Shown here in pieces: positions 1 through 64,000 of a stretch of DNA of 64,000 nt. Positions within the stretch are counted from its first letter, which is position 1, and each line of letters starts with the position of its first letter. The position numbers were made by a program, and so were the translations under genes. The DNA is taken from positions 1-64,000 of the IMG/VR virus record IMGVR_UViG_3300045256_000050, one strand, 5' to 3'. A model generated the notes under the pieces. That model searched no databases and was not told the origin of the DNA. It was given only the letters and a program-made list of their open reading frames with translations.

Positions 1-1
1 C

Positions 2-157
2 CGAATGCTCCAAGAACGCACGGCGGCTATCCTCGGCCTCAAGACGCCTACAAGCGTCATGGTCAGCGAAACAATCGAGTCCTACGAAGATGCGGAGTTG
101 AAAGAGTTCGTGTGCGTGCCGTCCGATAAGGCCGAATACAGAGAGGATCAAAAGTGA
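2..157 (+). CDS. Partial hypothetical protein (3' end)
   Basis: Open frame from the window edge to TGA at 155-157. Confidence 0.5.
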   Translation, partial: RMLQERTAAILGLKTPTSVMVSETIESYEDAELKEFVCVPSDKAEYREDQK

Positions 158-164
158 GTACCCG

Positions 165-305
165 ATGCGCTCTAAACGCCCTCGCAAGTTTATTAACATG
201 CGGGGAGCGTTCACCATCGGGTTACTAACAAACACCCCGGCACTGTACATCCTGGCGGCAGTGGCGGCACTGTCCGCCTACCTTTCGATGCGAAAGCATC
301 TCTGA
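165..305 (+). CDS. Small membrane protein (46 aa)
   Basis: ATG at 165, hydrophobic C-terminal half, stop is the TGA of the repeat at 303. Confidence 0.55.
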   Translation: MRSKRPRKFINMRGAFTIGLLTNTPALYILAAVAALSAYLSMRKHL

Positions 306-321
306 CACCGACTGGAGAGCC

Positions 322-507
322 ATGAAGGACGCACAAACCATCCACGACATCACCCGGTACATCACCCGGACACACGACCTGAGCGACAGCGATAAGCTCG
401 CCGTCGCCCTGGAACTAATCGAGTCCATCCCCAGAGCCTTCGAGTTCGAGGACGGGCTGCGGAAGGCGGTGGAGCGGGAACGCCTGACACCGGCTGGACA
501 AGCGTAA
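322..507 (+). CDS. Hypothetical protein
   Basis: GGAG RBS; reads through the repeat and stops at its TAA (LTPAGQA*). Confidence 0.75.
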   Translation: MKDAQTIHDITRYITRTHDLSDSDKLAVALELIESIPRAFEFEDGLRKAVERERLTPAGQA

Positions 508-526
508 GAAGGGCACAAAGGAATCA

Positions 527-698
527 CACCACGGTCCTCGGGCACGACCCGTAGGATAGAACCTCAGCCATCAGGACGCACGCCAAGCGGCCTGTGAGGG
601 TTCGCATACCACCGCAAAGCCACCGGGCAATGCGGCCGTGCGTCCACAAGGGGCGACCGGGCGATTTAACCAAGAGGTATGGCAACCGTGCCGTGGTG
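527..698 (+). ncRNA. Candidate structured ncRNA
   Basis: Nested helices CACCACGG 527-534/CCGTGGTG 691-698 and GGACGCACG 574-582/CGTGCGTCC 637-645; crossing pair CATACC 605-610/GGTATG 676-681; no convincing ORF. Confidence 0.45.
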
Positions 699-705
699 CG
701 TTATC

Positions 706-775
706 ATCGCAGTGTCAGTATTCGGTAACGGCCCTCTGTCGGAGGGAGTAGCGGGTTCGATCCCCGCCTGCGATG
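706..775 (+). tRNA. tRNA-Asp(GTC), atypical D-arm, no encoded CCA
   Basis: Acceptor ATCGCAG/CTGCGAT, anticodon loop CTGTCGG, T-arm GCGGG-TTCGATC-CCCGC, discriminator G. Confidence 0.65.
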
Positions 776-935
776 CTCAGTGAATAAGGTTTCCTACGGA
801 CCCCGAAGGGGATTCACGCCCGTAGGTGTAAAGGTTACACGGTGAAAATCCGTGATGTGACGCTACCCCTGTTCACTGAATACACAACTGACACCCACTG
901 GAAGAACGTCACCCACAACCCCACGGAGAAACGGA

Positions 936-1211
936 ATGCTCACCCTCGTCGGTCGTCTGCTCGGTCTGTTCGTCCTGCTCCTCGGCCTCGGCCTGCTCGT
1001 CGGCGGCGTCTACCTCGGCATCTGGGAGATGCTGGTCGGTGGCATCATCGACATCATCAACCAAGTGAAAGCCCCGTCCACCGACGCCGGGACCGTGGCG
1101 TGGGCCATCGTCAAAATCATCTTCTTCGAGCTACCCATCGTCGTCGGGTTCTGGCTCGGCATCATCCTCATGACGTTCGGCGGCACCGCCCTGTTCCACA
1201 AGTCCCGCTAA
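936..1211 (+). CDS. Membrane protein (2-3 TM segments)
   Basis: GGAG RBS, long hydrophobic segments. Confidence 0.8.
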   Translation: MLTLVGRLLGLFVLLLGLGLLVGGVYLGIWEMLVGGIIDIINQVKAPSTDAGTVAWAIVKIIFFELPIVVGFWLGIILMTFGGTALFHKSR

Positions 1212-1220
1212 AACCCACAC

Positions 1221-1250
1221 CCACAACCCCGGCTAAAACCGGGGTTGTGG
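1221..1250 (+). terminator. GC-rich hairpin (terminator or processing signal)
   Basis: CCACAACCCCGG-ctaaaa-CCGGGGTTGTGG; no U-tract. Confidence 0.45.
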
Positions 1251-1306
1251 AACTCCTGACACCCACTGTAGCAGCGTAACAACCGCCTAACCAACGAGTC
1301 ACACAC

Positions 1307-1732
1307 ATGACCACGATTACCACGGCCGACTACGCTGCACTGAAGGCGAAAATCGACGCCTACCACAACTCCATGAGAACCCTGTTCCCCAACCAGAACG
1401 GGTTCACCCCCGAACAAATCAAGCAAATCGTCAAGCACGCCCGCATCGACCGGGAACCGACCAACGACGAACGGAGCAAGGTCGAAACCTACGAGTTCTG
1501 CCACAACCCGCCGGATCGGTACTTCCTCTACATCAACGAGAACGACAAGACGGCAACCACCTGGACCGGCGAAATCCTCGGCACCGTCTACCTCGGACAC
1601 GCCTACCGGGATAACTTCGGCGGCAAGCGGCGTAGCGTCACCGTCCGGGCCGTCAACGGCTACACCTACCACGGCACCTACTTCTGCTCCACCGGGAACT
1701 ACGCCCGGATCAAGCGGAGCAAAGCCGCCTGA
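1307..1732 (+). CDS. Hypothetical phage protein
   Basis: Lies between repeats; stop is the repeat TGA. Confidence 0.85.
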   Translation: MTTITTADYAALKAKIDAYHNSMRTLFPNQNGFTPEQIKQIVKHARIDREPTNDERSKVETYEFCHNPPDRYFLYINENDKTATTWTGEILGTVYLGHAYRDNFGGKRRSVTVRAVNGYTYHGTYFCSTGNYARIKRSKAA

Positions 1733-1776
1733 CACCGACCGGGGAAGCGTAACAACCGCCTAACCAAGAGAAACAC

Positions 1777-2022
1777 ATGAAGAAAGCTCCGAAGCTCACC
1801 CCGGAACAACTGGCGAAGGCCGTCGCCCAAACCTACGCCTACCTCGAAGGTGACACCGGCAAGGTACACGGCAGCTACGACGGCGGCGGCTGGATCACCG
1901 TCACCGGACACAACCTCCCCGCCCACCCCGATCTGAGGGACAAGTACCCGAACGGGTGGAGCATGATGGAACGCATCCGCACCAGTGAGGCACGTCAGCG
2001 GCTCATCGAAGCCTGCCGCTGA
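1777..2022 (+). CDS. Hypothetical protein
   Basis: Lies between repeats; stop is the repeat TGA. Confidence 0.8.
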   Translation: MKKAPKLTPEQLAKAVAQTYAYLEGDTGKVHGSYDGGGWITVTGHNLPAHPDLRDKYPNGWSMMERIRTSEARQRLIEACR

Positions 2023-2061
2023 CACCGGCTGCCGAAGCGTAACAACCCACACGAGACACAC

Positions 2062-2391
2062 ATGGACCCGATCAAGGCCCAACTGGAACAAGCCGGGTAC
2101 ACCAACGTCGTCGCCATTCGCAAAGGGCGATGGTACACGGCGACCAAGAACAACGACCCGTGTGCCATCCTCTACCAGCACGACAACGCATGGCACTGGT
2201 TCCACGCCGTTCACCAAGCAACCGCCAGCGGTAGCTCCGCAAGCCAAGCGGCCAACGGCGGGCTGGGGGACGCAATCAGCGACGACGACGACATGAAGCA
2301 GTACAAGCGGATGATCCGCCAAACCCCGCCCGGTATCCTCGATCTGGCCGGAGTGTTCGCCGCCTACTGCCAAGTCCAGAACGACAACTGA
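2062..2391 (+). CDS. Hypothetical protein
   Basis: Lies between repeats; stop is the repeat TGA. Confidence 0.8.
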   Translation: MDPIKAQLEQAGYTNVVAIRKGRWYTATKNNDPCAILYQHDNAWHWFHAVHQATASGSSASQAANGGLGDAISDDDDMKQYKRMIRQTPPGILDLAGVFAAYCQVQNDN

Positions 2392-2407
2392 CACCGACTG
2401 GAGGGGC

Positions 2408-2530
2408 ATGAAAGTCACACTGCTCGCCGCAATGCTCGGACCGCCAGCATTCCTCGCAATGCTGGCCTACCTGCAAAGCCTCCTGACACCGACTGCAACG
2501 GCACAACCCAACCCCAAAGGAACACGATGA
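2408..2530 (+). CDS. Small hydrophobic peptide (40 aa)
   Basis: GGAGG RBS, ATG at 2408, reads through the repeat, ATGA overlap with the next gene. Confidence 0.45.
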   Translation: MKVTLLAAMLGPPAFLAMLAYLQSLLTPTATAQPNPKGTR

Positions 2531-2808
2531 AGGCCACCAACGAAGGCACCGGGCACAACCGCACCATCCGCCTCACCGGACTGCCCGGCACCAACGGCAC
2601 CCTGACGGAACTGACAATCACCGTCAACTACACCAACACCCCCAACGACGGCAGTACGCTCGACAAGGCCGTCACCCTGGATAGCGTCGTCATCCCGGAA
2701 CTGCTCCGGGCCATCAACGCCACCGGGCAACTCGACACGTTCTTCTCCGGCCTCAAGCCCAACACCGGGGACGCCTTCAAGCCCGAAACCGACGCCCGGC
2801 CGGGCTAA
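2527..2808 (+). CDS. Hypothetical protein
   Basis: AAGGA RBS, protein-like composition. Confidence 0.8.
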   Translation: MKATNEGTGHNRTIRLTGLPGTNGTLTELTITVNYTNTPNDGSTLDKAVTLDSVVIPELLRAINATGQLDTFFSGLKPNTGDAFKPETDARPG

Positions 2809-2817
2809 AGTCAACCT

Positions 2818-2890
2818 GTCGCATTCGTCTAGCGGTCTAGGACACTGCCCTTTCAAGGCAGTAACACGGGTTCGAGTCCCGTATGCGACA
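2818..2890 (+). tRNA. tRNA-Glu(TTC), no encoded CCA
   Basis: Full cloverleaf: acceptor GTCGCAT/ATGCGAC, D-arm GTCTAGCGGTCTAGGAC, anticodon arm CTGCC-CTTTCAA-GGCAG, T-arm ACGGG-TTCGAGT-CCCGT. Confidence 0.93.
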
Positions 2891-2912
2891 CTAATAACAA
2901 CCGGAGCGAACC

Positions 2913-3110
2913 ATGAAGTGTGCCAGAACAGCGTGCCAAACCCCACTAGACGGCGAGCAACACATCGCCATCTGGAACGAACCGAGTACCGGCCAACCCC
3001 GGCTATACTGCGTGTTCTGCGGCATGAAAATCATCCGGGGCAACGAACACGATACCCTCAAGCTACAACACGAACTCCGGGAACCCCTGACACCGACTGA
3101 CGAAGCGTAA
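2913..3110 (+). CDS. Small Zn-finger-like protein
   Basis: CxxxxC and CxxC motifs; ends in the repeat (LTPTDEA*). Confidence 0.75.
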   Translation: MKCARTACQTPLDGEQHIAIWNEPSTGQPRLYCVFCGMKIIRGNEHDTLKLQHELREPLTPTDEA

Positions 3111-3136
3111 CCAACACCCCACCGAAGGACACGAAG

Positions 3137-3856
3137 ATGCTCACGTTCAGCAAGGCCAGTGAGTTCATCAGCAAGGGCCGCAAGAAGACGGAGCGGAAGC
3201 TGGCGGGTAGCACGGTCGCCCGCATCGTGGACGACAACACCATCGCCGTCAAGCTGTACGACACGGACATCGTTCTCATCCACCGGAACGGGAACTACAC
3301 CCTCAATACCGGCGGCTGGCGGACCGTCACCACGAAAGAACGGATCAACGAGTACACCCCCGCCCGCCTGTACCAAGAGAAAGGCAACTGGTACATCGGT
3401 GACACCGAGTTCACTGAGGGAATGGTGGTCGATTCCACCGGGAAGATCGTCAAGGGCGGCAACGTCCGGGCCGCTAAGAAGCGGACGAAACTCATGGCCG
3501 ACGTGAAGCGGTACATCAACGGGTTCGCCGCACAAGCCGTCAAGAACGGGGGACTGGAAAAGCCCGGCAGCGGGGATTGCCTCATCTGCCAAATCGGGTG
3601 CCAACACCCCCAACAGGACAACCCGGAAAGCCACGTCCTAGACCACATTCGGGAAAACTACTACGTCCCGAGTCTGCTGGTACTGGCTATCCGCCACCGC
3701 AACCCGAACGAGTCCGCCGTGCCTATCGTCTGGGGCATCTGCGACCGGGAAGTGAAGGAAGGCAATACCAAGTACCTGAAAACGGTACTCCGGGCATACT
3801 TCCGCAAGATCATGCCGAAGCTGACGCAAGCCGTGACACCGACTGTGGCAGCGTAA
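3137..3856 (+). CDS. Hypothetical phage protein
   Basis: AAGGA RBS; ends in the repeat (VTPTVAA*). Confidence 0.85.
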   Translation: MLTFSKASEFISKGRKKTERKLAGSTVARIVDDNTIAVKLYDTDIVLIHRNGNYTLNTGGWRTVTTKERINEYTPARLYQEKGNWYIGDTEFTEGMVVDSTGKIVKGGNVRAAKKRTKLMADVKRYINGFAAQAVKNGGLEKPGSGDCLICQIGCQHPQQDNPESHVLDHIRENYYVPSLLVLAIRHRNPNESAVPIVWGICDREVKEGNTKYLKTVLRAYFRKIMPKLTQAVTPTVAA

Positions 3857-3886
3857 CAACAACACACCCCAACAAAGGGTAACACG

Positions 3887-4381
3887 ATGGGCCGCACGAT
3901 GCAACGGATTCGGAACAAGCCGGGCAGCACACACCAAGCCCGGCGACACTTCCACAAGTGTTCCCGAATCGGGAACATCATCAAAGTGGAAGCCGTCCGG
4001 TACACCGCCATGTTCCTCAGTCAAGACAAAACCCACCGCTACCCGATTACTAACGAAGTCATCCGGGTAACGGGCACACACGGCACCGTCCGACTACACG
4101 GCCTCTGCTGGGGCTACGGCGGAACCGGACCGTCCGCCCTCCGGGACTTGCTACTCTTCCTCGGACTAAAGGAAGGGCACGCCCGGCTCGCAGCGTTCAA
4201 CACCCACCGACGGCAACACTCGCAAATCGGGGTAGACTGGACCCTGGAGTTCAACACGACCGACGGGCTAGGCCGACCGGGGTACGTCGTCCTGACACCG
4301 GCCGAAGGGGAGAAGCGGGGCTGGCAACGGTCAGAGGCTCTGGTCGAGCTACCCCCCGTCACCCTACTCGGCAGGGAGTAA
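3887..4381 (+). CDS. Hypothetical phage protein (WGYGGTGP motif)
   Basis: ORF follows a repeat and RBS. Confidence 0.75.
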   Translation: MGRTMQRIRNKPGSTHQARRHFHKCSRIGNIIKVEAVRYTAMFLSQDKTHRYPITNEVIRVTGTHGTVRLHGLCWGYGGTGPSALRDLLLFLGLKEGHARLAAFNTHRRQHSQIGVDWTLEFNTTDGLGRPGYVVLTPAEGEKRGWQRSEALVELPPVTLLGRE

Positions 4382-4382
4382 G

Positions 4383-4601
4383 ATGGACCCGACGTGCGGC
4401 ACACTCGCCCGGATGATCTTCAACATGGTGCGGGACGACTACGACCCCCGCCCCACCATCTACCGATGCGTCATGCTCATATCCCCCGAACACCGGCGGG
4501 ACGTGGCTAAGGCTATGGCCGACGACTTCCGACGCCATAGCCGGGAAGATAAGGAAATCGGTTCCCACGTCATCATCGGCTGGCTCGCCGGTATTAACTG
4601 A
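4383..4601 (+). CDS. Hypothetical protein
   Basis: GGGAG RBS, coupled to the upstream gene. Confidence 0.65.
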   Translation: MDPTCGTLARMIFNMVRDDYDPRPTIYRCVMLISPEHRRDVAKAMADDFRRHSREDKEIGSHVIIGWLAGIN

Positions 4602-4876
4602 GGATACGGCTAATAATCACCCGGTTATTAGCCGACCTGACACCGGCTGGTGAGGGGCAGGACAGTAAGCAGCAACCGCCCAAAACGACACGAATTGCCA
4701 CGATTGTAACTTGACAACCGTTCCGCCCTGGAAGGCCACTGGAAAATGTCAAGTTACAGACGGGATGCTGGCAAGCTGTCAGGAAGGGTAAGATGGGCGG
4801 TCTAAGGCCCGCCGACTGTCTCGTTGCCACGCACGCACACGCACGAGAGTTGATTAAGAAACATTACTCAACGTGC
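4602..4876. other. Candidate replication origin region
   Basis: Non-coding; inverted repeats CGGCTAATAA/TTATTAGCCG (about 4607-4634) and TGTAACTTGACA 4705-4716/TGTCAAGTTACA 4747-4758; C-rich to G-rich skew switch. Confidence 0.45.
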
Positions 4877-4926
4877 TGACACCGGCTGTCGTGGTGTTAA
4901 GAAACAACCAACCGGGGTAGAGTAAC

Positions 4927-5559
4927 ATGCGTCAAGCGAAGGTGAACCTGTACTCGGTGAACGAACTGACGGGCAAGGCGAAGGACAAGGCAATCGAAGC
5001 CGGTCGGGAGTGGCATAACGCCACGTTCGATTCGGCCGAGATGACGGAACAACTGAAGGAGTACGCCCACGAGAAGCACGGCGTCAAGGCCGACGACGTG
5101 AACTGGTCGATTTCCTTCAGTCAAGGCGACGGTGTGGCGTTCTACGGCACCATCGACCTAGACGAACTGGCGAAGAAGCACGAGAACGTCAAGAAGCTGG
5201 TGGACGCCGCCGCCGAGATCGACGTGACCCTGAGCGTCACCAGTGAGGGGCGGAACAACCGCTATCACCACTGGAACAGCATGAGTGTGACGGCCGAGCA
5301 TGACACCGGCTATCGGTACAGTGAGAGGTTCGCCGACGACGACGAGACGCCGCTGATGGAGAAGGCGGACAAGCTCGCCACGGAGCTACAGGAAGCGGTC
5401 GCCGAGATTCTGAAGGCGGCAAGCCGTGACACCCATAGCTGGGGCGAGAAGTGCGTCCTGGCCGACAGTGAGGATTCGGCCATCGTGGAACTGCTGGAAG
5501 AGAACGAGTGGGAGTTCGACGTGAACGGGAAGCCGTTCGGCCACCCGGAAGCGGAGTAG
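4927..5559 (+). CDS. Conserved-looking acidic phage protein
   Basis: N-terminal 'LYSVNELTGKAKDKAIE' and C-terminal 'NEWEFDVNG' patterns resemble a widespread phage/plasmid hypothetical family. Confidence 0.85.
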   Translation: MRQAKVNLYSVNELTGKAKDKAIEAGREWHNATFDSAEMTEQLKEYAHEKHGVKADDVNWSISFSQGDGVAFYGTIDLDELAKKHENVKKLVDAAAEIDVTLSVTSEGRNNRYHHWNSMSVTAEHDTGYRYSERFADDDETPLMEKADKLATELQEAVAEILKAASRDTHSWGEKCVLADSEDSAIVELLEENEWEFDVNGKPFGHPEAE

Positions 5560-5739
5560 TGTACAAACAACCATCCCCCGGAGCGGCAATCTCCGGGGGA
5601 TGGTGCGGCAAGTGGCAGAACAGGCAGTCAACGGGGAGTTGACAACTACACTTTAACCGCCAAACGCCCCGTGTCAACTTTTCCCGGAATCTGACACCGG
5701 ATGTCGGGGAGCAACGACAACCCAAGAGAGGGTCAGACG

Positions 5740-6111
5740 ATGTTCTGGGGCAGCATTCAAGAGCGGGAGCAGTGGGAGTACGAAGCGGGCATGGCGAACG
5801 AGTGGCAGAACGCCTTCGCCGTGTCGCAGATGGAACGCAAGCCCGACGACCGGGCGGCGGCTGAGGAACTGGTTTCTCTCGGCCGTTACGTCGTGGTGCG
5901 TGAGGGGGTGGTTTTCTGCCCCCGGACCGACGCCAGCATGGGCACCGCCGTCTACATGCTGGGGGACTTCGAGACGCACGACGAAGCCCTGGAGATGGCA
6001 CGGGAAGAGGGCCGGGACGACGACGGGGATTCGTGGGTGCGGGTGATGACGCCGACGCCGGTAATCCTCAACCCGCCGACCCCGCTAAACCCGTCGGATA
6101 TCCCGTTCTGA
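5740..6111 (+). CDS. Hypothetical protein with an SSB-like DIPF C-terminus
   Basis: CCCAAGAGAGGG RBS module, ATG at 5740; stop is the repeat TGA. Confidence 0.8.
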   Translation: MFWGSIQEREQWEYEAGMANEWQNAFAVSQMERKPDDRAAAEELVSLGRYVVVREGVVFCPRTDASMGTAVYMLGDFETHDEALEMAREEGRDDDGDSWVRVMTPTPVILNPPTPLNPSDIPF

Positions 6112-6167
6112 CACCGACTGCAAGAGGGCGGGGCAACTTGCCCCGCCTAACCAACTCAAGGTGACTG

Positions 6168-6668
6168 ATGCACGCTTCCAAGCTGGCCGAACTGACTGCC
6201 GAAGTGAACGCCGTGAATCTGGCGAACGGGTACGCCAACGAGTTGTTGCCGCCGCTGCTGGAGTTCTTCACCCCGCTGGTCGGGCAGAAGATCGTCAAGG
6301 CGGACGGCTCGCTCTTGGCGAAGCTGGAGAGCAAGCTGCCGAAGTTCCCGGCGGTGACGGGTCGGCCGGGGCAACACCCGCACGCCACGGTGATGACCTA
6401 CCGGCACCGCAGCGACTACTCGCTCGCCTGGACGGTCAAGGTGTGTTGGCCGATCCCGCCGCACACCTGCACCTACTACGAGCGGACGCTGTACGTCGGG
6501 GACATGAGCGGCGACGTGCTGAAGGAGATGACGAAGCACCGGGAGCCGTGGAAAACGGACTACACGGTCGAGGCCGCTGTCGCCGCAATCGAGAAGTACG
6601 AAGCGGCGAAGAAGGCGGCGGACGACGCCCGTTCGGCGTGCTGGCCGTTCGAGAAGTTCATCCGGTAA
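6168..6668 (+). CDS. Hypothetical protein
   Basis: AAGGTG RBS after a repeat. Confidence 0.8.
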   Translation: MHASKLAELTAEVNAVNLANGYANELLPPLLEFFTPLVGQKIVKADGSLLAKLESKLPKFPAVTGRPGQHPHATVMTYRHRSDYSLAWTVKVCWPIPPHTCTYYERTLYVGDMSGDVLKEMTKHREPWKTDYTVEAAVAAIEKYEAAKKAADDARSACWPFEKFIR

Positions 6669-6783
6669 GGTGGTGGGAATTTGAGGCGGGGACTTAAACC
6701 CGCCTCTTTCCCAACGCAACATAACAAACATTATCGGACGTTGACACCGGCTGGAGCGGCGTAACCTTCACTGAGGACACGAG

Positions 6784-6972
6784 ATGAGCCTGCCAGTACG
6801 GGACGACGTGAAGACGGTTCAGTACCACCGTAACCCGACGCCGAGCGAAGTGCGGTTCGGCCACGGGGCCATTCACTACCGGGACTTCCCCAAAGAGGAA
6901 GTCATGAAGCCGGACGGCACGCTGAAAAAGTGGTTCGTGGCGAAGGACGACGGGCTGAGGTACTACCGCTGA
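6784..6972 (+). CDS. Hypothetical protein
   Basis: CACTGAGG RBS module; stop is the repeat TGA. Confidence 0.8.
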   Translation: MSLPVRDDVKTVQYHRNPTPSEVRFGHGAIHYRDFPKEEVMKPDGTLKKWFVAKDDGLRYYR

Positions 6973-7016
6973 CACCGGCTGTCGAGACGTAACCAACACC
7001 CAATAAAGGGACTGAC

Positions 7017-7325
7017 ATGAGCGTCCGCTACCGTCGCATCTCGAAGGCTGAGGCCCGCAAGCTGTTCAATCAGGGGAACCACCCGATCTTCCTCTGTCCG
7101 TGCAAGTTCCGCCCGGAGGGGCCGTTCAGCATGGCTGCGATGGTAGCGGGGCGTGAGTACCTGGAGAAAGCGAAGGGGTACGAGAAGCACAAGGATAGCC
7201 CGGTGTGGGCCGGGACTGTCGAGGCGACGGCGTGGAACCTGATGTACGACAACTGGAAGTTCTACAACGCCACCTACGAAACCGGCTACTACGCCCACTA
7301 CTACGTCCAAGAGGACGTTGGCTGA
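7017..7325 (+). CDS. Hypothetical protein
   Basis: Lies between repeats; stop is the repeat TGA. Confidence 0.8.
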   Translation: MSVRYRRISKAEARKLFNQGNHPIFLCPCKFRPEGPFSMAAMVAGREYLEKAKGYEKHKDSPVWAGTVEATAWNLMYDNWKFYNATYETGYYAHYYVQEDVG

Positions 7326-7371
7326 CACCGGCTGCAAGAGAGCGAACGACACACCCAACCTGGAGAGAGTG

Positions 7372-7650
7372 ATGGCGAAGGCGATCAAGGCGAGCGACAA
7401 GCCCCTGGTGCTGACGGCGGTGCGGGGCTACCGCAAGGAGTTGTTCCACAAGGCCCGCAGCGGGGTGTACACCTTCCGGGTGTACGGCAGCGGCAAGGAG
7501 TGGTTCATCGCCATCGACACGGGGTCGAAGGTGGTGCGGCTGACGAGCGGCAAGGTGTTCGGCAAGAAGTCCACGGCCATCGGGTTCGTGTTCGCCCGGT
7601 ACGGCCAGAAGGCCACCGAGTTCCGGGCGGCGGCGAAGCTGGCGGCGTGA
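7372..7650 (+). CDS. Basic hypothetical protein
   Basis: GGAG RBS, start moved to ATG 7372; followed by a GC hairpin at about 7657-7705. Confidence 0.75.
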   Translation: MAKAIKASDKPLVLTAVRGYRKELFHKARSGVYTFRVYGSGKEWFIAIDTGSKVVRLTSGKVFGKKSTAIGFVFARYGQKATEFRAAAKLAA

Positions 7651-7761
7651 TACAAGCCCGGCCCGCTACCCGGAGAAACATCGAGAGTCACGGTAGCGGG
7701 CCGGGTGAGTGACACCGGCTGAAGGGGTGTGAGTGAGACACACCCCTTCACTGAGGCCAGC

Positions 7762-8160
7762 ATGTTCCGCAAGTTCCAGACGCTAGTGCCGGACGGCAAG
7801 TATCTCAAGCACGTTTACGACGTGCCGAAGGAGGCCGGGTTCTACGTCCTGAAGTACAAGGAAGGGCACGAAGAACGGGTCTACCTGGACACGCCGAAGC
7901 ATCACCACAGCGAAGTCTACAGCTACCCGGCGACGTACTTCAACTACCGAGACAAGCCGGACTGCGGGATGGACATGGGCCAGTATGTGTGGGTGAACAG
8001 CTACACCACGCACGGCCCGGTCGAGTGGCGTCGGATGGAACCGAAGGAGGCGTTAGAGTTCTCCTGTGCCCTGTTCCGGTTCGGTCGTCCGTCGTGGGCA
8101 CATCCGCACGGCCGCAAACCGCTGACTCTGGCAGACGTGACACCGGCTGAAGTGGCGTAA
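7762..8160 (+). CDS. Hypothetical protein
   Basis: CACTGAGG RBS; ends in the repeat (VTPAEVA*). Confidence 0.8.
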   Translation: MFRKFQTLVPDGKYLKHVYDVPKEAGFYVLKYKEGHEERVYLDTPKHHHSEVYSYPATYFNYRDKPDCGMDMGQYVWVNSYTTHGPVEWRRMEPKEALEFSCALFRFGRPSWAHPHGRKPLTLADVTPAEVA

Positions 8161-8189
8161 CGAACACCAACCCAAGAGAGGGGACGACG

Positions 8190-8591
8190 ATGAGCCGGAG
8201 CTACAACGCTTTCAACCACAAGGCTTGGGCTGAGGCGGGGCTGAAGGACTACGGGGACTTCGCCGACATGGTGGAGTTCGTGAACCAGACGGAGTACGGC
8301 GACGGGCAGTTGGAAGGCGAGTGGTACTACTGCGACGACGAAACCCGGACGATCTACACCGGGACGTTCGGCAACTACAACTCGCCGGGGGCGGACAGCT
8401 ACACCAACGCCGACGTGTACGACGAGGACGAGATCGACGAGTACAACGCCGAAAAGGCGAAGCTCGAAGCTCAGGACGAGTACAGCGACGAGCAGCACGA
8501 AATCTGGGACGCCGAAGACGAAGAGGGTGAGGACGGCGACGAGGACGGTGACACCGGCAGTGAGTGGGCAGAGAGGCCGATGGGACCGTAA
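8190..8591 (+). CDS. Highly acidic protein (possible DNA mimic)
   Basis: Very D/E-rich with aromatic residues. Confidence 0.8.
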   Translation: MSRSYNAFNHKAWAEAGLKDYGDFADMVEFVNQTEYGDGQLEGEWYYCDDETRTIYTGTFGNYNSPGADSYTNADVYDEDEIDEYNAEKAKLEAQDEYSDEQHEIWDAEDEEGEDGDEDGDTGSEWAERPMGP

Positions 8592-8606
8592 CCAAGAGGG
8601 GCTACG

Positions 8607-8813
8607 ATGCGGGTGTTAGCGAAGACGTTCGGCTGGTTGCTCGTGAGCGGTGCGATCATCTTCACGAGCAACCTGTACAGCGGAGTGGAGTGGAGAACCG
8701 CCCTTTACGGGGCGGCGGTGGCGAAGATCGGGACGACCATCGCCTACTTCCTGTACGAAGTCGCCTTCGAGAAGGGTTGGAAGAAGAAGGTGACACCGAC
8801 TGTCGAGACGTAA
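8607..8813 (+). CDS. Small membrane protein (DUF2061-like)
   Basis: R-x-L-A-K-T-x-x-W start, two hydrophobic segments, Y-F-L-Y-E end. Confidence 0.7.
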   Translation: MRVLAKTFGWLLVSGAIIFTSNLYSGVEWRTALYGAAVAKIGTTIAYFLYEVAFEKGWKKKVTPTVET

Positions 8814-8837
8814 CGACAACCCAAGAGAGGGAAGACG

Positions 8838-9269
8838 ATGGGCAAGATGGTGCTGAAGGCCGGGACCAAGCGGGCCATCCACGTCTACACGAAGGTGCTG
8901 GTGGAGCGGATGAAGGAGGACAAGGGCCAGATGCTCTGGCTCGTCCGCTCCTCGCTCCACGACTACAAGAAGGCGATCATCTGTCGCCGGGTGGAGTGGA
9001 ACGGGCCGTGCAGCGGTGAGGACTTGTTCGGCAAGGCGTTGCCGGGCACGGGTGGGCGGGGCGTGGCGATCCTGTTCACTGAGGCCGAGTTGACCCTGCA
9101 CTTCGACGGGGACAAGGCCGAGATCATCGACATGGACGACGACGCCAAGCCCGCCGAGAAGAAGCCCGAACCGCCGCCGGTGGTGGTGAAGGTGGAGAAG
9201 CCCGATCCCCGCCCGGTTCGGCCGGGGGTGCGGATCATCAACCGGCGGACGCTTCAGCCGGTTGGTTAA
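8838..9269 (+). CDS. Hypothetical protein
   Basis: CCCAAGAGAGGG RBS module. Confidence 0.8.
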   Translation: MGKMVLKAGTKRAIHVYTKVLVERMKEDKGQMLWLVRSSLHDYKKAIICRRVEWNGPCSGEDLFGKALPGTGGRGVAILFTEAELTLHFDGDKAEIIDMDDDAKPAEKKPEPPPVVVKVEKPDPRPVRPGVRIINRRTLQPVG

Positions 9270-9388
9270 CAGCAAACTGAGGGGAGCGGGGGCCGTCCCC
9301 CGCTCTCTGACACCGACTGTCGTGGTGTGGTGGTGAGTCGAGTACCGGGGCGAATGAAAGCCCCAAACCCAACCTGAGAGGGATTCGC

Positions 9389-9730
9389 ATGAGCAGCAAC
9401 GCCGTGGCCGGGAAGTACGTCAACGTCCGCATCGAGGGGGCGACCGACGCCGACGTGTTCGCCGCCGCCGACCAGATGGGGGTGTGGACCCCGCCGAACG
9501 TCAAGGTGTACGACAAGCGGGACAACACCGGGGTGTTCATCTACGGCCGGAAGTACCTCGCCCAGACGGCGACGGTGCCCGCCCCGGCCCCGCAGCGGGT
9601 GCAGCCCCGGACGGTGAGCCGCCAGCGGCCCCCGGTCGTCCACGCCCCGACGGGCCGGGGCTACATCGACGACGCCGACGAGCGGGAGTGGGAGAACGCC
9701 ACGGGGCGGGACGGCCGACCGGCCTTCTGA
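9389..9730 (+). CDS. Hypothetical protein
   Basis: Stop is the repeat TGA. Confidence 0.75.
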   Translation: MSSNAVAGKYVNVRIEGATDADVFAAADQMGVWTPPNVKVYDKRDNTGVFIYGRKYLAQTATVPAPAPQRVQPRTVSRQRPPVVHAPTGRGYIDDADEREWENATGRDGRPAF

Positions 9731-9791
9731 CACCAACTGGTGAGGGGCGGGGAGATGATCCCCGCCCCTTCTTCTTTCACTGAGGACACAC

Positions 9792-10103
9792 ATGCGTCGG
9801 ATGCTGCTGGTTGGTGCGGTGCTGGGGCTGGCGAGCATGGGCCGGGCGGATGACAAGATCGTGGTGAAGGACAACAAGGGCACGACGATCATCATCAACG
9901 GGCCGGTGATCGTGAGCGGCAACAACAACATCGTGCAAATCGGCTCGGGCAACAAGGTGATCGTGAACAGCCCCGGAGCGGTGCAGAAGGGCACGAAGAA
10001 TGCCCCGTCCCGTGCTGGCTCCGTGTCAAAGCCGTGTGACGAGCAGGCCCAACGGCACGAGCAGCAGGTCGCCGCCTGGATGGCGATGATGGGCAAGCGG
10101 TGA
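9792..10103 (+). CDS. Secreted protein with short G-N-N-x-V/I beta repeats
   Basis: Signal-peptide-like N-terminus (MRRMLLVGAVLGLASMGRA); stop is the repeat TGA. Confidence 0.8.
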   Translation: MRRMLLVGAVLGLASMGRADDKIVVKDNKGTTIIINGPVIVSGNNNIVQIGSGNKVIVNSPGAVQKGTKNAPSRAGSVSKPCDEQAQRHEQQVAAWMAMMGKR

Positions 10104-10146
10104 CACCCCCTGACGAGGCGTCCTAGAACCCCCGGAGATCGAGAGC

Positions 10147-10416
10147 GTGGCAGGCAAGACGAAGACCAACAAGGTTCATTACATCCCGTCGTCGGAAGTG
10201 TTCGACGGCCGTCCGTTCGCCAAGCAGGCGTTGGAGGACAGCGGGCTGTACACCTACGGCGAGAATGACATCTCGCTGGTGAGCCGTGACAAGCTTATCG
10301 AAGGACTCGAAGGGCTGGACATCGAGGACGACGACGTGCAAGAAGAGGTAGACGGGGCTGTCGAGTACCTGCAAGGACTGCCCGCAACGATCTACATCGA
10401 CCTTGAGGACATGTGA
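10147..10416 (+). CDS. Acidic hypothetical protein
   Basis: GTG start; stop is the repeat TGA. Confidence 0.75.
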   Translation: MAGKTKTNKVHYIPSSEVFDGRPFAKQALEDSGLYTYGENDISLVSRDKLIEGLEGLDIEDDDVQEEVDGAVEYLQGLPATIYIDLEDM

Positions 10417-10473
10417 CACCGGCTGTCGAAGCGTAACGAAGACCACAACACACTACCCAAGAGAGGGGCGACG

Positions 10474-10770
10474 ATGAACAAGATGCCGAAGATCAGCAGC
10501 TACGGCCCGTACAGCGGCAACTACGGGACGCACTGCATGCAGGTGGAGATCGGGAGCGTCACGCTGTACTTCAGCTACCAGACGCTCATCGCCTTCAGCA
10601 CCCCGGAGGGCCGGGTGGTGAGCAAGAACTGCTGGGGGCCGACGACCGGGAAGCACCTGAACAGCATCGACGGGGGCGACAAGAAGTCCCGGCTGGACCG
10701 GGACGAGTTCGAGGCCAAGTGGAAGGAAGTCGCCGAGCGGTTCAACGTCGAACCCGCCCTGACCATCTGA
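10474..10770 (+). CDS. Hypothetical phage protein
   Basis: 'FSYQTLIAF...TTGKHLN' motif typical of a widespread phage ORFan family; stop is the repeat TGA. Confidence 0.85.
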   Translation: MNKMPKISSYGPYSGNYGTHCMQVEIGSVTLYFSYQTLIAFSTPEGRVVSKNCWGPTTGKHLNSIDGGDKKSRLDRDEFEAKWKEVAERFNVEPALTI

Positions 10771-10822
10771 CACCATCTGTAACCGGGGCGGGGAATCACC
10801 CCCGCCCCTCAACCCTGGAGAG

Positions 10823-11026
10823 ATGAACGTGTTCCCGGCTGTCACCGAAGCGACTCACAAGGAACTGGCCCAACTACGCTACGCCCAGAAGGTAGCGGGG
10901 GCGTGGCTCGCAAACGAAGTCGCCGATACCGACCACTACGGGCGGCGTAAGTCGGTGGTGGAGATGAGCAAGGCCGACAAGCGGGCGAAGAAGCTACAGA
11001 AGAAGCTCGCCCGACGGGCAGCCTGA
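10823..11026 (+). CDS. Hypothetical protein
   Basis: GGAG RBS; stop is the repeat TGA. Confidence 0.75.
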   Translation: MNVFPAVTEATHKELAQLRYAQKVAGAWLANEVADTDHYGRRKSVVEMSKADKRAKKLQKKLARRAA

Positions 11027-11080
11027 CACCGACCGCTAGGGGGCGAGGACGACTCGCCCCCTTCACTCACTGAGGCGACG

Positions 11081-11332
11081 ATGGAAAGCCACTACGAGAT
11101 CAACGTCAGCAAGTGCGAGAACCCCGGCACGAAGATCGGGACGCCCCGCTACAAACACTTCTTCGCCACGGCCCCCCGCAGCATCAAGAGCAAGCACGAG
11201 TTGCGGGTGTTGCTCGACGAGTTCAAGGCGAAGTTCCCGGAACCCGAGTACCTGATTACGGCGACGTACAACGAGTGCATCGGGTACAGCGTGGACACGA
11301 GCGACGAGCGGCTGACGGTGGACAAGTCCTGA
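11081..11332 (+). CDS. Hypothetical protein
   Basis: CACTGAGG RBS; stop is the repeat TGA. Confidence 0.8.
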   Translation: MESHYEINVSKCENPGTKIGTPRYKHFFATAPRSIKSKHELRVLLDEFKAKFPEPEYLITATYNECIGYSVDTSDERLTVDKS

Positions 11333-11365
11333 CACCGGCTGTCGGGGCACCAACGAGGACAACCG

Positions 11366-11728
11366 ATGAGCTTCCTGACCAAGCGGGCCGACAGCTACGC
11401 CAAAGTCGCCGAGAACTACCGGCGGCTCGAAGGGGTGTGCATCAAGTTCGGGCTGGTGCCCAAGAGCGGCGACCTGTTCACTGAGGAAAGCTGGCCGATC
11501 CCCGTCCATGAGGACGACCGGCCGCTGGAATACTGGCCGAGTGAACGGGTGGGCAGCGTGCTGTTGACGAAGCCGGGCACGTTCCCGGAACACGTCGCAG
11601 CGGTGCGGGTGAACGCTGACGGCTACTACGGCCACGTCATCGGGGCGGGTGGCAATCACGACCTGTACGCAAGCGACCTGGAGCATCTGCTGCAACGGGC
11701 CGGGCTGACACCGGCTGCCGGGGTGTAA
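11366..11728 (+). CDS. Hypothetical protein
   Basis: GAGGA RBS; ends in the repeat (LTPAAGV*). Confidence 0.8.
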   Translation: MSFLTKRADSYAKVAENYRRLEGVCIKFGLVPKSGDLFTEESWPIPVHEDDRPLEYWPSERVGSVLLTKPGTFPEHVAAVRVNADGYYGHVIGAGGNHDLYASDLEHLLQRAGLTPAAGV

Positions 11729-11744
11729 CCAAGAGGACAACGAG

Positions 11745-12041
11745 ATGCCAGTGATCGTGAAGTACGACAACGGGTTCGACACGAAGCTGCTCAAGGCTGA
11801 CAAGCTCGAAGCTCTGGTCAGCCAGCACGGTTCGCCGACGTTCGACACGGCACGCAACCTGTGGGTGTTCGCCGACGGCACCACCTACCTGTTCAAGAAC
11901 CCGTTCCCCGGCGACCGGCGGACCGTGACCGGGTTCTCGGTGGTGCCCTGGACGGACGGCGACCGTGACCTGCGAGAGAAGCTGAGCCGCCCCGACCCGA
12001 TCCGGCGGTGCTGCTGGTGCCGCTGCTACCACTACAACTGA
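11745..12041 (+). CDS. Hypothetical protein with a Cys-rich C-terminus
   Basis: GAGGA RBS; stop is the repeat TGA. Confidence 0.75.
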   Translation: MPVIVKYDNGFDTKLLKADKLEALVSQHGSPTFDTARNLWVFADGTTYLFKNPFPGDRRTVTGFSVVPWTDGDRDLREKLSRPDPIRRCCWCRCYHYN

Positions 12042-12066
12042 CACCGGCTGCTGAGGCGTGGAGGAC

Positions 12067-12250
12067 AGCATGGTAAACGCAAGAGACGGGCCGGGTTGAG
12101 TGACGGTCGTCATTCAACAATACTCTGTGTGGGAGACTGAGCATGACCCGTGCAAGGCCACCGCCGGTATAACTCAACCTGTCGCATACCGGATTCGCAC
12201 CGAAGGCAACCTGCGAGCCACGAACCCACCGGAAAGGAGCGTGTACCATG
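12067..12250 (+). ncRNA. Candidate structured ncRNA occupying a cassette slot
   Basis: Closing helix CATGGTAAACGC (about 12068-12079)/GCGTGTACCATG (12239-12250); inner helix GGGTTGAGT/ACTCAACCT; alternative CCGGTAT/ATACCGG; no good ORF. Confidence 0.5.
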
Positions 12251-12359
12251 AAGCGGTCGTAACCCTTACCTCATGATGATCGGCCGGGGCGGGGAGGAGA
12301 CTAACCCGCCCCCTTCTGACACCGACTGTCGAAGCGTAACAACACCAGAGGACGGGACG

Positions 12360-12557
12360 ATGGACACGAGCAAGCTGAGCGGCTGGCAGCGTCAGGTTCG
12401 GCAGAACATCCGCAACGCCTTCCTCACCGCCACCCGTGCGGAGTTGGAGAAGGCGTTGAGCAACTACCCCGATGACTTCAGTAAGGAGTGCATCCGGGAG
12501 ATCATCGCCGAGTGCGATGCGGCCGGGGTGGACAATGCCGGTAAGCGGCCTGCCTGA
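12360..12557 (+). CDS. Hypothetical protein
   Basis: GAGGA RBS, ATG at 12360; stop is the repeat TGA. Confidence 0.75.
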   Translation: MDTSKLSGWQRQVRQNIRNAFLTATRAELEKALSNYPDDFSKECIREIIAECDAAGVDNAGKRPA

Positions 12558-12604
12558 CACCGGCTGTCGGGGTGTGAGACGGACAACCCAAGAGAGGGAA
12601 GACG

Positions 12605-13141
12605 ATGCAGATTGTCAACGGCAAGCTCGTGCTGGGCAAGAAGAACTGCAACTGCGGCGACGGCACCGTGTCCACCCGAGTGACCTGCAAGTCGTGCAAC
12701 GGCAGCGGGCGGGGCAAGCGGGGCGGGGCGAGGGGGTGCAAACCGTGCTACGGCAACGGCACCACCTACGACCACGACAAGCGGAGCGTGTGCCCGCAGT
12801 GCAACGGCAACTTCAAGGATCACGACGACGAAGATACCTGCGACTACCTTCCCGCCGGGGTGTTCGCCGGGTTCACCTTCCGGGTCTACTACGGCGGGCA
12901 GATGACCATCGGTGAGGCGTTGATGGGGCTGGGCTGTGTGTTCTCGTGTGGCGACTACGGGGCCGCATGGAAGGAACGCAACGACGAGAAGTTGATCGCC
13001 GACGTGCGACAGCACAGCGGGGTGCAAGCCACGAAGGTTGTCGATAAGGACAACAACGTGGCCGACCACATCGGGATTTTCGTGACGCCGAGCGGGTACA
13101 CGGTGAAGCCGGTGTTCGTGACACCGGCTGTCGGGGTGTGA
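12605..13141 (+). CDS. DnaJ-type zinc-finger (CxxCxGxG repeats) protein
   Basis: CNCGDG, CKSCNGSG, CKPCYGNG, CPQCNG motifs; ends in the repeat (VTPAVGV*). Confidence 0.85.
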   Translation: MQIVNGKLVLGKKNCNCGDGTVSTRVTCKSCNGSGRGKRGGARGCKPCYGNGTTYDHDKRSVCPQCNGNFKDHDDEDTCDYLPAGVFAGFTFRVYYGGQMTIGEALMGLGCVFSCGDYGAAWKERNDEKLIADVRQHSGVQATKVVDKDNNVADHIGIFVTPSGYTVKPVFVTPAVGV

Positions 13142-13200
13142 TAGGGACGGACAACGGGGGCGAGCAACACCGCTCGCCCCTCACCTTCACTGAGGCGACG

Positions 13201-13446
13201 ATGACCCCGACGAAGCACAACATCATCATCGACGGCGACGTTTCGGCGAGCGACCTGATCGACTCGTGGAACAACGGGAACAAGAGCTACGTTCTGGACA
13301 AGTTGGAGAACGACCACGCCGGGCTGACGGCTCTGGTTCTCGTGAGCGGGGCGACCGACAAGCGGCTGAGTCTCGCCGCCTGCAACGAGATCACCAACAA
13401 GCTGATCGACCGGCGGCGGGAGATGATGCTTCGGGCCGAGCGGTGA
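13201..13446 (+). CDS. Hypothetical protein
   Basis: CACTGAGG RBS, ATG at 13201; stop is the repeat TGA. Confidence 0.8.
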   Translation: MTPTKHNIIIDGDVSASDLIDSWNNGNKSYVLDKLENDHAGLTALVLVSGATDKRLSLAACNEITNKLIDRRREMMLRAER

Positions 13447-13482
13447 CACCGGCTGTCGTCGTGTAACCAAGAGGACACGACG

Positions 13483-13758
13483 ATGGTCAAGCTCAACGCT
13501 CGCACCCGGATGTTGGTCAACGACGCTCTGCACGACATGTGCAAGCGTCGTCACCGCTCGATCCCCCTGTCCGACATCACTTCGCTGCTCGCCACCCACG
13601 GGCTGAAGATTGAGGAATGTATCCTCACCGGCCGGGTCGGCAACGCACAGATTGACGTGCTGACCACCGACGGGCAGGACGTGAATAGCTGGCTGGTGCT
13701 GTCGTGGATGAAGGGCGACATCGACCACCAGTGGGAAGTGAACGCCTACCTGTCCTGA
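13483..13758 (+). CDS. Hypothetical protein
   Basis: GAGGA RBS; stop is the repeat TGA. Confidence 0.8.
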   Translation: MVKLNARTRMLVNDALHDMCKRRHRSIPLSDITSLLATHGLKIEECILTGRVGNAQIDVLTTDGQDVNSWLVLSWMKGDIDHQWEVNAYLS

Positions 13759-13814
13759 CACCGGCTGCTAGGGGGCGAGGAAGACACTCGCCCCCTTCAC
13801 TGAGGACAACGCTC

Positions 13815-14039
13815 ATGACGATTCAGGCTCCCGCCCCGTTCCACGACGGCACGTTCGTCCTGCACAAGATCGAACTCAACGGGCACAAGTATTCCGCATG
13901 GTTCGGCAAGGACGGGGTTGTGTTCTCGGCCGAGCGGTTCAGCCGGGACAATCAGAAGACGTTCAACGTCCCGCTCAACCGTCAGAAGAACGTGGCCGAG
14001 CAGTTGACCAAGATCGGCAAGCGGTACACGGGCCGCTGA
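13815..14039 (+). CDS. Hypothetical protein
   Basis: CACTGAGG RBS, ATG at 13815; stop is the repeat TGA. Confidence 0.8.
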   Translation: MTIQAPAPFHDGTFVLHKIELNGHKYSAWFGKDGVVFSAERFSRDNQKTFNVPLNRQKNVAEQLTKIGKRYTGR

Positions 14040-14084
14040 CACCGGCTGTCGAAGTGTAAGAAACCCACACACTGAGGACGAACG

Positions 14085-14312
14085 ATGTACGCTCTGCTCG
14101 CCGAGTTCCGCCGGGGCAACAAGTACAACATCACCCTCAAGACGGGCAACGACGTGGCGAAGCTGGCCGACCTGGGGTGGATCGTGTTCGACGACCCGGC
14201 GGTGCTGGTCGCCGAGATGGAGAGCGGCAAGAAGATGCTCAACATGAAGTACGAGAAACGGGAGCAGATCATCGCCTACCTCCGGGCGATGACACCGGCT
14301 GTGGCGGTGTAA
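14085..14312 (+). CDS. Hypothetical protein
   Basis: CACTGAGG RBS; ends in the repeat (MTPAVAV*). Confidence 0.8.
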   Translation: MYALLAEFRRGNKYNITLKTGNDVAKLADLGWIVFDDPAVLVAEMESGKKMLNMKYEKREQIIAYLRAMTPAVAV

Positions 14313-14335
14313 GGCAACCCAAGAGAGGGACGACG

Positions 14336-14605
14336 ATGGCCTACCGCCTGACGCTGACGAAGGGTGAGCGGGATGCGATTGACTGGATCGGTCATCGCTA
14401 CCGCCACGGCGACGAGTTCTATCGCCTGCTGATGGAATGCACGGCGACCCCGGACGACGCCGATTGGGACGACGAGCGGGATATCGAGTACACGATCCCC
14501 GAACACGTCGCCTGGACGATGGGCGAGATCATCGACGAAGGGCTGGACTGCTTCGCCGACGAACTGTGCAGCAAGCTCCGGGCCTTCCGCAACCGCATCG
14601 TGTGA
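14336..14605 (+). CDS. Acidic hypothetical protein
   Basis: CCCAAGAGAGGG RBS, ATG at 14336; stop is the repeat TGA. Confidence 0.8.
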   Translation: MAYRLTLTKGERDAIDWIGHRYRHGDEFYRLLMECTATPDDADWDDERDIEYTIPEHVAWTMGEIIDEGLDCFADELCSKLRAFRNRIV

Positions 14606-14662
14606 CACCGGCTGCTAGGGGGCGAGGACAACCCTCGCCCCTCACCTTCACCGAGAGAAGAC

Positions 14663-14920
14663 ATGAACCGCACCCCGAGCATCCTGTCCGGCCTCCGCAC
14701 CGCCACCGTCGCCCCGGTCGCCCCGGTCAACGTGAGCCACAAGCGGGTTGACCTGTTCAACAGCATGTGCAACGGCACCGAGATCACGATCATGTCCCGG
14801 CCCGACGGCAAGTACCACACGGGCATCGTGACCAGCATCGCCCGTGAGGACGGCAGCGGGTACAAGTTCCTGGTCCGCCTGCACAACAGCCCGACGATCC
14901 ACTACGTCGTGATGATGTGA
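14663..14920 (+). CDS. Hypothetical protein
   Basis: Stop is the repeat TGA. Confidence 0.8.
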   Translation: MNRTPSILSGLRTATVAPVAPVNVSHKRVDLFNSMCNGTEITIMSRPDGKYHTGIVTSIAREDGSGYKFLVRLHNSPTIHYVVMM

Positions 14921-14966
14921 CACCGGCTGACGGGGCGTAACGATCACCCGCACTGAGGACACGACG

Positions 14967-15161
14967 ATGGCGAAGAAGATGCACACGACGGCCCCCATCA
15001 AGGACAAGGGGGCCGAGTTGTTCGCTCCGATCAAGCTCAGCGTTGGGCTGGGCCGGGTCGGGCACCAGCAGCACACCGGCGGCACCGGGTTCCACAACAG
15101 CCGGAAGCGGGCTGGCAACCGCTCGCAGCAGACCCGCAAGGCGGTCGCCGAGTACGCCTGA
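14967..15161 (+). CDS. Small basic protein
   Basis: CACTGAGG RBS; stop is the repeat TGA. Confidence 0.8.
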   Translation: MAKKMHTTAPIKDKGAELFAPIKLSVGLGRVGHQQHTGGTGFHNSRKRAGNRSQQTRKAVAEYA

Positions 15162-15197
15162 CACCGCCTGTGGTGGTGTAAGAAACCCAAGAGAGGG

Positions 15198-15452
15198 ATG
15201 CAGATGAGTCGTGAACGCTCGCTGGTTCGTGCGATCCGTGAAGTCAAGGTGCGGAAGCACCACCGTGACCTTGCCAAGCTGATCGCCGACCAGATGGACC
15301 CCGAGAACGTCGGGATCGACGGCCGACCGATCTACCGCAACGTCCACGTCGCTCGCCGCCACCTGCTGATCGACTGGCAGAAGTCGTTCCGCAAGCGTCG
15401 GTGCCGACGGTGTGCCCGGCGAGTCGCCAAGTGCGAACTCCGGGCTGCGTGA
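15198..15452 (+). CDS. Arg-rich small protein
   Basis: CCCAAGAGAGGG RBS; stop is the repeat TGA. Confidence 0.75.
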   Translation: MQMSRERSLVRAIREVKVRKHHRDLAKLIADQMDPENVGIDGRPIYRNVHVARRHLLIDWQKSFRKRRCRRCARRVAKCELRAA

Positions 15453-15528
15453 CACCGGCTGTAGGGGTGTGAGAGGGGCGGGCGAGTGACCCGCCCCTGA
15501 CCTGCGACCTTCACTGAGGACACGACAC

Positions 15529-15942
15529 ATGGCGACCCGGCTCTACCCGCACACGAAGAACACCGTCATCATCGAGAAGCTGCTGGGCGTGCCCGAAGGC
15601 ACGGCCCTCCGGCACGCCGCCCTCAACGAGCCGTTCAAGCAGGCGAAGGCCAAGCTCAACGAGGGGTTCGCCGACCTGACGCTGGAGCAGCAGGCCGAGC
15701 GGCGGCGGGAGTACATGCGACTGGACGAGGCCGAGTGGGACGCCAACAACTCCAGCGAGGAGATCGCCAAGTACGACGGGTTCTTAACCTTCGGGTGGGG
15801 CCGGGTGGTGCATCGGCACTGCTCCGAGCCGAGCGGCTACACCAACGACCCGGTGCTGGTCGCCCAAATCCTCCGGGCACAGGGGGTGACGCTCCCGCCC
15901 GACGTGAAGATCGAAGACCTGGAAGGGCTGGGGTGGTGCTGA
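15529..15942 (+). CDS. Hypothetical protein
   Basis: CACTGAGG RBS; stop is the repeat TGA. Confidence 0.8.
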   Translation: MATRLYPHTKNTVIIEKLLGVPEGTALRHAALNEPFKQAKAKLNEGFADLTLEQQAERRREYMRLDEAEWDANNSSEEIAKYDGFLTFGWGRVVHRHCSEPSGYTNDPVLVAQILRAQGVTLPPDVKIEDLEGLGWC

Positions 15943-16009
15943 CACCGGCTGTAGGGGTGTGAGAGGGGCGGACGAGTGAGCCGCCCCCACACCCAAGAGA
16001 GGGAACACG

Positions 16010-16342
16010 ATGGCGACCCGCAACCGCTGGAACAAGTGGAACATCCGGGCCAAGCTGAAGACCGACTTCAAGTGGTGCCGCCGGGCACTGATCGTGCTGT
16101 ACCAGCGGCAGACCGCTGACGAGCAGTCGGCCACCCGGACCAAGCACGACAACGACCGGGGCTTCAACCAGCCCGACGCCCGGCGGGGCAGCGAACTCGC
16201 CCGCAAGGCCATGACGCCGGTGCTGTTCGAGCCGTGGGAAGTGATCGAGGCCCGCAAGCTCCTGATGAAGTACGCCGGGCAACTCGCCCGGATCGCCAAC
16301 GAGAAGGAGCGGGCGGCGAAGGCCCGGCCGGTGACGGTGTGA
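16010..16342 (+). CDS. Conserved phage hypothetical protein
   Basis: 'RALIVLYQRQTADEQ...N.RGF..PDA...KYAGQL' motif seen in many phage proteins; stop is the repeat TGA. Confidence 0.85.
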   Translation: MATRNRWNKWNIRAKLKTDFKWCRRALIVLYQRQTADEQSATRTKHDNDRGFNQPDARRGSELARKAMTPVLFEPWEVIEARKLLMKYAGQLARIANEKERAAKARPVTV

Positions 16343-16424
16343 CACCGGCTGAGGGGGTGTGAGAGAGACGGACAACGGGGCGGGTGAGTGACCCGCCCCT
16401 CACCTTCACTGAGGACAGACGACG

Positions 16425-16619
16425 ATGCCGACCTTCGGACTCAAGCACAACATCGGCAGCAACACGACCACCGCCGGGAAGTTCGACAGCAGCGGCCTGA
16501 CCTACCTCGGCATGCTGAGCGGTGAGAAGGAGATCAAGTGGACGACGATGACCCTGGCGGCGGGCATCTACCACATGTACACGAACGGCAGCGAGATGTA
16601 CCTGTTCCCGGAGCAGTGA
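16425..16619 (+). CDS. Hypothetical protein
   Basis: CACTGAGG RBS; stop is the repeat TGA. Confidence 0.8.
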   Translation: MPTFGLKHNIGSNTTTAGKFDSSGLTYLGMLSGEKEIKWTTMTLAAGIYHMYTNGSEMYLFPEQ

Positions 16620-16687
16620 CACCGGCTGAGGGGGTGTGAGAGAGGGGCGGGCGAGTGACCCGCCCCCTTCACTAAGGAGCATCGCAC

Positions 16688-16870
16688 ATGTCGAAGTACA
16701 ACGTCCGCCGCCTGAACCACCTGCTCGCCAAGCACACCGCCTTCCGCTCGCTCGCCGACCTGCTCACGAGCGTGGCCGGTGGCTACACCCCGACGATCAT
16801 CTGCCGCACCTGCCAGCACGGCGAACTCGTCCGCCTGCTCCGGGACAACGGGGTGGCTGTCCGGGTCTGA
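16688..16870 (+). CDS. Hypothetical protein
   Basis: AAGGAG RBS; stop is the repeat TGA. Confidence 0.75.
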   Translation: MSKYNVRRLNHLLAKHTAFRSLADLLTSVAGGYTPTIICRTCQHGELVRLLRDNGVAVRV

Positions 16871-16916
16871 CACCGGCTGAGGGGGTGTAACGAGGACACA
16901 ACGGAGGACGCAAGAC

Positions 16917-17402
16917 ATGGCGACGAAGACCAAGACGGCCACGGTCCCGACGACGACGGTGCTGGACGAGACGAAGGCCGGTCGCAAGCGGGCGACGAAG
17001 GCCAAGCCGGTGACGGGTCACACCGGCAAGCAGAAGATGGCCCTGGTGCTGGGCGGGGCCGCAACGTTCGTCCTGGCCCTGAGCGTCTGGGAAGTGACGA
17101 CGGCCCTGACGACGCTCACGAAGATGCCCCTGGTGATCGCCGCACTGATGGCGGTGGGGATCGACGTGGTGATGGTGCTGTGCGAGATGGCGGTGATCGC
17201 CGCCCCCGACACGGACGCCGCCCGGTGGGGTAAGCGGTACGTCGGAACGACGGTCGGCCTCAGCATGTTACTCAACGGGCTGGCCGCTACGCAGCACGCC
17301 GAGGGGATGTGGTGGCTGCTCGCTGCCCCGGTCGGTGCGATCATGCCGGTGCTGGTCTACATGGCCTTCCGGGTGGCGGGCAGCCTGTACGTTAACAAGT
17401 GA
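16917..17402 (+). CDS. Four-TM membrane protein (DUF2637/SpdA-like)
   Basis: Four hydrophobic helices, 'GID' and 'LSMLLNG' motifs; last gene of the array. Confidence 0.8.
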   Translation: MATKTKTATVPTTTVLDETKAGRKRATKAKPVTGHTGKQKMALVLGGAATFVLALSVWEVTTALTTLTKMPLVIAALMAVGIDVVMVLCEMAVIAAPDTDAARWGKRYVGTTVGLSMLLNGLAATQHAEGMWWLLAAPVGAIMPVLVYMAFRVAGSLYVNK

Positions 17403-17421
17403 CACCCTGCGAGTTGAGTAA

Positions 17422-17456
17422 CAACAGCCCGCACTCGGCGGGCTGTTGCATTTTTT
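17422..17456 (+). terminator. Rho-independent terminator closing the array
   Basis: CAACAGCCCGC-actcg-GCGGGCTGTTG followed by a T-tract. Confidence 0.8.
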
Positions 17457-17619
17457 GTTTCTAAACAATTTCGGGCCGATGTTACAAAAAAAGTACCCAG
17501 GGGCAGGCTGCCCTGCGGATACCGCACCACCCTTTCTTTATATGTCGAAGTCCAAAAATTCCGCCGCCCAGGATTTTACCCCCGGCCGCTTAGGACTCGT
17601 TATTAACCGTACTTAGGAC

Positions 17620-17934
17620 ATGGCTGAGACAGACAACAAGCGGACGGTTGCCGCAACCTTATTCAACTGGAAAGCTGCTGACTACCCCGATCAGGCCGAA
17701 CCCGGCCAGACGTGGCGGATTGCGGAGGGGCATTTGGGCTTCGCTTGCCCCGGCTGTGGCCGGTGGGGAGCGATCCGGGTGGGAAGTCCGAAGCCTGCCG
17801 AAAGCCCGTCCTGGGGCATCCTAGAAGGTTCTACGGACGATCCGACGACGTTATCCCTGACGCCCTCGATCAACTGCGTGGGGTGTTGTGGCTGGCACGG
17901 GTATTTGACGAAGGGTATTTACAGGTCTTGCTAA
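17620..17934 (+). CDS. DUF6527-like protein
   Basis: CPGCG ... LSLTPSI ... CGWHGYL motif pattern. Confidence 0.7.
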   Translation: MAETDNKRTVAATLFNWKAADYPDQAEPGQTWRIAEGHLGFACPGCGRWGAIRVGSPKPAESPSWGILEGSTDDPTTLSLTPSINCVGCCGWHGYLTKGIYRSC

Positions 17935-17944
17935 TAGATAAGAC

Positions 17945-19945
17945 ATGTCACTGAACCCCGTAGAAATCGAATTCCGCAAGCCGGGCAGCTTCGGCTACAA
18001 CCAAGCCCTCGCCCGTTTGCTCGGCGACTCCTTCCGCCCCAACCAGATTAGCAATTCGTTGCCACAAGTCTTGAACGGGGCGGGAGGCGGTGGAGGAGGC
18101 GGTGGAAACCCGTTCTTCAGTAACTTCGTGGCGACCTATGACTTGCCGAACGGGATCGCCCATCTGACGTGGGAGAATCCGACGACGCCCATCGACGGGT
18201 TGCGACTGGAGTGCAGCGACTCGACCGAGTACCAGACGACGGACTACTCGGACACGAGTCTGACTTCGCTCGACATCCCGATCAACCTAAACGTGTACGA
18301 CAGCAACTCGCTCACTTGGCACCTGTGCAGTCTGGTGGGCGGCGATCTCGGGACTTGCATTGACAGCGAGATGTTCTTCGCCCCGGCCCCAGAGTTCGTG
18401 AAGGCGGGGTACGACCCGGATTCGTTTGCTATTAACATCGGGTGGACGTACCCGATTGACACGTCGTATGTGAAGTATTGGGAAATCCGGGAGGACTCGC
18501 TGTTCTACAACCAGCAGGTGTTCTCGGGGACGTTCGCCTCCTTCTCGGCGGACCCGCAGTGGGTCGGGCAGACGCTCAACTTCTACGTCATTGCGTACAT
18601 GGCTTCGGGCCGCATCCTGTACAGTCAGCCGGGCTTCGCCAACCCTGTGACCCTGGGCAGCCTGAACCCGGTGGTGCTGGGGGTAGAGGCCCACTGGAAC
18701 CCGGACACGGGCAACGCCGACCTGTCGTGGCTGGACATGCGGAATTACGGCACGTTCGACGAGTACGAGTTGAGTTCCAACACCGACGGCCACTACGTCA
18801 ACCAGACGACGCCGAAAGACCAGACTTCGTTGAGCATCCCGCTGAACATCTCCGACTACACGAGCCAGATGATAATCTGGACGTTCAAGACGCTGACGAC
18901 GGGCAACGGGTTCAGCGGGGACGCCTTCGCCTACATGTACTGGACGCCGCAGATTCAAAACCTGACGGCCAACTTCGTCGAGGGGGACGGCACCTACATC
19001 CAGTTGAACTGGAGTTACCCGTACACCGACGTGTCGCTGATCGACCACCTGCACGTTACGGAAACGACGTTCGGGATCGAGTTCGACATCACGGACCTGA
19101 ACAGCACCGGGTACGCCCTGAACTTCGACGAGGCGTGGCGTAACAGCACGATGAACTTCCAAATCCAGTCCATCGGGACGACGCCGGGCTGGGTGAGCGA
19201 CTACGCCGTGGCGTCGGTCAGCATCCCGCCTGCTAATATCAACTACGGCAACAACCCCGGCATTATTAACAGCCTGACGCTGGAGGAGAACACCCCGGCT
19301 CAGTTGTCCTCCATCTCGCCGCACTCGGTCGTGATGGACGGGTTCAACCTGATTGCGATCACGTTCAACGACCAGGGGTTGTTCAACAAGCGGGGTTCGA
19401 TAGCGTTGTGGTTCAACGCCGCCACGATGGGCGACATCTTCGGGTACGGGTTGTTCAGCACGGCGTACAATGCGAGCGGCGGTATCAACCTGGGGCTGAC
19501 GAGCAGCGGCGACATCGTGTACGGACAGGCGGTGGGCGAGTTGATGGTGACTTACGACTACGACGGGTTGGACTTGTTGTCCAACTGGCACCACGTCGTC
19601 CTGACGTGGGATCAGTTCAACGTCGAGGGGACGAATTTCAACACCTACAACCTGTTCATCGACGGGGTGCAGGTGGTCAGCGACGGGCAGGTGATCGGCG
19701 AGGTTGAGCTTGAGAACAACTTCCCGGTGATCGGGGCGGCGAGCGGCGGGCTGAGCGTCTTCCAGGGGAACATCGATCAGGTCATCTACTCGATGAACAC
19801 GTTCTACGGGGCGCAGGTGACGGACATCTACAACGGGTCGTTCGTGCCGGGGAACGAGGAGCGGGTGGTGTACACGTTCGAGGGCGACCAGGACGGGGCG
19901 AATCAGATCATCGACCACTCCGTCAACTACAGTCCGCCGAGCTAA
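17945..19945 (+). CDS. Virion-associated protein with Ig/FN3-like repeats and a C-terminal LamG/ConA-like lectin domain
   Basis: 'WHHVVLTWD...LFIDGV...FQGNIDQV' LamG signature; acidic and beta-rich. Confidence 0.85.
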   Translation: MSLNPVEIEFRKPGSFGYNQALARLLGDSFRPNQISNSLPQVLNGAGGGGGGGGNPFFSNFVATYDLPNGIAHLTWENPTTPIDGLRLECSDSTEYQTTDYSDTSLTSLDIPINLNVYDSNSLTWHLCSLVGGDLGTCIDSEMFFAPAPEFVKAGYDPDSFAINIGWTYPIDTSYVKYWEIREDSLFYNQQVFSGTFASFSADPQWVGQTLNFYVIAYMASGRILYSQPGFANPVTLGSLNPVVLGVEAHWNPDTGNADLSWLDMRNYGTFDEYELSSNTDGHYVNQTTPKDQTSLSIPLNISDYTSQMIIWTFKTLTTGNGFSGDAFAYMYWTPQIQNLTANFVEGDGTYIQLNWSYPYTDVSLIDHLHVTETTFGIEFDITDLNSTGYALNFDEAWRNSTMNFQIQSIGTTPGWVSDYAVASVSIPPANINYGNNPGIINSLTLEENTPAQLSSISPHSVVMDGFNLIAITFNDQGLFNKRGSIALWFNAATMGDIFGYGLFSTAYNASGGINLGLTSSGDIVYGQAVGELMVTYDYDGLDLLSNWHHVVLTWDQFNVEGTNFNTYNLFIDGVQVVSDGQVIGEVELENNFPVIGAASGGLSVFQGNIDQVIYSMNTFYGAQVTDIYNGSFVPGNEERVVYTFEGDQDGANQIIDHSVNYSPPS

Positions 19946-19949
19946 AACA

Positions 19950-19979
19950 AAACAGCCCAGGATTTCTCCTGGGCTGTTT
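19950..19979. terminator. Bidirectional terminator hairpin
   Basis: AAACAGCCCAGG-atttct-CCTGGGCTGTTT between convergent genes. Confidence 0.7.
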
Positions 19980-20075
19980 GCGGGGGCAAGACGGTTTCCC
20001 GTCGCCGATCCACCACCCAATGAGACAGCATTGGGACTGCACACGCATCTTATTACGAACTCGGCCGGTGTCAAG

Positions 20076-20375
20076 TCACTTCGAGGCCGAGATGTTCATT
20101 TCTTTGGCCTTAAGCTCCGTAAGAAATTTGATGAGCCGGTCAACGTCGGCCGCACCTGCTTCCGTGCTAGAGTACCGGGTCATCTGGACGAGTTCCTGAA
20201 TGACGGCCCAGCCGAGGGACGAGAGCGGGCTGTCGGGGGAACCCAGGAAGGTGTTGGTCTTGATCGGGACTTCGAGGACGGTCCGGCCGTTGTGCTTCAC
20301 CCCCGTGGAGTAGAGGCGGATGAAGACCTTTACGTCTTCGGCTTGTTGCAAGGCGGGACTGGATTGCGTGGACAT
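20076..20375 (-). CDS. Hypothetical protein
   Basis: GGAG RBS; part of a minus-strand run. Confidence 0.7.
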   Translation of the reverse strand: MSTQSSPALQQAEDVKVFIRLYSTGVKHNGRTVLEVPIKTNTFLGSPDSPLSSLGWAVIQELVQMTRYSSTEAGAADVDRLIKFLTELKAKEMNISASK

Positions 20376-20548
20376 CCGTGTCTCCTGTTTGTGACGAAAA
20401 GCGTGTCGTGAATGGCGACGACGCAGTGGATTATCATACCGACAACCCAGAGGGCCATCAAGCCCATGAAGATGAAGAACAGCCCCGTCATGACGAGTGC
20501 GGCGGGCATCGCCATGAGCAGGGCGATGGAGAAGACGAACTCAGCCAT
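20330..20548 (-). CDS. Small membrane protein
   Basis: Hydrophobic, coupled to the upstream gene. Confidence 0.6.
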   Translation of the reverse strand: MAEFVFSIALLMAMPAALVMTGLFFIFMGLMALWVVGMIIHCVVAIHDTLFVTNRRHGCPRNPVPPCNKPKT

Positions 20549-21122
20549 CCTTCTTAACCCACTTCCCGTTCACCCAATTCCCCATCTCCCACCGGCCCTC
20601 GACCCGCCGCACCCGGAAGAGGCAGTATTTACGAGGAAGGAAGGCGGCGTACTTGGGGGTGCCGCTTCGGGGGTCGTTGAACTTGCGGATTTGGCAGCCG
20701 TCGAACACGGTGCTGGTGAAGAGGCTGGGCTTCCCGGCGGCGACCCACTCCTGGTGGACCGCTGTCGTGATCTCCCGCACCCGCTTGCCCCGGAAGACGG
20801 CGATCTCGTCTTCCTCGTCGTTCAGTAAAGAGATGAAGTCGGCCTTGCAGGTTTCCGGGTGGTCACGGCCCTTCTTCCATTCGGTGCCGTCCCGGTTCTC
20901 GTACAGGTCTTGCAGCAGGTCGCCCTTGCCGCTCTTTTGGTTCGGGTCACGGGCCTTCATTTGCCACGACGCCCGATCCCTCCAGCCGTCGATTCCCAGG
21001 AGGATGTCTTCCTCCTGGGAGGCTTTCTCAATGCCCAGGGCCGAGCGGACCACCCGCTCCCGCCGCTCGGCCCCGTCGGCGATGCGTTCTTCTATGTCTT
21101 TGTCGGCGGTGAATTCAGCCAT
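20541..21122 (-). CDS. Hypothetical protein, possible PD-(D/E)xK nuclease fold
   Basis: 'EDILLGIDGW...WQMKAR' pattern. Confidence 0.7.
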   Translation of the reverse strand: MAEFTADKDIEERIADGAERRERVVRSALGIEKASQEEDILLGIDGWRDRASWQMKARDPNQKSGKGDLLQDLYENRDGTEWKKGRDHPETCKADFISLLNDEEDEIAVFRGKRVREITTAVHQEWVAAGKPSLFTSTVFDGCQIRKFNDPRSGTPKYAAFLPRKYCLFRVRRVEGRWEMGNWVNGKWVKKDG

Positions 21123-21139
21123 CCGTGGCCGTCCTTCCT

Positions 21140-21802
21140 TCAGATTGGGTTGTGTGAGGCCGAGAACTCCGTGGAGGGCGGCGGAATGACGAGGGCGTTC
21201 AGCTTCTCTTCCGCCTCCCGCTTCCAGGCTTCGATCTGGGCGGGGTCTTTACTGATGGGCGAGCAGACTTTGGCGTAGGTGGAGTCTTCGTAGGTGGCGA
21301 AGGCGTGTGCCCCGGCGTTCTTCATCTTCCGTCGGATGATGAAGTCCACGCCCTGAAGCTCGTCGAGGGCGGATGTCGGCCGCTTGTAGCGGGTCCACCA
21401 CCGCTTGAGGCGAGCGAGGAAGTGCCACCACTTCGGCTCGGGGGGAGGGCAGGGGTGCGTGACCCACCCCTCAAGGATGGTCTGGTAGAGCCACTTGGAG
21501 GCGGCGAGGATGCGGACTCCCTGTTCCGGGTGTGCCCGGTCGATCATGGCGATGAAGTGCTTCTCGATGGGCCGGAGGGCACGGGCGAACTCGTTGTAGT
21601 CCCGCCGGGACTTCTCGGTGGCGGCGTTCTCGGCGTCCTTGTAGAAGACGTTCCGCAGGTCGCAGATGGGGCAGGGGATTTTGTTCTTGAAGGCGGTGCA
21701 GGAGTATTGTTTGTTTTTGAGGGTGTGGATGGAGTGGGAGACGGGCTGGACCGGGATGAAGCGGACGACGGCGGGACTGTTGTTGTCGATGGTGAAGATC
21801 AT
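21140..21802 (-). CDS. T4 gp32-like ssDNA-binding protein (Zn-binding)
   Basis: 'VRFIP...H...YSC...CPICD...GVDFII' pattern of gp32-like proteins. Confidence 0.7.
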   Translation of the reverse strand: MIFTIDNNSPAVVRFIPVQPVSHSIHTLKNKQYSCTAFKNKIPCPICDLRNVFYKDAENAATEKSRRDYNEFARALRPIEKHFIAMIDRAHPEQGVRILAASKWLYQTILEGWVTHPCPPPEPKWWHFLARLKRWWTRYKRPTSALDELQGVDFIIRRKMKNAGAHAFATYEDSTYAKVCSPISKDPAQIEAWKREAEEKLNALVIPPPSTEFSASHNPI

Positions 21803-21914
21803 GTATGGAGTCCTTATTCGCCCCTGGGGCGATTGGGGTGATTCCGTTGTTACGTTAAGGGTCGGCTGCGGGCGGTTTTGTTAGTAGGTTATTGGTCTGG
21901 TGTCCCTCCATCAG

Positions 21915-22205
21915 TTAGAGGTTCATGAAAACCGGATCACGGAGTTCGACGGGGATTTCGACCTTGTGGAGAACGGTGAAGTCTTTGATGAACAACTTCC
22001 TCACGTCCATTTCCACAATCGAGTCCTTCTTTTGTGGCGGGGTGTTCTCCTGGTTCAAGCTCGTCTCGGTCGCCACGAACATGATGTGCGGGCGTTGGCT
22101 GCTGAAGCCGATGACGGCCTGGAAGTCGCCTTCGGGAGCTTTCCAGAGGACGTGCATGCCAGACTTGTGCATCGACTTCAGCCAGTCCACTTGTTCGTCT
22201 TGCAT
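21915..22205 (-). CDS. Hypothetical protein
   Basis: GGAG RBS. Confidence 0.7.
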   Translation of the reverse strand: MQDEQVDWLKSMHKSGMHVLWKAPEGDFQAVIGFSSQRPHIMFVATETSLNQENTPPQKKDSIVEMDVRKLFIKDFTVLHKVEIPVELRDPVFMNL

Positions 22206-22250
22206 TAGTGCAACTCTCCGTGTCAGCCCCGTGTCTTTCTCGTGTGCGTC

Positions 22251-22514
22251 TTACACTTGAGCGATGACGGGGGTGTGAGGAGTAACATACCTCGTGTATG
22301 TCTTGCCGTCAACCGTCCGCCGCAGCCGGACCCGCTTGCGGTCCTTCGTGGTGTCCATGTGGGCCTCGCTCCACACGATCTTGCTGTTTGGGAGCGAAAA
22401 GGCGGTGGTCTTGGTGTGGCCCAGGGCGACCTTAACCGCCGTTGAGTTCACGGATGAAGTTGCTGATGGAGTCGTCGGGGTCGTAATCGTCGGCATCGTC
22501 ACGAACATGTCCAT
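22251..22514 (-). CDS. Hypothetical protein (start uncertain)
   Basis: Fills the gap in the minus-strand run. Confidence 0.5.
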   Translation of the reverse strand: MDMFVTMPTITTPTTPSATSSVNSTAVKVALGHTKTTAFSLPNSKIVWSEAHMDTTKDRKRVRLRRTVDGKTYTRYVTPHTPVIAQV

Positions 22515-22773
22515 CGGGAGTCTCCTTTCGCATTTCGCACATGATCCGGTAGAACTCGTCCCACGCCTTGTCCTGCCGGTGTTCAGACGAGGCGTTGTTA
22601 CAGAAGCCGTTCTTGTCGAAGCTGGCGATGACGTAGCCCTCGCCGCCGGGGAACTTCTTGTAGTCTTCCTCCCGGACCAGGATCAGGGCTTCCGCCCCGT
22701 GGAAGAAGTTGGCGAGCCGGTCGCCGAGGCCGATGTGCTGGATTTCCAGGTCGGCGTTGTACTTGTACTTCAT
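22432..22773 (-). CDS. Hypothetical protein
   Basis: Start MKYKYNAD at 22773, ATGA overlap. Confidence 0.7.
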   Translation of the reverse strand: MKYKYNADLEIQHIGLGDRLANFFHGAEALILVREEDYKKFPGGEGYVIASFDKNGFCNNASSEHRQDKAWDEFYRIMCEMRKETPDGHVRDDADDYDPDDSISNFIRELNGG

Positions 22774-23102
22774 GGCTTCCCTACGGCGTAAGCCCTCCAG
22801 GGGAACGACCAGCCAATCTCGCCGTGCCACCAGAGGATGTGGTAGTAGAACCGCCCCGGCCGCTTCTTGATGCAGAGGCCGGTGGACTCCCGGCTGACCG
22901 TGACCCGGAGCGAGTGTCCGTAATAGTAGAACCACGTTCCCGGATTGAATAGGGTGGACATCGTGGCCTTCATCAATCCCCAGAACCAGTTGACTTGGAC
23001 GTGTTCGCCGCCACGGTAGACCGTCTTGGTACGGAGGCCGCTGAGCAGCACGGTGCGAACGCTGTCGTCGCAGGGGGTCTTCTTGTAGAGCCAGCGGAAC
23101 AT
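22770..23102 (-). CDS. Hypothetical protein
   Basis: Start MFRWLY at 23102, coupled to neighbours. Confidence 0.65.
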   Translation of the reverse strand: MFRWLYKKTPCDDSVRTVLLSGLRTKTVYRGGEHVQVNWFWGLMKATMSTLFNPGTWFYYYGHSLRVTVSRESTGLCIKKRPGRFYYHILWWHGEIGWSFPWRAYAVGKP

Positions 23103-23103
23103 T

Positions 23104-23346
23104 TCAGAACTCCATCGCCGGGCCGCACAGGGAGCGGCGGTTCGTGTCCGGGTGAATGACTTCGATCCACTCCTGCCGCTCAACGCTCTTGTCGAGCAAG
23201 CGGTTCGGCAGCTTCGCCCCTTCGGCCCGGCCGAACTCTTCTGCCTCGTCTTGGGTCGGGAAGTGAGCGACGTAGATGTCCGGCCCGTGGTTCCAGGTCT
23301 TGATGACGATGTAGAAGCCTTGCTTTCGTAAAGCCTGGATGTCCAC
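23104..23346 (-). CDS. Hypothetical protein
   Basis: GAGGA RBS, GTG start. Confidence 0.7.
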   Translation of the reverse strand: MDIQALRKQGFYIVIKTWNHGPDIYVAHFPTQDEAEEFGRAEGAKLPNRLLDKSVERQEWIEVIHPDTNRRSLCGPAMEF

Positions 23347-23365
23347 CGATTGTCCTCGCTATTAG

Positions 23366-23379
23366 TCTACATACTGGTA
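23366..23379 (+). promoter_or_regulatory. Candidate phage late promoter TCTACATACTGGTA
   Basis: Identical 14-mer at 35184-35197; TANATA core recurs just upstream of many structural-type genes. Confidence 0.5.
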
Positions 23380-24428
23380 TGACTCTGCCATGCCAATTTT
23401 TCCGCTGCAAAAAGAGCGGCTACATCTATTGCGTCGAGGGCAAGATACGCACGGCACCCTCGGACCGCCGTGCGTATCTTGCCGCCGTAACGGTCTGCCA
23501 ACTGTTCACGCCAAGTCCGGTTCGTGGCGTTGGCGGCTCGTATCGTACTGGCCGAGGCGGTGCGGTCCTTGCGGGGTCGGCTAATGTCTCCATTGTACCA
23601 GGAGATGCGGGGGATGTAATCTCGGAAGTGGCACTCGGCGGTGGGGAGGTTTCAGGACAGGCGTTAAGAACTGTTAACTACCGCCTCACTCCGACGGGTG
23701 GTGAGTTGGCGGCTGGGCAGGCGTTAAGAACTGTTAACTATCGAATCACTCCGACGGGCGGCGGGTTGGTGGCGGGTCAGGCTCCGAACTCCGTGGATTC
23801 GGCAAGTTCGGCTCCGGCGTTGACTGGCTTCAGTGTATCTCAGTTGCCGCAGGACGGTAGCGGGTTCGAGTACACCTGGGACGTGGTGCCCGGCTGGTAC
23901 ATGCACTTCCAGCCGAAACTCAACGGCGTGGACTTCTTTGATGAGTATGCGATTTGGGACGACACGACGGTGCCGCCCGTCTCTGACAGTTGGGGAGAGG
24001 AAATCTCGCCTGGGAACTTTGGCCCTGGGGACTTCGTGTATGGAAATACCTATTACTTCCGTGCCCGCAACCAGGACACGTCTTACAGTCCGCCGTCGCC
24101 GACTCAGTTCAGCCCGTGGGTGGACTACAGCTTTGTTTGCAACACCGTCCCGGACTTCGTTCGTGGCTTCGGTGTGACGAACCAGACTACCCAGCAGATA
24201 TTCCGGTTGGACTGGACGACGGCTCAACCGAACCTGACGATCAACATCTACCTGGAAGTTAACGGGGGTGGGTTCAATCAAATCCTTTCGGTGCCCGGCA
24301 CCAAGCCGATTGACTATGATGCCGGTGCGCCTTTCTTGGTCGGCACGACGTTGCGGTTCGAGGCCGAGTTCACTGACGGCGTAACAACCAGCAGCTTCCG
24401 TAACGGCCAGACCATCACCGTTACTTAA
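23379..24428 (+). CDS. Putative virion protein with 20-aa internal repeats and FN3-like domains
   Basis: GQALRTVNYRxTPTGG repeated; 'YYFRARN' FN3-like motif. Confidence 0.75.
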   Translation: MTLPCQFFRCKKSGYIYCVEGKIRTAPSDRRAYLAAVTVCQLFTPSPVRGVGGSYRTGRGGAVLAGSANVSIVPGDAGDVISEVALGGGEVSGQALRTVNYRLTPTGGELAAGQALRTVNYRITPTGGGLVAGQAPNSVDSASSAPALTGFSVSQLPQDGSGFEYTWDVVPGWYMHFQPKLNGVDFFDEYAIWDDTTVPPVSDSWGEEISPGNFGPGDFVYGNTYYFRARNQDTSYSPPSPTQFSPWVDYSFVCNTVPDFVRGFGVTNQTTQQIFRLDWTTAQPNLTINIYLEVNGGGFNQILSVPGTKPIDYDAGAPFLVGTTLRFEAEFTDGVTTSSFRNGQTITVT

Positions 24429-24651
24429 CCCTGAGTCCTGACCGTTCGGGCTTGCTCAACCAGCCCATGCCGTCGAGTAGGCAGGCGGTGTGCCGGATGC
24501 TCTCGGCCACCTTCGTGTCGTGTTGGGCGTCGAGGACGAGGTTGCAGAGGATGTTGGCGAGTTCGCCTTTGCGTGCCGCTTCCTCCAGCTTGATGCCGAA
24601 CAGAAGCTCGATCTCGTTCATGGTTTGCAGGATGCGGGGAGTGTACGACAT
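24421..24651 (-). CDS. Hypothetical protein
   Basis: GGAG RBS. Confidence 0.7.
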   Translation of the reverse strand: MSYTPRILQTMNEIELLFGIKLEEAARKGELANILCNLVLDAQHDTKVAESIRHTACLLDGMGWLSKPERSGLRVK

Positions 24652-24860
24652 AGCATCTCCAGGTGAAGGTACTCACGATGACCAACGCACTGCTTCTCAG
24701 GATCGGGCTGCTCCCACTGCATCCCGACCTGCCCGCCAGGGATTGAGTGACACCCGATGGGGATGTCCTTGCTTCCGCCGCCGTTCTCGATTGTCTCTAC
24801 CCATTCGCCGCTGCCGTCGTACAACGGGGACTCTCGGTTGAAGGGGCAGGTCTTACACAT
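24618..24860 (-). CDS. Cys-rich protein (DUF6283-like)
   Basis: CKTCPF...CHS...CVG motif. Confidence 0.55.
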   Translation of the reverse strand: MCKTCPFNRESPLYDGSGEWVETIENGGGSKDIPIGCHSIPGGQVGMQWEQPDPEKQCVGHREYLHLEMLCRTLPASCKP

Positions 24861-25489
24861 GGCTCGTTCAGACACAGCACTTGCTCCGGGTTGGGGAACT
24901 CGGACTCCAGTTGCTCGGTGTACCGCTGGTAGCCGTCCGCAGTCGGGTCGTACTTCCGCTGCACCTGGACGTGTAGGTGTGGGAACCAGTTGCCGTTGTG
25001 CGGGTAGCTGCCGACTTCGCCGAGCATGTGCCCCTTCTCGTAGCTGCGACCGACGAAGCCGTAGGCGTTCCACAGGTGGGCGAAGGTGACGAACAGGGTG
25101 CCCGTCTCGAAGGTGCCCATCTGGAAGATCATGCGGGTGCCCCAGCCGCCGGTGCGGTCCGGGTCTTCTTCCATTAAGATGAGGCGTCCCGGACCGGGTA
25201 GGTAGACGGGCGTGTCGGGCGGGACGTTGTAGTCCACGCCGACGTGGATCGTGTGGCCGGGCTTTTGGTAGTGACCCCGCCAGAGCCACATCCGGTCTTC
25301 CATCCAGCCGCCGTAGGAGAAGTCGATCCCGTCACGGGCGTGGAGTCCCTTGACCCAGGTTTCACAGGTCTTGGGATCGAGGAGTGGGTTGGTGAACAGG
25401 TTGGTGTTCTGCTGCGACTCTTCGTCGAGGTTCAGGTGCTTCCACTTGCGGTCTTTGTACTGAGGGAACAGTAGGTGGTGCAGCATCAT
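24797..25489 (-). CDS. M23-family metallopeptidase
   Basis: HVGVD and PHLH zinc-binding motifs. Confidence 0.85.
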   Translation of the reverse strand: MMLHHLLFPQYKDRKWKHLNLDEESQQNTNLFTNPLLDPKTCETWVKGLHARDGIDFSYGGWMEDRMWLWRGHYQKPGHTIHVGVDYNVPPDTPVYLPGPGRLILMEEDPDRTGGWGTRMIFQMGTFETGTLFVTFAHLWNAYGFVGRSYEKGHMLGEVGSYPHNGNWFPHLHVQVQRKYDPTADGYQRYTEQLESEFPNPEQVLCLNEPCVRPAPSTESPRCTTAAANG

Positions 25490-25520
25490 TACCTCGTGTC
25501 AAGTTACGTCAAGTTACATT

Positions 25521-25694
25521 TTACCCGCTGACTCGTCGGCCGTAATTTGAGGCACCGACTCGGAGTAGGATTTCCCGGTAGACCTTCGTCCAGTCGGGGC
25601 GGGTGTTCTCTTTGAGGAAGGCGTCGAGGCCAAAGCCGTACTGTTTACAGAGGGCCACGCAGTCTTGGCGGGTCTTGGGTTGGGTCTTGCTCAT
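25521..25694 (-). CDS. Small hypothetical protein (57 aa)
   Basis: Open frame MSKTQPKTRQDC..., TATATA upstream. Confidence 0.5.
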   Translation of the reverse strand: MSKTQPKTRQDCVALCKQYGFGLDAFLKENTRPDWTKVYREILLRVGASNYGRRVSG

Positions 25695-25698
25695 GCCC

Positions 25699-25866
25699 TT
25701 ATATATCGGGCACGTCGGGGTTGTCTAATGTGGGCAACGGCCCCTTACCGCTGAGTAAGCGGTAGAGGCCGTAGAAGTAGTATACCGCCTGGAAGCCGAT
25801 TGTAACGAGGAGCGGCAGCAGATTGCCGTCGAGGGAGGCGAGCCAAGCGGACCAGGGGAACGGCAT
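25699..25866 (-). CDS. Small membrane protein (55 aa)
   Basis: TGATG coupling with the upstream gene; hydrophobic. Confidence 0.5.
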   Translation of the reverse strand: MPFPWSAWLASLDGNLLPLLVTIGFQAVYYFYGLYRLLSGKGPLPTLDNPDVPDI

Positions 25867-26054
25867 CACTGGCCCCAGAGCTTCGTGTCTTGGTGGACAA
25901 AGCCGTCGGTCACGATGACGCTGAGGTTCACGTCATCGTCCTTCGTCGTGTCCACCACGTTCAGGCCGAACGAGCGGAGGACGGCGTTGAACTTGTCGAT
26001 GATGGCGAGGGCGTCATCGTCGTAGTTGATAATAATCTTGTGTGCTTGAGCCAC
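25866..26054 (-). CDS. Hypothetical protein
   Basis: GAGGA RBS, GTG start. Confidence 0.65.
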   Translation of the reverse strand: MAQAHKIIINYDDDALAIIDKFNAVLRSFGLNVVDTTKDDDVNLSVIVTDGFVHQDTKLWGQ

Positions 26055-26241
26055 TGTAGTTCCTCATGCGTAGCGGCTCGGTCTGGTTGGCACCGAGCCA
26101 GGACTTTGCGACAATGATGAACGTCCACACGAACATCACGATGCAGAGGATCGGCCAGACGAGCAGCCAGTCGTTGAAGTCCATGTTCGCTCTCCTGAAA
26201 GGGCGAAACTTGTTCTACCACCGGCTGCCGTCTGGGGCAAG

Positions 26242-28188
26242 TTATTTCTTGTGTTTGCAGCCCGGCAGGTGGCCCTGCAAGAACAGGTTCGGGCACTTGC
26301 ACTCGTCCGTGGCGTCGGCGATCTGCTCGATGGCGGCGATGCCACGAGTGTCGATGGTCACTTCGCCGAGGACTTCCACGTCCTTCCCCTTGTAGCCCTC
26401 GCAGTAGTCGATGATGACCGTCGGCGACTTGCTGCGGTCCGCCCGGCCGACCATCTGTGCGATATCGGCCTGGGTCGGTTCGACGTGCTTGCCGTCGATG
26501 ATGTTCAACCCCTTCTCCAGCGGAATCTTCGTCTTCAGGGCTTCGGCCGGGACCACCTTCGTCGGGCTGTTCGCCGGGTAGTGTTCCGGCATGACGATGG
26601 GCTGCACGCCGGGCGGCAGGTTCGTCAGTTCGCCGAACTTGACATCGTGCCACTTCACGACCGGCTCGGCCAGGATGTCGTACATCGACCCGGCGGCTTC
26701 CGGCTTGTTCTTCAGGAACTCGTCGAAGACCGGGAAGCCGGTGTGCGACTTCCTCTCGATGACGCCATCATCCTTGCCCTTCCAGGTCATGAGTCGGGTG
26801 ATGTCGCCCATGACGACTCGGGCGTGGCCCGGCCCGTCGGTGAACTCCACGAGGATGTCGCCGCCCAGGAATTCCTTTGTGATCTTACCCTTCCGGTCCT
26901 TGTACTCCATGCCGTCGGCGAAGTACGTTACTTCGTCGTTCAGCTTCGGCATGTTCGGCCGGTTGGTGATCGCCAGCTTGAAGGCGTCAAACCCGCACGG
27001 TTCTTCGTGAGCGGCTTGGTTGTCGAGCATCACGAACACCCAATCGTCCTTCTTCTTGCCGACGCTGACGACGGTGCCCTCCTGCCCCTTGCTCGACCCG
27101 TGCCGCAGGATCACCCGGTCGTATCGCTGGAACTCCGTCGCTACAGGGAGTTTCGTAACTTGACATTCGTGACAAGTTACGGACTTCATCATGTAGTTGC
27201 AGAGGTTGATGGCGAACCGCTTCGGGCCGAAGGCGGGCCACGTCTTGCCGTCGTCGATGGCGGCGATCTGGCCGTGTTCGCCCTTGTGTTCGCCGTTGAG
27301 GATTTCGACGTAATCCCCGACGGCGTAGAGGTTACGTTCCCTGATCTCCCCGCCTCGCAGCTTCTCCATGTACTCCAGGCTGGCGGGAAGCGGCTCCTGC
27401 ATCAGCTTGACGGTTCGCATGTACTCCTTCTTCATCACCGGATGGATGCCTTCACTGACGCCGTGCATGACCCGGAACTGCTGGCTTTCCGGGGACGGCT
27501 TGACGCAGGTGACGGTCTTGGCTTCCGGGATGTCCAGAAGGTCGGCCATGTCGGCACACGCCTTCTGCATCGCCTCCTTGCGTGCCTCCGTGGCCTTCTT
27601 CATATAGATGCTGTCGCCTTCGTGGAAGACGAAGTATTCCTGCGGTTCCAGGGGGTTCGGCTTGGTGAAGAGATTGCAGATGGTCAGCCACGCCTCTTCG
27701 ATGCGGAACGGCCATGCGTCCTTGCCGCTGTGAATGGAGAGGGCGGTGAACTGCCGCTTGTACGCCTCGATCTTCTTCTCTTGCTTCTTGCAGATCGCCT
27801 TGCGGATGGCGTCACATTGTTCTTCGAGGAAGCCGACTTCGACGAGCATCTGGTTGGCTTCGGCGACTTCCTTCGTCCGCTCCATCACCTTGTCCATGAC
27901 GCCGAGGCGGTGCCGCAGGGTTTCCCGGCCTGCGATGGGCGGGAGGAAGCGGATGGTCTGCCCCTTCAGGTTGTTGATGTCGAACATCTTCTTGTCAACG
28001 ACCTTGCCGTCTTCACCAATGACAGTGGGTTCGGCGACGGCATCGGCAGCCTCGACGGCTTCGCCGTAGGCCCGCTTGATGTCGGACATGGGGATGCTGG
28101 TTGTTTTCTTGGGGTCGTCGTTCATGTATGTCTCCCGGTGAGCGTTGAGCCAGAGGGCACGAGCCGCAGCGTATGAGTAGTGAGTCAT
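26242..28188 (-). CDS. Large multidomain protein with tandem KOW/SH3-like motifs
   Basis: 'VGDYVEILNGEHKGEHGQI', 'DRVILRHGSSKGQEGTVV' and a third similar unit; start moved to 28188 (ATGA overlap). Confidence 0.8.
   Translation of the reverse strand: MTHYSYAAARALWLNAHRETYMNDDPKKTTSIPMSDIKRAYGEAVEAADAVAEPTVIGEDGKVVDKKMFDINNLKGQTIRFLPPIAGRETLRHRLGVMDKVMERTKEVAEANQMLVEVGFLEEQCDAIRKAICKKQEKKIEAYKRQFTALSIHSGKDAWPFRIEEAWLTICNLFTKPNPLEPQEYFVFHEGDSIYMKKATEARKEAMQKACADMADLLDIPEAKTVTCVKPSPESQQFRVMHGVSEGIHPVMKKEYMRTVKLMQEPLPASLEYMEKLRGGEIRERNLYAVGDYVEILNGEHKGEHGQIAAIDDGKTWPAFGPKRFAINLCNYMMKSVTCHECQVTKLPVATEFQRYDRVILRHGSSKGQEGTVVSVGKKKDDWVFVMLDNQAAHEEPCGFDAFKLAITNRPNMPKLNDEVTYFADGMEYKDRKGKITKEFLGGDILVEFTDGPGHARVVMGDITRLMTWKGKDDGVIERKSHTGFPVFDEFLKNKPEAAGSMYDILAEPVVKWHDVKFGELTNLPPGVQPIVMPEHYPANSPTKVVPAEALKTKIPLEKGLNIIDGKHVEPTQADIAQMVGRADRSKSPTVIIDYCEGYKGKDVEVLGEVTIDTRGIAAIEQIADATDECKCPNLFLQGHLPGCKHKK
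27150..27166. repeat. Dispersed motif GTTTCGTAACTTGACA, copy 1
   Basis: Exact copies at 51823-51838 and, reverse-complemented, at 30845-30860. Confidence 0.85.
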
Positions 28189-28421
28189 GTGCGGTACTTG
28201 GCGTACTTCTTCTGGATGTAGGGGTCGTGCGGGAACTCTTCGAGCATCCTCAGCCCGGCCCGCCTGTCCAAGCGGTGTAACAGGAAGCAGGCCGGGGTGA
28301 GGAGTGCGACGACGGCGAGGAAGTAGAGGATCGGGAGGAAGCTGAGCTTGACGATGGACAACATCAGCACGAAGCCGATGACGAGCCAGCCGTTCAGGTT
28401 CGGTCCTTCCACGATCTTCAT
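28185..28421 (-). CDS. Small membrane protein
   Basis: Two hydrophobic segments. Confidence 0.7.
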   Translation of the reverse strand: MKIVEGPNLNGWLVIGFVLMLSIVKLSFLPILYFLAVVALLTPACFLLHRLDRRAGLRMLEEFPHDPYIQKKYAKYRT

Positions 28422-28424
28422 GAC

Positions 28425-28871
28425 TCACTCGCTTTCGTAGTTCACGGCTTCAACCTCGAACGGGGCTTGGTGGTAGCCGTAGTGCAGAACTTGTTCCAGG
28501 TAGAGGGCCAGGAACGTCATCATGTCGCCCACCCTTTCGACCTGAAGGACGTGCCCGAGTTCGTGGCGAATGAGCCGGGGCGTTTCGTGTCCTTCAGTAA
28601 TCAGGATGCCGTACCCGAGGGTAAGTCCGGCAGCCATCTCGATGTCGAGCAGGTCTTTACTCAGTAGCTCCAGCCCTTCCGGCGGTGGGGGCATCTGTGC
28701 TACAGTTAGCACACGAACGAGATCGGGGCGTAGGATTCCGATTTTGGACGCAAACGCAGTCTCGTCCGGGGTGAGTTCTCTGCCGTGGGCGAGGACGTTG
28801 GCTCGGTTGGCCTCGGCCCAGGGTATGACGGCAGGCAGAATCTCACTCAGCGGCAGCGGGTTCGACGGCAT
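28425..28871 (-). CDS. HExxH metallopeptidase-like protein (DUF4157-like)
   Basis: 'GLTLGYGI...LIRHELGHVLQ...PFEVEA'. Confidence 0.8.
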   Translation of the reverse strand: MPSNPLPLSEILPAVIPWAEANRANVLAHGRELTPDETAFASKIGILRPDLVRVLTVAQMPPPPEGLELLSKDLLDIEMAAGLTLGYGILITEGHETPRLIRHELGHVLQVERVGDMMTFLALYLEQVLHYGYHQAPFEVEAVNYESE

Positions 28872-29181
28872 CGGTCTTCTCCTCCACAGTGGCGTCCGGG
28901 GGAGCGGTTGTGGGCGTGGGGGTGGCGGCGGGCTTGTCCTCTTTGCCCGAGGACAATTCTACCAACCAACCGATCTTGTTGCCGCTGAACTTGGCCGGAA
29001 TGTTGGTCGGCAGGGTGGCGAGCTTGGTGATCTCGCTCCACGGGATGACCGGGAGCTTCCGCTTGCCCTTGTGGAAGGCGACACCGGCCTCGGACACGGT
29101 GACGCACACGTCACCCTTGCACCCGTTGATGTCTTCGACCGTCAGTTCCCGCACAACGGGCTTGGTGAGCTTGGTTGCCAT
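28843..29181 (-). CDS. Hypothetical protein
   Basis: GAGGAG RBS; first gene after the promoter. Confidence 0.8.
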   Translation of the reverse strand: MATKLTKPVVRELTVEDINGCKGDVCVTVSEAGVAFHKGKRKLPVIPWSEITKLATLPTNIPAKFSGNKIGWLVELSSGKEDKPAATPTPTTAPPDATVEEKTDAVEPAAAE

Positions 29182-29219
29182 TTCTCTCCTCGTGTGGTTA
29201 GTGCCGTCTAGGCAGGGTT

Positions 29220-29248
29220 AAGATACAGCCCACTCCCGCTGGTGTCAA
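29220..29248 (-). promoter_or_regulatory. Sigma70-type promoter
   Basis: Minus strand TTGACA-N17-TATCTT upstream of the leftward operon. Confidence 0.65.
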
Positions 29249-29343
29249 ATCAAACCGCCCGGTTCAGGGCTGACCTGAATGGGTTTTCGTCACAAACAAC
29301 ACCCGCTGAGGCTAGATATTAGGAGTTCGTATTGGAGAAACAA

Positions 29344-29766
29344 ATGCGGGATTTCAATGAGTTCCTTATCGAGAACGACCAGCGGGTGTTCAACGAGATT
29401 TTCGGCAAGATCGCCGGTGCCCTGGGGATGGGCGGGCCGGAGTGGGTCGGCTACCTGAAGAAGCTGTCGGCCACCCCGGAGGGTCCGGTCGCCCAGCAGA
29501 TGCTCAAGATGTTCACTAAAGGCGTGGACCCGAAGGATTACATGTGGGTCAAGCAGAATCAGAACGACGTGTTCCGCTTCCTCCAGAAGCACCGGAACAA
29601 CCTGGAAGGGATGGGTGTGAACGTAGACGGGTTGATTAAGAAGCTGGGAATCTACGACCCGACCGACTTGGCGATCAAGCAGTCCGGCAATGCTGGCTGG
29701 CTCGGCAACCGGAACGTTTCGGCTCACGACAACCACGCCACGGCGAACGTCAAGAGCCTTCGCTAA
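29344..29766 (+). CDS. Hypothetical protein with a capsid-targeting-like N-terminus
   Basis: GGAG RBS; MRDFNEFLIE start. Confidence 0.75.
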   Translation: MRDFNEFLIENDQRVFNEIFGKIAGALGMGGPEWVGYLKKLSATPEGPVAQQMLKMFTKGVDPKDYMWVKQNQNDVFRFLQKHRNNLEGMGVNVDGLIKKLGIYDPTDLAIKQSGNAGWLGNRNVSAHDNHATANVKSLR

Positions 29767-30101
29767 AACCCGTCTCTCTTCCAATTCACCTTTGGCCTAC
29801 AAGTCCTCTCCCAGAAGTACCAACACGTCCGGGCGAGGGCTTGTATGTTTTCCGGCAGTTCTTCGAGCAGGAAGCGGATGTGGTTGATGAGGGTGCAGGG
29901 CCACTCCTGGCAAATCTCCTCGTTCCGCAGGTAGCAGATCAGGACGCCGGGGGTGACGGGTTCGTATTCACCAAAGTCATTCGCCCAGATCGGGCTGTCG
30001 TGCTGGATGGGGTCTTCGACGCCGCCCCAGATCGACCGAACGAGTAGTTGTTCGGGGGTGGTCAGGTCGCAGGAAAAGTCGGGGTGGATCGCTGTGCGCA
30101 T
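29763..30101 (-). CDS. Hypothetical protein
   Basis: Convergent ORF with plausible composition. Confidence 0.65.
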   Translation of the reverse strand: MRTAIHPDFSCDLTTPEQLLVRSIWGGVEDPIQHDSPIWANDFGEYEPVTPGVLICYLRNEEICQEWPCTLINHIRFLLEELPENIQALARTCWYFWERTCRPKVNWKRDGF

Positions 30102-30528
30102 ACCAGGGGCCGTAAGGTGAAAGACAACAGATCATAGTAAAGACTAAATCTCTATCTGTTATAATAGAGAGCGCCCGGTAGGGCGCAGCCTCGACTATGA
30201 CCCATGCACTCAGTAAAGTGCGCATGGCGTCGTACTTCCACAGTCAAGTGGTTTTAAGTAGCTGTTGTGTTTGGGTTTCCAAACCTTCTCCGCTGCACGC
30301 TACCCCGATTGACTAGGCGTGCATTTACGGCATTAAGGGGTGCGGAGTCGGAATACCTCCACCCGGCGATTGGGTCTGAGTCGTCTGGTTACAACTACCC
30401 TGGTCCCCGAAGGGTCGCTAAGGTTTTTCTTCGCCCACCCCCTGGCGGCTACTCGGCCGGGGCTTCGGGCGCACAGTTCCCAGACATCTTAAACAACAAA
30501 TCGGCCCCGTCAACACTACTTTCAAAAT

Positions 30529-31008
30529 ATGCTGACCCAACTCACCGAAAACCACGTTGACGCCGTTCTGGGCATCTGCCAGCAGTGCTACCCCAACCCC
30601 GAGTATTGGGAGACTCGCACCAACGTCATGACTAAGCTGCACAACTACTCGCCGGGCTGCATCGGGTGGGAGGAGGACGGCAAGCTCGTCGCTTACTACC
30701 TGTTCTGGCCGTGGAACAAGGTCCGCTCCTACCCGCTCGACCGGGAGGACTGCTGGCTCAACAACCAGCAGCCGACGGTCATGTACAGCCACGACATCTG
30801 CATACTTCCATCATACCGTGGAAAAGGAATTGCGCAAGAGCTTTTGTCAAGTTACGAAACCCAGGCGAGGGAACTCGGCCTGCGGGTCGGCGTAGGTACT
30901 GCCGTGCGTGGGACTTGGGTGTTGTGGAAGAGATGGGGCTGGGAGCCGGTCGAGCGGGTGAACTACGGCCCGGAAGAGGCGTGGCTAATTTTGAAGTTTC
31001 TCTCTTGA
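30529..31008 (+). CDS. GNAT-family acetyltransferase
   Basis: Motif A 'ICILPSYRGKGIAQELL' and C-terminal 'WKRWGW'. Confidence 0.85.
   Translation: MLTQLTENHVDAVLGICQQCYPNPEYWETRTNVMTKLHNYSPGCIGWEEDGKLVAYYLFWPWNKVRSYPLDREDCWLNNQQPTVMYSHDICILPSYRGKGIAQELLSSYETQARELGLRVGVGTAVRGTWVLWKRWGWEPVERVNYGPEEAWLILKFLS
30845..30860. repeat. Dispersed motif TGTCAAGTTACGAAAC, copy 2
   Basis: Reverse complement of the 27150 and 51823 copies. Confidence 0.85.
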
Positions 31009-31076
31009 CTTCTTGTTACGCTTCTGGTTTATTACACAACTCAAGTTGAAAGTAACGAAACACAAGGAAGTGTAAC

Positions 31077-31811
31077 ATGGCAAAGCTGAACCAGATCATC
31101 GCCGTCGTCAACGGCAAGAAGACCAAGACCCAGAAGCAGGTCACGGACGTTTACCACAACCTCCAGAAGCCGACCTTGTTCGAGGGCATCTCCCGGACCT
31201 ACCGCCCGTCCGACGAGGACGGCGAGACGTTCCCGCCGGAAAAGAAGCTCGTTCAGTACAAGGTGCAGGACGCCGTTCGGGAAGTCCGTGAGGCTCTTAC
31301 GGAACTCTGGGACGTGACCGCAACCCAGGATTGGGCGAACTGCAAGGCCGTCGCCGACGTGAAGGTGGACGGGAAGGTTCTGTTGCTCAAGGTGCCGGTG
31401 ACTCACCTGCTGTTCCTTGAGAAGCAGTTGACCGACCTGCACACGTTCGTGTCCAAGCTGCCGACGCTCGACTCGGCCGAAAAGTGGAACTTCTCCCAGG
31501 AGGCCGACGCCTTCCAGTCCGAGGAGTCCCGCACGAACAAGACCAAGAAGGTCATGCGGAACCACGTCAAGGCTGCGGCCACGGACAAGCACCCGGCCCA
31601 GGTCGATGTCTATACTGAGGACGTGAAGGTGGGCGAGTGGGCCACGATCAAGTTCTCGGGTGCGATCCAGGTCAAGAAGAAGAACGAGATGCTGGAGCGG
31701 GTCGCCAAGCTCCAAGAGGCGGTCAAGTTCGCCCGTGAAGAGGCGAACAACCTTGAGGTCGAAAACCAGTCCGTCGCCGCCCCGGTGCTGGACTTCGTGT
31801 TCGGCAAGTAA
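31077..31811 (+). CDS. Conserved helical hypothetical protein (MAKLNQIIAV family)
   Basis: Strong resemblance to a bacterial conserved family (...ISRTYRP...LLFLEKQL...HPAQV...VKFAREEAN). Confidence 0.9.
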   Translation: MAKLNQIIAVVNGKKTKTQKQVTDVYHNLQKPTLFEGISRTYRPSDEDGETFPPEKKLVQYKVQDAVREVREALTELWDVTATQDWANCKAVADVKVDGKVLLLKVPVTHLLFLEKQLTDLHTFVSKLPTLDSAEKWNFSQEADAFQSEESRTNKTKKVMRNHVKAAATDKHPAQVDVYTEDVKVGEWATIKFSGAIQVKKKNEMLERVAKLQEAVKFAREEANNLEVENQSVAAPVLDFVFGK

Positions 31812-31837
31812 GGCCAGAACAAAATTTGTGACCCAAA

Positions 31838-31874
31838 AACACCCCAGCCGTTGACCCTTGTCCGGCTGGGGTGT
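31838..31874 (+). terminator. Hairpin, possible terminator
   Basis: ACACCCCAGCCG...CGGCTGGGGTGT. Confidence 0.5.
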
Positions 31875-31936
31875 ATCGTTATGAGAACACTCGATGACTA
31901 TCTCGCCCCCGCCATAACGCACTTTGGGTTCCGAAG

Positions 31937-33070
31937 ATGTGGGATGTTTTCACGGATGTCTCTGGGTTCGTTCCTCGCCGAGTCTGCGGTGCCTGGACGA
32001 ACGAGTTGATCGCACTGCATAACGTCTCTGACATTCTGATCGGGGTTTCATATCTCCTCATCCCCCTGTTCATCTGGAAATTCGTCCGGGCGAAACCGGG
32101 GATGAAGTTCTCCCTGATCTTCTACGCCTTCTGTGACTTCATCGTGTCGTGCGGCCTGACACACTTCATGGATGTGGCCCTCTTCTACTGGCCCAACTAC
32201 AGGCTGGCCGGGATCATCAAGCTGGTCTGCGGGGTTGTTTCCTTCAGTACAGTCATCCTGCTGTTCAGAATGTACCCACTCGCCGTCAAGATGATCCAGA
32301 CGCCGAGGGAGATACGGGAGAGGACCGAGACGCTATCCCAGAAGAACGACGCCCTGGAGAAGCAGAACGGGCATCTTGTCTTCGAACAAAAAGCGAAGGA
32401 CGACTTCCTGGCGATCCTCGGCCACGAACTCCGCAACCCACTCGCCGCCGTTTTCAACGCAAAACAACTTCTGGAACGGGACTCGGCCAAGAGCCGGGAA
32501 CTCGGGATGAAGATACTGGAGAACCAGATCGACCACCTGAACCGGCTGGTGGACGACATCATCAACGTCGCTCGTGCCGTCCAGGGTCGGCTGGAGTTGA
32601 GGCAGGACAAAACGTGTGCCCGTCAGATCATCGAGCGGGCGATGGAACTCGCCGCAGCCACCATCAAGAAGCACAAGTGCGTGGTGAGTGTCGAACAACC
32701 GCCGGAAGACCTGTGCTTTGTTGCCGATGAGATGCGCATGGCTCAGGTTGTGAGCAACCTGCTTACCAATGCTGCGAAGTATGGGCACGAAGGCGGCAAA
32801 ATCGAAGTTACTGTTACCTGCGAGGGTGGTATACTCCACCTATCAGTTCGAGATTACGGCATCGGCATCGGGCCGGAGAAGCTGGACACCATCTTCGGAC
32901 TCTGTGTCCGAACGGAACGTGCTGCCAAGAAGGCGGACGGTATGGGCGTCGGACTGGCGATGGTCCGGGCGATTGTCGAGCTTCATGGCGGTCATGTCAG
33001 TGCTAAGAGCAACGGCGTCGAGCAAGGGGCTGAGTTCCTGGTCACGATACCAATCACGGAGGTAGCATGA
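31937..33070 (+). CDS. Sensor histidine kinase with an ethylene-receptor-like 3-TM input domain
   Basis: H-box HELRNPL, N-box NLLTNAAKY, G1 DYGIGI, G2 GMGVGL; N-terminal SDILIGVSYLLIP...FIVSCGLTH resembles the ETR1 ligand-binding domain. Confidence 0.9.
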   Translation: MWDVFTDVSGFVPRRVCGAWTNELIALHNVSDILIGVSYLLIPLFIWKFVRAKPGMKFSLIFYAFCDFIVSCGLTHFMDVALFYWPNYRLAGIIKLVCGVVSFSTVILLFRMYPLAVKMIQTPREIRERTETLSQKNDALEKQNGHLVFEQKAKDDFLAILGHELRNPLAAVFNAKQLLERDSAKSRELGMKILENQIDHLNRLVDDIINVARAVQGRLELRQDKTCARQIIERAMELAAATIKKHKCVVSVEQPPEDLCFVADEMRMAQVVSNLLTNAAKYGHEGGKIEVTVTCEGGILHLSVRDYGIGIGPEKLDTIFGLCVRTERAAKKADGMGVGLAMVRAIVELHGGHVSAKSNGVEQGAEFLVTIPITEVA

Positions 33071-33408
33071 ACATCGTCCTTGTAGAAGACCACGACGACA
33101 TCGCCGACTCCAGCATGATGCTTCTCGATATGCTCGGGCATCAAGTCACGAGGGTGAAGACGGGCCTGGAAGCTGTGGAGTTGGCGAAGTCGGTGGTGCC
33201 TGACTGCTTCATCGTGGACATTGGCCTTCCCGACATCCCCGGCACCGAGGTTTGTAAGCGAATCCGCTGCCAGCCCGCTCATTACAAAACGCTGATGGTG
33301 GCGGTGAGCGGCTACGACATCAGCAACGAGGCGAAGGAGATCGGCTTCGATCAGGCGTTCAAGAAACCCGTCGATTACACCCGTCTCTTCCCGGCCGTCA
33401 CGAACTAA
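33067..33408 (+). CDS. Single-domain response regulator (CheY-like)
   Basis: VEDHDD, DIGLPD, SGY and KPV receiver motifs; ATGA overlap with the kinase. Confidence 0.92.
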   Translation: MNIVLVEDHDDIADSSMMLLDMLGHQVTRVKTGLEAVELAKSVVPDCFIVDIGLPDIPGTEVCKRIRCQPAHYKTLMVAVSGYDISNEAKEIGFDQAFKKPVDYTRLFPAVTN

Positions 33409-33412
33409 ACGA

Positions 33413-33447
33413 AAGAACCCCCGGTGATGCCGGGGGTTCTTCCTTTT
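33413..33447. terminator. Bidirectional terminator
   Basis: AAGAACCCCCGG-tgatg-CCGGGGGTTCTT between convergent genes. Confidence 0.75.
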
Positions 33448-33458
33448 GGGAACTCCGC

Positions 33459-34406
33459 TTACCGCCTGCTGCCCTGGTAGCGACGGCGGCGGGGTTGCTG
33501 CTCCTGCTCGTCGTCACCGCCTCGGCTGCGGTTGCTGGAGCGACGGCCGTTGTTGTCGTTCTCCTCGTCGTCCTCGTTGCGGCGGGAGCGGCGGTTGTCC
33601 TGCTCGTCGTCCTGCTGGCGGCGACGGCCCTGCTGCTGGCCGTTCTCGCTGCGGCCGTACCGCTGCTGCCACGTCTCCCGCCCGCCCCGGACGAAGTTCC
33701 CGTCGTCGTCCTTGCGGCGGCGGCTGTGGGCACCCGTCTCCGGGTCGGCCTCTTGTTCCTCTTGCTGCTGCTGCCGCCGCTGCTCGTACCGCTGTTCGTC
33801 GTCCGAGATCGTCTCGTCGATCTCGTTGCCGAACTTGCGAACCCTCCCCCGCCCGTCGTAGCCGTGCCGCATGTGGCGGGCGTCGGACAGGGCTTCCGTC
33901 TCGTTCTCCTTCAGGCGGCGGTCGTTCTCCTCGTCCCGGACCCGGCCCCGGCCGTCGTAGCCGTTGCGCATCTCACGGGCGTCCTTGATGGCCTGCGTCT
34001 CGTGGCCCTTGAGCCGGTGGTCCCACTGGTCATCTTCTTCCCGATCCTGGGAACGGGACTGCCCACGGTTGGAGGACGCCGCCCGACGCTGCTGTTGCCC
34101 TTCGTCCTGCTGGCGGCTGCGGGACTGGTTGCCGCCCTGGTTGCGGCTGGTGCCCCGCCGCTGGTGGTCCCGCTCCATCTCCTCCATCATCTCGTAGGTG
34201 TCCTCGAAGCACTCCTGCACTTCGGTGACGCCCTCGAAGTCCACGTCCGGGAAGTTGTCGAGGATGTCGAGGATTTCGTCCGGGGCACGGTTGTCCTGGG
34301 CGATCTCGAACAGGTCTTCCGTGCCACAGGGGTACTTGGCACCCCGGAGGTAGCGTTGGAGTTCGATGGGGGAGATGCCCGACTTGCCCTTGCTGCGAGT
34401 TGCCAT
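33459..34406 (-). CDS. DUF2795-domain protein with a hydrophilic repetitive tail
   Basis: 'SPIELQRYLRGAKYP...A.DN.A' DUF2795 pattern; duplicated 33-aa unit ending GYDGRGRVR. Confidence 0.8.
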   Translation of the reverse strand: MATRSKGKSGISPIELQRYLRGAKYPCGTEDLFEIAQDNRAPDEILDILDNFPDVDFEGVTEVQECFEDTYEMMEEMERDHQRRGTSRNQGGNQSRSRQQDEGQQQRRAASSNRGQSRSQDREEDDQWDHRLKGHETQAIKDAREMRNGYDGRGRVRDEENDRRLKENETEALSDARHMRHGYDGRGRVRKFGNEIDETISDDEQRYEQRRQQQQEEQEADPETGAHSRRRKDDDGNFVRGGRETWQQRYGRSENGQQQGRRRQQDDEQDNRRSRRNEDDEENDNNGRRSSNRSRGGDDEQEQQPRRRRYQGSRR

Positions 34407-34623
34407 GCCTTGCTCCTAGAGAGGTTTGCTGGGCGGGCGACGAGGAAAAGGTGTTGCAGCTACCGTGCCAGTACACCATTTGTTCCCGAGAAGTAAAATC
34501 CGCCTCTCCGTCAAAATGAGCAGCGAACTTCCCACTTTGGGGACGGGAATTTCTATTCCAAAACAAACCCCGTTTTGTTAATCTACACGTCGGTCCTCTT
34601 ACACCACAAAGGCAGGGACGCCA

Positions 34624-35121
34624 ATGAACCCGACGGACGTTGACTACTTGAAGATGGCCTACGAAGCGGCACGCCGCAGCCCCGACCCCTCCACCCAGAA
34701 CGGGGCCGTGATCCCCTACGAGGCGTGCGGCCAGATCAATGCCCTCAGTGCATGCAACGAGTTCCCGGAGAACGTGGAGTTGACTGAGGAAAGGCTGGTC
34801 CGCCCCCTGAAGTACAACTTCATCGAACACGCCGAGCGGAACGTGATCTACCTCGGAGCCAAGTACGGCATCGCCCTGGCCGGGAAGACGATGTACGTCC
34901 CGTGGTTCGCCTGCTCGGACTGTGCCCGTGGGATCATCTGTTCGGGAATCAAGCGGGTGTGCGGCCACAAGCGGATGCTCGACGCCACCCCGCCCCACTG
35001 GAAAGAGTCCATCGCCCACGCCATGACCATGCTGAAAGAGGCGGGCATCGAGATGGACTTGATCGAGGAGAAGCTGAACATCGAACCCATCAAGTTCAAC
35101 GGCGAACTGTGGGTGCCTTAA
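34624..35121 (+). CDS. dCMP deaminase
   Basis: SPDPSTQNGAV, HAERN and CSDC zinc motifs. Confidence 0.9.
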   Translation: MNPTDVDYLKMAYEAARRSPDPSTQNGAVIPYEACGQINALSACNEFPENVELTEERLVRPLKYNFIEHAERNVIYLGAKYGIALAGKTMYVPWFACSDCARGIICSGIKRVCGHKRMLDATPPHWKESIAHAMTMLKEAGIEMDLIEEKLNIEPIKFNGELWVP

Positions 35122-35220
35122 TAATCGGTTAATAACGCAGGAAAGAAATCTCGGCCGGGCCAGGGTAGCCCGGCCGTCTTTTTTCTACATACTGGTAGGC
35201 CACCAACCAGTGAGAGGAGT

Positions 35221-36048
35221 ATGCTTCGTGAAACCTTCAAAGCCAACCGCAAGTGGATTCTCTTCACCTACACGGTAATGCTCGCCGAGTTCGCCCTGTT
35301 CGCCATGATGCCCTGGCTGTTGGGGATGGCGGTGGACGGGCTGCTCGAAAAGAACCACAACAACTTCTACCTGTACGGCGGGTTGAGCGTGGTGGGCCTC
35401 GTGGTCGGCATCCTACGCCGCCAGATGGACACCCGAGTGTTCATGGGGATTTGGAAGAGGCAGGCCGTCGAAACGATTGACGGGATGCAGAAGCGGGAGG
35501 TAGAGGGGGCGAGAATTATTAGCCGCTACCGGCTGGTGGGCACATTCGCAGACTTCTTCGAGACGACCGTCCCGACTGCCGTTGGGGCGGTCGTTGACAT
35601 TGGTGTGGCCTTCTTCATGCTGTTCGCCGCCCTGGAGTGGGGCGGGCTGGTGCCCTTCCTGACGGCCCTGGTGGCGATGGTGGTGTACTATCTCGTAGCG
35701 AAGCGTATTCTGGTTATCGACCGGACCCTGCAAAAACTTAAGGAAAAAACCGATGAAAAAATCCTTGAATCCGGGGAGAGCGTGGAGCCGGAGTTCGATG
35801 GGATGCGGAAGGAGTGGGTCCGTCGGAGCGATATGGAGGCACTGTCCTGGGGGTTGAACGATCTCTTCTGGGTGGTCTGTGAAGTGTTCACGGTGTACTG
35901 GTTGCTGGACGGCGGGGAGAGCGTGGGCACGGTGATGGCGGCGATTGTGTATGTGGACCGCCTGTTCAGCCGGACGAGCATGCTGGCCGGGTACTTCAAC
36001 CACCAGCAGGAGATCAAGATGGTCAAGGAAGTGCTGGAAGAGGACTAA
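35221..36048 (+). CDS. ABC transporter six-TM membrane domain protein (no ATPase domain)
   Basis: 'PWLLGMAVDGLL...RRQMDTRVF' ABC_membrane_3-like pattern. Confidence 0.75.
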   Translation: MLRETFKANRKWILFTYTVMLAEFALFAMMPWLLGMAVDGLLEKNHNNFYLYGGLSVVGLVVGILRRQMDTRVFMGIWKRQAVETIDGMQKREVEGARIISRYRLVGTFADFFETTVPTAVGAVVDIGVAFFMLFAALEWGGLVPFLTALVAMVVYYLVAKRILVIDRTLQKLKEKTDEKILESGESVEPEFDGMRKEWVRRSDMEALSWGLNDLFWVVCEVFTVYWLLDGGESVGTVMAAIVYVDRLFSRTSMLAGYFNHQQEIKMVKEVLEED

Positions 36049-36057
36049 TATAACAGG

Positions 36058-37032
36058 ATGGAGCGGTTTGCGAACAATCTCAGAACTACCGTCAATCAGA
36101 TCGGCGGCATCAACAATAGCTCGAACCCGGTGACTTTCACCGTGGCCGATGCTACCGGGTTCCCGTCGTCCGGCAACTTCCGAATCATCATCGACAGCGA
36201 GATCATGCTGGTGACTTCCGTCTCCGGCAACAACTTCACCGCCACCCGTGCCCAGGAGGGGACGGTGATCGCCAAGCACGACCACACCGCCCCGGTCTAC
36301 CACCTGTTCACTGCGGGGGCGTTGACGGCGGCTTGCTCGGATACCGTCCAGAGCGGGCAGTACGCCCAACTCCCGGCCAGCCCCGAGCGGGGGCGACTGT
36401 ACGTCCCGAACAACGACCAGGACTGGCAGGTGGGTCAGGCGTCGGGGTGGATGCCGGTCGGGCCGATGATTAAGATGACGTACCCGGACAACAGCCTGTA
36501 CTCCTGGGTGAACCAGGGCAGTACGACGATCACGCAGAACGGGCACCACATCATCATGACCGGGGATAACCACACGTTCGGCACCCGGTACGCCCGGATG
36601 AAGACGGCCCTGACGCCGCCGTTCCGGTACACGCTGATCTTCACCGCCAACGTCGAGAACATCTTCACCCGGAACTCGGCCTGTGGGATTATCCAGCGGG
36701 AGTCCAGTACCGGGAAGTGTATTACCATCGAGCAGTCCTACGGGGTGAACTTCCTGCGGTTCGGCGTGTTGTATTTCAACACCGTCACGAGCTTTAACAG
36801 CATGCTCTACGGGTGGACGGATTACCCGCACCCGAAGTTCATGCGGTTCCTCCAGGTTCACGACGACGGGACGAACGTGAACTACAACCTGTCCTACGAC
36901 GGCATCTTCTACGAAACCATCTACAGCCGGGGGCGGACGACCCTGATTACGGCCGACCAGATCGGCTTTGAACTCGGGGAAACGGTGGACGGCCTGAACA
37001 AGATGATCGTCTGGAGTATCGAAGAGGGCTAA
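36058..37032 (+). CDS. Tail fibre/receptor-binding-like protein, paralog 1
   Basis: N-terminal 'FPSSGNFRIIIDSEIMLVTSVSGNNFTATRAQEGT' virion-attachment-like module. Confidence 0.75.
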   Translation: MERFANNLRTTVNQIGGINNSSNPVTFTVADATGFPSSGNFRIIIDSEIMLVTSVSGNNFTATRAQEGTVIAKHDHTAPVYHLFTAGALTAACSDTVQSGQYAQLPASPERGRLYVPNNDQDWQVGQASGWMPVGPMIKMTYPDNSLYSWVNQGSTTITQNGHHIIMTGDNHTFGTRYARMKTALTPPFRYTLIFTANVENIFTRNSACGIIQRESSTGKCITIEQSYGVNFLRFGVLYFNTVTSFNSMLYGWTDYPHPKFMRFLQVHDDGTNVNYNLSYDGIFYETIYSRGRTTLITADQIGFELGETVDGLNKMIVWSIEEG

Positions 37033-37997
37033 TGGAAAGATTCACTAATAATGCGTTCACGACCCTGGCCGGTGCCATCGACGAGAGTACGACCCCCGTC
37101 ACCTTCGCCGTCGCCAGTGCGTCCGCATTTCCCACGGCAGGCAACTTCCGCATTGTGGTTGATAGTGAAATCCTCCTGGTGACTTCCGTCTCGGGGAACA
37201 ACTTCACTGCGACGAGGGGTGCGGAAGGCAGCCCGATCCAGGCCCATGCGGTCGGGGCCGGGGTGCGGCACGTCTTCACTGCGGGGGTGTTGACACAAGT
37301 CCTCGCCGACAACATCACCACCGGGCCGTATGCGAGTCTGCCGTCCTCTGCGGGGCGAGCGGGCCGGATGTACGTTCCGACCGACGAATATGTGGTTATG
37401 GTGAGCGACGGGTCGAACTGGCTTCGGTACGGCCCCATCTATCCGGTGACACGGCCGAACTTCTCCGGGGCGACTCAGGTTAACTTCTCGGGCACGACGT
37501 ACAGCCAGACGGCGTTCGGTGCCCAGATTGTCCAGGTGGGCGGGGCTGGAGGTACGAGGCGTGGGGTGTTCAAGAGTACGATCACCGCCCCGTACAAGAT
37601 CACCATGATTTACAGTCAGACGGGTTCGCTGCCGGGGGATACCCGGACGGCGGGTTTGGCTATCCGGGATTCGGCGACCGGGAAGTTGGTCACGTTCGAG
37701 ATAGCGATGGCGTTCGGGGCTTGCGGCGTTCACCAGTGGAACTCGCCCACGTCGTTCAACAACTCACCGCTGGGCTGGGGTTCGATTGAGTACACGGCGG
37801 GGTGGATCAAGTTCCTCCAGATTCACGACGACGGGACGAACCACAGGTTCAACTTCTCGGCGGACGGTATTTATTGGGACACGCTTTACACCCAGAGCAA
37901 GACGGCGTGGCTGGCAACCCCCGACCAGTACGGGTTCATTGTGGGCGAGGGGTCGGCGACGACGAACGTCCTGAGCTTTAAGGAGGAGAGTGCGTAA
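37032..37997 (+). CDS. Tail fibre/receptor-binding-like protein, paralog 2
   Basis: Same N-terminal module and HDDG(T/A)N C-terminal motif. Confidence 0.75.
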   Translation: MERFTNNAFTTLAGAIDESTTPVTFAVASASAFPTAGNFRIVVDSEILLVTSVSGNNFTATRGAEGSPIQAHAVGAGVRHVFTAGVLTQVLADNITTGPYASLPSSAGRAGRMYVPTDEYVVMVSDGSNWLRYGPIYPVTRPNFSGATQVNFSGTTYSQTAFGAQIVQVGGAGGTRRGVFKSTITAPYKITMIYSQTGSLPGDTRTAGLAIRDSATGKLVTFEIAMAFGACGVHQWNSPTSFNNSPLGWGSIEYTAGWIKFLQIHDDGTNHRFNFSADGIYWDTLYTQSKTAWLATPDQYGFIVGEGSATTNVLSFKEESA

Positions 37998-38971
37998 TGG
38001 CCGTTGAAGTGTTTGGTAACAACGCAGTCTCGTACCTGACGGCTGCCCTGGATAGCTCGACCGACCCGGCACCGATCTCCGTTCACAACGGTTCGGTGTT
38101 CCCGAGGAGTGGGAACTTTCGCATCCAGATCGACAGTGAAATCCTCCTGGTGACATCCGTCTCCGGGAACACGTTCACCGCCAGCCGTGCCCAGGAGGGG
38201 ACGCAGATCGTCGCTCACGAGAACGGATCGACCGTCAAGCACATCTTCACGGCCGGAGGATTGAATAAGGCGTTGGACGAGTCCGTTGTCGTCAGCAGCT
38301 ACTCTGCCTTGCCGTCTGCCGGGAGGGCGGGACGGGTTGCCTTCACTAGCGACGACCGGGTGATGTTGTTCAGTGACGGGTCGAACTGGTTGCCTTATGG
38401 CCCGTTCACCCGGTTCTACCCGCCGGTGCTGTCGGACTTAACCTGGGTCAACCAGGGGGCGTCGAGAACGGCTACCCAGCTTGGCACGGTGTTCAACATA
38501 AACAGCACGTTGCCGAACGGCAGTTCGAACCGAGGGGGTTTGGTGAAGACGGCCCTCACGCCCCCGTTCAAGCTGACGATCTGCTACACCATTAACAAGC
38601 GGGTGATGGCCGAGAGCTTCTTTTCGGGCGGGATCATGGAGTACGAGTCGTCGTCCGGGAAGTTCATCACCTGGGAGCAGGGCACGTTCAACTTCATCAA
38701 CATCGGGGTTCACACCTGGAACAACGGCACTTCGTTCGCCGGGACGATCTACGGGTGGGCACCCTACGACGAGCCGACGTACCTGCGGTTCATGCAGATT
38801 CACGACGACGGGGCGAACGTGAACTACAACTTCAGCTACGACGGGATCGGCTGGTACACGCAGTACAGCCGTGCCCGGACGAGCTTCATCAACGCCGACA
38901 AGTACGGGGTGATGCTGTCCGAGGGGCAGGGGAGCGTCACCGTCTTCAGTTTCAAGGAAGAGTCGGCCTAA
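37997..38971 (+). CDS. Tail fibre/receptor-binding-like protein, paralog 3
   Basis: Same architecture; shares the SFKEESA end with paralog 2. Confidence 0.75.
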   Translation: MAVEVFGNNAVSYLTAALDSSTDPAPISVHNGSVFPRSGNFRIQIDSEILLVTSVSGNTFTASRAQEGTQIVAHENGSTVKHIFTAGGLNKALDESVVVSSYSALPSAGRAGRVAFTSDDRVMLFSDGSNWLPYGPFTRFYPPVLSDLTWVNQGASRTATQLGTVFNINSTLPNGSSNRGGLVKTALTPPFKLTICYTINKRVMAESFFSGGIMEYESSSGKFITWEQGTFNFINIGVHTWNNGTSFAGTIYGWAPYDEPTYLRFMQIHDDGANVNYNFSYDGIGWYTQYSRARTSFINADKYGVMLSEGQGSVTVFSFKEESA

Positions 38972-39061
38972 GCGTTAGTAAATGAATTACTAAATCCCCC
39001 TGGCGGAAGCGGGGCGAAAACGCTATTCTATTTCTGAACCCTTTCGAAAGGAAAACACCAC

Positions 39062-39406
39062 ATGGCGAAACAATCCAAGATTCTGTTGCCCGAAGGCGTA
39101 GAAGATAAGGTCGAAGATCAGGAACAGACCCAGGACGAGGAGAACGTCAAGGAAGTCGAGATCAACTACCCGGCCACCGAGCGGGACGAAGAGTGTTTCT
39201 TCCTCATGTACCACATGGGCATGGCCCCGTCCGAAGCCTATGCCCTGAAGGACGATCACCGCCGCTGGCTGATGGCCCGGTTCATCGGGCAGAAGCAGAT
39301 GGAGCGGGAGATGGTGGAGCGGAACCGCCTCGCACAAGCGGTCATGGCTAACCCGCAAGGGCCACCGGCCGGTATGGGCATACCCAATCTCAGGGTGCAA
39401 CGGTAA
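39062..39406 (+). CDS. Hypothetical protein (possible tail assembly chaperone-like)
   Basis: AAGGA RBS; 'FFLMYHMG...EAYAL....RRW' pattern. Confidence 0.7.
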   Translation: MAKQSKILLPEGVEDKVEDQEQTQDEENVKEVEINYPATERDEECFFLMYHMGMAPSEAYALKDDHRRWLMARFIGQKQMEREMVERNRLAQAVMANPQGPPAGMGIPNLRVQR

Positions 39407-40043
39407 TGTAGGTCTTCGGGAGGATTTCGGTCGCCCGTAGAAGAACCTTCATGTAGTCCGAGGACTTGCCGAACATCGAGTCCACCCGGTAGTCCTCGCC
39501 CGAGCAGTTCCCGTCGTGGCCCCAGGCCAGCAGGAAGTGTTCGTTATCCACGTTGTAGTATTGGCCGTCGGCCGGGTCCGAGAAGATCATCTGCTTCTCG
39601 GTGTAGCCGATGGCGACCATGTAGTGCCAAGTTTTCTTCCCGGACCGGACGAGTACGATCACCGGCCGGTCCTGGGATACCTCGTATTTCAACTCGTCGA
39701 AGTTGTCGTTCTTTAACGTGGCCCGGATGCCGTGCTGCTTCAGCACCCGGACGATGTAGTCCGGGGCGGTCATGCCCACTTCGTCGCCGCCGGTGCCGAA
39801 CCAGTGGGTCTTGGTCATCTGCTTGACCTGCTCGATGGTCACGTCCTGCCCGTAGTGGCGTAACACCATCGCCGTGCTGGTCGGGCCGCAGGTGATGCTG
39901 TCGGGCTGTTGTGCGGTCGGGAAGTTCGGGATGGCGTGGGCGGGCGGGTAGTCGAAGTGTTCCGGTATAGAACCGACGATTACAGCCATGACGAACAGCA
40001 CGGCCCCGAACAGGCCGAGCCATTTCTTTTTGATGGTAATCAT
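39390..40043 (-). CDS. C39-family cysteine peptidase with an N-terminal membrane anchor
   Basis: QQPDSITCGPTS catalytic Cys, WHYMV His, DPA; GAGGAG RBS before ATG 40043. Confidence 0.85.
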   Translation of the reverse strand: MITIKKKWLGLFGAVLFVMAVIVGSIPEHFDYPPAHAIPNFPTAQQPDSITCGPTSTAMVLRHYGQDVTIEQVKQMTKTHWFGTGGDEVGMTAPDYIVRVLKQHGIRATLKNDNFDELKYEVSQDRPVIVLVRSGKKTWHYMVAIGYTEKQMIFSDPADGQYYNVDNEHFLLAWGHDGNCSGEDYRVDSMFGKSSDYMKVLLRATEILPKTYITVAP

Positions 40044-40102
40044 GTTCTCCTCCTCATGAAGAACGTTTTCTGTAGTTATTCTTATTTTCCTCCTTTCCGG
40101 TG

Positions 40103-40130
40103 TTGACATTCTGTAAGAAGCGGCTATACT
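40103..40130 (+). promoter_or_regulatory. Sigma70-type promoter driving the ncRNA locus
   Basis: TTGACA-N16-TATACT. Confidence 0.7.
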
Positions 40131-40137
40131 GAGGGGC

Positions 40138-40291
40138 AGAGTGCAAGCTAAAGGTGAATCTCAAGCTAACCTGCTTGGCAATCAGTGTTGGTTCGAATCC
40201 AACTCCCGCTACTTCGCCCAAACGAGTACATAGCGGGATACCCCAATGGCAGAGGGTAAGCCGGGCTATCTCAGCCACAGACTATCACTCT
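40138..40291 (+). ncRNA. Circularly permuted tRNA-like RNA 1 (Y-RNA/YrlA-like)
   Basis: T-arm GTTGG-TTCGAAT-CCAAC, then a loop-closed acceptor-like stem TCCCGCTA/TAGCGGGA, then a D-arm containing TGG; ends pair (AGAGTG/CACTCT). Confidence 0.65.
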
Positions 40292-40314
40292 AAGCTAAAA
40301 GATTGGCAGGTGTT

Positions 40315-40468
40315 CCCTTAATCGAGTGCCAGTGTTTACAACCCTGAGATGCGTGTTCGAATCACGCCTCCCTCGCTCTCGCCCAAACTACTTACGAGGG
40401 AGTGGTCATAATGGAAATGGTACAGGGTAGATAGATTGAATAACTGGCTTAAACGGATACAGTAAGGG
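40315..40468 (+). ncRNA. Circularly permuted tRNA-like RNA 2 (Y-RNA/YrlA-like)
   Basis: T-arm GCGTG-TTCGAAT-CACGC, stem CTCCCTCG/CGAGGGAG, D-arm, ACCCTG/CAGGGT, outer stems GCCAGT/ACTGGC and CCCTTA/TAAGGG. Confidence 0.7.
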
Positions 40469-40518
40469 GACTCGCAGTAATTGTACCATGCCGTTTTCAC
40501 TACTAATGAAAATTCTCG

Positions 40519-40556
40519 GGCCAGGGGGCGGGCTATGCCTCCTGGCCTCTTTTTTT
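40519..40556 (+). terminator. Rho-independent terminator
   Basis: GGCCAGGGGGC...GCCTCCTGGCC plus a T-tract. Confidence 0.8.
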
Positions 40557-40566
40557 GAAAGCACTT

Positions 40567-40890
40567 ATGTTCGCTGAAGAAGAACTGCTCGCCACCAAGA
40601 AGCCCGCCGTGTACTGCCCGGACGGGAAGAACCAATACTTCACTTGGTTCAGGATGTACGACAACCACCCGCCGGGGTTCAGGCCGAACCTGCTGCCGGT
40701 GGAAGTGTTCGATTTGATTCGTGAACAGGAAGAACTGGATGCGACGGATGCGGAGGGGAATCCTCCCTACGCCATCGGGTTTGATACCGAGGAAGAGGCG
40801 TGGGAGGCGGCAATCACGGCCGTGCTGACCATTGCGGAGCGGAACGATCAGCGTCGTTCAGGAGATACCTCTTCCGCTTCGGCCACTTGA
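40567..40890 (+). CDS. Hypothetical protein
   Basis: Acidic ORF, ATG at 40567. Confidence 0.65.
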   Translation: MFAEEELLATKKPAVYCPDGKNQYFTWFRMYDNHPPGFRPNLLPVEVFDLIREQEELDATDAEGNPPYAIGFDTEEEAWEAAITAVLTIAERNDQRRSGDTSSASAT

Positions 40891-41314
40891 TCTTGAACGA
40901 CTTCCAGTGAATGTACTCGATCCGCTCCGGGTTCCACTCGTCGTCGAGCAGCGTAAGTACGATACTTTCTTCGTGGGCCAACAGGCCCATCGCACAGTAT
41001 TCCGGCACCAGGACGGAGTTGTTCGTGTCCAGGTCAACCGTGTAGGTGTTATTAAACGTGTCCGAGTCGTCCCGGAGATCGACGACGGCCAGGAACACCC
41101 CGCCCCGGACGACGTGGACGAGCCGCTGGCTGTTGAGCCGGTGCAGCCCCTTCACCGTGCCGCTGCCCAGGTAATCGACCGTCACCCCGACGGGGAACAT
41201 GTGTTCCATTACGGAACTGCGGTAGAGTTCGAAGGAACCGCTGTGCTGTTGTTCGACGTACTCGTGTTCGATGTAAAGCAAGTTTGCGATCTGATCGACT
41301 TCTTCCTTTTTCAT
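40814..41314 (-). CDS. dTDP-4-dehydrorhamnose 3,5-epimerase-like cupin (divergent RmlC)
   Basis: 'GTVKGLH...VVRGGVFLAVVDLRDDSDTF...VLVPEYCAMG...IKWP'. Confidence 0.75.
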   Translation of the reverse strand: MKKEEVDQIANLLYIEHEYVEQQHSGSFELYRSSVMEHMFPVGVTVDYLGSGTVKGLHRLNSQRLVHVVRGGVFLAVVDLRDDSDTFNNTYTVDLDTNNSVLVPEYCAMGLLAHEESIVLTLLDDEWNPERIEYIHWKSFKIKWPKRKRYLLNDADRSAPQWSARP

Positions 41315-41351
41315 GGCTCCCTCCATAGATAGTATAAAGGAAAAAGTCAAT

Positions 41352-42434
41352 ATGTCCAAGTCATTTACTGATTATGTTTATCGGCGACTCCTCAGTGAAG
41401 TGGAGGACGTGGGTGCCGCTACGGAAGCCCCCGCTCCTGGCGAGGACACGGTGGCCGAGAAGAAGCAAAAGGTCAAGAACGTGCAGGCGGGGTTCGCCCA
41501 GGCACGGGAAGAACTCTCGAAGATGGTGGACGCCAAGTTCGCCGAACTCGAAGGCCAACTCCAGCGGTCGTTCGGCTCGCAGCAGAAGATCAACTCCGTG
41601 GACCGGGCGAAGATCGTTCAGGTGTTAGGTAAGATCGCCGACAAGATTAACAGTTGGGGCGACAGCGACCAGGACGTTCAGTACGCCGCCCCGGCAGCGG
41701 AACAAGTGCCGACCCGTGTCCCGCCGGTCGCCGCAGAAGGCATCCGGGCGGTCAACGGGTTGCTGATCGAGGCCGAGTTGTACGTCGAGGACAACCACGG
41801 CATGAAGATTCAGTCGGTGAAGTCGTACCTGCAAAAAGTGAAGGCCGAGATCATGCAGCAGGTGGACAACACGCTGCGGGCGTTGCAGAACGACGCCGTG
41901 ATGAAGATGATGAACGACATCCACAAGAGCGTGTCCACCGTCCAGGGCATCGTCAGCGGCCAGTCGCCGTTGAACGCCACGGAGAAGATCGACGCCTACC
42001 ACAACCTACAACAGTTGGGTAACACGATTGCGATGTCGGCCGCTCCGAAGCTGAAGTTCGGCGAGCGGCTGCCGAAGTCCACCAGCCCGGTGCAGATCAT
42101 CCTCGGCGGCGGGCACGTCCTGAACTTCAACCCGTCCGACCGTGACTCGATCCAGGCGGCGATGGGCAAGTTGCGTAACCCACGGGCCGTCAAGATCAAG
42201 GTCGGTGATCGGGTCGAGACGGTGGACATCTCGAACAAGCAGCAGATGGCCGACATCATTTCCGCCGCTCAGGAGGCGATGGAGATGGGCGGGCAACAAC
42301 TGGCGGCGGCGAACAAGGTGGCGGCTCAGCCGAACGACCCGCTGAAGGCGGCTCGCCAGCCACGGAAGAAGATGTTCCCGACTCCGGCAAAGCCGTCGAT
42401 GCCGGTCGCCCTCGGGCCGGGCGTTGGTGAGTAA
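41352..42434 (+). CDS. Helical protein with a capsid-targeting-like N-terminus
   Basis: AAGGA RBS; MSKSFTDYVYRRLLSE start; TAGATA upstream. Confidence 0.8.
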   Translation: MSKSFTDYVYRRLLSEVEDVGAATEAPAPGEDTVAEKKQKVKNVQAGFAQAREELSKMVDAKFAELEGQLQRSFGSQQKINSVDRAKIVQVLGKIADKINSWGDSDQDVQYAAPAAEQVPTRVPPVAAEGIRAVNGLLIEAELYVEDNHGMKIQSVKSYLQKVKAEIMQQVDNTLRALQNDAVMKMMNDIHKSVSTVQGIVSGQSPLNATEKIDAYHNLQQLGNTIAMSAAPKLKFGERLPKSTSPVQIILGGGHVLNFNPSDRDSIQAAMGKLRNPRAVKIKVGDRVETVDISNKQQMADIISAAQEAMEMGGQQLAAANKVAAQPNDPLKAARQPRKKMFPTPAKPSMPVALGPGVGE

Positions 42435-43093
42435 TGGTTTCCATCGTTTTCTTTAACTGGAAACGCCCGGAGAACCTGACGCAGATCATAGACACGCAGT
42501 CGGCTTACGGCTGCGTGTCTGAGTTTATAGTCTTCAACAATTCTCCCGTCCCCTTCTTCCACGACAAGGCTCAGGTCTTGAACTCCACCCACGACTTCGG
42601 CCTTAAGTGCAGGTGGGCACCGGCCTGTTTCGCCACGTCCCCCATCATCTTACTCCAAGACGACGACCTGATCCTGCCCGAGATGACCATACGGATTCTG
42701 GAGGCCATGACCGTGCGTGACCCGCACCGCATCCACGGGGTCTTCGGCCGACGGATCGGTGTCGGGTACGACCGGAGGAACGCTTACGGAGCGTGCGACA
42801 TCGTGCTGAACCGTGTGTCGATGTTCCATCGGTCGGCGTTGCCGGTTATTATTCAATGTGCCAACGACTACCGGGACGCCGGGTACGAGATACCGCACAA
42901 GAACGGCGAGGACATCTTCATGTCGTATGCCGTGCGGTCCTGGCACTGGAAGCGGCCGTTCGCTTACAGGCTGCCGGTGGTCGAGTTACCGGCTGGGCAC
43001 GCTCTGTCGGACCGGCCGACGCACTTCGAGGAGAGGGTTACTATTTGTAATCAGTGTAAGGCGTTTTTCGCCGGAAGACTTCCGGCGGCATAA
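42434..43093 (+). CDS. Glycosyltransferase, GT64/EXTL2-like GT-A fold
   Basis: VFNN, QDDD and NGEDIFMS motifs. Confidence 0.75.
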   Translation: MVSIVFFNWKRPENLTQIIDTQSAYGCVSEFIVFNNSPVPFFHDKAQVLNSTHDFGLKCRWAPACFATSPIILLQDDDLILPEMTIRILEAMTVRDPHRIHGVFGRRIGVGYDRRNAYGACDIVLNRVSMFHRSALPVIIQCANDYRDAGYEIPHKNGEDIFMSYAVRSWHWKRPFAYRLPVVELPAGHALSDRPTHFEERVTICNQCKAFFAGRLPAA

Positions 43094-43111
43094 ATAGAGG
43101 AGGAGGTACTT

Positions 43112-43423
43112 ATGTTGCACCTGTTTGGTTGGTTGATTTACGGCCTGATCGTGGGCTGGATTGCAAAGAAGCTTCACCCAGGTGAAGACCCGGTAGGGTT
43201 CCTACCGACCCTGGGCATCGGCGTGGCTGGCTCTTACGTCGGTGGGTTCTTGAACTGGATGCTCGGCTACGGCGGCAGCCCGATCTCGTCGTCGGGCCTC
43301 ATCATGGGTATCATCGGCGGCGTGATCTGCTGCGTGATCTACCGCCAAGTAAAGATTCAGCAGTTCGTTAAGATTCAGGGCCGTGCGCCCCGGATGTTTG
43401 TCCCGAAAAGTGAGCAGAAATAA
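43112..43423 (+). CDS. GlsB/YeaQ/YmgE (transglycosylase-associated) membrane protein
   Basis: 'WLIYGLIVGWIAK.L.PG...TLGIGVAGSYVGG' signature. Confidence 0.88.
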   Translation: MLHLFGWLIYGLIVGWIAKKLHPGEDPVGFLPTLGIGVAGSYVGGFLNWMLGYGGSPISSSGLIMGIIGGVICCVIYRQVKIQQFVKIQGRAPRMFVPKSEQK

Positions 43424-44048
43424 GGTCTAGCATCTGCTTGCCGATTTCCGAACCCTTCAGCCCCGTCAGGTAGTTCCTGTGCGACTGGTTGAAGGGTTCT
43501 TCTTTTACCATCATCTCGGCCAGCCGGGGTAGGAACCGCATCCCCGGATACTTCTTTTTGTACGCCTCGGCGATCTCCCGTGCGTAGGCCCGCATCTCGC
43601 CCGGATCGGACAGGTAGTCCACCGGGTCTTCGTGGCTCTGGCCGGGGAAGAAGATGTGTTCCACTTCATGCTCGACGGCACTGAGCAACTTCTTCACGCC
43701 CTCGTCCGGGTTTTTGTCCACAAGCCGGGCGTTGAACGTCATGCCGGAGAACTCGCCGTTGTTGTGTTGGGTGCTGGCGGTGACGTGCGGGTCGTTAATC
43801 TGGGCAAACTGCACCGGCTTCCCCATGATCCCGTGCCCGAGTTCTTTCGGAAACAGGAGGGTGTTGCCCCGCTGTGCGTCTTTCGGCCAGACGGCTTTGA
43901 GATAGACAATAAACGGACGGCGGGCTTGATCCCTCTTGAGTTGGGAGTAAGCCTGTCGTATCATGTTGCTTAAGAAGCTGGCGACCTGCCCCGAGAGGGA
44001 CTGGTAGTCCTCGTTCAGTTTGCGAGCCAAAAACCGGGTGAATGTCAT
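43368..44048 (-). CDS. HExxH zinc-metallopeptidase-like protein with a capsid-targeting-like N-terminus
   Basis: HEVEH and 'YLSDPGEMRAY'; MTFTRFLARKLNE start. Confidence 0.75.
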   Translation of the reverse strand: MTFTRFLARKLNEDYQSLSGQVASFLSNMIRQAYSQLKRDQARRPFIVYLKAVWPKDAQRGNTLLFPKELGHGIMGKPVQFAQINDPHVTASTQHNNGEFSGMTFNARLVDKNPDEGVKKLLSAVEHEVEHIFFPGQSHEDPVDYLSDPGEMRAYAREIAEAYKKKYPGMRFLPRLAEMMVKEEPFNQSHRNYLTGLKGSEIGKQMLDLISAHFSGQTSGAHGPES

Positions 44049-44264
44049 GAATCCTCAGATGTTCTACGTCGGCGATCTCGTAGAGTGGGATACGGTTGTC
44101 GGGCCGACCAGGGGTCACATCCAAGCCGTGAAAGACGGCATGTACATCATCCACTACGGTCCCTGGGACGACGTAACCTCGTGTCCCTGCCACACCCCTC
44201 AACTCCTACGATTGATATCTAGGGGAAAGTAACGGAGTTCTGTAACTCATAAACGGAGACTAGC

Positions 44265-44894
44265 ATGGATGCGAAATGGGACGAAATCGACGCCCTGGAC
44301 TTCACTTCGGTGAAGGAGAAGCTGAAGTCGCAGAAAAGCTGGTGGTGGAAGTGGCGAAACAGCATCGACAAACTGGAGGGTGAGTACAAGCAGTTCTTGT
44401 ACTTGATCGCCACCAACCCCAGCAAGACCGTCGTGCCGTGGACGCAGCAACTCGACGACTTCTGGCACGCCCACATCCTCGATACCCGCAAGTACGAGGA
44501 GGACTGCAAGAAGATTTTCGGCCGGACGATCCACCACAACCCGCACCTACCCGTCGGGAGCTACGAGCAAAAGAAAGCGTTCAACGAAACGAAGGACATG
44601 TACCGGGCCGCTTTCGACCGGAAAAAGGGCACGGCCTACGCCGGGGATACGACGACTTCCTCGGGTGGTGATGTCGTGTTCATGCCCGTCGTGTTCTGTG
44701 GAGGCGGCTGTGCCAGTCACTCAACAACCCACTCCTCCGGCGACCACGCAGCCGCTTGCGGCACCGGCGGACACGCTGCTTCCTGTGGTGGCGGTGGAGG
44801 AGACGCAGGCGGCGGTGGCGGGGGTTGTGGTGGAGGCGGCGGTGGGTGTGGCGGCGGGGGCGGTTGCGGTGGTGGAGGGTGCGGCGGAAGCTGA
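44265..44894 (+). CDS. Glycine-rich-domain-containing (GRDP/DUF1399-like) protein with a Gly/Cys tail
   Basis: 'EYKQFLYL...DDFWHAHILDTRKY..DC...HHNP' followed by (GGGC)n. Confidence 0.85.
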   Translation: MDAKWDEIDALDFTSVKEKLKSQKSWWWKWRNSIDKLEGEYKQFLYLIATNPSKTVVPWTQQLDDFWHAHILDTRKYEEDCKKIFGRTIHHNPHLPVGSYEQKKAFNETKDMYRAAFDRKKGTAYAGDTTTSSGGDVVFMPVVFCGGGCASHSTTHSSGDHAAACGTGGHAASCGGGGGDAGGGGGGCGGGGGGCGGGGGCGGGGCGGS

Positions 44895-45055
44895 CCTTCG
44901 GGCCAAGTTCTTGCGGATCAAGGAGTCGGCGATCCGTAAGAACAACGAAGCCTGGATGATGGCGAAACACGGTCGCATCATCGCCGGGTACTGCGCCTGC
45001 TGCGGCAGGATCAGGGAACTGAACGGAATCTGCATTCACGACAAGGAGTGTTGCG

Positions 45056-45646
45056 TTGAACCAGACGGAGTACGAGACTTCACTGAAGAAGGAACTGCTC
45101 GACGTGTGCCGCCGAGTGAGCGTCGTGAGACGTGGGGAGATTACGCTGGCCTCGGGCCGAACAACTGACGTGTACTTGGACATGCGGAAGGCGATTCTCG
45201 ACGGGGCCGGTTGTGGTCTGATCGCCGAGTTGTTCCGCCTCAAAGTCGGCCAGCACTACCCCGAGCTTCAGGCGATTGGGGGCATGGGTTACGGGGCGGC
45301 ACCGCTCGTCGGTTCGTTCCTCTTCAACTGCCCGATGACGACCGGCTTCTTGGTCCGAAAAGGACAAAAGGAGTACGGGACGCAGAAGATGGTCGAAGGG
45401 GACATCAGTCCGGGGACTCGCTGCGGGCTGCTCGAAGACGTAACCACCACCGGCGGGAGCGTCCTGAGTGCGGCCATCAAGACGGCGGAAGTCACCGGGG
45501 AGCGGCCGAAGTTCGCCTTCACGGTAGTGGACCGGGGCGAGGGGGCTGTGGAGATGCTGGCCTCCCAGGGAATCACGTTGATCCCCTTGCTGACGATGGG
45601 CGAGTTGCTAGAAACTGACTTTACACCCGAACCCCGTGGGGTATAG
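45056..45646 (+). CDS. pyrE: Orotate phosphoribosyltransferase
   Basis: LASG...Y.D.R, RKGQKEYG, LEDVTTTGGS PRPP-binding loop, VDRGEG. Confidence 0.92.
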   Translation: MNQTEYETSLKKELLDVCRRVSVVRRGEITLASGRTTDVYLDMRKAILDGAGCGLIAELFRLKVGQHYPELQAIGGMGYGAAPLVGSFLFNCPMTTGFLVRKGQKEYGTQKMVEGDISPGTRCGLLEDVTTTGGSVLSAAIKTAEVTGERPKFAFTVVDRGEGAVEMLASQGITLIPLLTMGELLETDFTPEPRGV

Positions 45647-45685
45647 TGCTGTCATGCAAGTGGCCCAACCCCACGGAGGCAAAAC

Positions 45686-46240
45686 ATGCAGGTCAACGGA
45701 TACGAACTCCGGGAGGCGATGAAGCGGTGGAACACGCTCCGCAACATCGCCGCCGCCCAACACAAGGACTCGATCTTCGTCTTCGAGGGCGACGAGAACC
45801 CGTCCCTCGGCGATGTCATCAAGCGGTTCGTCGAGGCCGACAACGCCTACTCCAAGCTGCAAGAAGTGCAGCAGTGGTACAACTCGCTCGTCCAGGTCAA
45901 CTACAAGGGGCTGGACGGCAAGCCGGTCACGTCCACGCTCGCCTTCGCCGTGAAGGCCGTCGGCGGGGCGGGCCGGATCGAGAAGATGTGGCGTGACGCC
46001 TGTTCCGAGAAGCAGGATCGCTACGGCTGCTACCGTCAGGAGCGGGAGCGTGACCCGTCCAAGACCTACGCCAAGCGGGCCATTCCCATCGCCGAGGCGA
46101 TGAAGATGGCCGACCACGCCAGCAAGTACGCCATGACCCTGCGTCAAGCCATCGCCCGTGCCAACACAACCCAGGTCGAAGTGACGACCGGCAAGGGGTG
46201 CCCGATCACCCCGGAGGAACTGGAAAAGCTCCTGAGCTAA
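45686..46240 (+). CDS. Coiled-coil hypothetical protein
   Basis: GGAGG RBS; helical composition. Confidence 0.8.
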   Translation: MQVNGYELREAMKRWNTLRNIAAAQHKDSIFVFEGDENPSLGDVIKRFVEADNAYSKLQEVQQWYNSLVQVNYKGLDGKPVTSTLAFAVKAVGGAGRIEKMWRDACSEKQDRYGCYRQERERDPSKTYAKRAIPIAEAMKMADHASKYAMTLRQAIARANTTQVEVTTGKGCPITPEELEKLLS

Positions 46241-46259
46241 TCCAGGGAACCCGGCGTGA

Positions 46260-46437
46260 AGAGTAGAGACGATTACACAATTACCCTCGTAACGAAGGTG
46301 GTGGACTACTGATAGGGCTGCCGTCCGTCTCGTAGCTAAATACCCGTCAGCCGCATCCCACGGCACAGTCGGGTGATTGCAAAGGACGCCAGGGGTCGCC
46401 TACTGTAAGTCACCTGCTCGTAGCTGATCTCTACTCT
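46260..46437 (+). ncRNA. Candidate structured RNA or leader upstream of metG
   Basis: 10-bp closing helix AGAGTAGAGA/TCTCTACTCT, followed by a hairpin at 46439-46468. Confidence 0.4.
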
Positions 46438-46491
46438 CGGACCCCGGTTGGGCAACTGGCCGGGGTCCACTTTCGTACAAAGGAGGCTGCC

Positions 46492-48141
46492 GTGAACCGT
46501 TGGAACAAGTTCTACATCACCACCGCCATTGACTACCCGAACGCCCTCCCGCACAACGGCACGGCGTTCGAGAAGATCGGTGCCGACGTGCAGGCCCGGT
46601 TCCGCCGGTTCTGCGGCTTCCACCCGTTCCTCCTGATGGGGAACGACGAGAACACCGTTAAGGTGGTCAAGGCCACGCCCGAAGGGCTGACGACGCAAGA
46701 GTACGTCGATAACATGGCCGTCGCCTTCATGCACGAGTGGCAGAAGCTCGGCATCGACTACTCGGCCTTCCTCCAGACCAGCAAGGACCGGCACCGGCAG
46801 GGCGTCGAGAAGTTCATCAACGCCGTCTGGGCCAGCGGCTACATCGAGAAGCGGCCGTACACCGCCCTGTACTGCGAGGGGTGCGAGGAATTCAAGACCC
46901 CGAAGTCGCTCGACTACGCCAAGCGGTGCCCGCACCACCAGAACACCCCGGTCGTGGAAGTGACCGAGGAGAACTACTTCTTCAAGTTGTCGGCCTTCAA
47001 GGACCGGCTGCTCGACTACTACAAGAAGGCGGAAATCTTCCCGGAGGCCCGCCGCAACGAGATGCTTGACTTAGTGCAGACCGAACTGCACGACATGAGC
47101 ATCAGCCGTTCGAGCCGGGGCTGGGGCATCCCGGTGCCGTTCGACACGACGCAGACGATCTACGTCTGGTTCGACGCCCTCCTGAGCTACCTGACCGGCG
47201 TCGGGTTCGGCTGGGATTGGGGGATGTTCAAGAACCTCTGGCCCGCCGACGTGCATGTGATCGGGAAGGACATCACCCGGTTCCACTGCACCCTCTGGCC
47301 TGCGATGATTATGGCCTACAACGAGGTAGTGCAGAACCAGCACTCCATCGGCCTCGCCGAAGAACTGCCCGTGATCGACCTGCCGAAGCAGGTGTTTTCC
47401 CACGGCTTCATCTACCGGAAGAAGGGGCACGAACTCGTCCGGGAGTCGAAGACGGACGCCGAGTCGAACCTGGGGCCGCTCGTCGAGGAGTTCGGGGCCG
47501 AGGCGTACCGCTACTACTTCATGGCGAAGTGCCCGTTCGGTGCGGACGGCGAGTACAGCAGGGACCACATTCGGGAAGTGTACAACGCCGACTTGGCGAA
47601 CAACCTGGGGAACTTGGTCAACCGCTCCATCCAGATGATCGTGAAGTACGGCGGCGGGAAGTTGCCGTTCGGCAAGACGGAGAAGGTCTGGCTCGACCCG
47701 AAGACGATGACCGACTTCCGCACCGACATGGCGTTGTTCAACTACCGAGCCGCCCTGACGACCATCTGGAACATCCTGCACCGGGCGAACGAGTACATCG
47801 AGGCGAACAAGCCCTGGGAGTTGACAAAGACCGACCAGGGCAAGTGCCTGGACGTGCTGAGGGAACTCGTCGCCGCCCTGCGGATCGTGTCCCTGATGCT
47901 CAAGCCGTTCATGCCGGGGACTGCGGCCAAGATCGCCGTGGCTCTCGGTCTGAAGGACTGGCCGAACATGACCTTCGGAGACTTGGCCCGGATCGCTCAC
48001 TACAACGGAGATGGGCTGGGTGAGGTTCAAGTCGAACCCATCCAGCCGCTCTTTCCTCGTTCTGTCGCCCCGGTCCAAAAAGAACCGAAAGGACCGGGTA
48101 AGGTCAAAGGCACGCCGGGAACTGAACCGGCTGCTGGCTGA
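46492..48141 (+). CDS. metG: Methionyl-tRNA synthetase (short form) with variant signature motifs
   Basis: YITTAIDYPN, CxxCE knuckle, YVWFDAL, IGKDI.RFH, N.DLANNLGNL.NR; HIGH appears as HNGT, KMSKS as RESKT. Confidence 0.93.
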   Translation: MNRWNKFYITTAIDYPNALPHNGTAFEKIGADVQARFRRFCGFHPFLLMGNDENTVKVVKATPEGLTTQEYVDNMAVAFMHEWQKLGIDYSAFLQTSKDRHRQGVEKFINAVWASGYIEKRPYTALYCEGCEEFKTPKSLDYAKRCPHHQNTPVVEVTEENYFFKLSAFKDRLLDYYKKAEIFPEARRNEMLDLVQTELHDMSISRSSRGWGIPVPFDTTQTIYVWFDALLSYLTGVGFGWDWGMFKNLWPADVHVIGKDITRFHCTLWPAMIMAYNEVVQNQHSIGLAEELPVIDLPKQVFSHGFIYRKKGHELVRESKTDAESNLGPLVEEFGAEAYRYYFMAKCPFGADGEYSRDHIREVYNADLANNLGNLVNRSIQMIVKYGGGKLPFGKTEKVWLDPKTMTDFRTDMALFNYRAALTTIWNILHRANEYIEANKPWELTKTDQGKCLDVLRELVAALRIVSLMLKPFMPGTAAKIAVALGLKDWPNMTFGDLARIAHYNGDGLGEVQVEPIQPLFPRSVAPVQKEPKGPGKVKGTPGTEPAAG

Positions 48142-48436
48142 CCACAGCTACAGTTGCTATTGGTGCAATGCCAAGCTGGTCAACGCCGACACCATACCCC
48201 ACGAGGTTGTGGTGCGGCGTAGTCCGACGGTGTTGTACTGGCGGATCGAAACGGGCGAGATCGTCTCCTGTAAGATGGCGACGGTCGATCACCTGAAGGA
48301 GATCAGTCAGGGCGGCGGCAACGAGAGCAGCAATCTCGTTCCGTCCTGCGGAAGCTGCAACTGGCGGCGGTCGGGCGATCCCGAGAAGTTCCGTAAGAGG
48401 ATGCTGCACCATCCGTTCTACAAGGGACAGTCATGA
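48011..48436 (+). CDS. HNH endonuclease (start uncertain; overlaps the metG 3' end)
   Basis: CYWC...ATVDHL...GG.N...NLVPSCGSCN. Confidence 0.8.
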   Translation: MGWVRFKSNPSSRSFLVLSPRSKKNRKDRVRSKARRELNRLLADHSYSCYWCNAKLVNADTIPHEVVVRRSPTVLYWRIETGEIVSCKMATVDHLKEISQGGGNESSNLVPSCGSCNWRRSGDPEKFRKRMLHHPFYKGQS

Positions 48437-48633
48437 TCCGCTGGTTCCTCGGCCTCTTCAAGAAGAAGCAGAAGACGCTCGTCTGCATTCGACAGTCCCA
48501 GACGTTCCACTGGCCCGTCGGCCTGGGGGAGCAAACGCCTGGGACGTGTGCCGAGTGCGGGGCGGCGATCTTCTACGAGAAGCAGAACGAGGACTACCGG
48601 AAGATTTGCAATCGGTGCGCAGGGATGTTCTGA
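48433..48633 (+). CDS. Small Zn-ribbon protein
   Basis: CAEC and CNRC motifs; ATGA overlap. Confidence 0.7.
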   Translation: MIRWFLGLFKKKQKTLVCIRQSQTFHWPVGLGEQTPGTCAECGAAIFYEKQNEDYRKICNRCAGMF

Positions 48634-48651
48634 TTTCGCCTACATAGAAGC

Positions 48652-49305
48652 ATGTTAAGCTTCCGTGCATGGTTTGAAGTCAACTACCCGAAAGAACTCG
48701 ACGATTTCGACCCGACTGATTTCGCCGGTCGGGAAGCCTCCATTCAGCAGAGGATGAAGGAGAAGGGCGAGGACTGGTTCACCGCCGGTTCCGCCCCGAC
48801 GGACTACAAGGTCCGCCGAGCCGAAGTCATCAAAGCCTGGAACCACATCGTCAAGACCCTATTCCCCGGCGGTGAGTTCACCGGCAACCTGGACACGGGT
48901 CCGGGCAACGTGATGAACTACAGCATCAAGATGGGGCCACGGGGCGTCATCTTCTCTCTTCACGAAGACAAGTACGGCAAGAACCTGTACGCCACGGTGG
49001 ACTTCGGCTGGGACGAGATGCCCGCAGAGTTGAGCCAGAAGGACGCTGACAACGTGAGCGGCGGGGACGCCAACGTAGCCGCTAAGAGCGTTCAGCCGGG
49101 GTCCATGACTTTCATGCGTACCCTGGAGCGGTACGCTGCGGCCTGCCAGAAGTACGGCATCCGGTTCATCTTCAACGCCTCGGACGAGGGCGACACGTCA
49201 CGCCGGGTGCCGGTGTACGGGAAGGTGTTGAAGCGGGCGGGCTACGAGCCGGTGAATGTTTACCGCCGCCGTAACACATTCAAGCCAGCCGGAAGCACCT
49301 ACTGA
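48652..49305 (+). CDS. Hypothetical protein with a capsid-targeting-like N-terminus
   Basis: MLSFRAWFE start; CTACATA immediately upstream. Confidence 0.8.
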   Translation: MLSFRAWFEVNYPKELDDFDPTDFAGREASIQQRMKEKGEDWFTAGSAPTDYKVRRAEVIKAWNHIVKTLFPGGEFTGNLDTGPGNVMNYSIKMGPRGVIFSLHEDKYGKNLYATVDFGWDEMPAELSQKDADNVSGGDANVAAKSVQPGSMTFMRTLERYAAACQKYGIRFIFNASDEGDTSRRVPVYGKVLKRAGYEPVNVYRRRNTFKPAGSTY

Positions 49306-49337
49306 TCCGACGGTTATGGCTTTTCAGAAAATCCTGC

Positions 49338-49366
49338 TTGACAGCATCTCCGGCCTCTGAGATAGT
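49338..49366 (+). promoter_or_regulatory. Sigma70-type promoter
   Basis: TTGACA-N17-GATAGT. Confidence 0.5.
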
Positions 49367-49451
49367 TGGGCCACTCTACAACTTTTGTACTCGGCCCTAA
49401 CGACTCCCGTATGGAGCGGGAGCCGTCGTATCTCTAGTTGGAGGAGTACGG

Positions 49452-49721
49452 ATGGCACAGGATGTTGCGGCCAGGGACGACGACGTTGACCTGTTCGCCG
49501 ACACGGTGTTGTTTGAACCCGGCGAAGTGACGGTGGTGGACGAGAAGGCGATGGCGTTGTTACAGAAGAACCGCCGTGATCGTGTGGTGGCGACGGTCGT
49601 TCAACTGGTGATGGACATGTTCATTACGACCGGGATTCCGCCCCAATACTTCCCCGGCACGGAGCCGTTCAAGCGGCTGATGACCCAGGTTCGGGCGACG
49701 ATGATCGCCCACGACTTCTAA
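49452..49721 (+). CDS. Hypothetical protein
   Basis: GGAGGAG RBS. Confidence 0.75.
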   Translation: MAQDVAARDDDVDLFADTVLFEPGEVTVVDEKAMALLQKNRRDRVVATVVQLVMDMFITTGIPPQYFPGTEPFKRLMTQVRATMIAHDF

Positions 49722-49742
49722 TCGGTGTCCGCCCACACCGAG

Positions 49743-49775
49743 AACGGCCCGGCTGGAGTTCCAGCCGGGCCGTTT
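49743..49775. terminator. Hairpin between convergent genes
   Basis: AACGGCCCGGCTGGA/TCCAGCCGGGCCGTT. Confidence 0.65.
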
Positions 49776-49777
49776 GT

Positions 49778-50179
49778 TTACTTCTTCGGTTCGGTCAAGA
49801 TGTCCGGTACGAGCGGGACGATCCGGCTCGGTCCCAACTGCTTCTTGACGTTGTGGTACTCGTCGGCGGGAATCAGGACCGGCATGTACCCTTCGGGGTA
49901 GACGATTACCCTGTCGATCTGTCGGCCGGTGACTTTGTAGTATTCCTCCAGCCGCTTCGACGCCTCCTTCTGGGCAGGCGTGATGTCGTTCCCGTAGTAC
50001 ATCACGGTGAAGAATCCGTCGTAGTTGGCGACGGGCTTCTCGGGCATCTTCTGTGGAACGCCCTTCTCCTGAAGTTCCTTCAGTTTCTCGGGTGGGATCG
50101 GGTTCTCGAATCCCGGCTTCTCCTGCCCGAAAGCGAAAGTCAGCCCGAGTGCAAACAAACCGACGTGGACCCACTTCAT
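49778..50179 (-). CDS. Secreted hypothetical protein
   Basis: Signal peptide MKWVHVGLFALGLTFAFG; AAGGAG RBS. Confidence 0.8.
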   Translation of the reverse strand: MKWVHVGLFALGLTFAFGQEKPGFENPIPPEKLKELQEKGVPQKMPEKPVANYDGFFTVMYYGNDITPAQKEASKRLEEYYKVTGRQIDRVIVYPEGYMPVLIPADEYHNVKKQLGPSRIVPLVPDILTEPKK

Positions 50180-50198
50180 GTCTACTCCTTAGTGAAGG

Positions 50199-50672
50199 TT
50201 ACTTGGCCTTCTTCTTGGCCTTGCTCACACCGTCTGCGAACAACTCGACATCCTTCCGCCACAGACCGTGCCGCTCCACGATGGCGTTGAACTCCTCCAG
50301 GTCGTGCGGGATGATCTTCAGCTTCTTCACGCCGTCCTCGTCTTCCTCGACCCCGGCGTGACACAGTTCGTGATCGACCAGGGCCACCTTGTCCTCGTGG
50401 GACAGTTGCTCCCACACGGGCAGGGTGATCGTCATGCAGAAGAAGTCGGACGTAAAACCGTCAGCCTGATCCTCGGCAGGGGCGGCGAGGTAGGCGGGCA
50501 ACGCCCCGATCTTCCGCATGGTGCCCCATACCTGCTTGTTACCCTTGTTCGGGATTTTGTCAATGAAAACGTACTCGATCCGCACATCGACAAGATGCGG
50601 GTGGTACTCGGGGATGAGTTCTTGAGCGATTTTTTGAACATCGGGTGCAGGGGTGAACTTCTTGCCAGCCAT
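50199..50672 (-). CDS. Putative phage metallopeptidase
   Basis: 'ALVDHELCH...HDLEEF..IV.RHG.W' motif. Confidence 0.85.
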   Translation of the reverse strand: MAGKKFTPAPDVQKIAQELIPEYHPHLVDVRIEYVFIDKIPNKGNKQVWGTMRKIGALPAYLAAPAEDQADGFTSDFFCMTITLPVWEQLSHEDKVALVDHELCHAGVEEDEDGVKKLKIIPHDLEEFNAIVERHGLWRKDVELFADGVSKAKKKAK

Positions 50673-50701
50673 CTTTCGCCCTCCGTGGCGTATATAAGGT
50701 C

Positions 50702-51679
50702 ATGGACAAACGCATCGCACTTTTGGTTGTAAACCTCGCCCTGATCGTAGGAAACGTTGGTGCGTTCTTCTACCTCAAGGACAAGCACAGCCGTCGGCAC
50801 GCTGAACGGCCACCTGTTGTTCAGGTACAGCCGCCGGTCAACCCCCAGCCGGTACAGCCCACGCCGCCGCCGGAAGTCAAACCCAAGATTTCGTTTACTA
50901 TACCAAACGGGGACATGTCCTTCCAGGCCATTCGCACGCAACTCCAGACCTGGGCGAAGGAGGCTCCAAGCATTGTGGAATACGGAACTTACGGTAAGTC
51001 ACAGAACGGCACCGAGCATCCGTACATCCGGGTCGGCAAGAAGACCGGGCCGAAGGTGTTGATCCACGCCTGCATCCACGGGAACGAACACCTGTCCGCA
51101 ATGGTGGCGATGGGCGTGTTCGGTAAGATGCTCGACGCCTACATGGTCGATCCCGAGGTTACGAAACTGTTCAGCGAGCGGGACATCTATTTTGTGCCCG
51201 TGTTTTCGGTCGAGAGTTTCCAGCGGAACAGCCGTCACGACATGGGCAAAGACCCGAACCGAAACTGGAGTGACGCCCGGAACAACGACGTGCCGTCCAT
51301 TCCCTCGGTGCAGTCGATGAAGGACTTCTTCAAGGCGAACCAGTTCAAGGCCGTGATGTCGTGTCACAACTACGGCAAGGTCTACCTCTACCCGTGGGGC
51401 TACGTCCAGCAAAAAACCCCGCACGACGCCGCCTACCGCTCGATCCTGGGCGAGATGGCGAGCGTGACCGGGTACAAGTACGAGCAGCTTCTTCGTCAAT
51501 CCGCACCGCCCTACTACGGGTACGAGGCCGACTGGTACTACAAGAACGGGGCGCTCGCATTCGTGAACGAGATCGGCACCCGGTTCGAGGCCACCGGCCC
51601 GGAGATCAGGACCGAAGTCGAGAAGAACTACAAAGCGTTCATGATCTTCATCAACAAGGCTCCGGTCGCCATGCGGTAA
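50702..51679 (+). CDS. M14 zinc carboxypeptidase with an N-terminal anchor
   Basis: HGNE, DPNRNW, SCHNY, YPWG and a C-terminal catalytic E. Confidence 0.88.
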   Translation: MDKRIALLVVNLALIVGNVGAFFYLKDKHSRRHAERPPVVQVQPPVNPQPVQPTPPPEVKPKISFTIPNGDMSFQAIRTQLQTWAKEAPSIVEYGTYGKSQNGTEHPYIRVGKKTGPKVLIHACIHGNEHLSAMVAMGVFGKMLDAYMVDPEVTKLFSERDIYFVPVFSVESFQRNSRHDMGKDPNRNWSDARNNDVPSIPSVQSMKDFFKANQFKAVMSCHNYGKVYLYPWGYVQQKTPHDAAYRSILGEMASVTGYKYEQLLRQSAPPYYGYEADWYYKNGALAFVNEIGTRFEATGPEIRTEVEKNYKAFMIFINKAPVAMR

Positions 51680-51774
51680 ACGAAGGCGTCCCCGTCTTAG
51701 GAAGGACGGGGACGGAGGGGAATTGAAGTAGGACGGGATAGCGGCCTCGGAGCGTGACCCTGAACGAGTCACCT

Positions 51775-52467
51775 TCAGATAGTCTCCTCGGCCTGACGGA
51801 TGACGGGGACGGCCAGCGGGCCGTTTCGTAACTTGACATCGAACTCGTTGGTGATGTACGGCTTGCCCCAACGGTTCTTGTGCATGAAGACGGTGTGCTT
51901 GCCGTCTTCGTCTTTTTTGATCTTGAAGGCGTTGCTGGCGAAGAACATCGGGCCGTAGCCGAACGGGGCCATCTCGTTCGTCATGATGTAGGGTTCGCCC
52001 CACATGTGCATGATGACCGGCTCACGGGTCTGGACGACGCCGATGATGACCGACTGCTCACGCCAGGACTTCTGCACCAGCCGGTGCGTCAGTCGGGCCA
52101 TCACCTTCGCACGGGGCGGAAAGATGGACTCCCCTTCGGCGTTCTCGTAGCCGTAGGCGATCTCGTCCTGCATGTCGTCGTGGATTTCGAGCTTGGGCGC
52201 ACGCACGCCGAGGGCCAGTTGTTGAAGGACGTTCTCGTACTGAATGCGGTTGACGAACGCCGTCTTGCCGCTCGCCAGTCGGCCGGTGACGAGGATGAAT
52301 GAGCCGGTGTGAAGTCCGCCGCCCAGGTTGTCGTCGAATTCCGGGAACCCGGTTGGGATGCGGTCCGTCTGATAGTGTTGGGCACCGGGGTGAGCGATGG
52401 CCCGGCCGTTCAGGGCGAGGGCGGCACCGGACAGACCGAGAACCTTGAGGAAGGTGCGACGGAACAT
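51775..52467 (-). CDS. RecA/DnaB/KaiC-like P-loop ATPase with a Tat-like N-terminal signal
   Basis: MFRRTFLKVLG...AIA; IPTGFPEFDDNLGGG, GRLASGKT, KNRWG. Confidence 0.75.
   Translation of the reverse strand: MFRRTFLKVLGLSGAALALNGRAIAHPGAQHYQTDRIPTGFPEFDDNLGGGLHTGSFILVTGRLASGKTAFVNRIQYENVLQQLALGVRAPKLEIHDDMQDEIAYGYENAEGESIFPPRAKVMARLTHRLVQKSWREQSVIIGVVQTREPVIMHMWGEPYIMTNEMAPFGYGPMFFASNAFKIKKDEDGKHTVFMHKNRWGKPYITNEFDVKLRNGPLAVPVIRQAEETI
51823..51839. repeat. Dispersed motif GTTTCGTAACTTGACAT, copy 3
   Basis: 17/17 identity with 27150-27166. Confidence 0.85.
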
Positions 52468-52470
52468 GTT

Positions 52471-52725
52471 TTACCCTGCGATCTTGAGTTTGATGCCGAT
52501 CCGGCCACGTCGCCCGATCTGGATGTCTTCCAGCAGCATCGGGGTTGAGAGATAGGTCACTTGAACTGGCTCTGTTGTATCTTCGGCCCGAAAAGTCTGC
52601 AAGTGCTTTTCCTCCATGATGAGCAACACGCCGCCCGGTTCCGGGAACACGTCCAGCACGTCCGTCCGGTCGATGCTTACCACGGTTTGTCCTCGAAAAA
52701 GGAAAGCGGCGTGGGGATGAGCCAC
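52471..52725 (-). CDS. Hypothetical protein
   Basis: Fills the operon gap, GTG start. Confidence 0.6.
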   Translation of the reverse strand: MAHPHAAFLFRGQTVVSIDRTDVLDVFPEPGGVLLIMEEKHLQTFRAEDTTEPVQVTYLSTPMLLEDIQIGRRGRIGIKLKIAG

Positions 52726-52760
52726 GCCGCCATTCTATTGCCGACTTTTCGGACGTAAAC

Positions 52761-53906
52761 CTACCGGCCAGCCCCGAACCCGACTTTCCGGTCATCATTC
52801 CGGCTTCGTTCGTAGTGTTCCTTGAACGCTTTCTCCAGATTCCACTTGCCGTCGCCCAAAACCTTGTTCGTGACGAGCAGCGTGCGGATCGACTCCATCT
52901 CGGCGAAGCTGAAGTTCGTAGACCGGGAGATCAGTTTCTCCACGTCGATGTTCTCCTGAATCTCCTTCGGCCAGATGTTGACGAGCCGCCGCCGCAGGTT
53001 CTCATCCGGCCTCGGCAGCGAGATGCACTTGTCGATCCGACCCGGCCGGGTGAAAGCAGGGTCCAGGTCGCCGACCCGCTCGTTGGTCGTGAAGATACGG
53101 ACCAAGTGCGAGTCGTTGAACATCCCGTCCATCGCCGTCAGGAGCGACGTAGCCATCTTACCGTCGCCGCTCCTGCGGTTCATGTAGGTGATGTCGATGT
53201 CGTCGAAGAACGTCACCGTGTACTGATGGAACAGGTCGGTCAACTGCTGTTCCTGGTACGCCTTGTCAATGTGGGCGGCGGTGACGATCCCGAACTCGAT
53301 CCCGTGCTTGACGCACAGCCGTTGCAGGTAGCGGCAGACCATGCTCTTGCCGTTGCCCGGATCGCCGTCGAGGATGAGGCCACGCTTGATGCGGACCCCA
53401 TACTTCTCGATCTCCTTCGAGTTCATCAGGAACCCGACGGTGTTGGCGACGATATCTTCCAGAATCCCGTCGGCCAGGATCGGCGGCTGGTTGTCCTCGA
53501 ACGCCTGCTCGCACTGCCGCTGGCAGGCGAGGATGACACGGGCGGACTCGGCCTGCTTGCAGACCAGGAACCGCTCGTCGCCCCACTGCCCCCGGATGTG
53601 GACGACGGCGTAGTGGAGCGGGGCGTTGCGGCACTTGTAGAAGATGGCTCCGTAGCCGGGCTTCTTGGTGCCGTGGAGGGCGGATGCACTGATGAAAGGC
53701 AGGTCGGCGATGGGGCCGATGGTCTTAACGGGGATGTCCCGGTGCCGCCCCTCCATGTGTTCGGATGGGTAGACTCGGCTGTCGAATACTTTCAGTTGCT
53801 CGACCGAGACGTTGAAGAACTCACTTGCAATCCTGGGGAGGATTCGCTTGAGTTCCGGCCAAACCGCATTCAGGGTTTCCTGACTTGTGATTGTCGTGGT
53901 TTCCAT
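52761..53906 (-). CDS. AAA+ ATPase
   Basis: GDPGNGKS Walker A, FFDDID Walker B, TTN and DPAFTRPGRID (SRH); AAGGAGGT RBS. Confidence 0.9.
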   Translation of the reverse strand: METTTITSQETLNAVWPELKRILPRIASEFFNVSVEQLKVFDSRVYPSEHMEGRHRDIPVKTIGPIADLPFISASALHGTKKPGYGAIFYKCRNAPLHYAVVHIRGQWGDERFLVCKQAESARVILACQRQCEQAFEDNQPPILADGILEDIVANTVGFLMNSKEIEKYGVRIKRGLILDGDPGNGKSMVCRYLQRLCVKHGIEFGIVTAAHIDKAYQEQQLTDLFHQYTVTFFDDIDITYMNRRSGDGKMATSLLTAMDGMFNDSHLVRIFTTNERVGDLDPAFTRPGRIDKCISLPRPDENLRRRLVNIWPKEIQENIDVEKLISRSTNFSFAEMESIRTLLVTNKVLGDGKWNLEKAFKEHYERSRNDDRKVGFGAGR

Positions 53907-54348
53907 CGCTACCTCCTTGTAGTTGTTTTTTGGCGGCATCCCTTGCCAGCACGTCACATCGGTTGTGGATTTCGTTGTCGGCGTGTCCCTTTACTTTCTG
54001 CCATGTGACCTTGTGTTTCTCTACCAACGAGAGAAGTTTGACCCACAGGTCTTGATTCTCGACCGGCTTCCCCATCGAGGAAGTCCAGCCGTTCTTCCGC
54101 CACTTGATGTACCAGCCCTGCTTGAAGCAGTTCACGATGTAGGCGGAATCACAGTAGATCGTGAACTCGCTCGGGTCTTTGTAGTGGTCAAGACCCGAGA
54201 TGACCGCCTGGAGTTCCATGCGGTTGTTCGTCGTGTGGGGTGCGGACCCCTGAAGCACCTTCTCCTGCCCGTTCTCGATGACGATGGTCGCCCACCCACC
54301 TTGACCGGGGTTCGTCAGTGAAGAACCGTCCGTGTAAAGCTCGATCAT
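53821..54348 (-). CDS. rnhA: Ribonuclease HI
   Basis: YTDGS, TTNNRMEL, DSAY, VENQDLW, VKGH, N.RCD.LA. Confidence 0.95.
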   Translation of the reverse strand: MIELYTDGSSLTNPGQGGWATIVIENGQEKVLQGSAPHTTNNRMELQAVISGLDHYKDPSEFTIYCDSAYIVNCFKQGWYIKWRKNGWTSSMGKPVENQDLWVKLLSLVEKHKVTWQKVKGHADNEIHNRCDVLARDAAKKQLQGGSDGNHDNHKSGNPECGLAGTQANPPQDCK

Positions 54349-54575
54349 CCTTGATCTGTCCTCTCTTGGTAGTTGTTCTCTTCGAGTTCACTGAGAACGT
54401 GCCGGAGAACCAGTTCCAGGTTCCCGCCGGTCCCGTCGAACACGTCGAACTGGTTGTGGGTGATCTTTTGGCCGACGTATTTGTGTTCGGTTTTGGACCG
54501 AATCACGACGCCCACGAAAGTCTGCCGCTTGTGGAGTTCTTCGATCAGTTCTTCGGTCGTGGCAAGCTCTAGCAT
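54345..54575 (-). CDS. Hypothetical protein
   Basis: GGGAG RBS, ATGA overlap. Confidence 0.75.
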   Translation of the reverse strand: MLELATTEELIEELHKRQTFVGVVIRSKTEHKYVGQKITHNQFDVFDGTGGNLELVLRHVLSELEENNYQERTDQG

Positions 54576-54604
54576 TGGTGGCTCCCTGCCATGTTGGGTT
54601 CGGC

Positions 54605-55216
54605 TCAGCCGAACTTGTAAGTTACCGAGACGTTGACTTCGAGCGTGGGCGTGTGCAGATGGTTCGCCAGCTTGTGCTTCTTAGCATCCTTTGCCGTGAG
54701 GTAAAGGTCTAGGTGGCGGTTTTTTCGGAGCAAATCGAGGATGTAATCCTCGGGGTGCCCCAGGTGCTTTGCCATCTTTTTATACATCGTCTGGTTAAGG
54801 AATTCAAGATGCTTAACATCCTCTTTGATGTCCTCGATCTTGCCGTCCATGATGTCAGCGATGTCGTGGATCATGATGGTAGCGTCCGGGGCCATGAAGC
54901 GGTAGCCTTCGGTCCCAAACGAGAACAGGATCGCACCCGCACTCATTGCCTTCGTGCGGACGATGGTTGCGACTGGTAAACGTGCCTGTTCGATCACGTC
55001 CACCATCCCTCGGCAGCCGTAGACGCTGCCGCCGTAAGAGTCGATGATGACAGGGATTACCGGCTGGCCCGTGTTGTGGGCCTCGCTCATGTCTTCCTCA
55101 AAATCCTCGACCGCCTCCGAGTCGAACTTTGTGACCCGAACGACGACCGGCTCTTGCAGGATGTCTTCCCGGTCCTCAACAGTCAGGAGTGGATCGAGAT
55201 TGAAGATGGTGTTCAT
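54605..55216 (-). CDS. clpP: ClpP-family protease
   Basis: IDSYGGSV, AMSAG (Ser), IMIHD (His), DLYLTA. Confidence 0.85.
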   Translation of the reverse strand: MNTIFNLDPLLTVEDREDILQEPVVVRVTKFDSEAVEDFEEDMSEAHNTGQPVIPVIIDSYGGSVYGCRGMVDVIEQARLPVATIVRTKAMSAGAILFSFGTEGYRFMAPDATIMIHDIADIMDGKIEDIKEDVKHLEFLNQTMYKKMAKHLGHPEDYILDLLRKNRHLDLYLTAKDAKKHKLANHLHTPTLEVNVSVTYKFG

Positions 55217-55418
55217 TTAGTTTGGCCTTCTGCTTCTGCTTTTGGAGGTACAACATCGCACGCCGAATGCCGATTCGCACGTCGGGGTGGTGGGCGTACA
55301 GTTCACTGAAGTCGCCTTCAGTTTTTCCGTTTTCCATCAATTCGTTCAGGTCGGCTAGGAAGAGATCGATCTTCTTCCTCAATTCTTCGCTGAGTCCACG
55401 TCTTCCGTAGATTTCCAT
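55176..55418 (-). CDS. Hypothetical protein
   Basis: AGGAG RBS; sits in the operon. Confidence 0.65.
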   Translation of the reverse strand: MEIYGRRGLSEELRKKIDLFLADLNELMENGKTEGDFSELYAHHPDVRIGIRRAMLYLQKQKQKAKLNEHHLQSRSTPDC

Positions 55419-55420
55419 TG

Positions 55421-57046
55421 TTACACTACTCCTGGGATTTTTTCAAGAACGAAGTCTGGGTCTTTGTGCGGTGCGTAGTAGACGTTTACAAACTCACGCA
55501 AGTGTTCACTAATAGACTTGACCCAGATACGGCTCTGTAGGTGCTTCGTGGCGACCACGCTGGCCCACGAGTCGATGCCGATGTAGCCGCCGCACTCCTC
55601 GGCCAGCCGCCGGGCCTCACAGATGCCCACGTCCGTCTTGTTCCTTAACAGGCGGTGGTCGGGTATCTCGACGCTATCCGGCCCGATCACCACGCCCGTC
55701 ATCTTCCATCTCTCCAGCCAAGCAATCGTGTTCTCCCAATCCTGCTTGTCGAAGTTTCGGCCACGGGAGTAAGTGTTGCCGCTGGCCGGGCAGATCAACA
55801 CATACCCGCTGCCCCGCAGTTGTGTCAGGAACTCGTCCTTCTTGACGAAGCTCAACTCCTTACCGTTCTCCAAGATGTTCTGGAACTGAACCTGGATGCT
55901 GTAGTCCTCAACCTCGTGCCAGTCTTTCGGGCACAAGTCCACGCCGGTCTGCTCGAAGTGGTGGGCGAACGCCTCGGTGATCTGCCCCTTCCGGTCGAAG
56001 GCGTCGAGGTTGTGGAAGTCGCTCCAGATGGTTTCGATTTCCACGTTCGGGTGACGCTCGCCGATGAGTTGAGTCAGTTCCTTGTGGGCACGGGTGGCGA
56101 GGTAGATTTTCTTCAGTGAAGACTCGAACTTGCTCAGCATGTGCGACTTGAGAGCCAACCAGTCGCCGATGCCGCCTGTTACCACGATCTTCTCCGTGGG
56201 CGGGACGTGGTAGATGGTCGTCTTGTTGTCGATAACGGCACGGGTGCGGGTGAGGAGTTCCTGCCAGTCGTCGCAGCGGGATTGTCGTAACAGCGTGAGC
56301 GACGGATACCAGTTGCCGACCTTCCAGCGGGGGTCGTGGTAGCGGGACATCAACCCCAGCGTAGGGACGCCCATCGCCCCTGCGATGTGCAGGGCGGCGG
56401 TATCCACCGTGACCACCAAGTCCATCTGCTTAATCAACGCCGCCGTGTCGAGGAAGTTGTTCTGTTCCACGCCGTTGAGCGGGAAGTCTTCGGCGTCCCG
56501 CAGAAACCAGTTCAGGTTCGGCTGCTGTTGGATCATGAAGAATTCGGCGTTCGGCCTCAGTAAAGTCTTGAACCACTTGAGCGGGCAGGACCGTTCGAAG
56601 TTGTTGGTGTGGCTCGGGTTGCCCTCCCAGGCGATGCCGATTTTCAGCTTGTTCTCGAACCCCGCCAGCGGCCGATCCGGGGCCGTCAGGTAGTTGGCGG
56701 TGGGGATGAAGCCGAGGATGAAGGGCAGGCTCAGGGAGAGGATGTGGTAGTCGTGCGGCGGCAGGCTCTCGTCGCCTTCCTTGTCGATCCACCCGGCGAT
56801 TTTGAAGTTGTACTCGACGAGCGGACGAAGGGCGGCGTGGGCGTGGATATATAGCTCACACTCCTGCTTGAGCAGGTAAGGGATGTACCGCAGAAATTGA
56901 ATGACATCGCCACAGCCCTGTTCCCCGTAGAGGATCACTCTCTTACCTTTGAGCGGCCGGTCGCCGTTCCACCTGATGCTGTTGCAGTACAGGTAGTGGT
57001 AGTTGACCATCTTCGGGGAATTGAGCCGTAGCAGGTTGTCTTTCAT
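55421..57046 (-). CDS. Glycosyltransferase with GT9-like domain(s)
   Basis: EQGCGDVIQF, IGIAWEG, DLVVTVDTAALHIAGAMG; second domain GGIGD...YIGIDS. Confidence 0.85.
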   Translation of the reverse strand: MKDNLLRLNSPKMVNYHYLYCNSIRWNGDRPLKGKRVILYGEQGCGDVIQFLRYIPYLLKQECELYIHAHAALRPLVEYNFKIAGWIDKEGDESLPPHDYHILSLSLPFILGFIPTANYLTAPDRPLAGFENKLKIGIAWEGNPSHTNNFERSCPLKWFKTLLRPNAEFFMIQQQPNLNWFLRDAEDFPLNGVEQNNFLDTAALIKQMDLVVTVDTAALHIAGAMGVPTLGLMSRYHDPRWKVGNWYPSLTLLRQSRCDDWQELLTRTRAVIDNKTTIYHVPPTEKIVVTGGIGDWLALKSHMLSKFESSLKKIYLATRAHKELTQLIGERHPNVEIETIWSDFHNLDAFDRKGQITEAFAHHFEQTGVDLCPKDWHEVEDYSIQVQFQNILENGKELSFVKKDEFLTQLRGSGYVLICPASGNTYSRGRNFDKQDWENTIAWLERWKMTGVVIGPDSVEIPDHRLLRNKTDVGICEARRLAEECGGYIGIDSWASVVATKHLQSRIWVKSISEHLREFVNVYYAPHKDPDFVLEKIPGVV

Positions 57047-57095
57047 AATTTCCTGTTTTGCCGCATAGATAAGATACTCACTATAGGAGAGCGAT

Positions 57096-57347
57096 ATGGC
57101 CGTAAAAGATTTCTACGAATGGTGCAAGGAAAACAACCTTGACCTGAGCCTCGAAGCCACTCACAAGGAGCCGGTTCGTGGCATGAAGAAGGCACCGAAC
57201 AAGGACAAGTTCAACGGTCCTCGTGACCAGCGTGACGACCTGTCCGCCGACTACAAGGGCCACGTTGCCATGAACGGCACCGTCGAGCCGTACAAGGTCG
57301 TTGCTAAGGGCAAGGGCGGTAAGGCCGTTGCTCCGGTTGCTGGCTAA
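57096..57347 (+). CDS. Small protein with a capsid-targeting-like N-terminus
   Basis: AGGAG RBS; MAVKDFYEWCKE; TAGATA upstream. Confidence 0.75.
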   Translation: MAVKDFYEWCKENNLDLSLEATHKEPVRGMKKAPNKDKFNGPRDQRDDLSADYKGHVAMNGTVEPYKVVAKGKGGKAVAPVAG

Positions 57348-57354
57348 GGTGTGA

Positions 57355-58146
57355 TTGATGAAGAAGTGGCTCTGTGCGTTAGCACTGGTGCTGGCGGCTA
57401 CGGCCTCCGGCGTACTGCTTCTTAGTCGTCTTGCTGATGTACAGCAGCAGGTGGCTGAGCCGGAGCCGATTCGCACATTCCCTGCACTCAATTTAGAGCC
57501 GTTCCAGGTTCTATACGCTAACGAGCGGTTGACCGAGTACACCGCAGCGTACACCAGTCAGGACGGCGAAGAGGAAGTAAAAGACATTCAGTGCCCGATC
57601 CCCATGAAGGATCGGGTCTTCAATAAGACTGGTATTCAATGTGTGTATGCTTCAACTGAGATGATCGGGAGATGGGCCGAGGAACCGAAGCTCATGAACC
57701 CGCCTCTCACCAGTAGACCTGAATGTAAAAGCTACTCTTCGCCTTCCCGACTGGCGCAAGTTCTCAACAGTCTCAAAGTCAAATACGAACAGAGTTACGG
57801 TAAGCGTGACGAGGGCCGTGCCCTGATCCGAAAGGCAATGGCCGAGGGCCGTGGCTGCCTGTGGGGCGTGCCCGGTCACGCAATGGTCATCGTCCATTGG
57901 GACGAGGCTAAGAACGTATTCAAGTGGGTGGACAACTCCGACCGTTCACTGAAGGTACAGACCGGAACCATCCAGCAGTTCGAGCGGCGGTGGGACAGTT
58001 GGATTTGCGTGGTTTACGCAGACAACGACATCATCCCGCAGAAGATGAACAAGACCACCCTGCCGAATCAAATCCCCATCAAGGACCGGAATGGCGTTCA
58101 GGGCAAGTACCCGAACGACTACATCCCGTCCCCGCAGAAGAAGTAA
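57355..58146 (+). CDS. Membrane-anchored papain/C39-like cysteine peptidase
   Basis: QCVYAS (Cys), GHAMV (His), VDNS. Confidence 0.7.
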   Translation: MMKKWLCALALVLAATASGVLLLSRLADVQQQVAEPEPIRTFPALNLEPFQVLYANERLTEYTAAYTSQDGEEEVKDIQCPIPMKDRVFNKTGIQCVYASTEMIGRWAEEPKLMNPPLTSRPECKSYSSPSRLAQVLNSLKVKYEQSYGKRDEGRALIRKAMAEGRGCLWGVPGHAMVIVHWDEAKNVFKWVDNSDRSLKVQTGTIQQFERRWDSWICVVYADNDIIPQKMNKTTLPNQIPIKDRNGVQGKYPNDYIPSPQKK

Positions 58147-59070
58147 TCAAGCGTTTGCCACGAGTTCCACGGACGTGATCCGGTTGATGCCGGTTGCGGA
58201 CTCGAACCGTACTCGCATGAAGTTAATCTCCAGCCGGTCGAACGCCGTGACCGGAGTCCATGTCCACTCCACCACCGAGTACGAACCTGTCGTGGCCGAC
58301 GAGAACGATTGGCTGCGTGGCGTGAAGCCCGGAGCTTCCACGACGAGGCTGGCCCCGATGAGGGCCGGGGCCGACGTGTTCTTCACGCAGATACGGAGCG
58401 TGACCGAACTGTAAGATTGCGGCGTGCCGTCCGGGAGAACGTCGAAGGCGAACTCCTGGGTGGTGTTCGTGTCGTCGTAGATGTAGCTGCCGTCGCCGTC
58501 GTTGGCGTCCACGGGCGTGCGAATCTTCTCCCACTTGTGGCCCATCGCCGGGACACGCTTCCAGCCGGTGCCGGGGGCGGTGATGATGTTCGCCCCCAGG
58601 TCGTCGTTGGGCCGCAGGGTGAACGGCGGGCCGAGGAGGAAGTCCCGGACATCCGTGATGTTCTGGATGGCCCGCAGGGCGGTGCGGGAGTGACGGCCCG
58701 GATTGAGGGTCATCCGCTCGGCGATGTCGTAGAGTTCGTCCACAGCGTTGACGTTGAGCCATGTGGCACTCGTGTTCATGGCGAGGTACGGGACGCTGTT
58801 ACGATAAATCTGTAGGTTGTAGACGTTATCGTTGTTCATGACCGTCTGGCTGAGCCGGTATTCCCAGAGGACTTGTGGGCGGTACGGGTCGGTGCAGATG
58901 GTCAGGTCACGCTCGTAGGCGTAGTATTCCCCTGGCGCAACGAGCGACCAGTTGACGCCGAAGAGTTCGGTCTTCATGATGAGTTCCCGGACCAGCATCT
59001 CGTTGTACAGGAAGTCGAGTTCCTTCTTGTTGTTCTGGTCGATGGGAAGACTAGGAATTCTTTGGCTCAT
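58147..59070 (-). CDS. Hypothetical, probable virion protein
   Basis: Long ORF with a beta-rich C-terminal domain. Confidence 0.75.
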   Translation of the reverse strand: MSQRIPSLPIDQNNKKELDFLYNEMLVRELIMKTELFGVNWSLVAPGEYYAYERDLTICTDPYRPQVLWEYRLSQTVMNNDNVYNLQIYRNSVPYLAMNTSATWLNVNAVDELYDIAERMTLNPGRHSRTALRAIQNITDVRDFLLGPPFTLRPNDDLGANIITAPGTGWKRVPAMGHKWEKIRTPVDANDGDGSYIYDDTNTTQEFAFDVLPDGTPQSYSSVTLRICVKNTSAPALIGASLVVEAPGFTPRSQSFSSATTGSYSVVEWTWTPVTAFDRLEINFMRVRFESATGINRITSVELVANA

Positions 59071-59365
59071 ATATCATTTCTCTCAGGAAGATTCGGTAAC
59101 ACTTGCTGTACGCCTGCCCCCAGGCGGCACCGTGGGTGTAGTTCCCCGGCTTGTCCCAGGCCAGGACGTGTGCCATCTCGTGAATTAGCGTCTCTAGGGC
59201 AAGTTCTTCGGAAAGGTCTTTACTGATGCGGATGCGAAATGTGCCGTCTTCGAGCTTCAGGCAGTCGCCGTGGCAGTCTTGGGGAACACGCACCCGTCTG
59301 ACCGAGAATGTATACTCGGGCAAACACCGCCGGTACATGTTTACGACCTTCCTAAATTGCCCCAT
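59051..59365 (-). CDS. SprT-like HExxH metalloprotein
   Basis: LIHEMAHV...HGAAW. Confidence 0.8.
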   Translation of the reverse strand: MGQFRKVVNMYRRCLPEYTFSVRRVRVPQDCHGDCLKLEDGTFRIRISKDLSEELALETLIHEMAHVLAWDKPGNYTHGAAWGQAYSKCYRIFLREMIYEPKNS

Positions 59366-59403
59366 GAGAGGTATTTAGGAAGGTCGTGATGGGAAATCAG
59401 AAG

Positions 59404-60054
59404 TTACAGCTTAACGTGGTAGACCTTGACTAATAACGGGTCCAGTTCGGCTTGGAGTTCACCGAACGAGACGACGTGTTCGTCCCGGTCTTCCCAGATG
59501 TGAATCTCTTCCAGGTCCGTCCAGAGGGCAACGAACTGGTCGATAATCCACTTCTTCCACGGGAAGGTTTCCTGTGGCTTCGGACCTTTTGCCAGCTTAA
59601 TAGCCGGACCGTCGTTCCCGAGGAGGAACAACTGTACCTTCGGATCGACCCACCGGAAAGTACCGTTACCGACCTTCTCGACCTGGGCGAGCTTCCCGTC
59701 GTGGATGACCCGGTAGACTTGCTGGGCAAGCCCAGCGTGTCGGCCGGTCATGATGACGGTCGCCCGTTCGGGGTCGGCGGCGGACTTCCTCAATGCCTCC
59801 ACGGTTTCCGTGATGAACCACTCCGGCGTCAGCGGGTCCGGGCAGAGCGGCGGTTGCATCGTCTCCGCACGCCCGTACCAGCCCTGCCGCATCGGAATGA
59901 ACTTCCCGTGCTTTGCCGACAGTTCCTTCGACAAGCTCTTGGAGATTGCCCAGGGGATGCCGGTAGCCTTCTCGTATTGCTTACGAGTTTCGGGGGTATC
60001 GACGGGGTTCTTCCACAGAGTCCCGTCGAGATCGAAGATGTCTAAGTATTTCAT
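59404..60054 (-). CDS. HAD-superfamily phosphatase (Swiss-Army-Knife RNA-repair-like HAD)
   Basis: FDLDGTL, MTGR, WKK and WEDR motifs. Confidence 0.8.
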   Translation of the reverse strand: MKYLDIFDLDGTLWKNPVDTPETRKQYEKATGIPWAISKSLSKELSAKHGKFIPMRQGWYGRAETMQPPLCPDPLTPEWFITETVEALRKSAADPERATVIMTGRHAGLAQQVYRVIHDGKLAQVEKVGNGTFRWVDPKVQLFLLGNDGPAIKLAKGPKPQETFPWKKWIIDQFVALWTDLEEIHIWEDRDEHVVSFGELQAELDPLLVKVYHVKL

Positions 60055-60105
60055 GACGGCACCCGTGGTCATCGAGGTTTTAGCTCAATATACCACGGGC
60101 GTCGG

Positions 60106-61626
60106 TTATTGTAAAGACTTCCGCAGGAGCGACCGGAACATTTGCAGTTCCATCTCCCGCTTCTTCTGAGTTGCGTCTTCAGTGCGGAGTTGACCGGAGA
60201 ACGGGTCTTTGAGGGACGCAAAGGCGTCGGTCACTTCACCGTTACCGTTGATCGGCTCGACTCTTGGGGAGTTGAGGTAGGCCACGAATGCGTCGGCCAA
60301 GCTGTCGGGTTTGCCGCCGACCTTCGTCAACCACGCCCGAATCTTTCGGGTCGGAACGCCCGAAGTCATGATGGCGTCCGTCATTTCGGCGAGCGAGTTA
60401 GCGTCCACTTCCGGGGACAGGCCCAGGGTCTTCACCAAAACAACGATCTTCTTCACGTCTTCCGGGCGGACGCCTTCGAGTTGTCGGACGATCACGCCTT
60501 CCGGCAACTTCTGCATCATCCACGCAATCGGGGCGTGGCGGTCGCCGATCTCCCGCAGGCCGCTCGGCATCTCCATGTTCAGGTCGCCGCCCACTTCTGG
60601 TGGGAACAGGTGATCCGTAACACCGAGAACGCTCAGGAGCTTCAGGAACTTCCGGGGGTCGATGTCCTCGTAGCCCATGCCCTTCATGAACTCGTCCATA
60701 GCGGCCTTTCGGTCCACCTTAGCGAGCAGCGGGGCAGCCTTGCGGATCATCTCGGTTTCTTCGTCGCTGATGGACGCCGGATCGCCGTAGCGGGCCATCA
60801 TCCGGGCGAACCGGAGGATACGCATCGGGTCTTCACTGAACTTGGCGTCGAACCCGCCGATGGGCGAGATACGACCGGCCTTCAGGTGGTGGAGTCCGCC
60901 GAAGAAGTCGCTCAGTTCCTTGTTCGGGCCGTTGTCGTTGCCGAGCAACAGGTACATCGAGTTGATGGTGAAGTCACGGCCAGCCGCATCGTCTGCGTGC
61001 GTGCCGTTCATGATGTCGCCCTCTTTGCTCCGGGTGAACACGCTCAGGTCGAACTCGTCGTTGCGAACCTTAACACCGAAGCTGTACGGACGACCGCCGG
61101 AGTCCTTCTTCTTCACCCAGAACACCTGCTGAGCGGCCGGTTGTTCGCCGCCGAGTCCGCCCGCCTGCATGGACGAGTTCGGGCCGTTGTCCGGCTGGCC
61201 GTTCTCGCCGATGAACTTGAACTTGTTCTGGGTGAGGATGTGGTACACTTCGTCGGGGCTGGCGTCCGTCACCAGTTCGATGTGACGGGGCTTGCGGCCC
61301 GTCAGGTGGTCACGGAGCGCACCGCCGGTCAGGTACAGTTTCTTGCTGCCCACCTTGACCGGCTTGTCCTCGCCCGTCTTCGGGTCTTTGCTCCAGCCCC
61401 AATTCGCACTCTTCTTGAAAGCTCGCACGAGCGGTGCGAGATTCTTGTTCTTCCCGAAGTGTTCGGAGTTCGTGTCGTCGGAAACGGTAAAAGGCGGCAG
61501 GTCGTTGCCGTCGCCCAGGGAGATTCGTGAAGTCAACGGCTCCTCGCCAGCACCACCGGCACTGCCGAGGCCGTTTCTCGCCTTCTGTTCTTCGACGAAT
61601 TCCCGGAATGTTCTCTTCTTTAGCAT
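60106..61626 (-). CDS. CCA-adding enzyme/poly(A) polymerase family protein with a substituted catalytic DxD
   Basis: GGALRDHL, RDFTINSM, EDPMRILR; the DxD position reads H-I-E. Confidence 0.85.
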   Translation of the reverse strand: MLKKRTFREFVEEQKARNGLGSAGGAGEEPLTSRISLGDGNDLPPFTVSDDTNSEHFGKNKNLAPLVRAFKKSANWGWSKDPKTGEDKPVKVGSKKLYLTGGALRDHLTGRKPRHIELVTDASPDEVYHILTQNKFKFIGENGQPDNGPNSSMQAGGLGGEQPAAQQVFWVKKKDSGGRPYSFGVKVRNDEFDLSVFTRSKEGDIMNGTHADDAAGRDFTINSMYLLLGNDNGPNKELSDFFGGLHHLKAGRISPIGGFDAKFSEDPMRILRFARMMARYGDPASISDEETEMIRKAAPLLAKVDRKAAMDEFMKGMGYEDIDPRKFLKLLSVLGVTDHLFPPEVGGDLNMEMPSGLREIGDRHAPIAWMMQKLPEGVIVRQLEGVRPEDVKKIVVLVKTLGLSPEVDANSLAEMTDAIMTSGVPTRKIRAWLTKVGGKPDSLADAFVAYLNSPRVEPINGNGEVTDAFASLKDPFSGQLRTEDATQKKREMELQMFRSLLRKSLQ

Positions 61627-61676
61627 AACTATGACTCCACCTTCCTTTATTCTAGTTATGAGCCACGCACTCAATC

Positions 61677-62078
61677 TTAGGGAACCGAAGGCGGGTTCAG
61701 ACCGAGTTTGTATAGTACGAAAGCGGCGATGACGATCCAGCAGAGTTGGATTACGAAGCCCCAGATCGACGCCCACCGGCCTTCGTTGCCTTTGGAAGTG
61801 TGTTCGAGGGCCATGAGCCGCTTATCAATCTCGTTCAACTTGTCTGCGTGCGCAGCGACTTCGGTGAACACGGCGTTCGTGTTCCTCGACTCCAGCACCA
61901 CGATCCGCTGGACTGTTTCGTTGTAGAGCTTGTTAAGGGTTTCCAAGCGGGTGTCCTGCTCGACCTGCTTAGTCTGGATAGACTTGACCCGCTCGTCGAT
62001 CCGAGTGCTGAGTTCAAACAGCTTTTGGATGTTCTCCGACGCTTGGGTCAATATCTGCATTTGTAGGTCTTCACGCAT
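61677..62078 (-). CDS. Coiled-coil protein with a C-terminal TM segment
   Basis: Heptad pattern and hydrophobic tail. Confidence 0.8.
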   Translation of the reverse strand: MREDLQMQILTQASENIQKLFELSTRIDERVKSIQTKQVEQDTRLETLNKLYNETVQRIVVLESRNTNAVFTEVAAHADKLNEIDKRLMALEHTSKGNEGRWASIWGFVIQLCWIVIAAFVLYKLGLNPPSVP

Positions 62079-62131
62079 GGTATTCCCCTAATATGTGGCT
62101 TCGCAGCTATATACCATTAACAGGAGCAAAG

Positions 62132-62641
62132 ATGGCAGAAACCAAGCAAGAAGTTAAGGTTGAGGAAGTGGATGAGGACGTGTTCGCCATCCCGACGGCC
62201 GAAGTTATGGAAGACATGGGCGAGATCATGCCGACCATGAACGTCAACCCGTCCCTCCCCGCCCCGCAGCAAGAAGAGAAGTGCATCGTAGAAGACGAGA
62301 AGATTCTGGGCCTCTACGACGAGATTCTGGTCAACTGTCGAGACGACCGAAAGCAATGTGACGAAATCCTCGTTCAGTTAATCAACATGGTGCTGAACGA
62401 CGGTGACGCCTCCAGTGCGACGAAGGAGGCGATGGTCAACGTCCTCAAGGCGAAGACCGACGTGAGTGACAAGATGGCGAAGGTCGCCGATCTGATGACT
62501 CGTATTAAGCTCAAGGACAAGGACACGTTCCCACGCTACCTCGCCGCTCACCAGCACAACAACGTGACGATTGAGAGTAACAACACGAAGCGTGACATCC
62601 TCAAGGCACTTCAGACCGCAAAGAAAAAGGGTGGCAAATGA
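62132..62641 (+). CDS. Hypothetical protein (possibly terminase-small-subunit-like)
   Basis: AGGAG RBS; helical core then 'NNVTI...RDILK' tail; family not confirmed. Confidence 0.75.
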   Translation: MAETKQEVKVEEVDEDVFAIPTAEVMEDMGEIMPTMNVNPSLPAPQQEEKCIVEDEKILGLYDEILVNCRDDRKQCDEILVQLINMVLNDGDASSATKEAMVNVLKAKTDVSDKMAKVADLMTRIKLKDKDTFPRYLAAHQHNNVTIESNNTKRDILKALQTAKKKGGK

Positions 62642-63924
62642 CAAACAGAATCAATGAGATGTACTGGCTCGCCGAAATGGACATTCCGGCCGCAGGTGGT
62701 CAGCCCGACCCCGGTGCCGGTGGTCCGCCCACGTCGATGCCGGGCGGGCCGGGCGACCCGATGGCTCAGAACCCAGGCCAGTTGCCGCCGCAAGGTGGCG
62801 GCTCGCCCGTCCCACAGCAAGAGCCGATGGAAGAACCGGACGCCCCGGACATGCCGGACATGGGCGAAGACGTGAACTTCGAGACATGGAAGAAGGAGTA
62901 CATGAAGGCGTCCGTCAAGGGCGACCCGAACGTGCTGCTCGACATGATTGGTCAGGTGCGTGACAAGGAACTCGACCCGAACCCCCGTAAGTTCGTGGAA
63001 GACAACCTCCAGGTCTGTTTCCTCCGTCAGCACCAAGACTTCCTCATCCCGTCGAAGAAGCTCCGCACGATGGTCAAGGATCAACTCGACCGGACGGCCC
63101 CTGGTACTTCACTGATTCAATACTTGACACAGGTACTCGACGAGTCCCCGCTGGTCGCACAAATCCTCCTGAAGCTCCCGAACACGGGCGGCGGCAAGGG
63201 TGACTACCACCGGAAGTTCCTGGCGGCGATGCTCGGGGCCGTTCAGGTCGGTAGCGGTGCTGGCAACGAAGACTTGGTTTACAACGAGAAGGATTACAGC
63301 ATCCTGGTCAGCACCCGGTTCAACACCCGCTGGGGTGACGTGAACCTGGGCCGCTGGTCGATGAAGGAAGACGACGCTCAGCGGTACTTGAAGCCCGCCG
63401 AACTGCAACGCCTCGAAGGCGGCAGCCCGGAGGAGCGTGACGTTCTGCGTCGGCGTGTCGTGATGGAATCCATCTCCGAGACGTTCAAGCTGCGGGCGTA
63501 TTTGATTAACGCCGTGTCGGACGACGGCACCATCGGCCACCTGGGACTCGACCTGGGGAACTGCCTGCGTGCCGCCTACACCGACGGCAAGCTCGTGGTG
63601 CGGACGAAGGACAGTGACGCCCGGAGTGCGTTCATTGACGAAGAGGGTCAGGTCGTGCCGATCCCGGACATGAACATCTACTACGTCAAGCAGGCCGAAG
63701 ACATGGACGAGAAGGGCCAGCAGGACACGGAAGAGATCGAGTTCATCGCCTACCGGGACGGGAACCTGTACCTGACCGCCCAGCCGGACGTGTTGAAGGA
63801 AGCCGCCAGCACCTTGCAGGGGTTGGTGTACAAAGAGACGCCGTTCCAGGGCAACCCGACCGATCTGGTTCGGATCAGCCGGTGCGTGCCGTCGGCAGCA
63901 GAAGTCCTCATGAAGCAGTGCTAA
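62638..63924 (+). CDS. Hypothetical protein with a Pro/Gly/acidic N-terminus, probable head protein
   Basis: 428-aa ORF, ATGA overlap. Confidence 0.8.
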   Translation: MTNRINEMYWLAEMDIPAAGGQPDPGAGGPPTSMPGGPGDPMAQNPGQLPPQGGGSPVPQQEPMEEPDAPDMPDMGEDVNFETWKKEYMKASVKGDPNVLLDMIGQVRDKELDPNPRKFVEDNLQVCFLRQHQDFLIPSKKLRTMVKDQLDRTAPGTSLIQYLTQVLDESPLVAQILLKLPNTGGGKGDYHRKFLAAMLGAVQVGSGAGNEDLVYNEKDYSILVSTRFNTRWGDVNLGRWSMKEDDAQRYLKPAELQRLEGGSPEERDVLRRRVVMESISETFKLRAYLINAVSDDGTIGHLGLDLGNCLRAAYTDGKLVVRTKDSDARSAFIDEEGQVVPIPDMNIYYVKQAEDMDEKGQQDTEEIEFIAYRDGNLYLTAQPDVLKEAASTLQGLVYKETPFQGNPTDLVRISRCVPSAAEVLMKQC

Positions 63925-64000
63925 CCTATGGCAAGTAGTGACAGCCGCAAGGCGACGGAAGATTTAGTGAAGGGCTTTAAGGATGTGTTCTCTCGGTACA

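What the first reader, a model, noticed from the sequence alone, without database searches (positions are those of the whole stretch)
31937..33408. Phage-encoded two-component system with an ethylene-receptor-type sensor
Seen: a complete histidine kinase translationally coupled to a stand-alone receiver. The input domain has SDILIGVSYLLIP and FIVSCGLTH. Known: the ETR1-family ethylene-binding domain has SDxxIAxAYxSIP and FIxLCGxTH, with Asp, Cys and His implicated in copper and ethylene binding; these residues are retained here. Two-component pairs are uncommon in phages. Inference: the phage may sense ethylene-like volatiles, alcohols or copper and feed into host signalling, since the receiver has no output domain.
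Basis: partly seen in the sequence, partly recalled or inferred. Interest (0 to 1): 0.68.

Follow-up and report, generated by a model that had tools for sequence, protein, structure and literature searches.

The report
Huge phage carries ethylene-receptor-type sensor pair
A very large bacteriophage from hot-spring microbial mats encodes its own intact two-gene signalling pair whose membrane sensor has the copper/ethylene-binding domain of plant and bacterial ethylene receptors, which suggests that a virus may read a gaseous cue during infection.

Summary
ORF 31937-33070 (377 aa) is an ETR1_N (Pfam 92.8 bits, full length) - HisKA - HATPase_c kinase. Its stop overlaps (ATGA) the start of a 113-aa stand-alone receiver at 33067-33408. 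Asp, Cys and His of the copper/ethylene site, the coupled Lys, four further near-invariant family positions and all kinase and receiver catalytic motifs are intact.

The contig is a real tailed phage. Large terminase, portal, baseplate and tape-measure genes lie on the same 245-kb record (CheckV 48% complete), and the nearest terminase belongs to a 595-kb uncultured phage. Contigs from two runs and a second IMG/VR record span both junctions without a difference, so misassembly is excluded.

The pair lies in a 2.8-kb accessory cassette that a ~90%-identical relative lacks. Homologous sensor-receiver pairs (39-50% identity) sit in at least eight other phage-like contigs, six of them beside AAA and ClpP genes. 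I found no report of this in the searched literature and no match in 50,697 GenBank phage records.

Ligand and output are inferred, not shown.

In passing: five relatives carry an in-frame TGA at the conserved N-terminal Cys, followed in most by a hairpin. These are candidate selenocysteine variants.

The parts
31810..34608 (.). Accessory cassette of about 2.8 kb holding the kinase, the receiver and a convergent DUF2795 gene. A ~90%-identical relative lacks it.
   Evidence: a contig from run X5 (bioreactor sludge) joins 31809 to 34609. It skips 2799 nt and has 104 other letters between, so in that relative DUF7873 lies next to the dCMP deaminase.
31839..31874 (+). 12-bp hairpin with a 12-nt loop, between the upstream DUF7873 gene (stop at 31811) and the kinase start. 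It may be a transcript boundary and lies just inside the cassette edge.
   Evidence: Read directly from the sequence. The terminator scan did not report it because it accepts only loops of 3-8 nt.
31851..31879 (+). Weak sigma-70-like promoter match (TTGACC, 17 nt, TATCGT; 9 of 12), 58 nt upstream of the kinase ATG.
   Evidence: This is a consensus match only: 3 sites were found against 0.9 expected in the region. It is not evidence of function.
31937..33070 (+). Sensor histidine kinase, 377 aa: ETR1_N ethylene-binding domain, helical linker, HisKA (DHp) and HATPase_c (CA).
   Evidence: The start is supported by homologous N-termini in relatives.
31985..31987 (+). Codon of Cys17 (PRRVCGAW), a predicted periplasmic residue ahead of the first transmembrane helix. 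It is Cys in 126 of 127 cellular family members and is replaced by in-frame TGA in five relatives.
   Evidence: PMC6682694 notes that the single N-terminal Cys of bacterial receptors may make the dimer disulfide.
32006..32290 (+). Ethylene-binding domain (residues 24-118): three transmembrane helices carrying D32, Y39, I42, P43, I69, C72, H76 and K95.
   Evidence: Pfam match. (column conservation). (AF2 helices 22-52, 59-84, 88-119; pLDDT 77-88). (hydropathy).
32393..32578 (+). DHp / HisKA domain (residues 153-214). The phospho-accepting H163 (HELRNP) is the codon at 32423-32425.
   Evidence: In the AF2 model the third transmembrane helix runs on, after a 3-residue break (120-122), into helix 123-179, which holds H163.
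32726..33058 (+). Catalytic ATP-binding domain (residues 264-374) with the N box (from N274), G1 box (from D306), F box (from F320) and G2 box (from G335).
33067..33408 (+). Stand-alone receiver (113 aa, CheY-like) with E7 and D8 in the acidic pocket, phospho-acceptor D51, S81 and K100-P101. It has no output domain.
   Evidence: GGAGG lies 6 nt before the ATG, and the ATGA overlaps the kinase stop.
33411..33443 (.). 14-bp GC-rich hairpin followed by TTTT on the + strand. It sits between the convergent stops of the receiver and the DUF2795 gene and is probably a bidirectional terminator closing the two-gene operon.
33459..34406 (-). Convergent gene inside the same cassette: a DUF2795 N-terminal domain with a long charged low-complexity tail (315 aa). 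No link to signalling is shown.

Best explanation
This is an intact, phage-encoded two-component phosphorelay carried as an accessory cassette by a huge tailed phage (at least 245 kb, probably about 500 kb) from hot-spring microbial mats.

The kinase probably inserts into the host inner membrane with its N-terminus outside and forms a dimer, perhaps linked through Cys17. Each three-helix domain is predicted to hold Cu(I) at C72 and H76, with D32.

The most likely mechanism follows the ETR1 model. Ethylene, or a chemically similar small unsaturated ligand, binds the copper. The D32-K95 bridge passes this change to the third helix. That helix continues almost without a break into the DHp helix bearing H163, so ligand binding shifts the balance between autokinase and phosphatase activity. 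In the characterised receptors, ethylene acts by switching the output off.

Phosphate then passes to D51 of the co-translated single-domain receiver. This receiver has no DNA-binding or enzymatic domain, so it must act through protein-protein contact, or as a phosphate shuttle or sink, on a host or phage target.

Shown here: domain identity, intact motifs, phage context, accessory status, and conservation in related phages.
Inferred: copper and ethylene binding, membrane topology, direction of regulation, and the target.

A speculative target is the phage's own AAA+/ClpP proteolysis module. In six related contigs it lies immediately upstream of the pair, and the Caulobacter receiver CpdR works as a ClpXP adaptor in that way (my own knowledge).

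In sunlit mats ethylene forms photochemically from dissolved organics. It could therefore serve as a cue for light or time of day, or for neighbouring cells, that helps time infection.
For: Family membership: ETR1_N 92.8 bits, full length; Atlas feature score 0.94 and structure TM 0.90.

Binding-site residues: D32, Y39, I42, P43, I69, C72, H76 and K95 are conserved in the window, and each is conserved in 124-127 of 127 cellular family members. Their spacing equals that of ETR1 D25/Y32/I35/P36/I62/C65/H69. The roles of Asp25, Cys65, His69 and Lys91 come from PMC10266040.

Intact signalling parts: kinase boxes and receiver residues invariant across six phage orthologues. The AF2 model shows three transmembrane helices, with the third continuing into the DHp helix.

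Operon signals: ATGA overlap, GGAGG, and a terminator.

Phage identity: large terminase, portal, baseplate wedge and tape measure on the same contig. The best terminase hit is a 595-kb uncultured phage.

No misassembly: contigs from two runs span both junctions with 0 differences and flat depth. A second IMG/VR record is identical over 8.4 kb.

Maintained by phages: homologous pairs occur in L002, L005, L017, L099, L114 and L116, all in the same gene order as one another. Three of them (L002, L005, L017) were compared or aligned with the window's 50.7-63.9 kb block. Pairs also occur in L003, and as a fused kinase-receiver in L018. Kinase identity of 49% matches that of the flanking phage genes, 35-60%.

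No sign of recent transfer: GC3 lies within the genome's range.

Bacterial precedent: SynEtr1 and AzoEtr1 bind ethylene (PMC6682694, PMC11819568). Photochemical ethylene in water is cited in PMC6682694.
Against: - No binding, phosphotransfer or expression data exist. No RNA run holds the locus.
- The kinase-receiver complex prediction gave no verdict.
- Only a few members of this very large bacterial family have been shown to bind ethylene.
- The phage-type domains differ from the family consensus on the predicted outer face: PRRxCG instead of PHGxC[LYF], loss of the second Tyr of AYYSIP, and W85.
- A near relative does without the cassette, so it is dispensable.
- The host is unknown, so copper loading and the target cannot be assessed.
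- In this window the pair is not next to the AAA/ClpP genes (about 19 kb away), which weakens the proposed target.
- I did not align the protein directly with an authentic AtETR1 sequence. The residue mapping rests on the Pfam match, the spacing and the family alignment.
Confidence: 0.6

Rival explanations
1. The pair is functional, but the copper-containing domain reports something other than ethylene. Candidates are periplasmic copper or redox state, oxygen or reactive species, or another small ligand of Cu(I) such as CO, other alkenes or isonitriles. The output path is the same.
For: - The conserved predicted periplasmic Cys17 is swapped for candidate selenocysteine in five relatives. Such Cys/Sec swaps usually mark redox or metal sites (my own knowledge).
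- The phage clade differs from the consensus around this Cys.
- The habitat is a hot-spring mat with strong daily redox swings.
- Most bacterial members of the family are uncharacterised.
Against: - All positions required for ethylene binding in ETR1, including the high-affinity Asp rather than Asn, are retained.
- Every family member tested so far binds ethylene.
- The N-terminal Cys is already explained as a dimer cross-link.
Confidence: 0.25
2. The cassette is a passenger picked up from a host. It is intact but does nothing useful for the phage, or it only benefits a lysogen.
For: - It is an indel relative to a ~90%-identical relative.
- It sits at a different place than in the related phages that share gene order.
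- The kinase start has a weak ribosome-binding site.
Against: - Homologous pairs are kept in at least eight other phage-like contigs at 39-50% identity, with every catalytic and ligand residue intact.
- Divergence is like that of neighbouring phage genes.
- Composition matches the phage.
- The closest cellular kinase core is only 34-45% identical.
Confidence: 0.08
3. The locus is cellular: a misassembled chimera, host DNA flanking a prophage, or a large plasmid wrongly called viral.
For: Two-component systems are typical of cells. IMG/VR calls the record linear and only 48% complete.
Against: - Phage hallmark genes are on the same contig.
- Tail-fibre-like paralogues lie about 2.6 kb downstream.
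- Both junctions are spanned by other assemblies with 0 differences and even depth.
- An independent IMG/VR record is identical.
- The same pair is embedded in the shared gene order of related phage contigs.
Confidence: 0.03

Closest known systems
SynEtr1 / UirS (slr1212) of Synechocystis sp. PCC 6803
   Same: It is a bacterial sensor kinase with an N-terminal three-helix ethylene-binding domain and a single N-terminal Cys, and ethylene binding has been shown. It controls cell-surface and pilus behaviour (PMC6682694).
   Different: It is cellular. A cyanobacteriochrome (GAF) light-sensing domain lies between the binding domain and the kinase, so it is a dual light and ethylene receptor. Its partner is a DNA-binding regulator (my own knowledge), not a bare receiver.
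AzoEtr1 of Azospirillum brasilense
   Same: It is a bacterial ethylene-binding-domain kinase that appears to be the receptor of a two-component system. Residues 1-130 bind 14C-ethylene, and the seven binding residues are conserved (PMC11819568).
   Different: It is cellular and plant-associated. Azospirillum homologues in my search are about 523 aa and include PAS domains. The window protein has no PAS domain and comes from a hot-spring phage.
Arabidopsis ETR1 / ERS1
   Same: It has the same domain family (PF25487) and the same Asp/Cys/His copper site and Lys bridge (PMC10266040). A histidine-kinase module follows the sensor.
   Different: The plant receptors have a GAF domain, two N-terminal Cys, sometimes a fused receiver, and signal through CTR1 rather than a phosphorelay to a free receiver. 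The window protein lacks GAF. Only the cytosolic parts of ETR1 and ERS1 have solved structures.
Cellular kinases with the ethylene-binding domain joined directly to HisKA, such as Methylocaldum sp. (P0013)
   Same: They have the same minimal architecture (ETR1_N, coiled coil, HisKA, HATPase_c) and align along the whole length at 35-37% identity.
   Different: They have a longer linker (440 aa) and the family-typical PHGxC motif, and they are chromosomal. The phage-type domains form their own clade together with two short metagenomic fragments, one of them binned as Planctomycetaceae.
Other phage-borne sensor kinases, such as the agr locus of Clostridioides phage phiCDHM1 and sasA of Microcystis phage MaAM05
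   Same: They are precedents for phages carrying histidine kinases (Hargreaves et al. 2014, cited in PMC6324907; MW495066.1 annotation).
   Different: Their input domains and ligands differ, and none has an ethylene-binding domain. A tblastn search of residues 1-135 against 50,697 GenBank phage records found nothing.
Single-domain response regulators (CheY, DivK, CpdR)
   Same: The receiver is about 113-120 aa, has a complete phospho-acceptor pocket and no output domain, and so must act through protein contacts.
   Different: No membership is shown. CpdR and DivK-like NCBIfam models score far below their cut-offs (31.7 against 180 bits; 35.5 against 160 bits). The best scores are to receiver domains of OmpR-type regulators.

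Membership tests
ETR1-type ethylene-binding domain (Pfam PF25487, ETR1_N) | Profile match above the curated cut-off along the whole domain | tested here: met
   92.8 bits against a 27-bit cut-off, profile positions 2-96 of 97. 96.1 bits in the six-frame search.
ETR1-type ethylene-binding domain (Pfam PF25487, ETR1_N) | Three transmembrane helices at the N-terminus | tested here: met
   AF2 helices at 22-52, 59-84 and 88-119 with block pLDDT 77-88. Hydropathy peaks are centred near residues 33-43, 65-69 and 98-108.
ETR1-type ethylene-binding domain (Pfam PF25487, ETR1_N) | Copper/ethylene-site residues (ETR1 Asp25, Cys65, His69), the other residues needed for binding (Tyr32, Ile35, Pro36, Ile62) and the coupled Lys91 | tested here: met
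   D32, Y39, I42, P43, I69, C72, H76 and K95 are present, and each column is conserved in 124-127 of 127 cellular members. The spacing equals the ETR1 numbering. The roles of D25, C65, H69 and K91 are from PMC10266040. The list of the other four is from my own recollection of Wang et al. 2006, a paper that is not held. No direct alignment with AtETR1 was made.
ETR1-type ethylene-binding domain (Pfam PF25487, ETR1_N) | N-terminal Cys ahead of the first helix (dimer disulfide) | tested here: met
   C17 is present. This position is Cys in 126 of 127 cellular members and in all nine phage-type members with a full call. The function is proposed in PMC6682694.
ETR1-type ethylene-binding domain (Pfam PF25487, ETR1_N) | Cu(I) cofactor and saturable ethylene binding | not testable with these tools
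   This needs protein expression with copper and a 14C-ethylene binding assay.
Plant-type ethylene receptor architecture (binding domain, GAF, kinase, with or without receiver) | GAF domain between the sensor and the kinase | tested here: not met
   No GAF hit. In the model the third helix leads into the DHp helix after a 3-residue break. The protein therefore belongs to the domain family but does not have the plant architecture.
HisKA-class sensor histidine kinase | H box with a phospho-accepting His, plus N, G1, F and G2 boxes | tested here: met
   H163 in HELRNP, the N box starting at N274, and G1 at 306, F at 320 and G2 at 335. HisKA scores 41 bits and HATPase_c 92.2 bits. Many solved kinases match residues 150-375.
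Response-regulator receiver, single-domain type | Acidic pocket, phospho-acceptor Asp, conserved Ser/Thr and Lys-Pro, and no further domain | tested here: met
   E7, D8, D51, S81 and K100-P101. All but S81 (Thr in the others) are invariant in six phage orthologues. The protein is 113 aa, with Response_reg covering profile positions 1-110 of 111. A terminator follows directly.
Cognate kinase-receiver pair | Co-transcribed neighbours that dock and pass phosphate | tested here: inconclusive
   Adjacency with ATGA overlap, and the same pairing in eight relatives, support co-function. The complex prediction gave no verdict. Phosphotransfer cannot be tested here.
Tailed bacteriophage (Caudoviricetes), huge-phage size class | Virion and packaging hallmark genes on the same molecule, and genome size over 200 kb | tested here: met
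   Tape measure at 65559-71084, baseplate wedge at 76127-77680, large terminase at 115235-117028 and portal at 118489-121065 of the record. The record is 244,986 bp and CheckV rates it 48% complete. The terminase is 47.5% identical to that of a 595-kb uncultured phage.
Bacterial selenoprotein (applies to relatives only, not to the window) | In-frame UGA at a position that is Cys in homologues, followed by a SECIS hairpin | tested here: inconclusive
   TGA lies exactly at the Cys17 column in L017, L018, L099, L114 and L115, and the upstream ATG-initiated N-terminus is homologous. A hairpin starts 15-17 nt downstream in four of the five minimum-energy folds and can also form in the fifth. Loops include GGUC. 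The folding z-scores are not significant, Rfam has no hit, and no tRNA-Sec was found in the loci held. The window has Cys (TGC).

The most novel reading that the evidence does not exclude
A lineage of huge phages carries its own gas receptor. This would be a copper-based ethylene sensor wired to a free receiver, which lets the virus read a diffusible cue of environment, time of day or community state and retune infection, possibly through the phage's own AAA+/ClpP machinery. Some lineage members would build the sensor with selenocysteine at the dimer or metal-proximal Cys. If so, this would be the first viral receptor for a gaseous hormone and, to my knowledge, the first phage-encoded selenoprotein.
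Probability: 0.25. Interest if true: 0.9.

Novelty: new member of a known kind. Interest (0 to 1): 0.7.

Why it matters
Ethylene receptors are known from plants, cyanobacteria and a few other bacteria. The literature I could search (PMC and bioRxiv) holds no report of one in a bacteriophage, and GenBank phage records have none.

If the phage sensor works like its relatives, a virus would be sensing a gas. That adds a new kind of input to phage decision-making, beyond DNA damage, arbitrium peptides and quorum-sensing signals.

The protein is also the most stripped-down form of the receptor: binding domain, one helix, kinase. It comes from a thermal habitat. Both points could make it a good subject for the still-missing experimental structure of the ethylene-binding domain, and a compact part for ethylene biosensors.

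The candidate selenocysteine variants point to the N-terminal Cys as functionally important. If confirmed, they would extend selenoproteins to phages.

Tried and rejected
- Complex prediction of kinase residues 135-377 with the receiver: no verdict (score 0.33 against a mark of 0.34; one control scored 0.51). It is not used either way.
- Word-index search restricted to residues 1-130 of the window protein: found only itself. I therefore searched with the more canonical Methylocaldum domain instead. That search returned no plant sequence, so no direct alignment with AtETR1 was made.
- Scan of 185,579 species genomes with the full-length alignment: the patterns were taken from the kinase core. 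Nearly all of the 80 loci kept match only residues ~100-375 at 34-45% identity. Three reach into the binding domain (L060 Planctomycetales, L036 Massilia, L079 Dormibacterota). This gives no close cellular donor and no host assignment.
- Relatives of a virus record cannot be drawn by the genome search.
- PDB by sequence: no solved ethylene-binding domain, only cytosolic ETR1 and ERS1 fragments.
- Rfam on the TGA-bearing loci: no SECIS family hit. Fold z-scores of the 42-54-nt stretches range from -1.9 to +0.2 and are not significant. A column-wise covariation count was not attempted, because L099 pairs one register off and there are only five sequences.
- tRNA-Sec: none in the loci held, nor in the 245-kb record, which has only tRNA-Glu and tRNA-Leu.
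- Wang et al. 2006 (PMC1785413) is not held.
- PHROGs on L003 and L018 neighbours gave no virion hallmark, only a Ro60-like RNA-binding protein and an amidoligase. Those two contigs are therefore called phage-like, not proven phage.
- The large all-against-all profile search was not run. The family scans left nothing open, and no claim here rests on an absence of relatives.
- Host: not resolved.
Full report
**1. What is at the coordinates**

The + strand holds an ORF at 31937-33070 (377 aa), followed directly by an ORF at 33067-33408 (113 aa). The second ATG overlaps the first stop (ATGA) and has GGAGG 6 nt upstream.

Pfam assigns the first protein three domains:
- ETR1_N (PF25487): 92.8 bits, E 1.7e-26, residues 24-118, profile positions 2-96 of 97.
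- HisKA: residues 153-214.
- HATPase_c: residues 264-374.

The second protein is a Response_reg domain from end to end with no other relevant match. NCBIfam gives only generic kinase-core and receiver similarities, all far below the equivalog cut-offs. A six-frame search of the whole record finds one ETR1_N, one HATPase_c and one receiver, all here.

**2. Are the functional residues there?**

I built a profile from twelve family members. I then aligned 136 full-length ethylene-binding domains returned by two word-index searches.

The window protein carries D32, Y39, I42, P43, I69, C72, H76 and K95. In the 127 cellular-type sequences these columns are D 127, Y 126, I 124, P 126, I 125, C 127, H 127 and K 127.

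The spacings match the ETR1 numbering:
- D to Y is +7, to I is +10, to P is +11.
- I to C is +3, and C to H is +4.
- D to I is +37.
- These equal D25/Y32/I35/P36/I62/C65/H69. K95 corresponds to K91, with a loop 3 residues shorter.

PMC10266040 documents several roles. Cys65 and His69 are the copper ligands. Asp25 is critical for copper binding and high-affinity ethylene binding, and Asn variants bind about 100-fold more weakly. Lys91 is the partner of Asp25 that passes the signal to helix III. That seven residues are required for binding is stated in PMC6682694 and PMC11819568. Which four make up the rest of the list is my recollection of Wang et al. 2006, which is not held. I had no authentic AtETR1 sequence from a tool, so the mapping is by profile, spacing and family alignment, not by direct pairwise alignment.

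The kinase boxes are intact: H163 in HELRNP, the N box starting at N274, G1 at 306, F at 320 and G2 at 335. The receiver has E7, D8, D51, S81 and K100-P101. All of these except S81 (Thr in the others) are invariant across six phage orthologues.

An AlphaFold2 model (mean pLDDT 73) shows three long helices at 22-52, 59-84 and 88-119. The third helix leads, after a 3-residue break, into helix 123-179, which bears H163. A second DHp helix and an alpha/beta ATP-binding domain follow. There is no GAF or PAS domain between sensor and kinase. The basic loop KFVRAKPGMK (residues 48-57) between helices 1 and 2 suggests the N-terminus lies outside the cell, as in ETR1 (inference from the positive-inside rule).

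**3. Is it really phage DNA?**

The window is the first 64 kb of a 244,986-bp IMG/VR record that CheckV rates 48% complete. PHROGs identifies four hallmark genes on the same molecule:
- tape-measure protein: record 65559-71084
- baseplate wedge: 76127-77680
- large terminase: 115235-117028 (E 1e-45)
- portal: 118489-121065 (E 1e-67)

The nearest terminase in GenBank phages is that of a 595-kb uncultured phage, LR756511.1, at 47.5% identity.

The window itself has typical huge-phage cargo:
- methionyl-tRNA synthetase, CCA-adding enzyme, ClpP, an AAA ATPase and a tRNA-Glu
- three tandem tail-fibre-like paralogues about 2.6 kb downstream of the receiver

Misassembly is excluded. A 4114-bp contig in runs X1 and X2 covers 31244-35357, and a 2362-bp contig in run X4 covers 31713-34074. 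Both have zero differences, and depth is flat at about 9-11 across the locus and its flanks. A second IMG/VR record (L101, 80 kb) is identical over 27937-36320.

GC3 of the kinase (0.735, 15th percentile) and of the receiver (0.798, 55th percentile) lies within the genome's range. The runs that hold the phage are labelled hot-spring and microbial-mat metagenomes.

**4. An accessory cassette**

In run X5 (bioreactor sludge) a contig about 90% identical to the flanks joins 31809 to 34609, with 104 other letters between. That relative therefore lacks the kinase, the receiver and the convergent DUF2795 gene, and DUF7873 abuts the dCMP deaminase there.

Within the cassette:
- a 12-bp hairpin (31839-31874) and a weak promoter-like site precede the kinase
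- a 14-bp GC-rich hairpin followed by TTTT (33411-33443) closes the operon between the convergent stops

**5. The pair is kept by a group of related huge phages**

The closest proteins (39-50% identity over the full length) come from large metagenomic contigs.

Six contigs share one gene order. They are L002 (148 kb), L005 (60 kb), L017 (137 kb), L099 (32 kb), L114 and L116 (51 kb). The order, as far as each locus extends, is:
- Clp_N
- His_Phos_1
- ClpP
- two unknown genes
- AAA
- a small ORF
- the kinase
- the receiver
- Peptidase_M14, on the opposite strand

For L002 and L005, BLASTP shows that this block corresponds to window 50.7-63.9 kb in inverted orientation. Identities are 35-60%, against 49% for the kinase and 43-47% for the receiver. 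The kinase has therefore diverged in step with the phage backbone.

In the window, the slot between the Peptidase_M14 and AAA genes is filled by another gene, and the pair lies about 19 kb away. The module has moved.

Architectures vary among the phage copies:
- binding domain + kinase: window, L002, L003, L005, L099
- binding domain + PAS + kinase: L017, L114, L116
- binding domain + kinase + fused receiver: L018

L003 and L018 sit in a different phage-like context with Ro60-like, aminoacyl-tRNA synthetase, ligase and sigma-factor genes. No virion hallmark lies in the stretch I hold.

A pattern scan of IMG/VR with a binding-domain-only alignment found 12 more viral contigs (29-350 kb). Ten distinct ORFs were scanned, and all pass the ETR1_N cut-off. 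They include an HWE-type kinase, a PAS-kinase and six stand-alone domains of 139-171 aa. I did not check whether those contigs are truly viral at that spot.

GenBank phage records contain no match to residues 1-135.

**6. Where the phage domains sit in the family**

In a FastTree phylogeny of 139 binding domains, all phage-type sequences fall in one clade of 14 tips (support 0.92). The clade also holds two short metagenomic fragments. One of these is P0043, 3 kb long and binned as Planctomycetaceae. The sister group is P0019 and P0031 (support 0.99).

The clade has its own signature. It reads PRRxCGxW where cellular members read PHGxC[LYF]xW. The second Tyr of AYYSIP is lost, and W85 and D/E79 are present.

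The genome scan gave no cellular kinase closer than 45% in the core. No recent donor and no host can be named.

**7. Most likely mechanism**

See Best explanation for the mechanism. The steps shown here are the parts list, their intactness, the operon structure, the phage context and the evolutionary retention.

The steps inferred from characterised relatives are:
- Cu(I) at C72, H76 and D32
- ethylene binding
- relay through D32-K95 to helix III and on to H163
- transfer to D51

Because the site has Asp rather than Asn, the sensor is predicted to be of the high-affinity, slow-release type (PMC10266040).

The output is the least certain step. A bare receiver must work through protein contacts. 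Three possibilities stand out:
- The conserved neighbourhood with a phage AAA/ClpP module in six relatives suggests a CpdR-like adaptor role. This is speculation, and the CpdR model scores far below its cut-off.
- A CheY-like action on host motility or pili would parallel SynEtr1, which controls cell-surface structures and phototaxis (PMC6682694).
- The receiver could act as a phosphate sink.

As for the cue, ethylene arises photochemically from dissolved organics in sunlit water (PMC6682694). That would make it a daylight proxy in a mat.

**8. Noticed on the way: candidate selenocysteine variants**

Six homologues were called by gene finders as starting inside the first helix. For five of them DNA was available, from L017, L018, L099, L114 and L115.

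In each of the five:
- the frame runs upstream through a single TGA to an ATG
- the N-terminus thus restored (for example M-D-F-x-x-x-L-F-D-T-E-G-F) is homologous to that of the Cys-type proteins
- the TGA aligns exactly with Cys17

In four of the five, the minimum-energy fold has a hairpin starting 15-17 nt after the TGA. In L115 the same hairpin can form but is not the minimum-energy structure. Loops include GGUC, which I recall from memory as the loop of the E. coli fdhF element.

The folding energies are not significant against shuffles. Rfam has no model that hits, and no tRNA-Sec lies in the stretches held. This therefore remains a candidate.

PMC6682694 notes that bacterial receptors have one N-terminal Cys, which may make the dimer disulfide. 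A Cys/Sec exchange at this site marks it as functionally important.

The window gene has TGC at this position.

**9. Verdict**

As a molecular device this is a new member of a known kind. Kinases with the ethylene-binding domain number in the thousands in bacteria (3802 hits in one length-limited search), and the minimal architecture also exists in cells (P0013).

What is new is the bearer. The pair is a conserved accessory module of huge phages, and it is unreported in the literature I could search. Function remains to be shown.

Noticed in passing
Relatives: L017 7932-7934, L018 7932-7934, L099 5932-5934, L114 4932-4934, L115 1890-1892. The window equivalent is the Cys17 codon at 31985-31987.: There is an in-frame TGA exactly at the conserved N-terminal Cys of the sensor domain in five homologues, four of them in phage-like contexts. 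A homologous ATG-initiated N-terminus lies upstream, and a hairpin starts 15-17 nt downstream in most. These are candidate selenocysteine-containing ethylene-receptor-type kinases. Gene callers truncated all of them.
   Followed up: partly
window 31809/34609: A ~90%-identical relative in a bioreactor-sludge run lacks the 2.8-kb segment with the kinase, receiver and DUF2795 gene (104 other letters in its place). The module is an indel between close relatives.
   Followed up: partly
window 50702-63924, compared with L002, L005, L017, L099, L114, L116: The related contigs share a conserved gene order: CCA-adding enzyme, HAD_SAK_1, Clp_N, His_Phos_1, ClpP, AAA, then kinase, receiver and Peptidase_M14. 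BLASTP of L002 and L005 shows the window has the same block inverted and without the pair. A weak RecA/KaiC-like ORF (51775-52467, minus strand) fills the slot instead.
   Followed up: partly
IMG/VR loci L102-L113: Twelve further IMG/VR contigs (29-350 kb, GC 0.37-0.71) encode ETR1_N proteins. They include six stand-alone domains of 139-171 aa, an HWE-type kinase (L103, in a 279-kb contig) and a PAS-kinase (L105-L107). I did not check whether these spots are viral or host flank.
   Followed up: partly
window 36058-38971: Three head-to-tail paralogous genes (324, 321 and 324 aa; 42-44% identical to one another) have weak PHROG matches to tail-fibre proteins. They may be alternative receptor-binding proteins.
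   Followed up: partly
window 35221-36048 and 39390-40109 (minus strand): An ABC_membrane_3 protein (275 aa, no ATPase domain seen) and a Peptidase_C39-like protein lie a few kb apart. Together they recall the parts of a bacteriocin-type export system, inside a phage.
   Followed up: no
window 46492-48141, 60106-61776 (minus strand), 54605-55216 (minus strand), 2818-2891: The phage carries a methionyl-tRNA synthetase, a CCA-adding enzyme with a long N-terminal extension, a ClpP protease and a tRNA-Glu. This is translation and proteolysis cargo typical of huge phages. Only two tRNAs are found in the whole 245-kb record.
   Followed up: partly
window 33459-34406 (minus strand): This protein has a DUF2795 N-terminal domain and a tail of about 250 residues made almost only of R, Q, E, D, G and N. 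It is co-inherited with the signalling pair in the cassette.
   Followed up: no
window 32393-32451: Depth spikes about fivefold in all runs, caused by short contigs of other organisms that match the H-box coding region (HELRNP). This is an artefact of conserved kinase DNA, not a feature of the phage.
   Followed up: yes
L003 14196-16856 and 11703-13289; L018 3135-4838: The second group of phage-like contigs with the pair also encodes a Ro60/TROVE-like RNA-binding protein and an 886-aa protein with a major-vault-protein shoulder domain.
   Followed up: no

What the first reader, a model, noticed from the sequence alone, without database searches (positions are those of the whole stretch)
40103..40556. 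Standalone transcription unit of two circularly permuted tRNA mimics (Y-RNA/YrlA-like)
Seen: a promoter (TTGACA-N16-TATACT) and a terminator (40519) bracket two units of about 150 nt. In each, tRNA elements appear in permuted order: T-arm with TTCGAAT loop, then an acceptor-like stem closed by a 19-nt loop sharing TCGCCCAAAC, then a D-arm with TGG. The anticodon stem is continued by a long stem formed from the 5' and 3' ends. Unit 2 also has TTTACAA (a Val-like anticodon loop) just before its 3' anticodon strand. Known: bacterial YrlA Y RNAs have this permuted tRNA-like domain attached to a Ro60/Rsr-binding stem, and permuted tRNA genes are known in some algae and archaea. No Ro60/TROVE gene is in this window. 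Inference: phage Y-like RNAs, decoys for host anticodon nucleases, or true permuted tRNAs. Standard tRNA finders would probably miss them.
Basis: partly seen in the sequence, partly recalled or inferred. Interest (0 to 1): 0.8.

Follow-up and report, generated by a model that had tools for sequence, protein, structure and literature searches.

The report
Orphan phage tRNA-mimic RNA pair
A giant phage from a hot-spring mat carries a small, self-contained gene for two structured RNAs that each fold like a tRNA whose parts are in rotated order; this is the design of bacterial YrlA "Y RNAs", but here the usual Ro60 protein gene and Ro60-binding site are missing.

Summary
Window 40103-40556 holds a near-consensus sigma-70 promoter, two RNA units and an intrinsic terminator. 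Each unit has the order "anticodon" 3' strand, variable region, T arm, 7-8 bp acceptor hairpin with a large loop, D arm, "anticodon" 5' strand, set on a long stem. Seven distinct variants from related phages (80-89% identical) support the fold: 99% of cells pair against 38-48% in slid controls, and 14 of 23 core pairs covary. After in-silico re-permutation ARAGORN calls all 28 constructs tRNA, and none of the 14 native units. A covariance model of these units finds YrlA RNAs upstream of Ro60/TROVE genes in about half of 80 viral loci. A model of those viral YrlAs hits both units in return, but only over T arm, acceptor stem and D arm. The Ro60-binding stem, the GNCGAAN0-1G motif and a nearby TROVE gene are all absent (contig 1-74 kb examined). 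The Val-like TTTACAA and the TCGCCCAAAC loop motif are not conserved, so true permuted tRNAs and anticodon-nuclease decoys are unlikely. Verdict: a new, orphan variant of the YrlA-type tRNA mimic. Its partner and function are unknown, and no expression data exist.

The parts
40103..40130 (+). sigma-70-type promoter TTGACA-16 nt-TATACT
   Evidence: 11 of 12 consensus positions. Both hexamers are kept in 7 variants while the spacer diverges.
40138..40301 (+). Unit 1 (about 165 nt): permuted tRNA-like head on a nearly invariant irregular lower stem (helices 40146-40167 with 40273-40296). AAGCTAAA occurs on both strands of the stem.
   Evidence: RNAalifold consensus. Lower stem: 15 pairs, 98% paired against 26-47% when slid, but no compensatory change. 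AAGCTAAA occurs only here in the window.
40173..40179 (+). Unit 1 'anticodon-stem' 3' strand, pairs with 40260-40266
   Evidence: Seven pairs, compensatory changes at 2 positions among orthologues.
40187..40203 (+). Unit 1 T arm (5 bp, loop TTCGAAT)
   Evidence: U-A to A-U compensatory change in 3-4 variants.
40204..40238 (+). Unit 1 acceptor-like hairpin: 7 bp plus an optional 8th pair; A73-C74 start the loop (40212-40230, 12-19 nt in relatives)
   Evidence: Two compensatory pairs (C-G to U-A, G-C to A-U) in L217 and L223. Loop length and sequence vary.
40241..40256 (+). Unit 1 D arm (loop AATGGCAGA with G18 G19)
   Evidence: The same D arm occurs in a short tRNA-Leu(CAA) gene of an Actinomadura genome.
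40260..40266 (+). Unit 1 'anticodon-stem' 5' strand
40305..40492 (+). Unit 2 (about 190 nt): permuted tRNA-like head on a long irregular stem (40305-40336 with 40438-40492)
   Evidence: Lower stem: 27 pairs, 99.5% paired against 41-48% when slid, 7 pairs with compensatory changes.
40342..40346 (+). Unit 2 'anticodon-stem' 3' strand, pairs with 40423-40427
   Evidence: G-C to A-U in L219. T40345C together with A40424G in a wastewater contig.
40351..40367 (+). Unit 2 T arm (5 bp, loop TTCGAAT)
40368..40402 (+). Unit 2 acceptor-like hairpin: 7 bp plus C(-1):G73; G73-C74 start the loop (40376-40394, 15-22 nt in relatives)
   Evidence: U-A to C-G compensatory change in 3-4 variants. The loop motif is lost in L229.
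40406..40420 (+). Unit 2 D arm (4 bp, loop AATGGAA)
   Evidence: invariant among orthologues.
40423..40427 (+). Unit 2 'anticodon-stem' 5' strand
40494..40512 (+). Small A/U hairpin before the terminator
   Evidence: 93% paired, no covariation. Weakly supported.
40518..40556 (+). Intrinsic terminator (13-bp GC-rich stem, T run)
   Evidence: Two compensatory pairs.

Best explanation
This is a conserved non-coding RNA operon of a jumbo-phage clade. Host-type sigma-70 RNA polymerase is predicted to transcribe it into about 420 nt that carry two paralogous tRNA mimics. Each head is a complete tRNA body without an anticodon loop, in circularly permuted order. It has the tRNA invariants U8, A14, G18-G19, TTCGA in the T loop and an A15:U48 Levitt pair, so it should fold into the L shape. 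This is the same design as the effector-binding module of bacterial and phage YrlA Y RNAs. The stems that carry the heads are unrelated to the Ro60-binding stem of YrlA. I therefore infer a Y-RNA-like adaptor or decoy. The head would engage enzymes that recognise the tRNA elbow or acceptor end: RNase P, CCA-adding enzyme, modification enzymes and nucleases. The idiosyncratic stems, one of them almost invariant in sequence, would bind a different and still unknown partner. Both heads have an exact 7-bp acceptor stem stacked on a 5-bp T stem, a large unstructured loop and a conserved N73-C74. I therefore think RNase P cleavage in the loop, followed by CCA addition, is likely, as shown for Mycobacterium smegmatis YrlA. 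The result would be nicked two-piece tRNA-like RNAs. Shown here: sequence, conserved signals, fold with covariation, relation to the YrlA head, and absence of Ro60 features. Inferred: transcription, processing, partner and role.
For: Signals.
Non-coding: frame-breaking indels across 7 variants. The operon is 80-89% identical where flanking genes are 69-88%. Soil and wastewater contigs match the RNA at 90-99% but not its flanks.
Fold: 111 consensus pairs, 14 of them compensatory. In the core, 99.4% of cells pair against 38-48% when slid, and 14 of 23 pairs covary.
tRNA body: ARAGORN of 28 re-permuted constructs tRNA and 0 of 14 native units.
YrlA relation: model R1, built only from these units, gives 40 hits of at least 20 bits in 288 kb of viral TROVE loci. 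All are on the TROVE strand and all but one lie upstream of the gene; the best is 36.7 bits, E 3e-8. Control viral DNA gives 2 such hits in 884 kb. Model R2, built from 26 viral YrlAs, hits both units in all variants at 22-33 bits, over model positions 54-108 only.
Processing precedent: M. smegmatis YrlA with a 7-bp acceptor stem is cut by RNase P and receives CCA in vivo (PMC4201824).
Context: a phage tRNA nucleotidyltransferase lies next to a HAD_SAK_1 RNA-repair phosphatase; the window also holds MetRS and tRNA-Glu.
Against: There is no evidence of transcription or processing, because the RNA-labelled runs are probably DNA. No partner protein was identified; the syntenic neighbours (C39 peptidase, 107-aa ORF, sugar epimerase, 373-aa ORF) gave no RNA-related signal. 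The unit 1 lower stem has no covariation, so its pairing is not proven. Only about 74 kb of the 245-kb genome was inspected, so a divergent Ro60 could still exist. All seven variants belong to one narrow clade, and much of the core covariation is between the two paralogous units.
Confidence: 0.6

Rival explanations
1. These are bona fide Y RNAs. A Ro60/TROVE protein encoded elsewhere in the 245-kb phage genome, or by the host, binds the stems through a divergent site, and the complex acts in RNA quality control or repair like Rsr-YrlA.
For: The head is of YrlA type. Tandem YrlA-like modules are common upstream of viral TROVE genes, for example three hits in each of L290 and L243. Some jumbo phages encode TROVE (PMC7824862). 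The phage has RNA-repair genes.
Against: GNCGAAN0-1G and the GGCCGRA / CGGTTAYC motifs of viral YrlAs are absent in all 7 variants. Model R2 detects the Ro60-binding stem alone in Bxz1 (a YrlB-like hit of 36.5 bits) but nothing comparable in the window. There is no TROVE in contig 1-74 kb or within 10 kb either side in relative L219. In the published survey nearly all YrlAs lie within 4 kb of Ro60. The phage contig was not among the best 80 of 137 TROVE loci in IMG/VR, which is a weak negative.
Confidence: 0.2
2. The tRNA-like heads are only processing handles. They recruit RNase P and 3' processing enzymes to cut the primary transcript, and the functional products are the released stem strands, acting as small regulatory RNAs. 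This would parallel mascRNA/MALAT1 or tRNA-linked sRNAs.
For: Exact 7-bp acceptor stems with large loops. The flanks of unit 1 are nearly invariant in sequence without covariation, as expected for a sequence-specific function.
Against: A full D arm and the elbow invariants are not needed for a mere RNase P handle. The unit 2 stem is maintained by 7 compensatory pairs, so what is conserved there is the duplex and not a free strand. No target complementarity was identified; only the 10-nt loop motif was searched against the window.
Confidence: 0.1
3. These are true circularly permuted tRNA genes, matured by excision and ligation at the extended anticodon stem and then opening of the acceptor loop. 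The product would be decoding tRNAs, for example Val (UAC) from unit 2.
For: The full tRNA body is present in permuted order. TTTACAA lies just 5' of the stem strand in the window. The Rfam tRNA model gives a weak partial hit of 16.8 bits.
Against: The putative anticodon loop changes among close relatives (TTTACAA; CTACAG; TTGCTG; TTTGCT), and unit 1 has none. No bulge-helix-bulge motif appears at the junction in the consensus fold. The stem beyond the junction is conserved and covaries. A splicing endonuclease of the archaeal or eukaryotic type is not known in bacteria (paper's statement).
Confidence: 0.03
4. This is a two-piece (permuted) tmRNA-like molecule that rescues ribosomes.
For: The gene order resembles permuted tmRNA genes. 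A short frame, GCA...TAA TGA, lies 3' of unit 2.
Against: ARAGORN and Rfam find no tmRNA. Neither acceptor stem has a G3:U70 pair. The candidate tag frame is broken by a 1-nt indel in 5 of 7 variants. That region pairs with the 5' strand of unit 2, with covariation.
Confidence: 0.02

Closest known systems
YrlA (Y RNA-like A; Rfam RF02553) of bacteria and mycobacteriophages
   Same: A circularly permuted tRNA-like module (T arm, closed acceptor-like stem, D arm) set on a stem made by the 5' and 3' flanks. tRNA tertiary invariants are present. Arrangements are often tandem. Reciprocal covariance-model hits were obtained. The M. smegmatis member has a 7-bp acceptor stem that is cut by RNase P and receives CCA.
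   Different: No GNCGAAN0-1G / GGCCGRA Ro60-binding stem and no CGGTTAYC motif. The D- and T-stem sequences differ from the nearly invariant GCUC/GAGC and GCGGG/CCCGC. No TROVE gene lies nearby. The operon has its own promoter and terminator. The acceptor loops are 12-22 nt. No hit to RF02553 even at E<=10.
Circularly permuted tRNA genes (Cyanidioschyzon merolae, some archaea)
   Same: The 3' half precedes the 5' half, the acceptor ends are joined by a loop, and the ends of the transcript form the extended anticodon stem.
   Different: No conserved anticodon loop and no bulge-helix-bulge motif. The extended stem is itself under selection. The setting is bacterial and phage.
Two-piece (permuted) tmRNA
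   Same: Permuted gene order of a tRNA-like domain; processing in the acceptor loop gives a nicked, base-paired molecule.
   Different: No G3:U70, no tag reading frame, no pseudoknots detected, and an intact D arm.
Other tRNA mimics used as processing or recognition handles (mascRNA of MALAT1, viral 3' tRNA-like structures); comparison from general knowledge
   Same: The tRNA fold is recognised by RNase P or the CCA-adding enzyme outside translation.
   Different: Those are not permuted, they sit at RNA 3' ends, and they belong to eukaryotes or RNA viruses.

Membership tests
YrlA / bacterial Y RNA | Permuted tRNA-like module (V region, T arm, acceptor-like stem-loop, D arm) closed by a stem formed from the flanks | tested here: met
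   Covariation. ARAGORN on re-permuted constructs, 28 of 28. R1 finds TROVE-adjacent RNAs. R2 hits both units over positions 54-108 at 22-33 bits.
YrlA / bacterial Y RNA | Match to the curated Rfam model RF02553 (gathering score 69 bits) | tested here: not met
   No YrlA match even at E<=10. Caveat: the model is narrow. It gives only 32.5 bits on the Bxz1 YrlA and no gathering-level hit in 16 viral TROVE loci.
YrlA / bacterial Y RNA | Ro60-binding motif GNCGAAN0-1G (in viral members GGCCGRA) in a helix formed by the 5' and 3' ends | tested here: not met
   Absent from all 7 variants. Present, strictly or in relaxed form, upstream of nearly all viral YrlA hits. R2 positions 1-53 and 109-157 are not aligned to these RNAs, whereas held-out Bxz1 aligns over the full length at 96.5 bits.
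YrlA / bacterial Y RNA | Nearly invariant D-stem and T-stem sequences and the YUAY / CGGTTAYC start of the V loop | tested here: not met
   The viral YrlA consensus is GTAGCTCAAT.GG.AGAGC and GCGGGTTCGA.TCCCGC. Here the stems are CCC/GGG and TCAT/ATGG (D) and GTTGG/CCAAC and GCGTG/CACGC (T).
YrlA / bacterial Y RNA | Encoded within about 4 kb of a Ro60/TROVE gene, on the same strand | tested here: not met
   No TROVE among window ORFs of at least 300 aa or among the smaller neighbours. None in contig 64-74 kb. None within 10 kb either side in relative L219. Contig 74-245 kb could not be read.
YrlA / bacterial Y RNA | Bound and stabilised by Ro60/Rsr | not testable with these tools
   Needs co-immunoprecipitation or EMSA.
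Circularly permuted tRNA gene | All tRNA parts present in rotated order | tested here: met
Circularly permuted tRNA gene | Conserved anticodon loop that can be rebuilt at the junction | tested here: not met
   The sequence 5' of the stem strand varies among close relatives, and unit 1 has no candidate.
Circularly permuted tRNA gene | Bulge-helix-bulge motif at the junction for a splicing endonuclease | tested here: not met
   In the consensus fold the internal loops next to the stem are 5x6 nt (unit 1) and 5x10 nt (unit 2), not 3-4-3.
Two-piece tmRNA | Detection by ARAGORN or Rfam tmRNA models, a G3:U70 pair, and a conserved tag ORF | tested here: not met
   Acceptor pairs 3:70 are C:G and G:C. 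Frame-breaking indel.
Canonical tRNA | Cloverleaf in standard order with an anticodon loop | tested here: not met
   ARAGORN of 14 native units. The Rfam tRNA model gives 16.8 bits against a gathering score of 29.

The most novel reading that the evidence does not exclude
These are Ro60-independent tRNA mimics. RNase P and the phage's own tRNA nucleotidyltransferase would mature them into nicked, two-piece tRNA-like molecules with free CCA ends. They would then act in the tRNA-centred arms race, either as decoys or competitors for host toxins and enzymes that attack or modify tRNA 3' ends or elbows, or as cofactors of the phage RNA-repair module. That would make them a new functional class derived from the Y-RNA head.
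Probability: 0.17. Interest if true: 0.8.

Novelty: new variant of a known kind. Interest (0 to 1): 0.55.

Why it matters
The role of the tRNA-like head of bacterial Y RNAs is still unknown. Until now it has been seen almost only next to Ro60, so its function could not be separated from that of Ro60. This phage clade keeps two such heads under strong selection on entirely different stems, with no Ro60 gene or site in view. It also carries acceptor stems that look made for RNase P and CCA addition, and it encodes its own CCA-adding enzyme, an RNA-repair phosphatase and a MetRS. That offers a simple system for asking what a tRNA elbow and acceptor mimic does on its own. It also shows that standard tRNA and Rfam scans miss this class: ARAGORN and Rfam found nothing, and RF02553 missed 16 of 16 viral TROVE loci at its gathering score.

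Tried and rejected
- BLAST of the operon and of 20 kb around it against 50,697 phage records: no match.
- Pattern scans of IMG/VR with the T-loop plus loop motif, a looser version, a three-part version and a unit 2 pattern. These returned only this phage (two contigs) or chance hits.
- The single metagenome scan returned 87 loci, all ordinary tRNAs followed by the motif or chance matches.
- The first genome-contig scan gave nothing.
- The complement of the loop motif elsewhere in the window: one coding-region copy, consistent with chance.
- A hybrid tRNA made from the unit 1 5' half and the unit 2 3' half: rejected because the acceptor strands do not pair (direct reading).
- Local anticodon-like hairpins (CAGTG/CCCTG; CAAGC/GCTTG) as the real stems: rejected for unit 2 because of the T40345C/A40424G double change and a 1-nt deletion. 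For unit 1 the G-to-C with C-to-G change supports the long-range stem.
- tmRNA tag frame: rejected.
- Finding Ro60 in the phage through an IMG/VR scan with a TROVE alignment: inconclusive. Only the best 80 of 137 loci were listed and the patterns were actinophage-biased.
- ESM Atlas look-ups of the two syntenic unknown proteins: uninformative.
- Expression: the runs labelled RNA are probably DNA, and only assembler contigs were available.

Full report
**What is there**

The window is the first 64 kb of a 245-kb viral contig, IMGVR_UViG_3300045256_000050. It comes from a hot-spring microbial-mat metagenome, and window coordinates equal contig coordinates. It is a tailed jumbo phage: three tail-fibre paralogues lie at 36058-38971 and a baseplate module just beyond the window.

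Between a divergently oriented C39-type peptidase gene (39390-40109, minus strand) and a 107-codon ORF (40567-40890) lies about 450 nt of non-coding DNA. It contains:
- the only promoter-like site in the scanned stretch 39500-41200, TTGACA-16 nt-TATACT at 40103-40130 (11 of 12 consensus positions);
- the only terminator-like site in that stretch, at 40518-40548 plus a T run.

ARAGORN finds only a tRNA-Glu at 2818-2891 in the whole window. Rfam finds nothing at the locus at gathering scores. At E<=10 it gives only a partial 16.8-bit tRNA hit on unit 2 and no YrlA hit.

**Anatomy**

Both units have the same order of elements (coordinates checked):

| Element | Unit 1 | Unit 2 |
|---|---|---|
| 'Anticodon-stem' 3' strand | 40173-40179 | 40342-40346 |
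| Variable region | 7 nt | 4 nt |
| T arm (5 bp, loop TTCGAAT) | 40187-40203 | 40351-40367 |
| Acceptor-like hairpin (7 bp plus an optional eighth pair, 19-nt loop) | 40204-40238 | 40368-40402 |
| D arm (AATGG loop) | 40241-40256 | 40406-40420 |
| 'Anticodon-stem' 5' strand | 40260-40266 | 40423-40427 |

The tRNA invariants are in place: U8, A14, G18-G19, TTCGA in the T loop, and an A15:U48 Levitt pair. Each stem continues into a long irregular helix formed by the unit's flanks: 40146-40167 with 40273-40296, and 40305-40336 with 40438-40492.

**Relatives**

DNA searches against isolated phages found nothing. Motif scans of IMG/VR, of the metagenome collection and of GTDB genomes found only the same phage or chance hits.

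Laying public contigs on the locus showed that soil and wastewater metagenomes hold the RNA region at 90-99% identity, while their flanks do not align at 80% or more.

Homologues of the two adjacent proteins led to contigs with the same synteny. This yielded seven distinct versions of the operon at 80-89% identity. The flanking genes are 69-88% identical at the nucleotide level. Indels that are not multiples of three run through the region, which excludes a coding function. Both promoter hexamers are kept while the spacer diverges.

**Structure support**

- RNAalifold on the seven operons predicts 111 pairs. Fourteen of them show compensatory double changes and almost none are broken.
- On the 14 unit cores, the four-helix permuted cloverleaf is paired in 99.4% of cells, against 38-48% when partners are slid by 1-3 columns. 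Fourteen of 23 pairs change on both sides, and 0 of 500 shuffles reach these values. Part of this covariation is between the two paralogous units.
- Among orthologues there are still compensatory changes in both T arms or acceptor stems, in both 'anticodon' stems and in the terminator.
- An independent wastewater contig adds T40345C together with A40424G.
- The unit 2 lower stem has 7 compensatory pairs. The unit 1 lower stem is almost invariant in sequence, so its pairing is unproven.
- When each core is re-permuted in silico and closed with an artificial 7-nt loop, ARAGORN of 28 constructs tRNA. It of 14 native units.

**What is not conserved**

The shared loop motif TCGCCCAAAC is lost or altered in several relatives. 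The loops vary from 12 to 22 nt and stay C/A-rich. Only the first loop residues, N73-C74, are constant. The Val-like TTTACAA is replaced by unrelated sequences in close relatives. A candidate tmRNA-like frame 3' of unit 2 is broken by a 1-nt indel in five variants.

**Relation to YrlA**

Published work describes YrlA as a Ro60-binding stem carrying a tRNA-like module that resembles a circularly permuted tRNA with a closed acceptor stem. YrlA is encoded within about 4 kb of Ro60 and has a GNCGAAN0-1G motif near its 5' end. I tested the relation as follows.

- **Positive control.** Upstream of the Ro-like gene of mycobacteriophage Bxz1, Rfam RF02553 gives 32.5 bits, below its gathering score of 69. 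It gives no gathering-level hit in 16 diverse viral TROVE loci. Its silence on this locus is therefore weak evidence.
- **Forward test.** Model R1, built only from the 14 units, was run on 80 viral TROVE loci fetched with a TROVE alignment. It gave 68 hits, all on the TROVE strand. Forty score at least 20 bits and all but one of these lie upstream of the gene; the best is 36.7 bits, E 3e-8. In 884 kb of unrelated viral DNA rich in tRNA-like T loops, only 2 hits reach 20 bits.
- **Reverse test.** Model R2 was built from 26 of those TROVE-adjacent RNAs with their flanks. It recovers the held-out Bxz1 YrlA over its full length (96.5 bits) and a YrlB-like stem next to it (36.5 bits). It hits both units in all seven variants at 22-33 bits, but only over model positions 54-108, which cover T arm, acceptor stem and D arm.
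- **Ro60 features.** GNCGAAN0-1G is absent from all variants. The GGCCGRA and CGGTTAYC blocks, and the D/T-stem sequences that are nearly invariant in viral YrlAs, are also absent.
- **TROVE gene.** No TROVE protein is encoded in the window, in the next 10 kb, or within 10 kb either side in a relative. The remaining 171 kb of the genome could not be read.

**Interpretation**

The locus is a real, selected, structured RNA gene. Its two heads are tRNA mimics of the YrlA type, but its stems are not Ro60-binding stems of the known kind.

I commit to a Y-RNA-like adaptor or decoy in which the head engages tRNA-recognising enzymes and the stems bind another partner. Both heads combine an exact 7-bp acceptor stem, a 12-bp acceptor/T stack, a large single-stranded loop and a conserved N73-C74. 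M. smegmatis YrlA, which has a 7-bp stem, is cut by RNase P and receives CCA in vivo. Maturation into nicked two-piece molecules is therefore plausible.

The phage encodes a tRNA nucleotidyltransferase (60106-61776) next to a HAD_SAK_1 RNA-repair phosphatase (59404-60072). It also encodes a MetRS and a tRNA. This fits a role in tRNA-centred conflict or repair, but that link is inference.

Rivals, in order of weight:
- a canonical Ro60 partner encoded elsewhere;
- heads that serve only as processing handles;
- true permuted tRNAs;
- tmRNA-like function.

The last two are contradicted by the data above.

**Limits**

- There are no transcript data.
- All variants belong to one narrow clade.
- The E-values of the home-made models are rough.
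- Only 30% of the phage genome was seen.

**Origin hint**

The unit 1 D arm is identical over 16-18 nt to that of a short (74-nt) tRNA-Leu(CAA) gene in an Actinomadura genome. It is also identical to the D arm of a canonical-order tRNA-like contig in a wastewater run, which shares the unit 1 T arm as well. This is consistent with descent from an ordinary tRNA gene.

Noticed in passing
window 300-16900, + strand: The motif [C/G]TGACACCG[A/G]CTG..G.GG.GTAA occurs about 46 times (47 matches at up to 1 mismatch against 4.5 expected). There is one copy in each gap between about 46 small same-strand ORFs, spaced 250-450 bp apart. The TGA is usually the upstream stop codon, and several copies are followed by GC-rich hairpins. 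It could be a phage-specific promoter, a terminator or processing signal, or a cassette junction.
   Followed up: partly
window 59404-61776, - strand: A tRNA nucleotidyltransferase (CCA-adding/PcnB-like, 556 aa) lies directly next to a HAD_SAK_1 'Swiss Army Knife RNA repair' phosphatase. A SprT-like gene is called beside them in the sister contig. Together they look like a phage RNA-repair module.
   Followed up: partly
window 46492-48141 (+) and 2818-2891 (+): The phage encodes a methionyl-tRNA synthetase (458 bits to NF008900, below its 598-bit cut-off; 358 bits to TIGR00398, above its cut-off) and a tRNA-Glu(UUC).
   Followed up: no
window 31937-33070 (+): A histidine kinase with an ethylene-receptor-like N-terminal domain (ETR1_N + HisKA + HATPase_c) is encoded in the phage genome. 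This is unusual cargo for a phage.
   Followed up: no
window 36058-38971 (+): Three tandem paralogous genes of about 322 aa with tail-fibre-like N termini (phrog_8469, phrog_19068). Relatives carry only two.
   Followed up: no
Read-laying run X15, record 1 (maps to window 40182-40202 and 40239-40256): A 198-nt wastewater contig carries the unit 1 D arm and T arm in canonical tRNA order around an anticodon-like arm (loop CTTAAAC). It is followed by a second D-arm-like segment. It may be the ordinary tRNA relative of unit 1, or another rearranged array.
   Followed up: partly
L313 2372-2445 (Actinomadura sp. OS1-43 contig): A 74-nt tRNA-Leu(CAA) without a long variable arm shares the unit 1 D arm exactly. 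It was the only GTDB hit for the D-arm plus T-loop pattern.
   Followed up: partly
L219 9760-10011 and L221 2-169: Two relatives carry an extra small ORF of about 83 aa between the RNA terminator and the 107-aa ORF. The junction downstream of the operon is therefore variable.
   Followed up: no
viral TROVE loci L290, L243, L303, L270, L311, L250: Two or three YrlA-type tRNA-like modules lie in tandem upstream of viral Ro60 genes. Rfam RF02553 at its gathering score found none of them in 16 loci tested, so the curated model under-detects viral YrlAs.
   Followed up: partly
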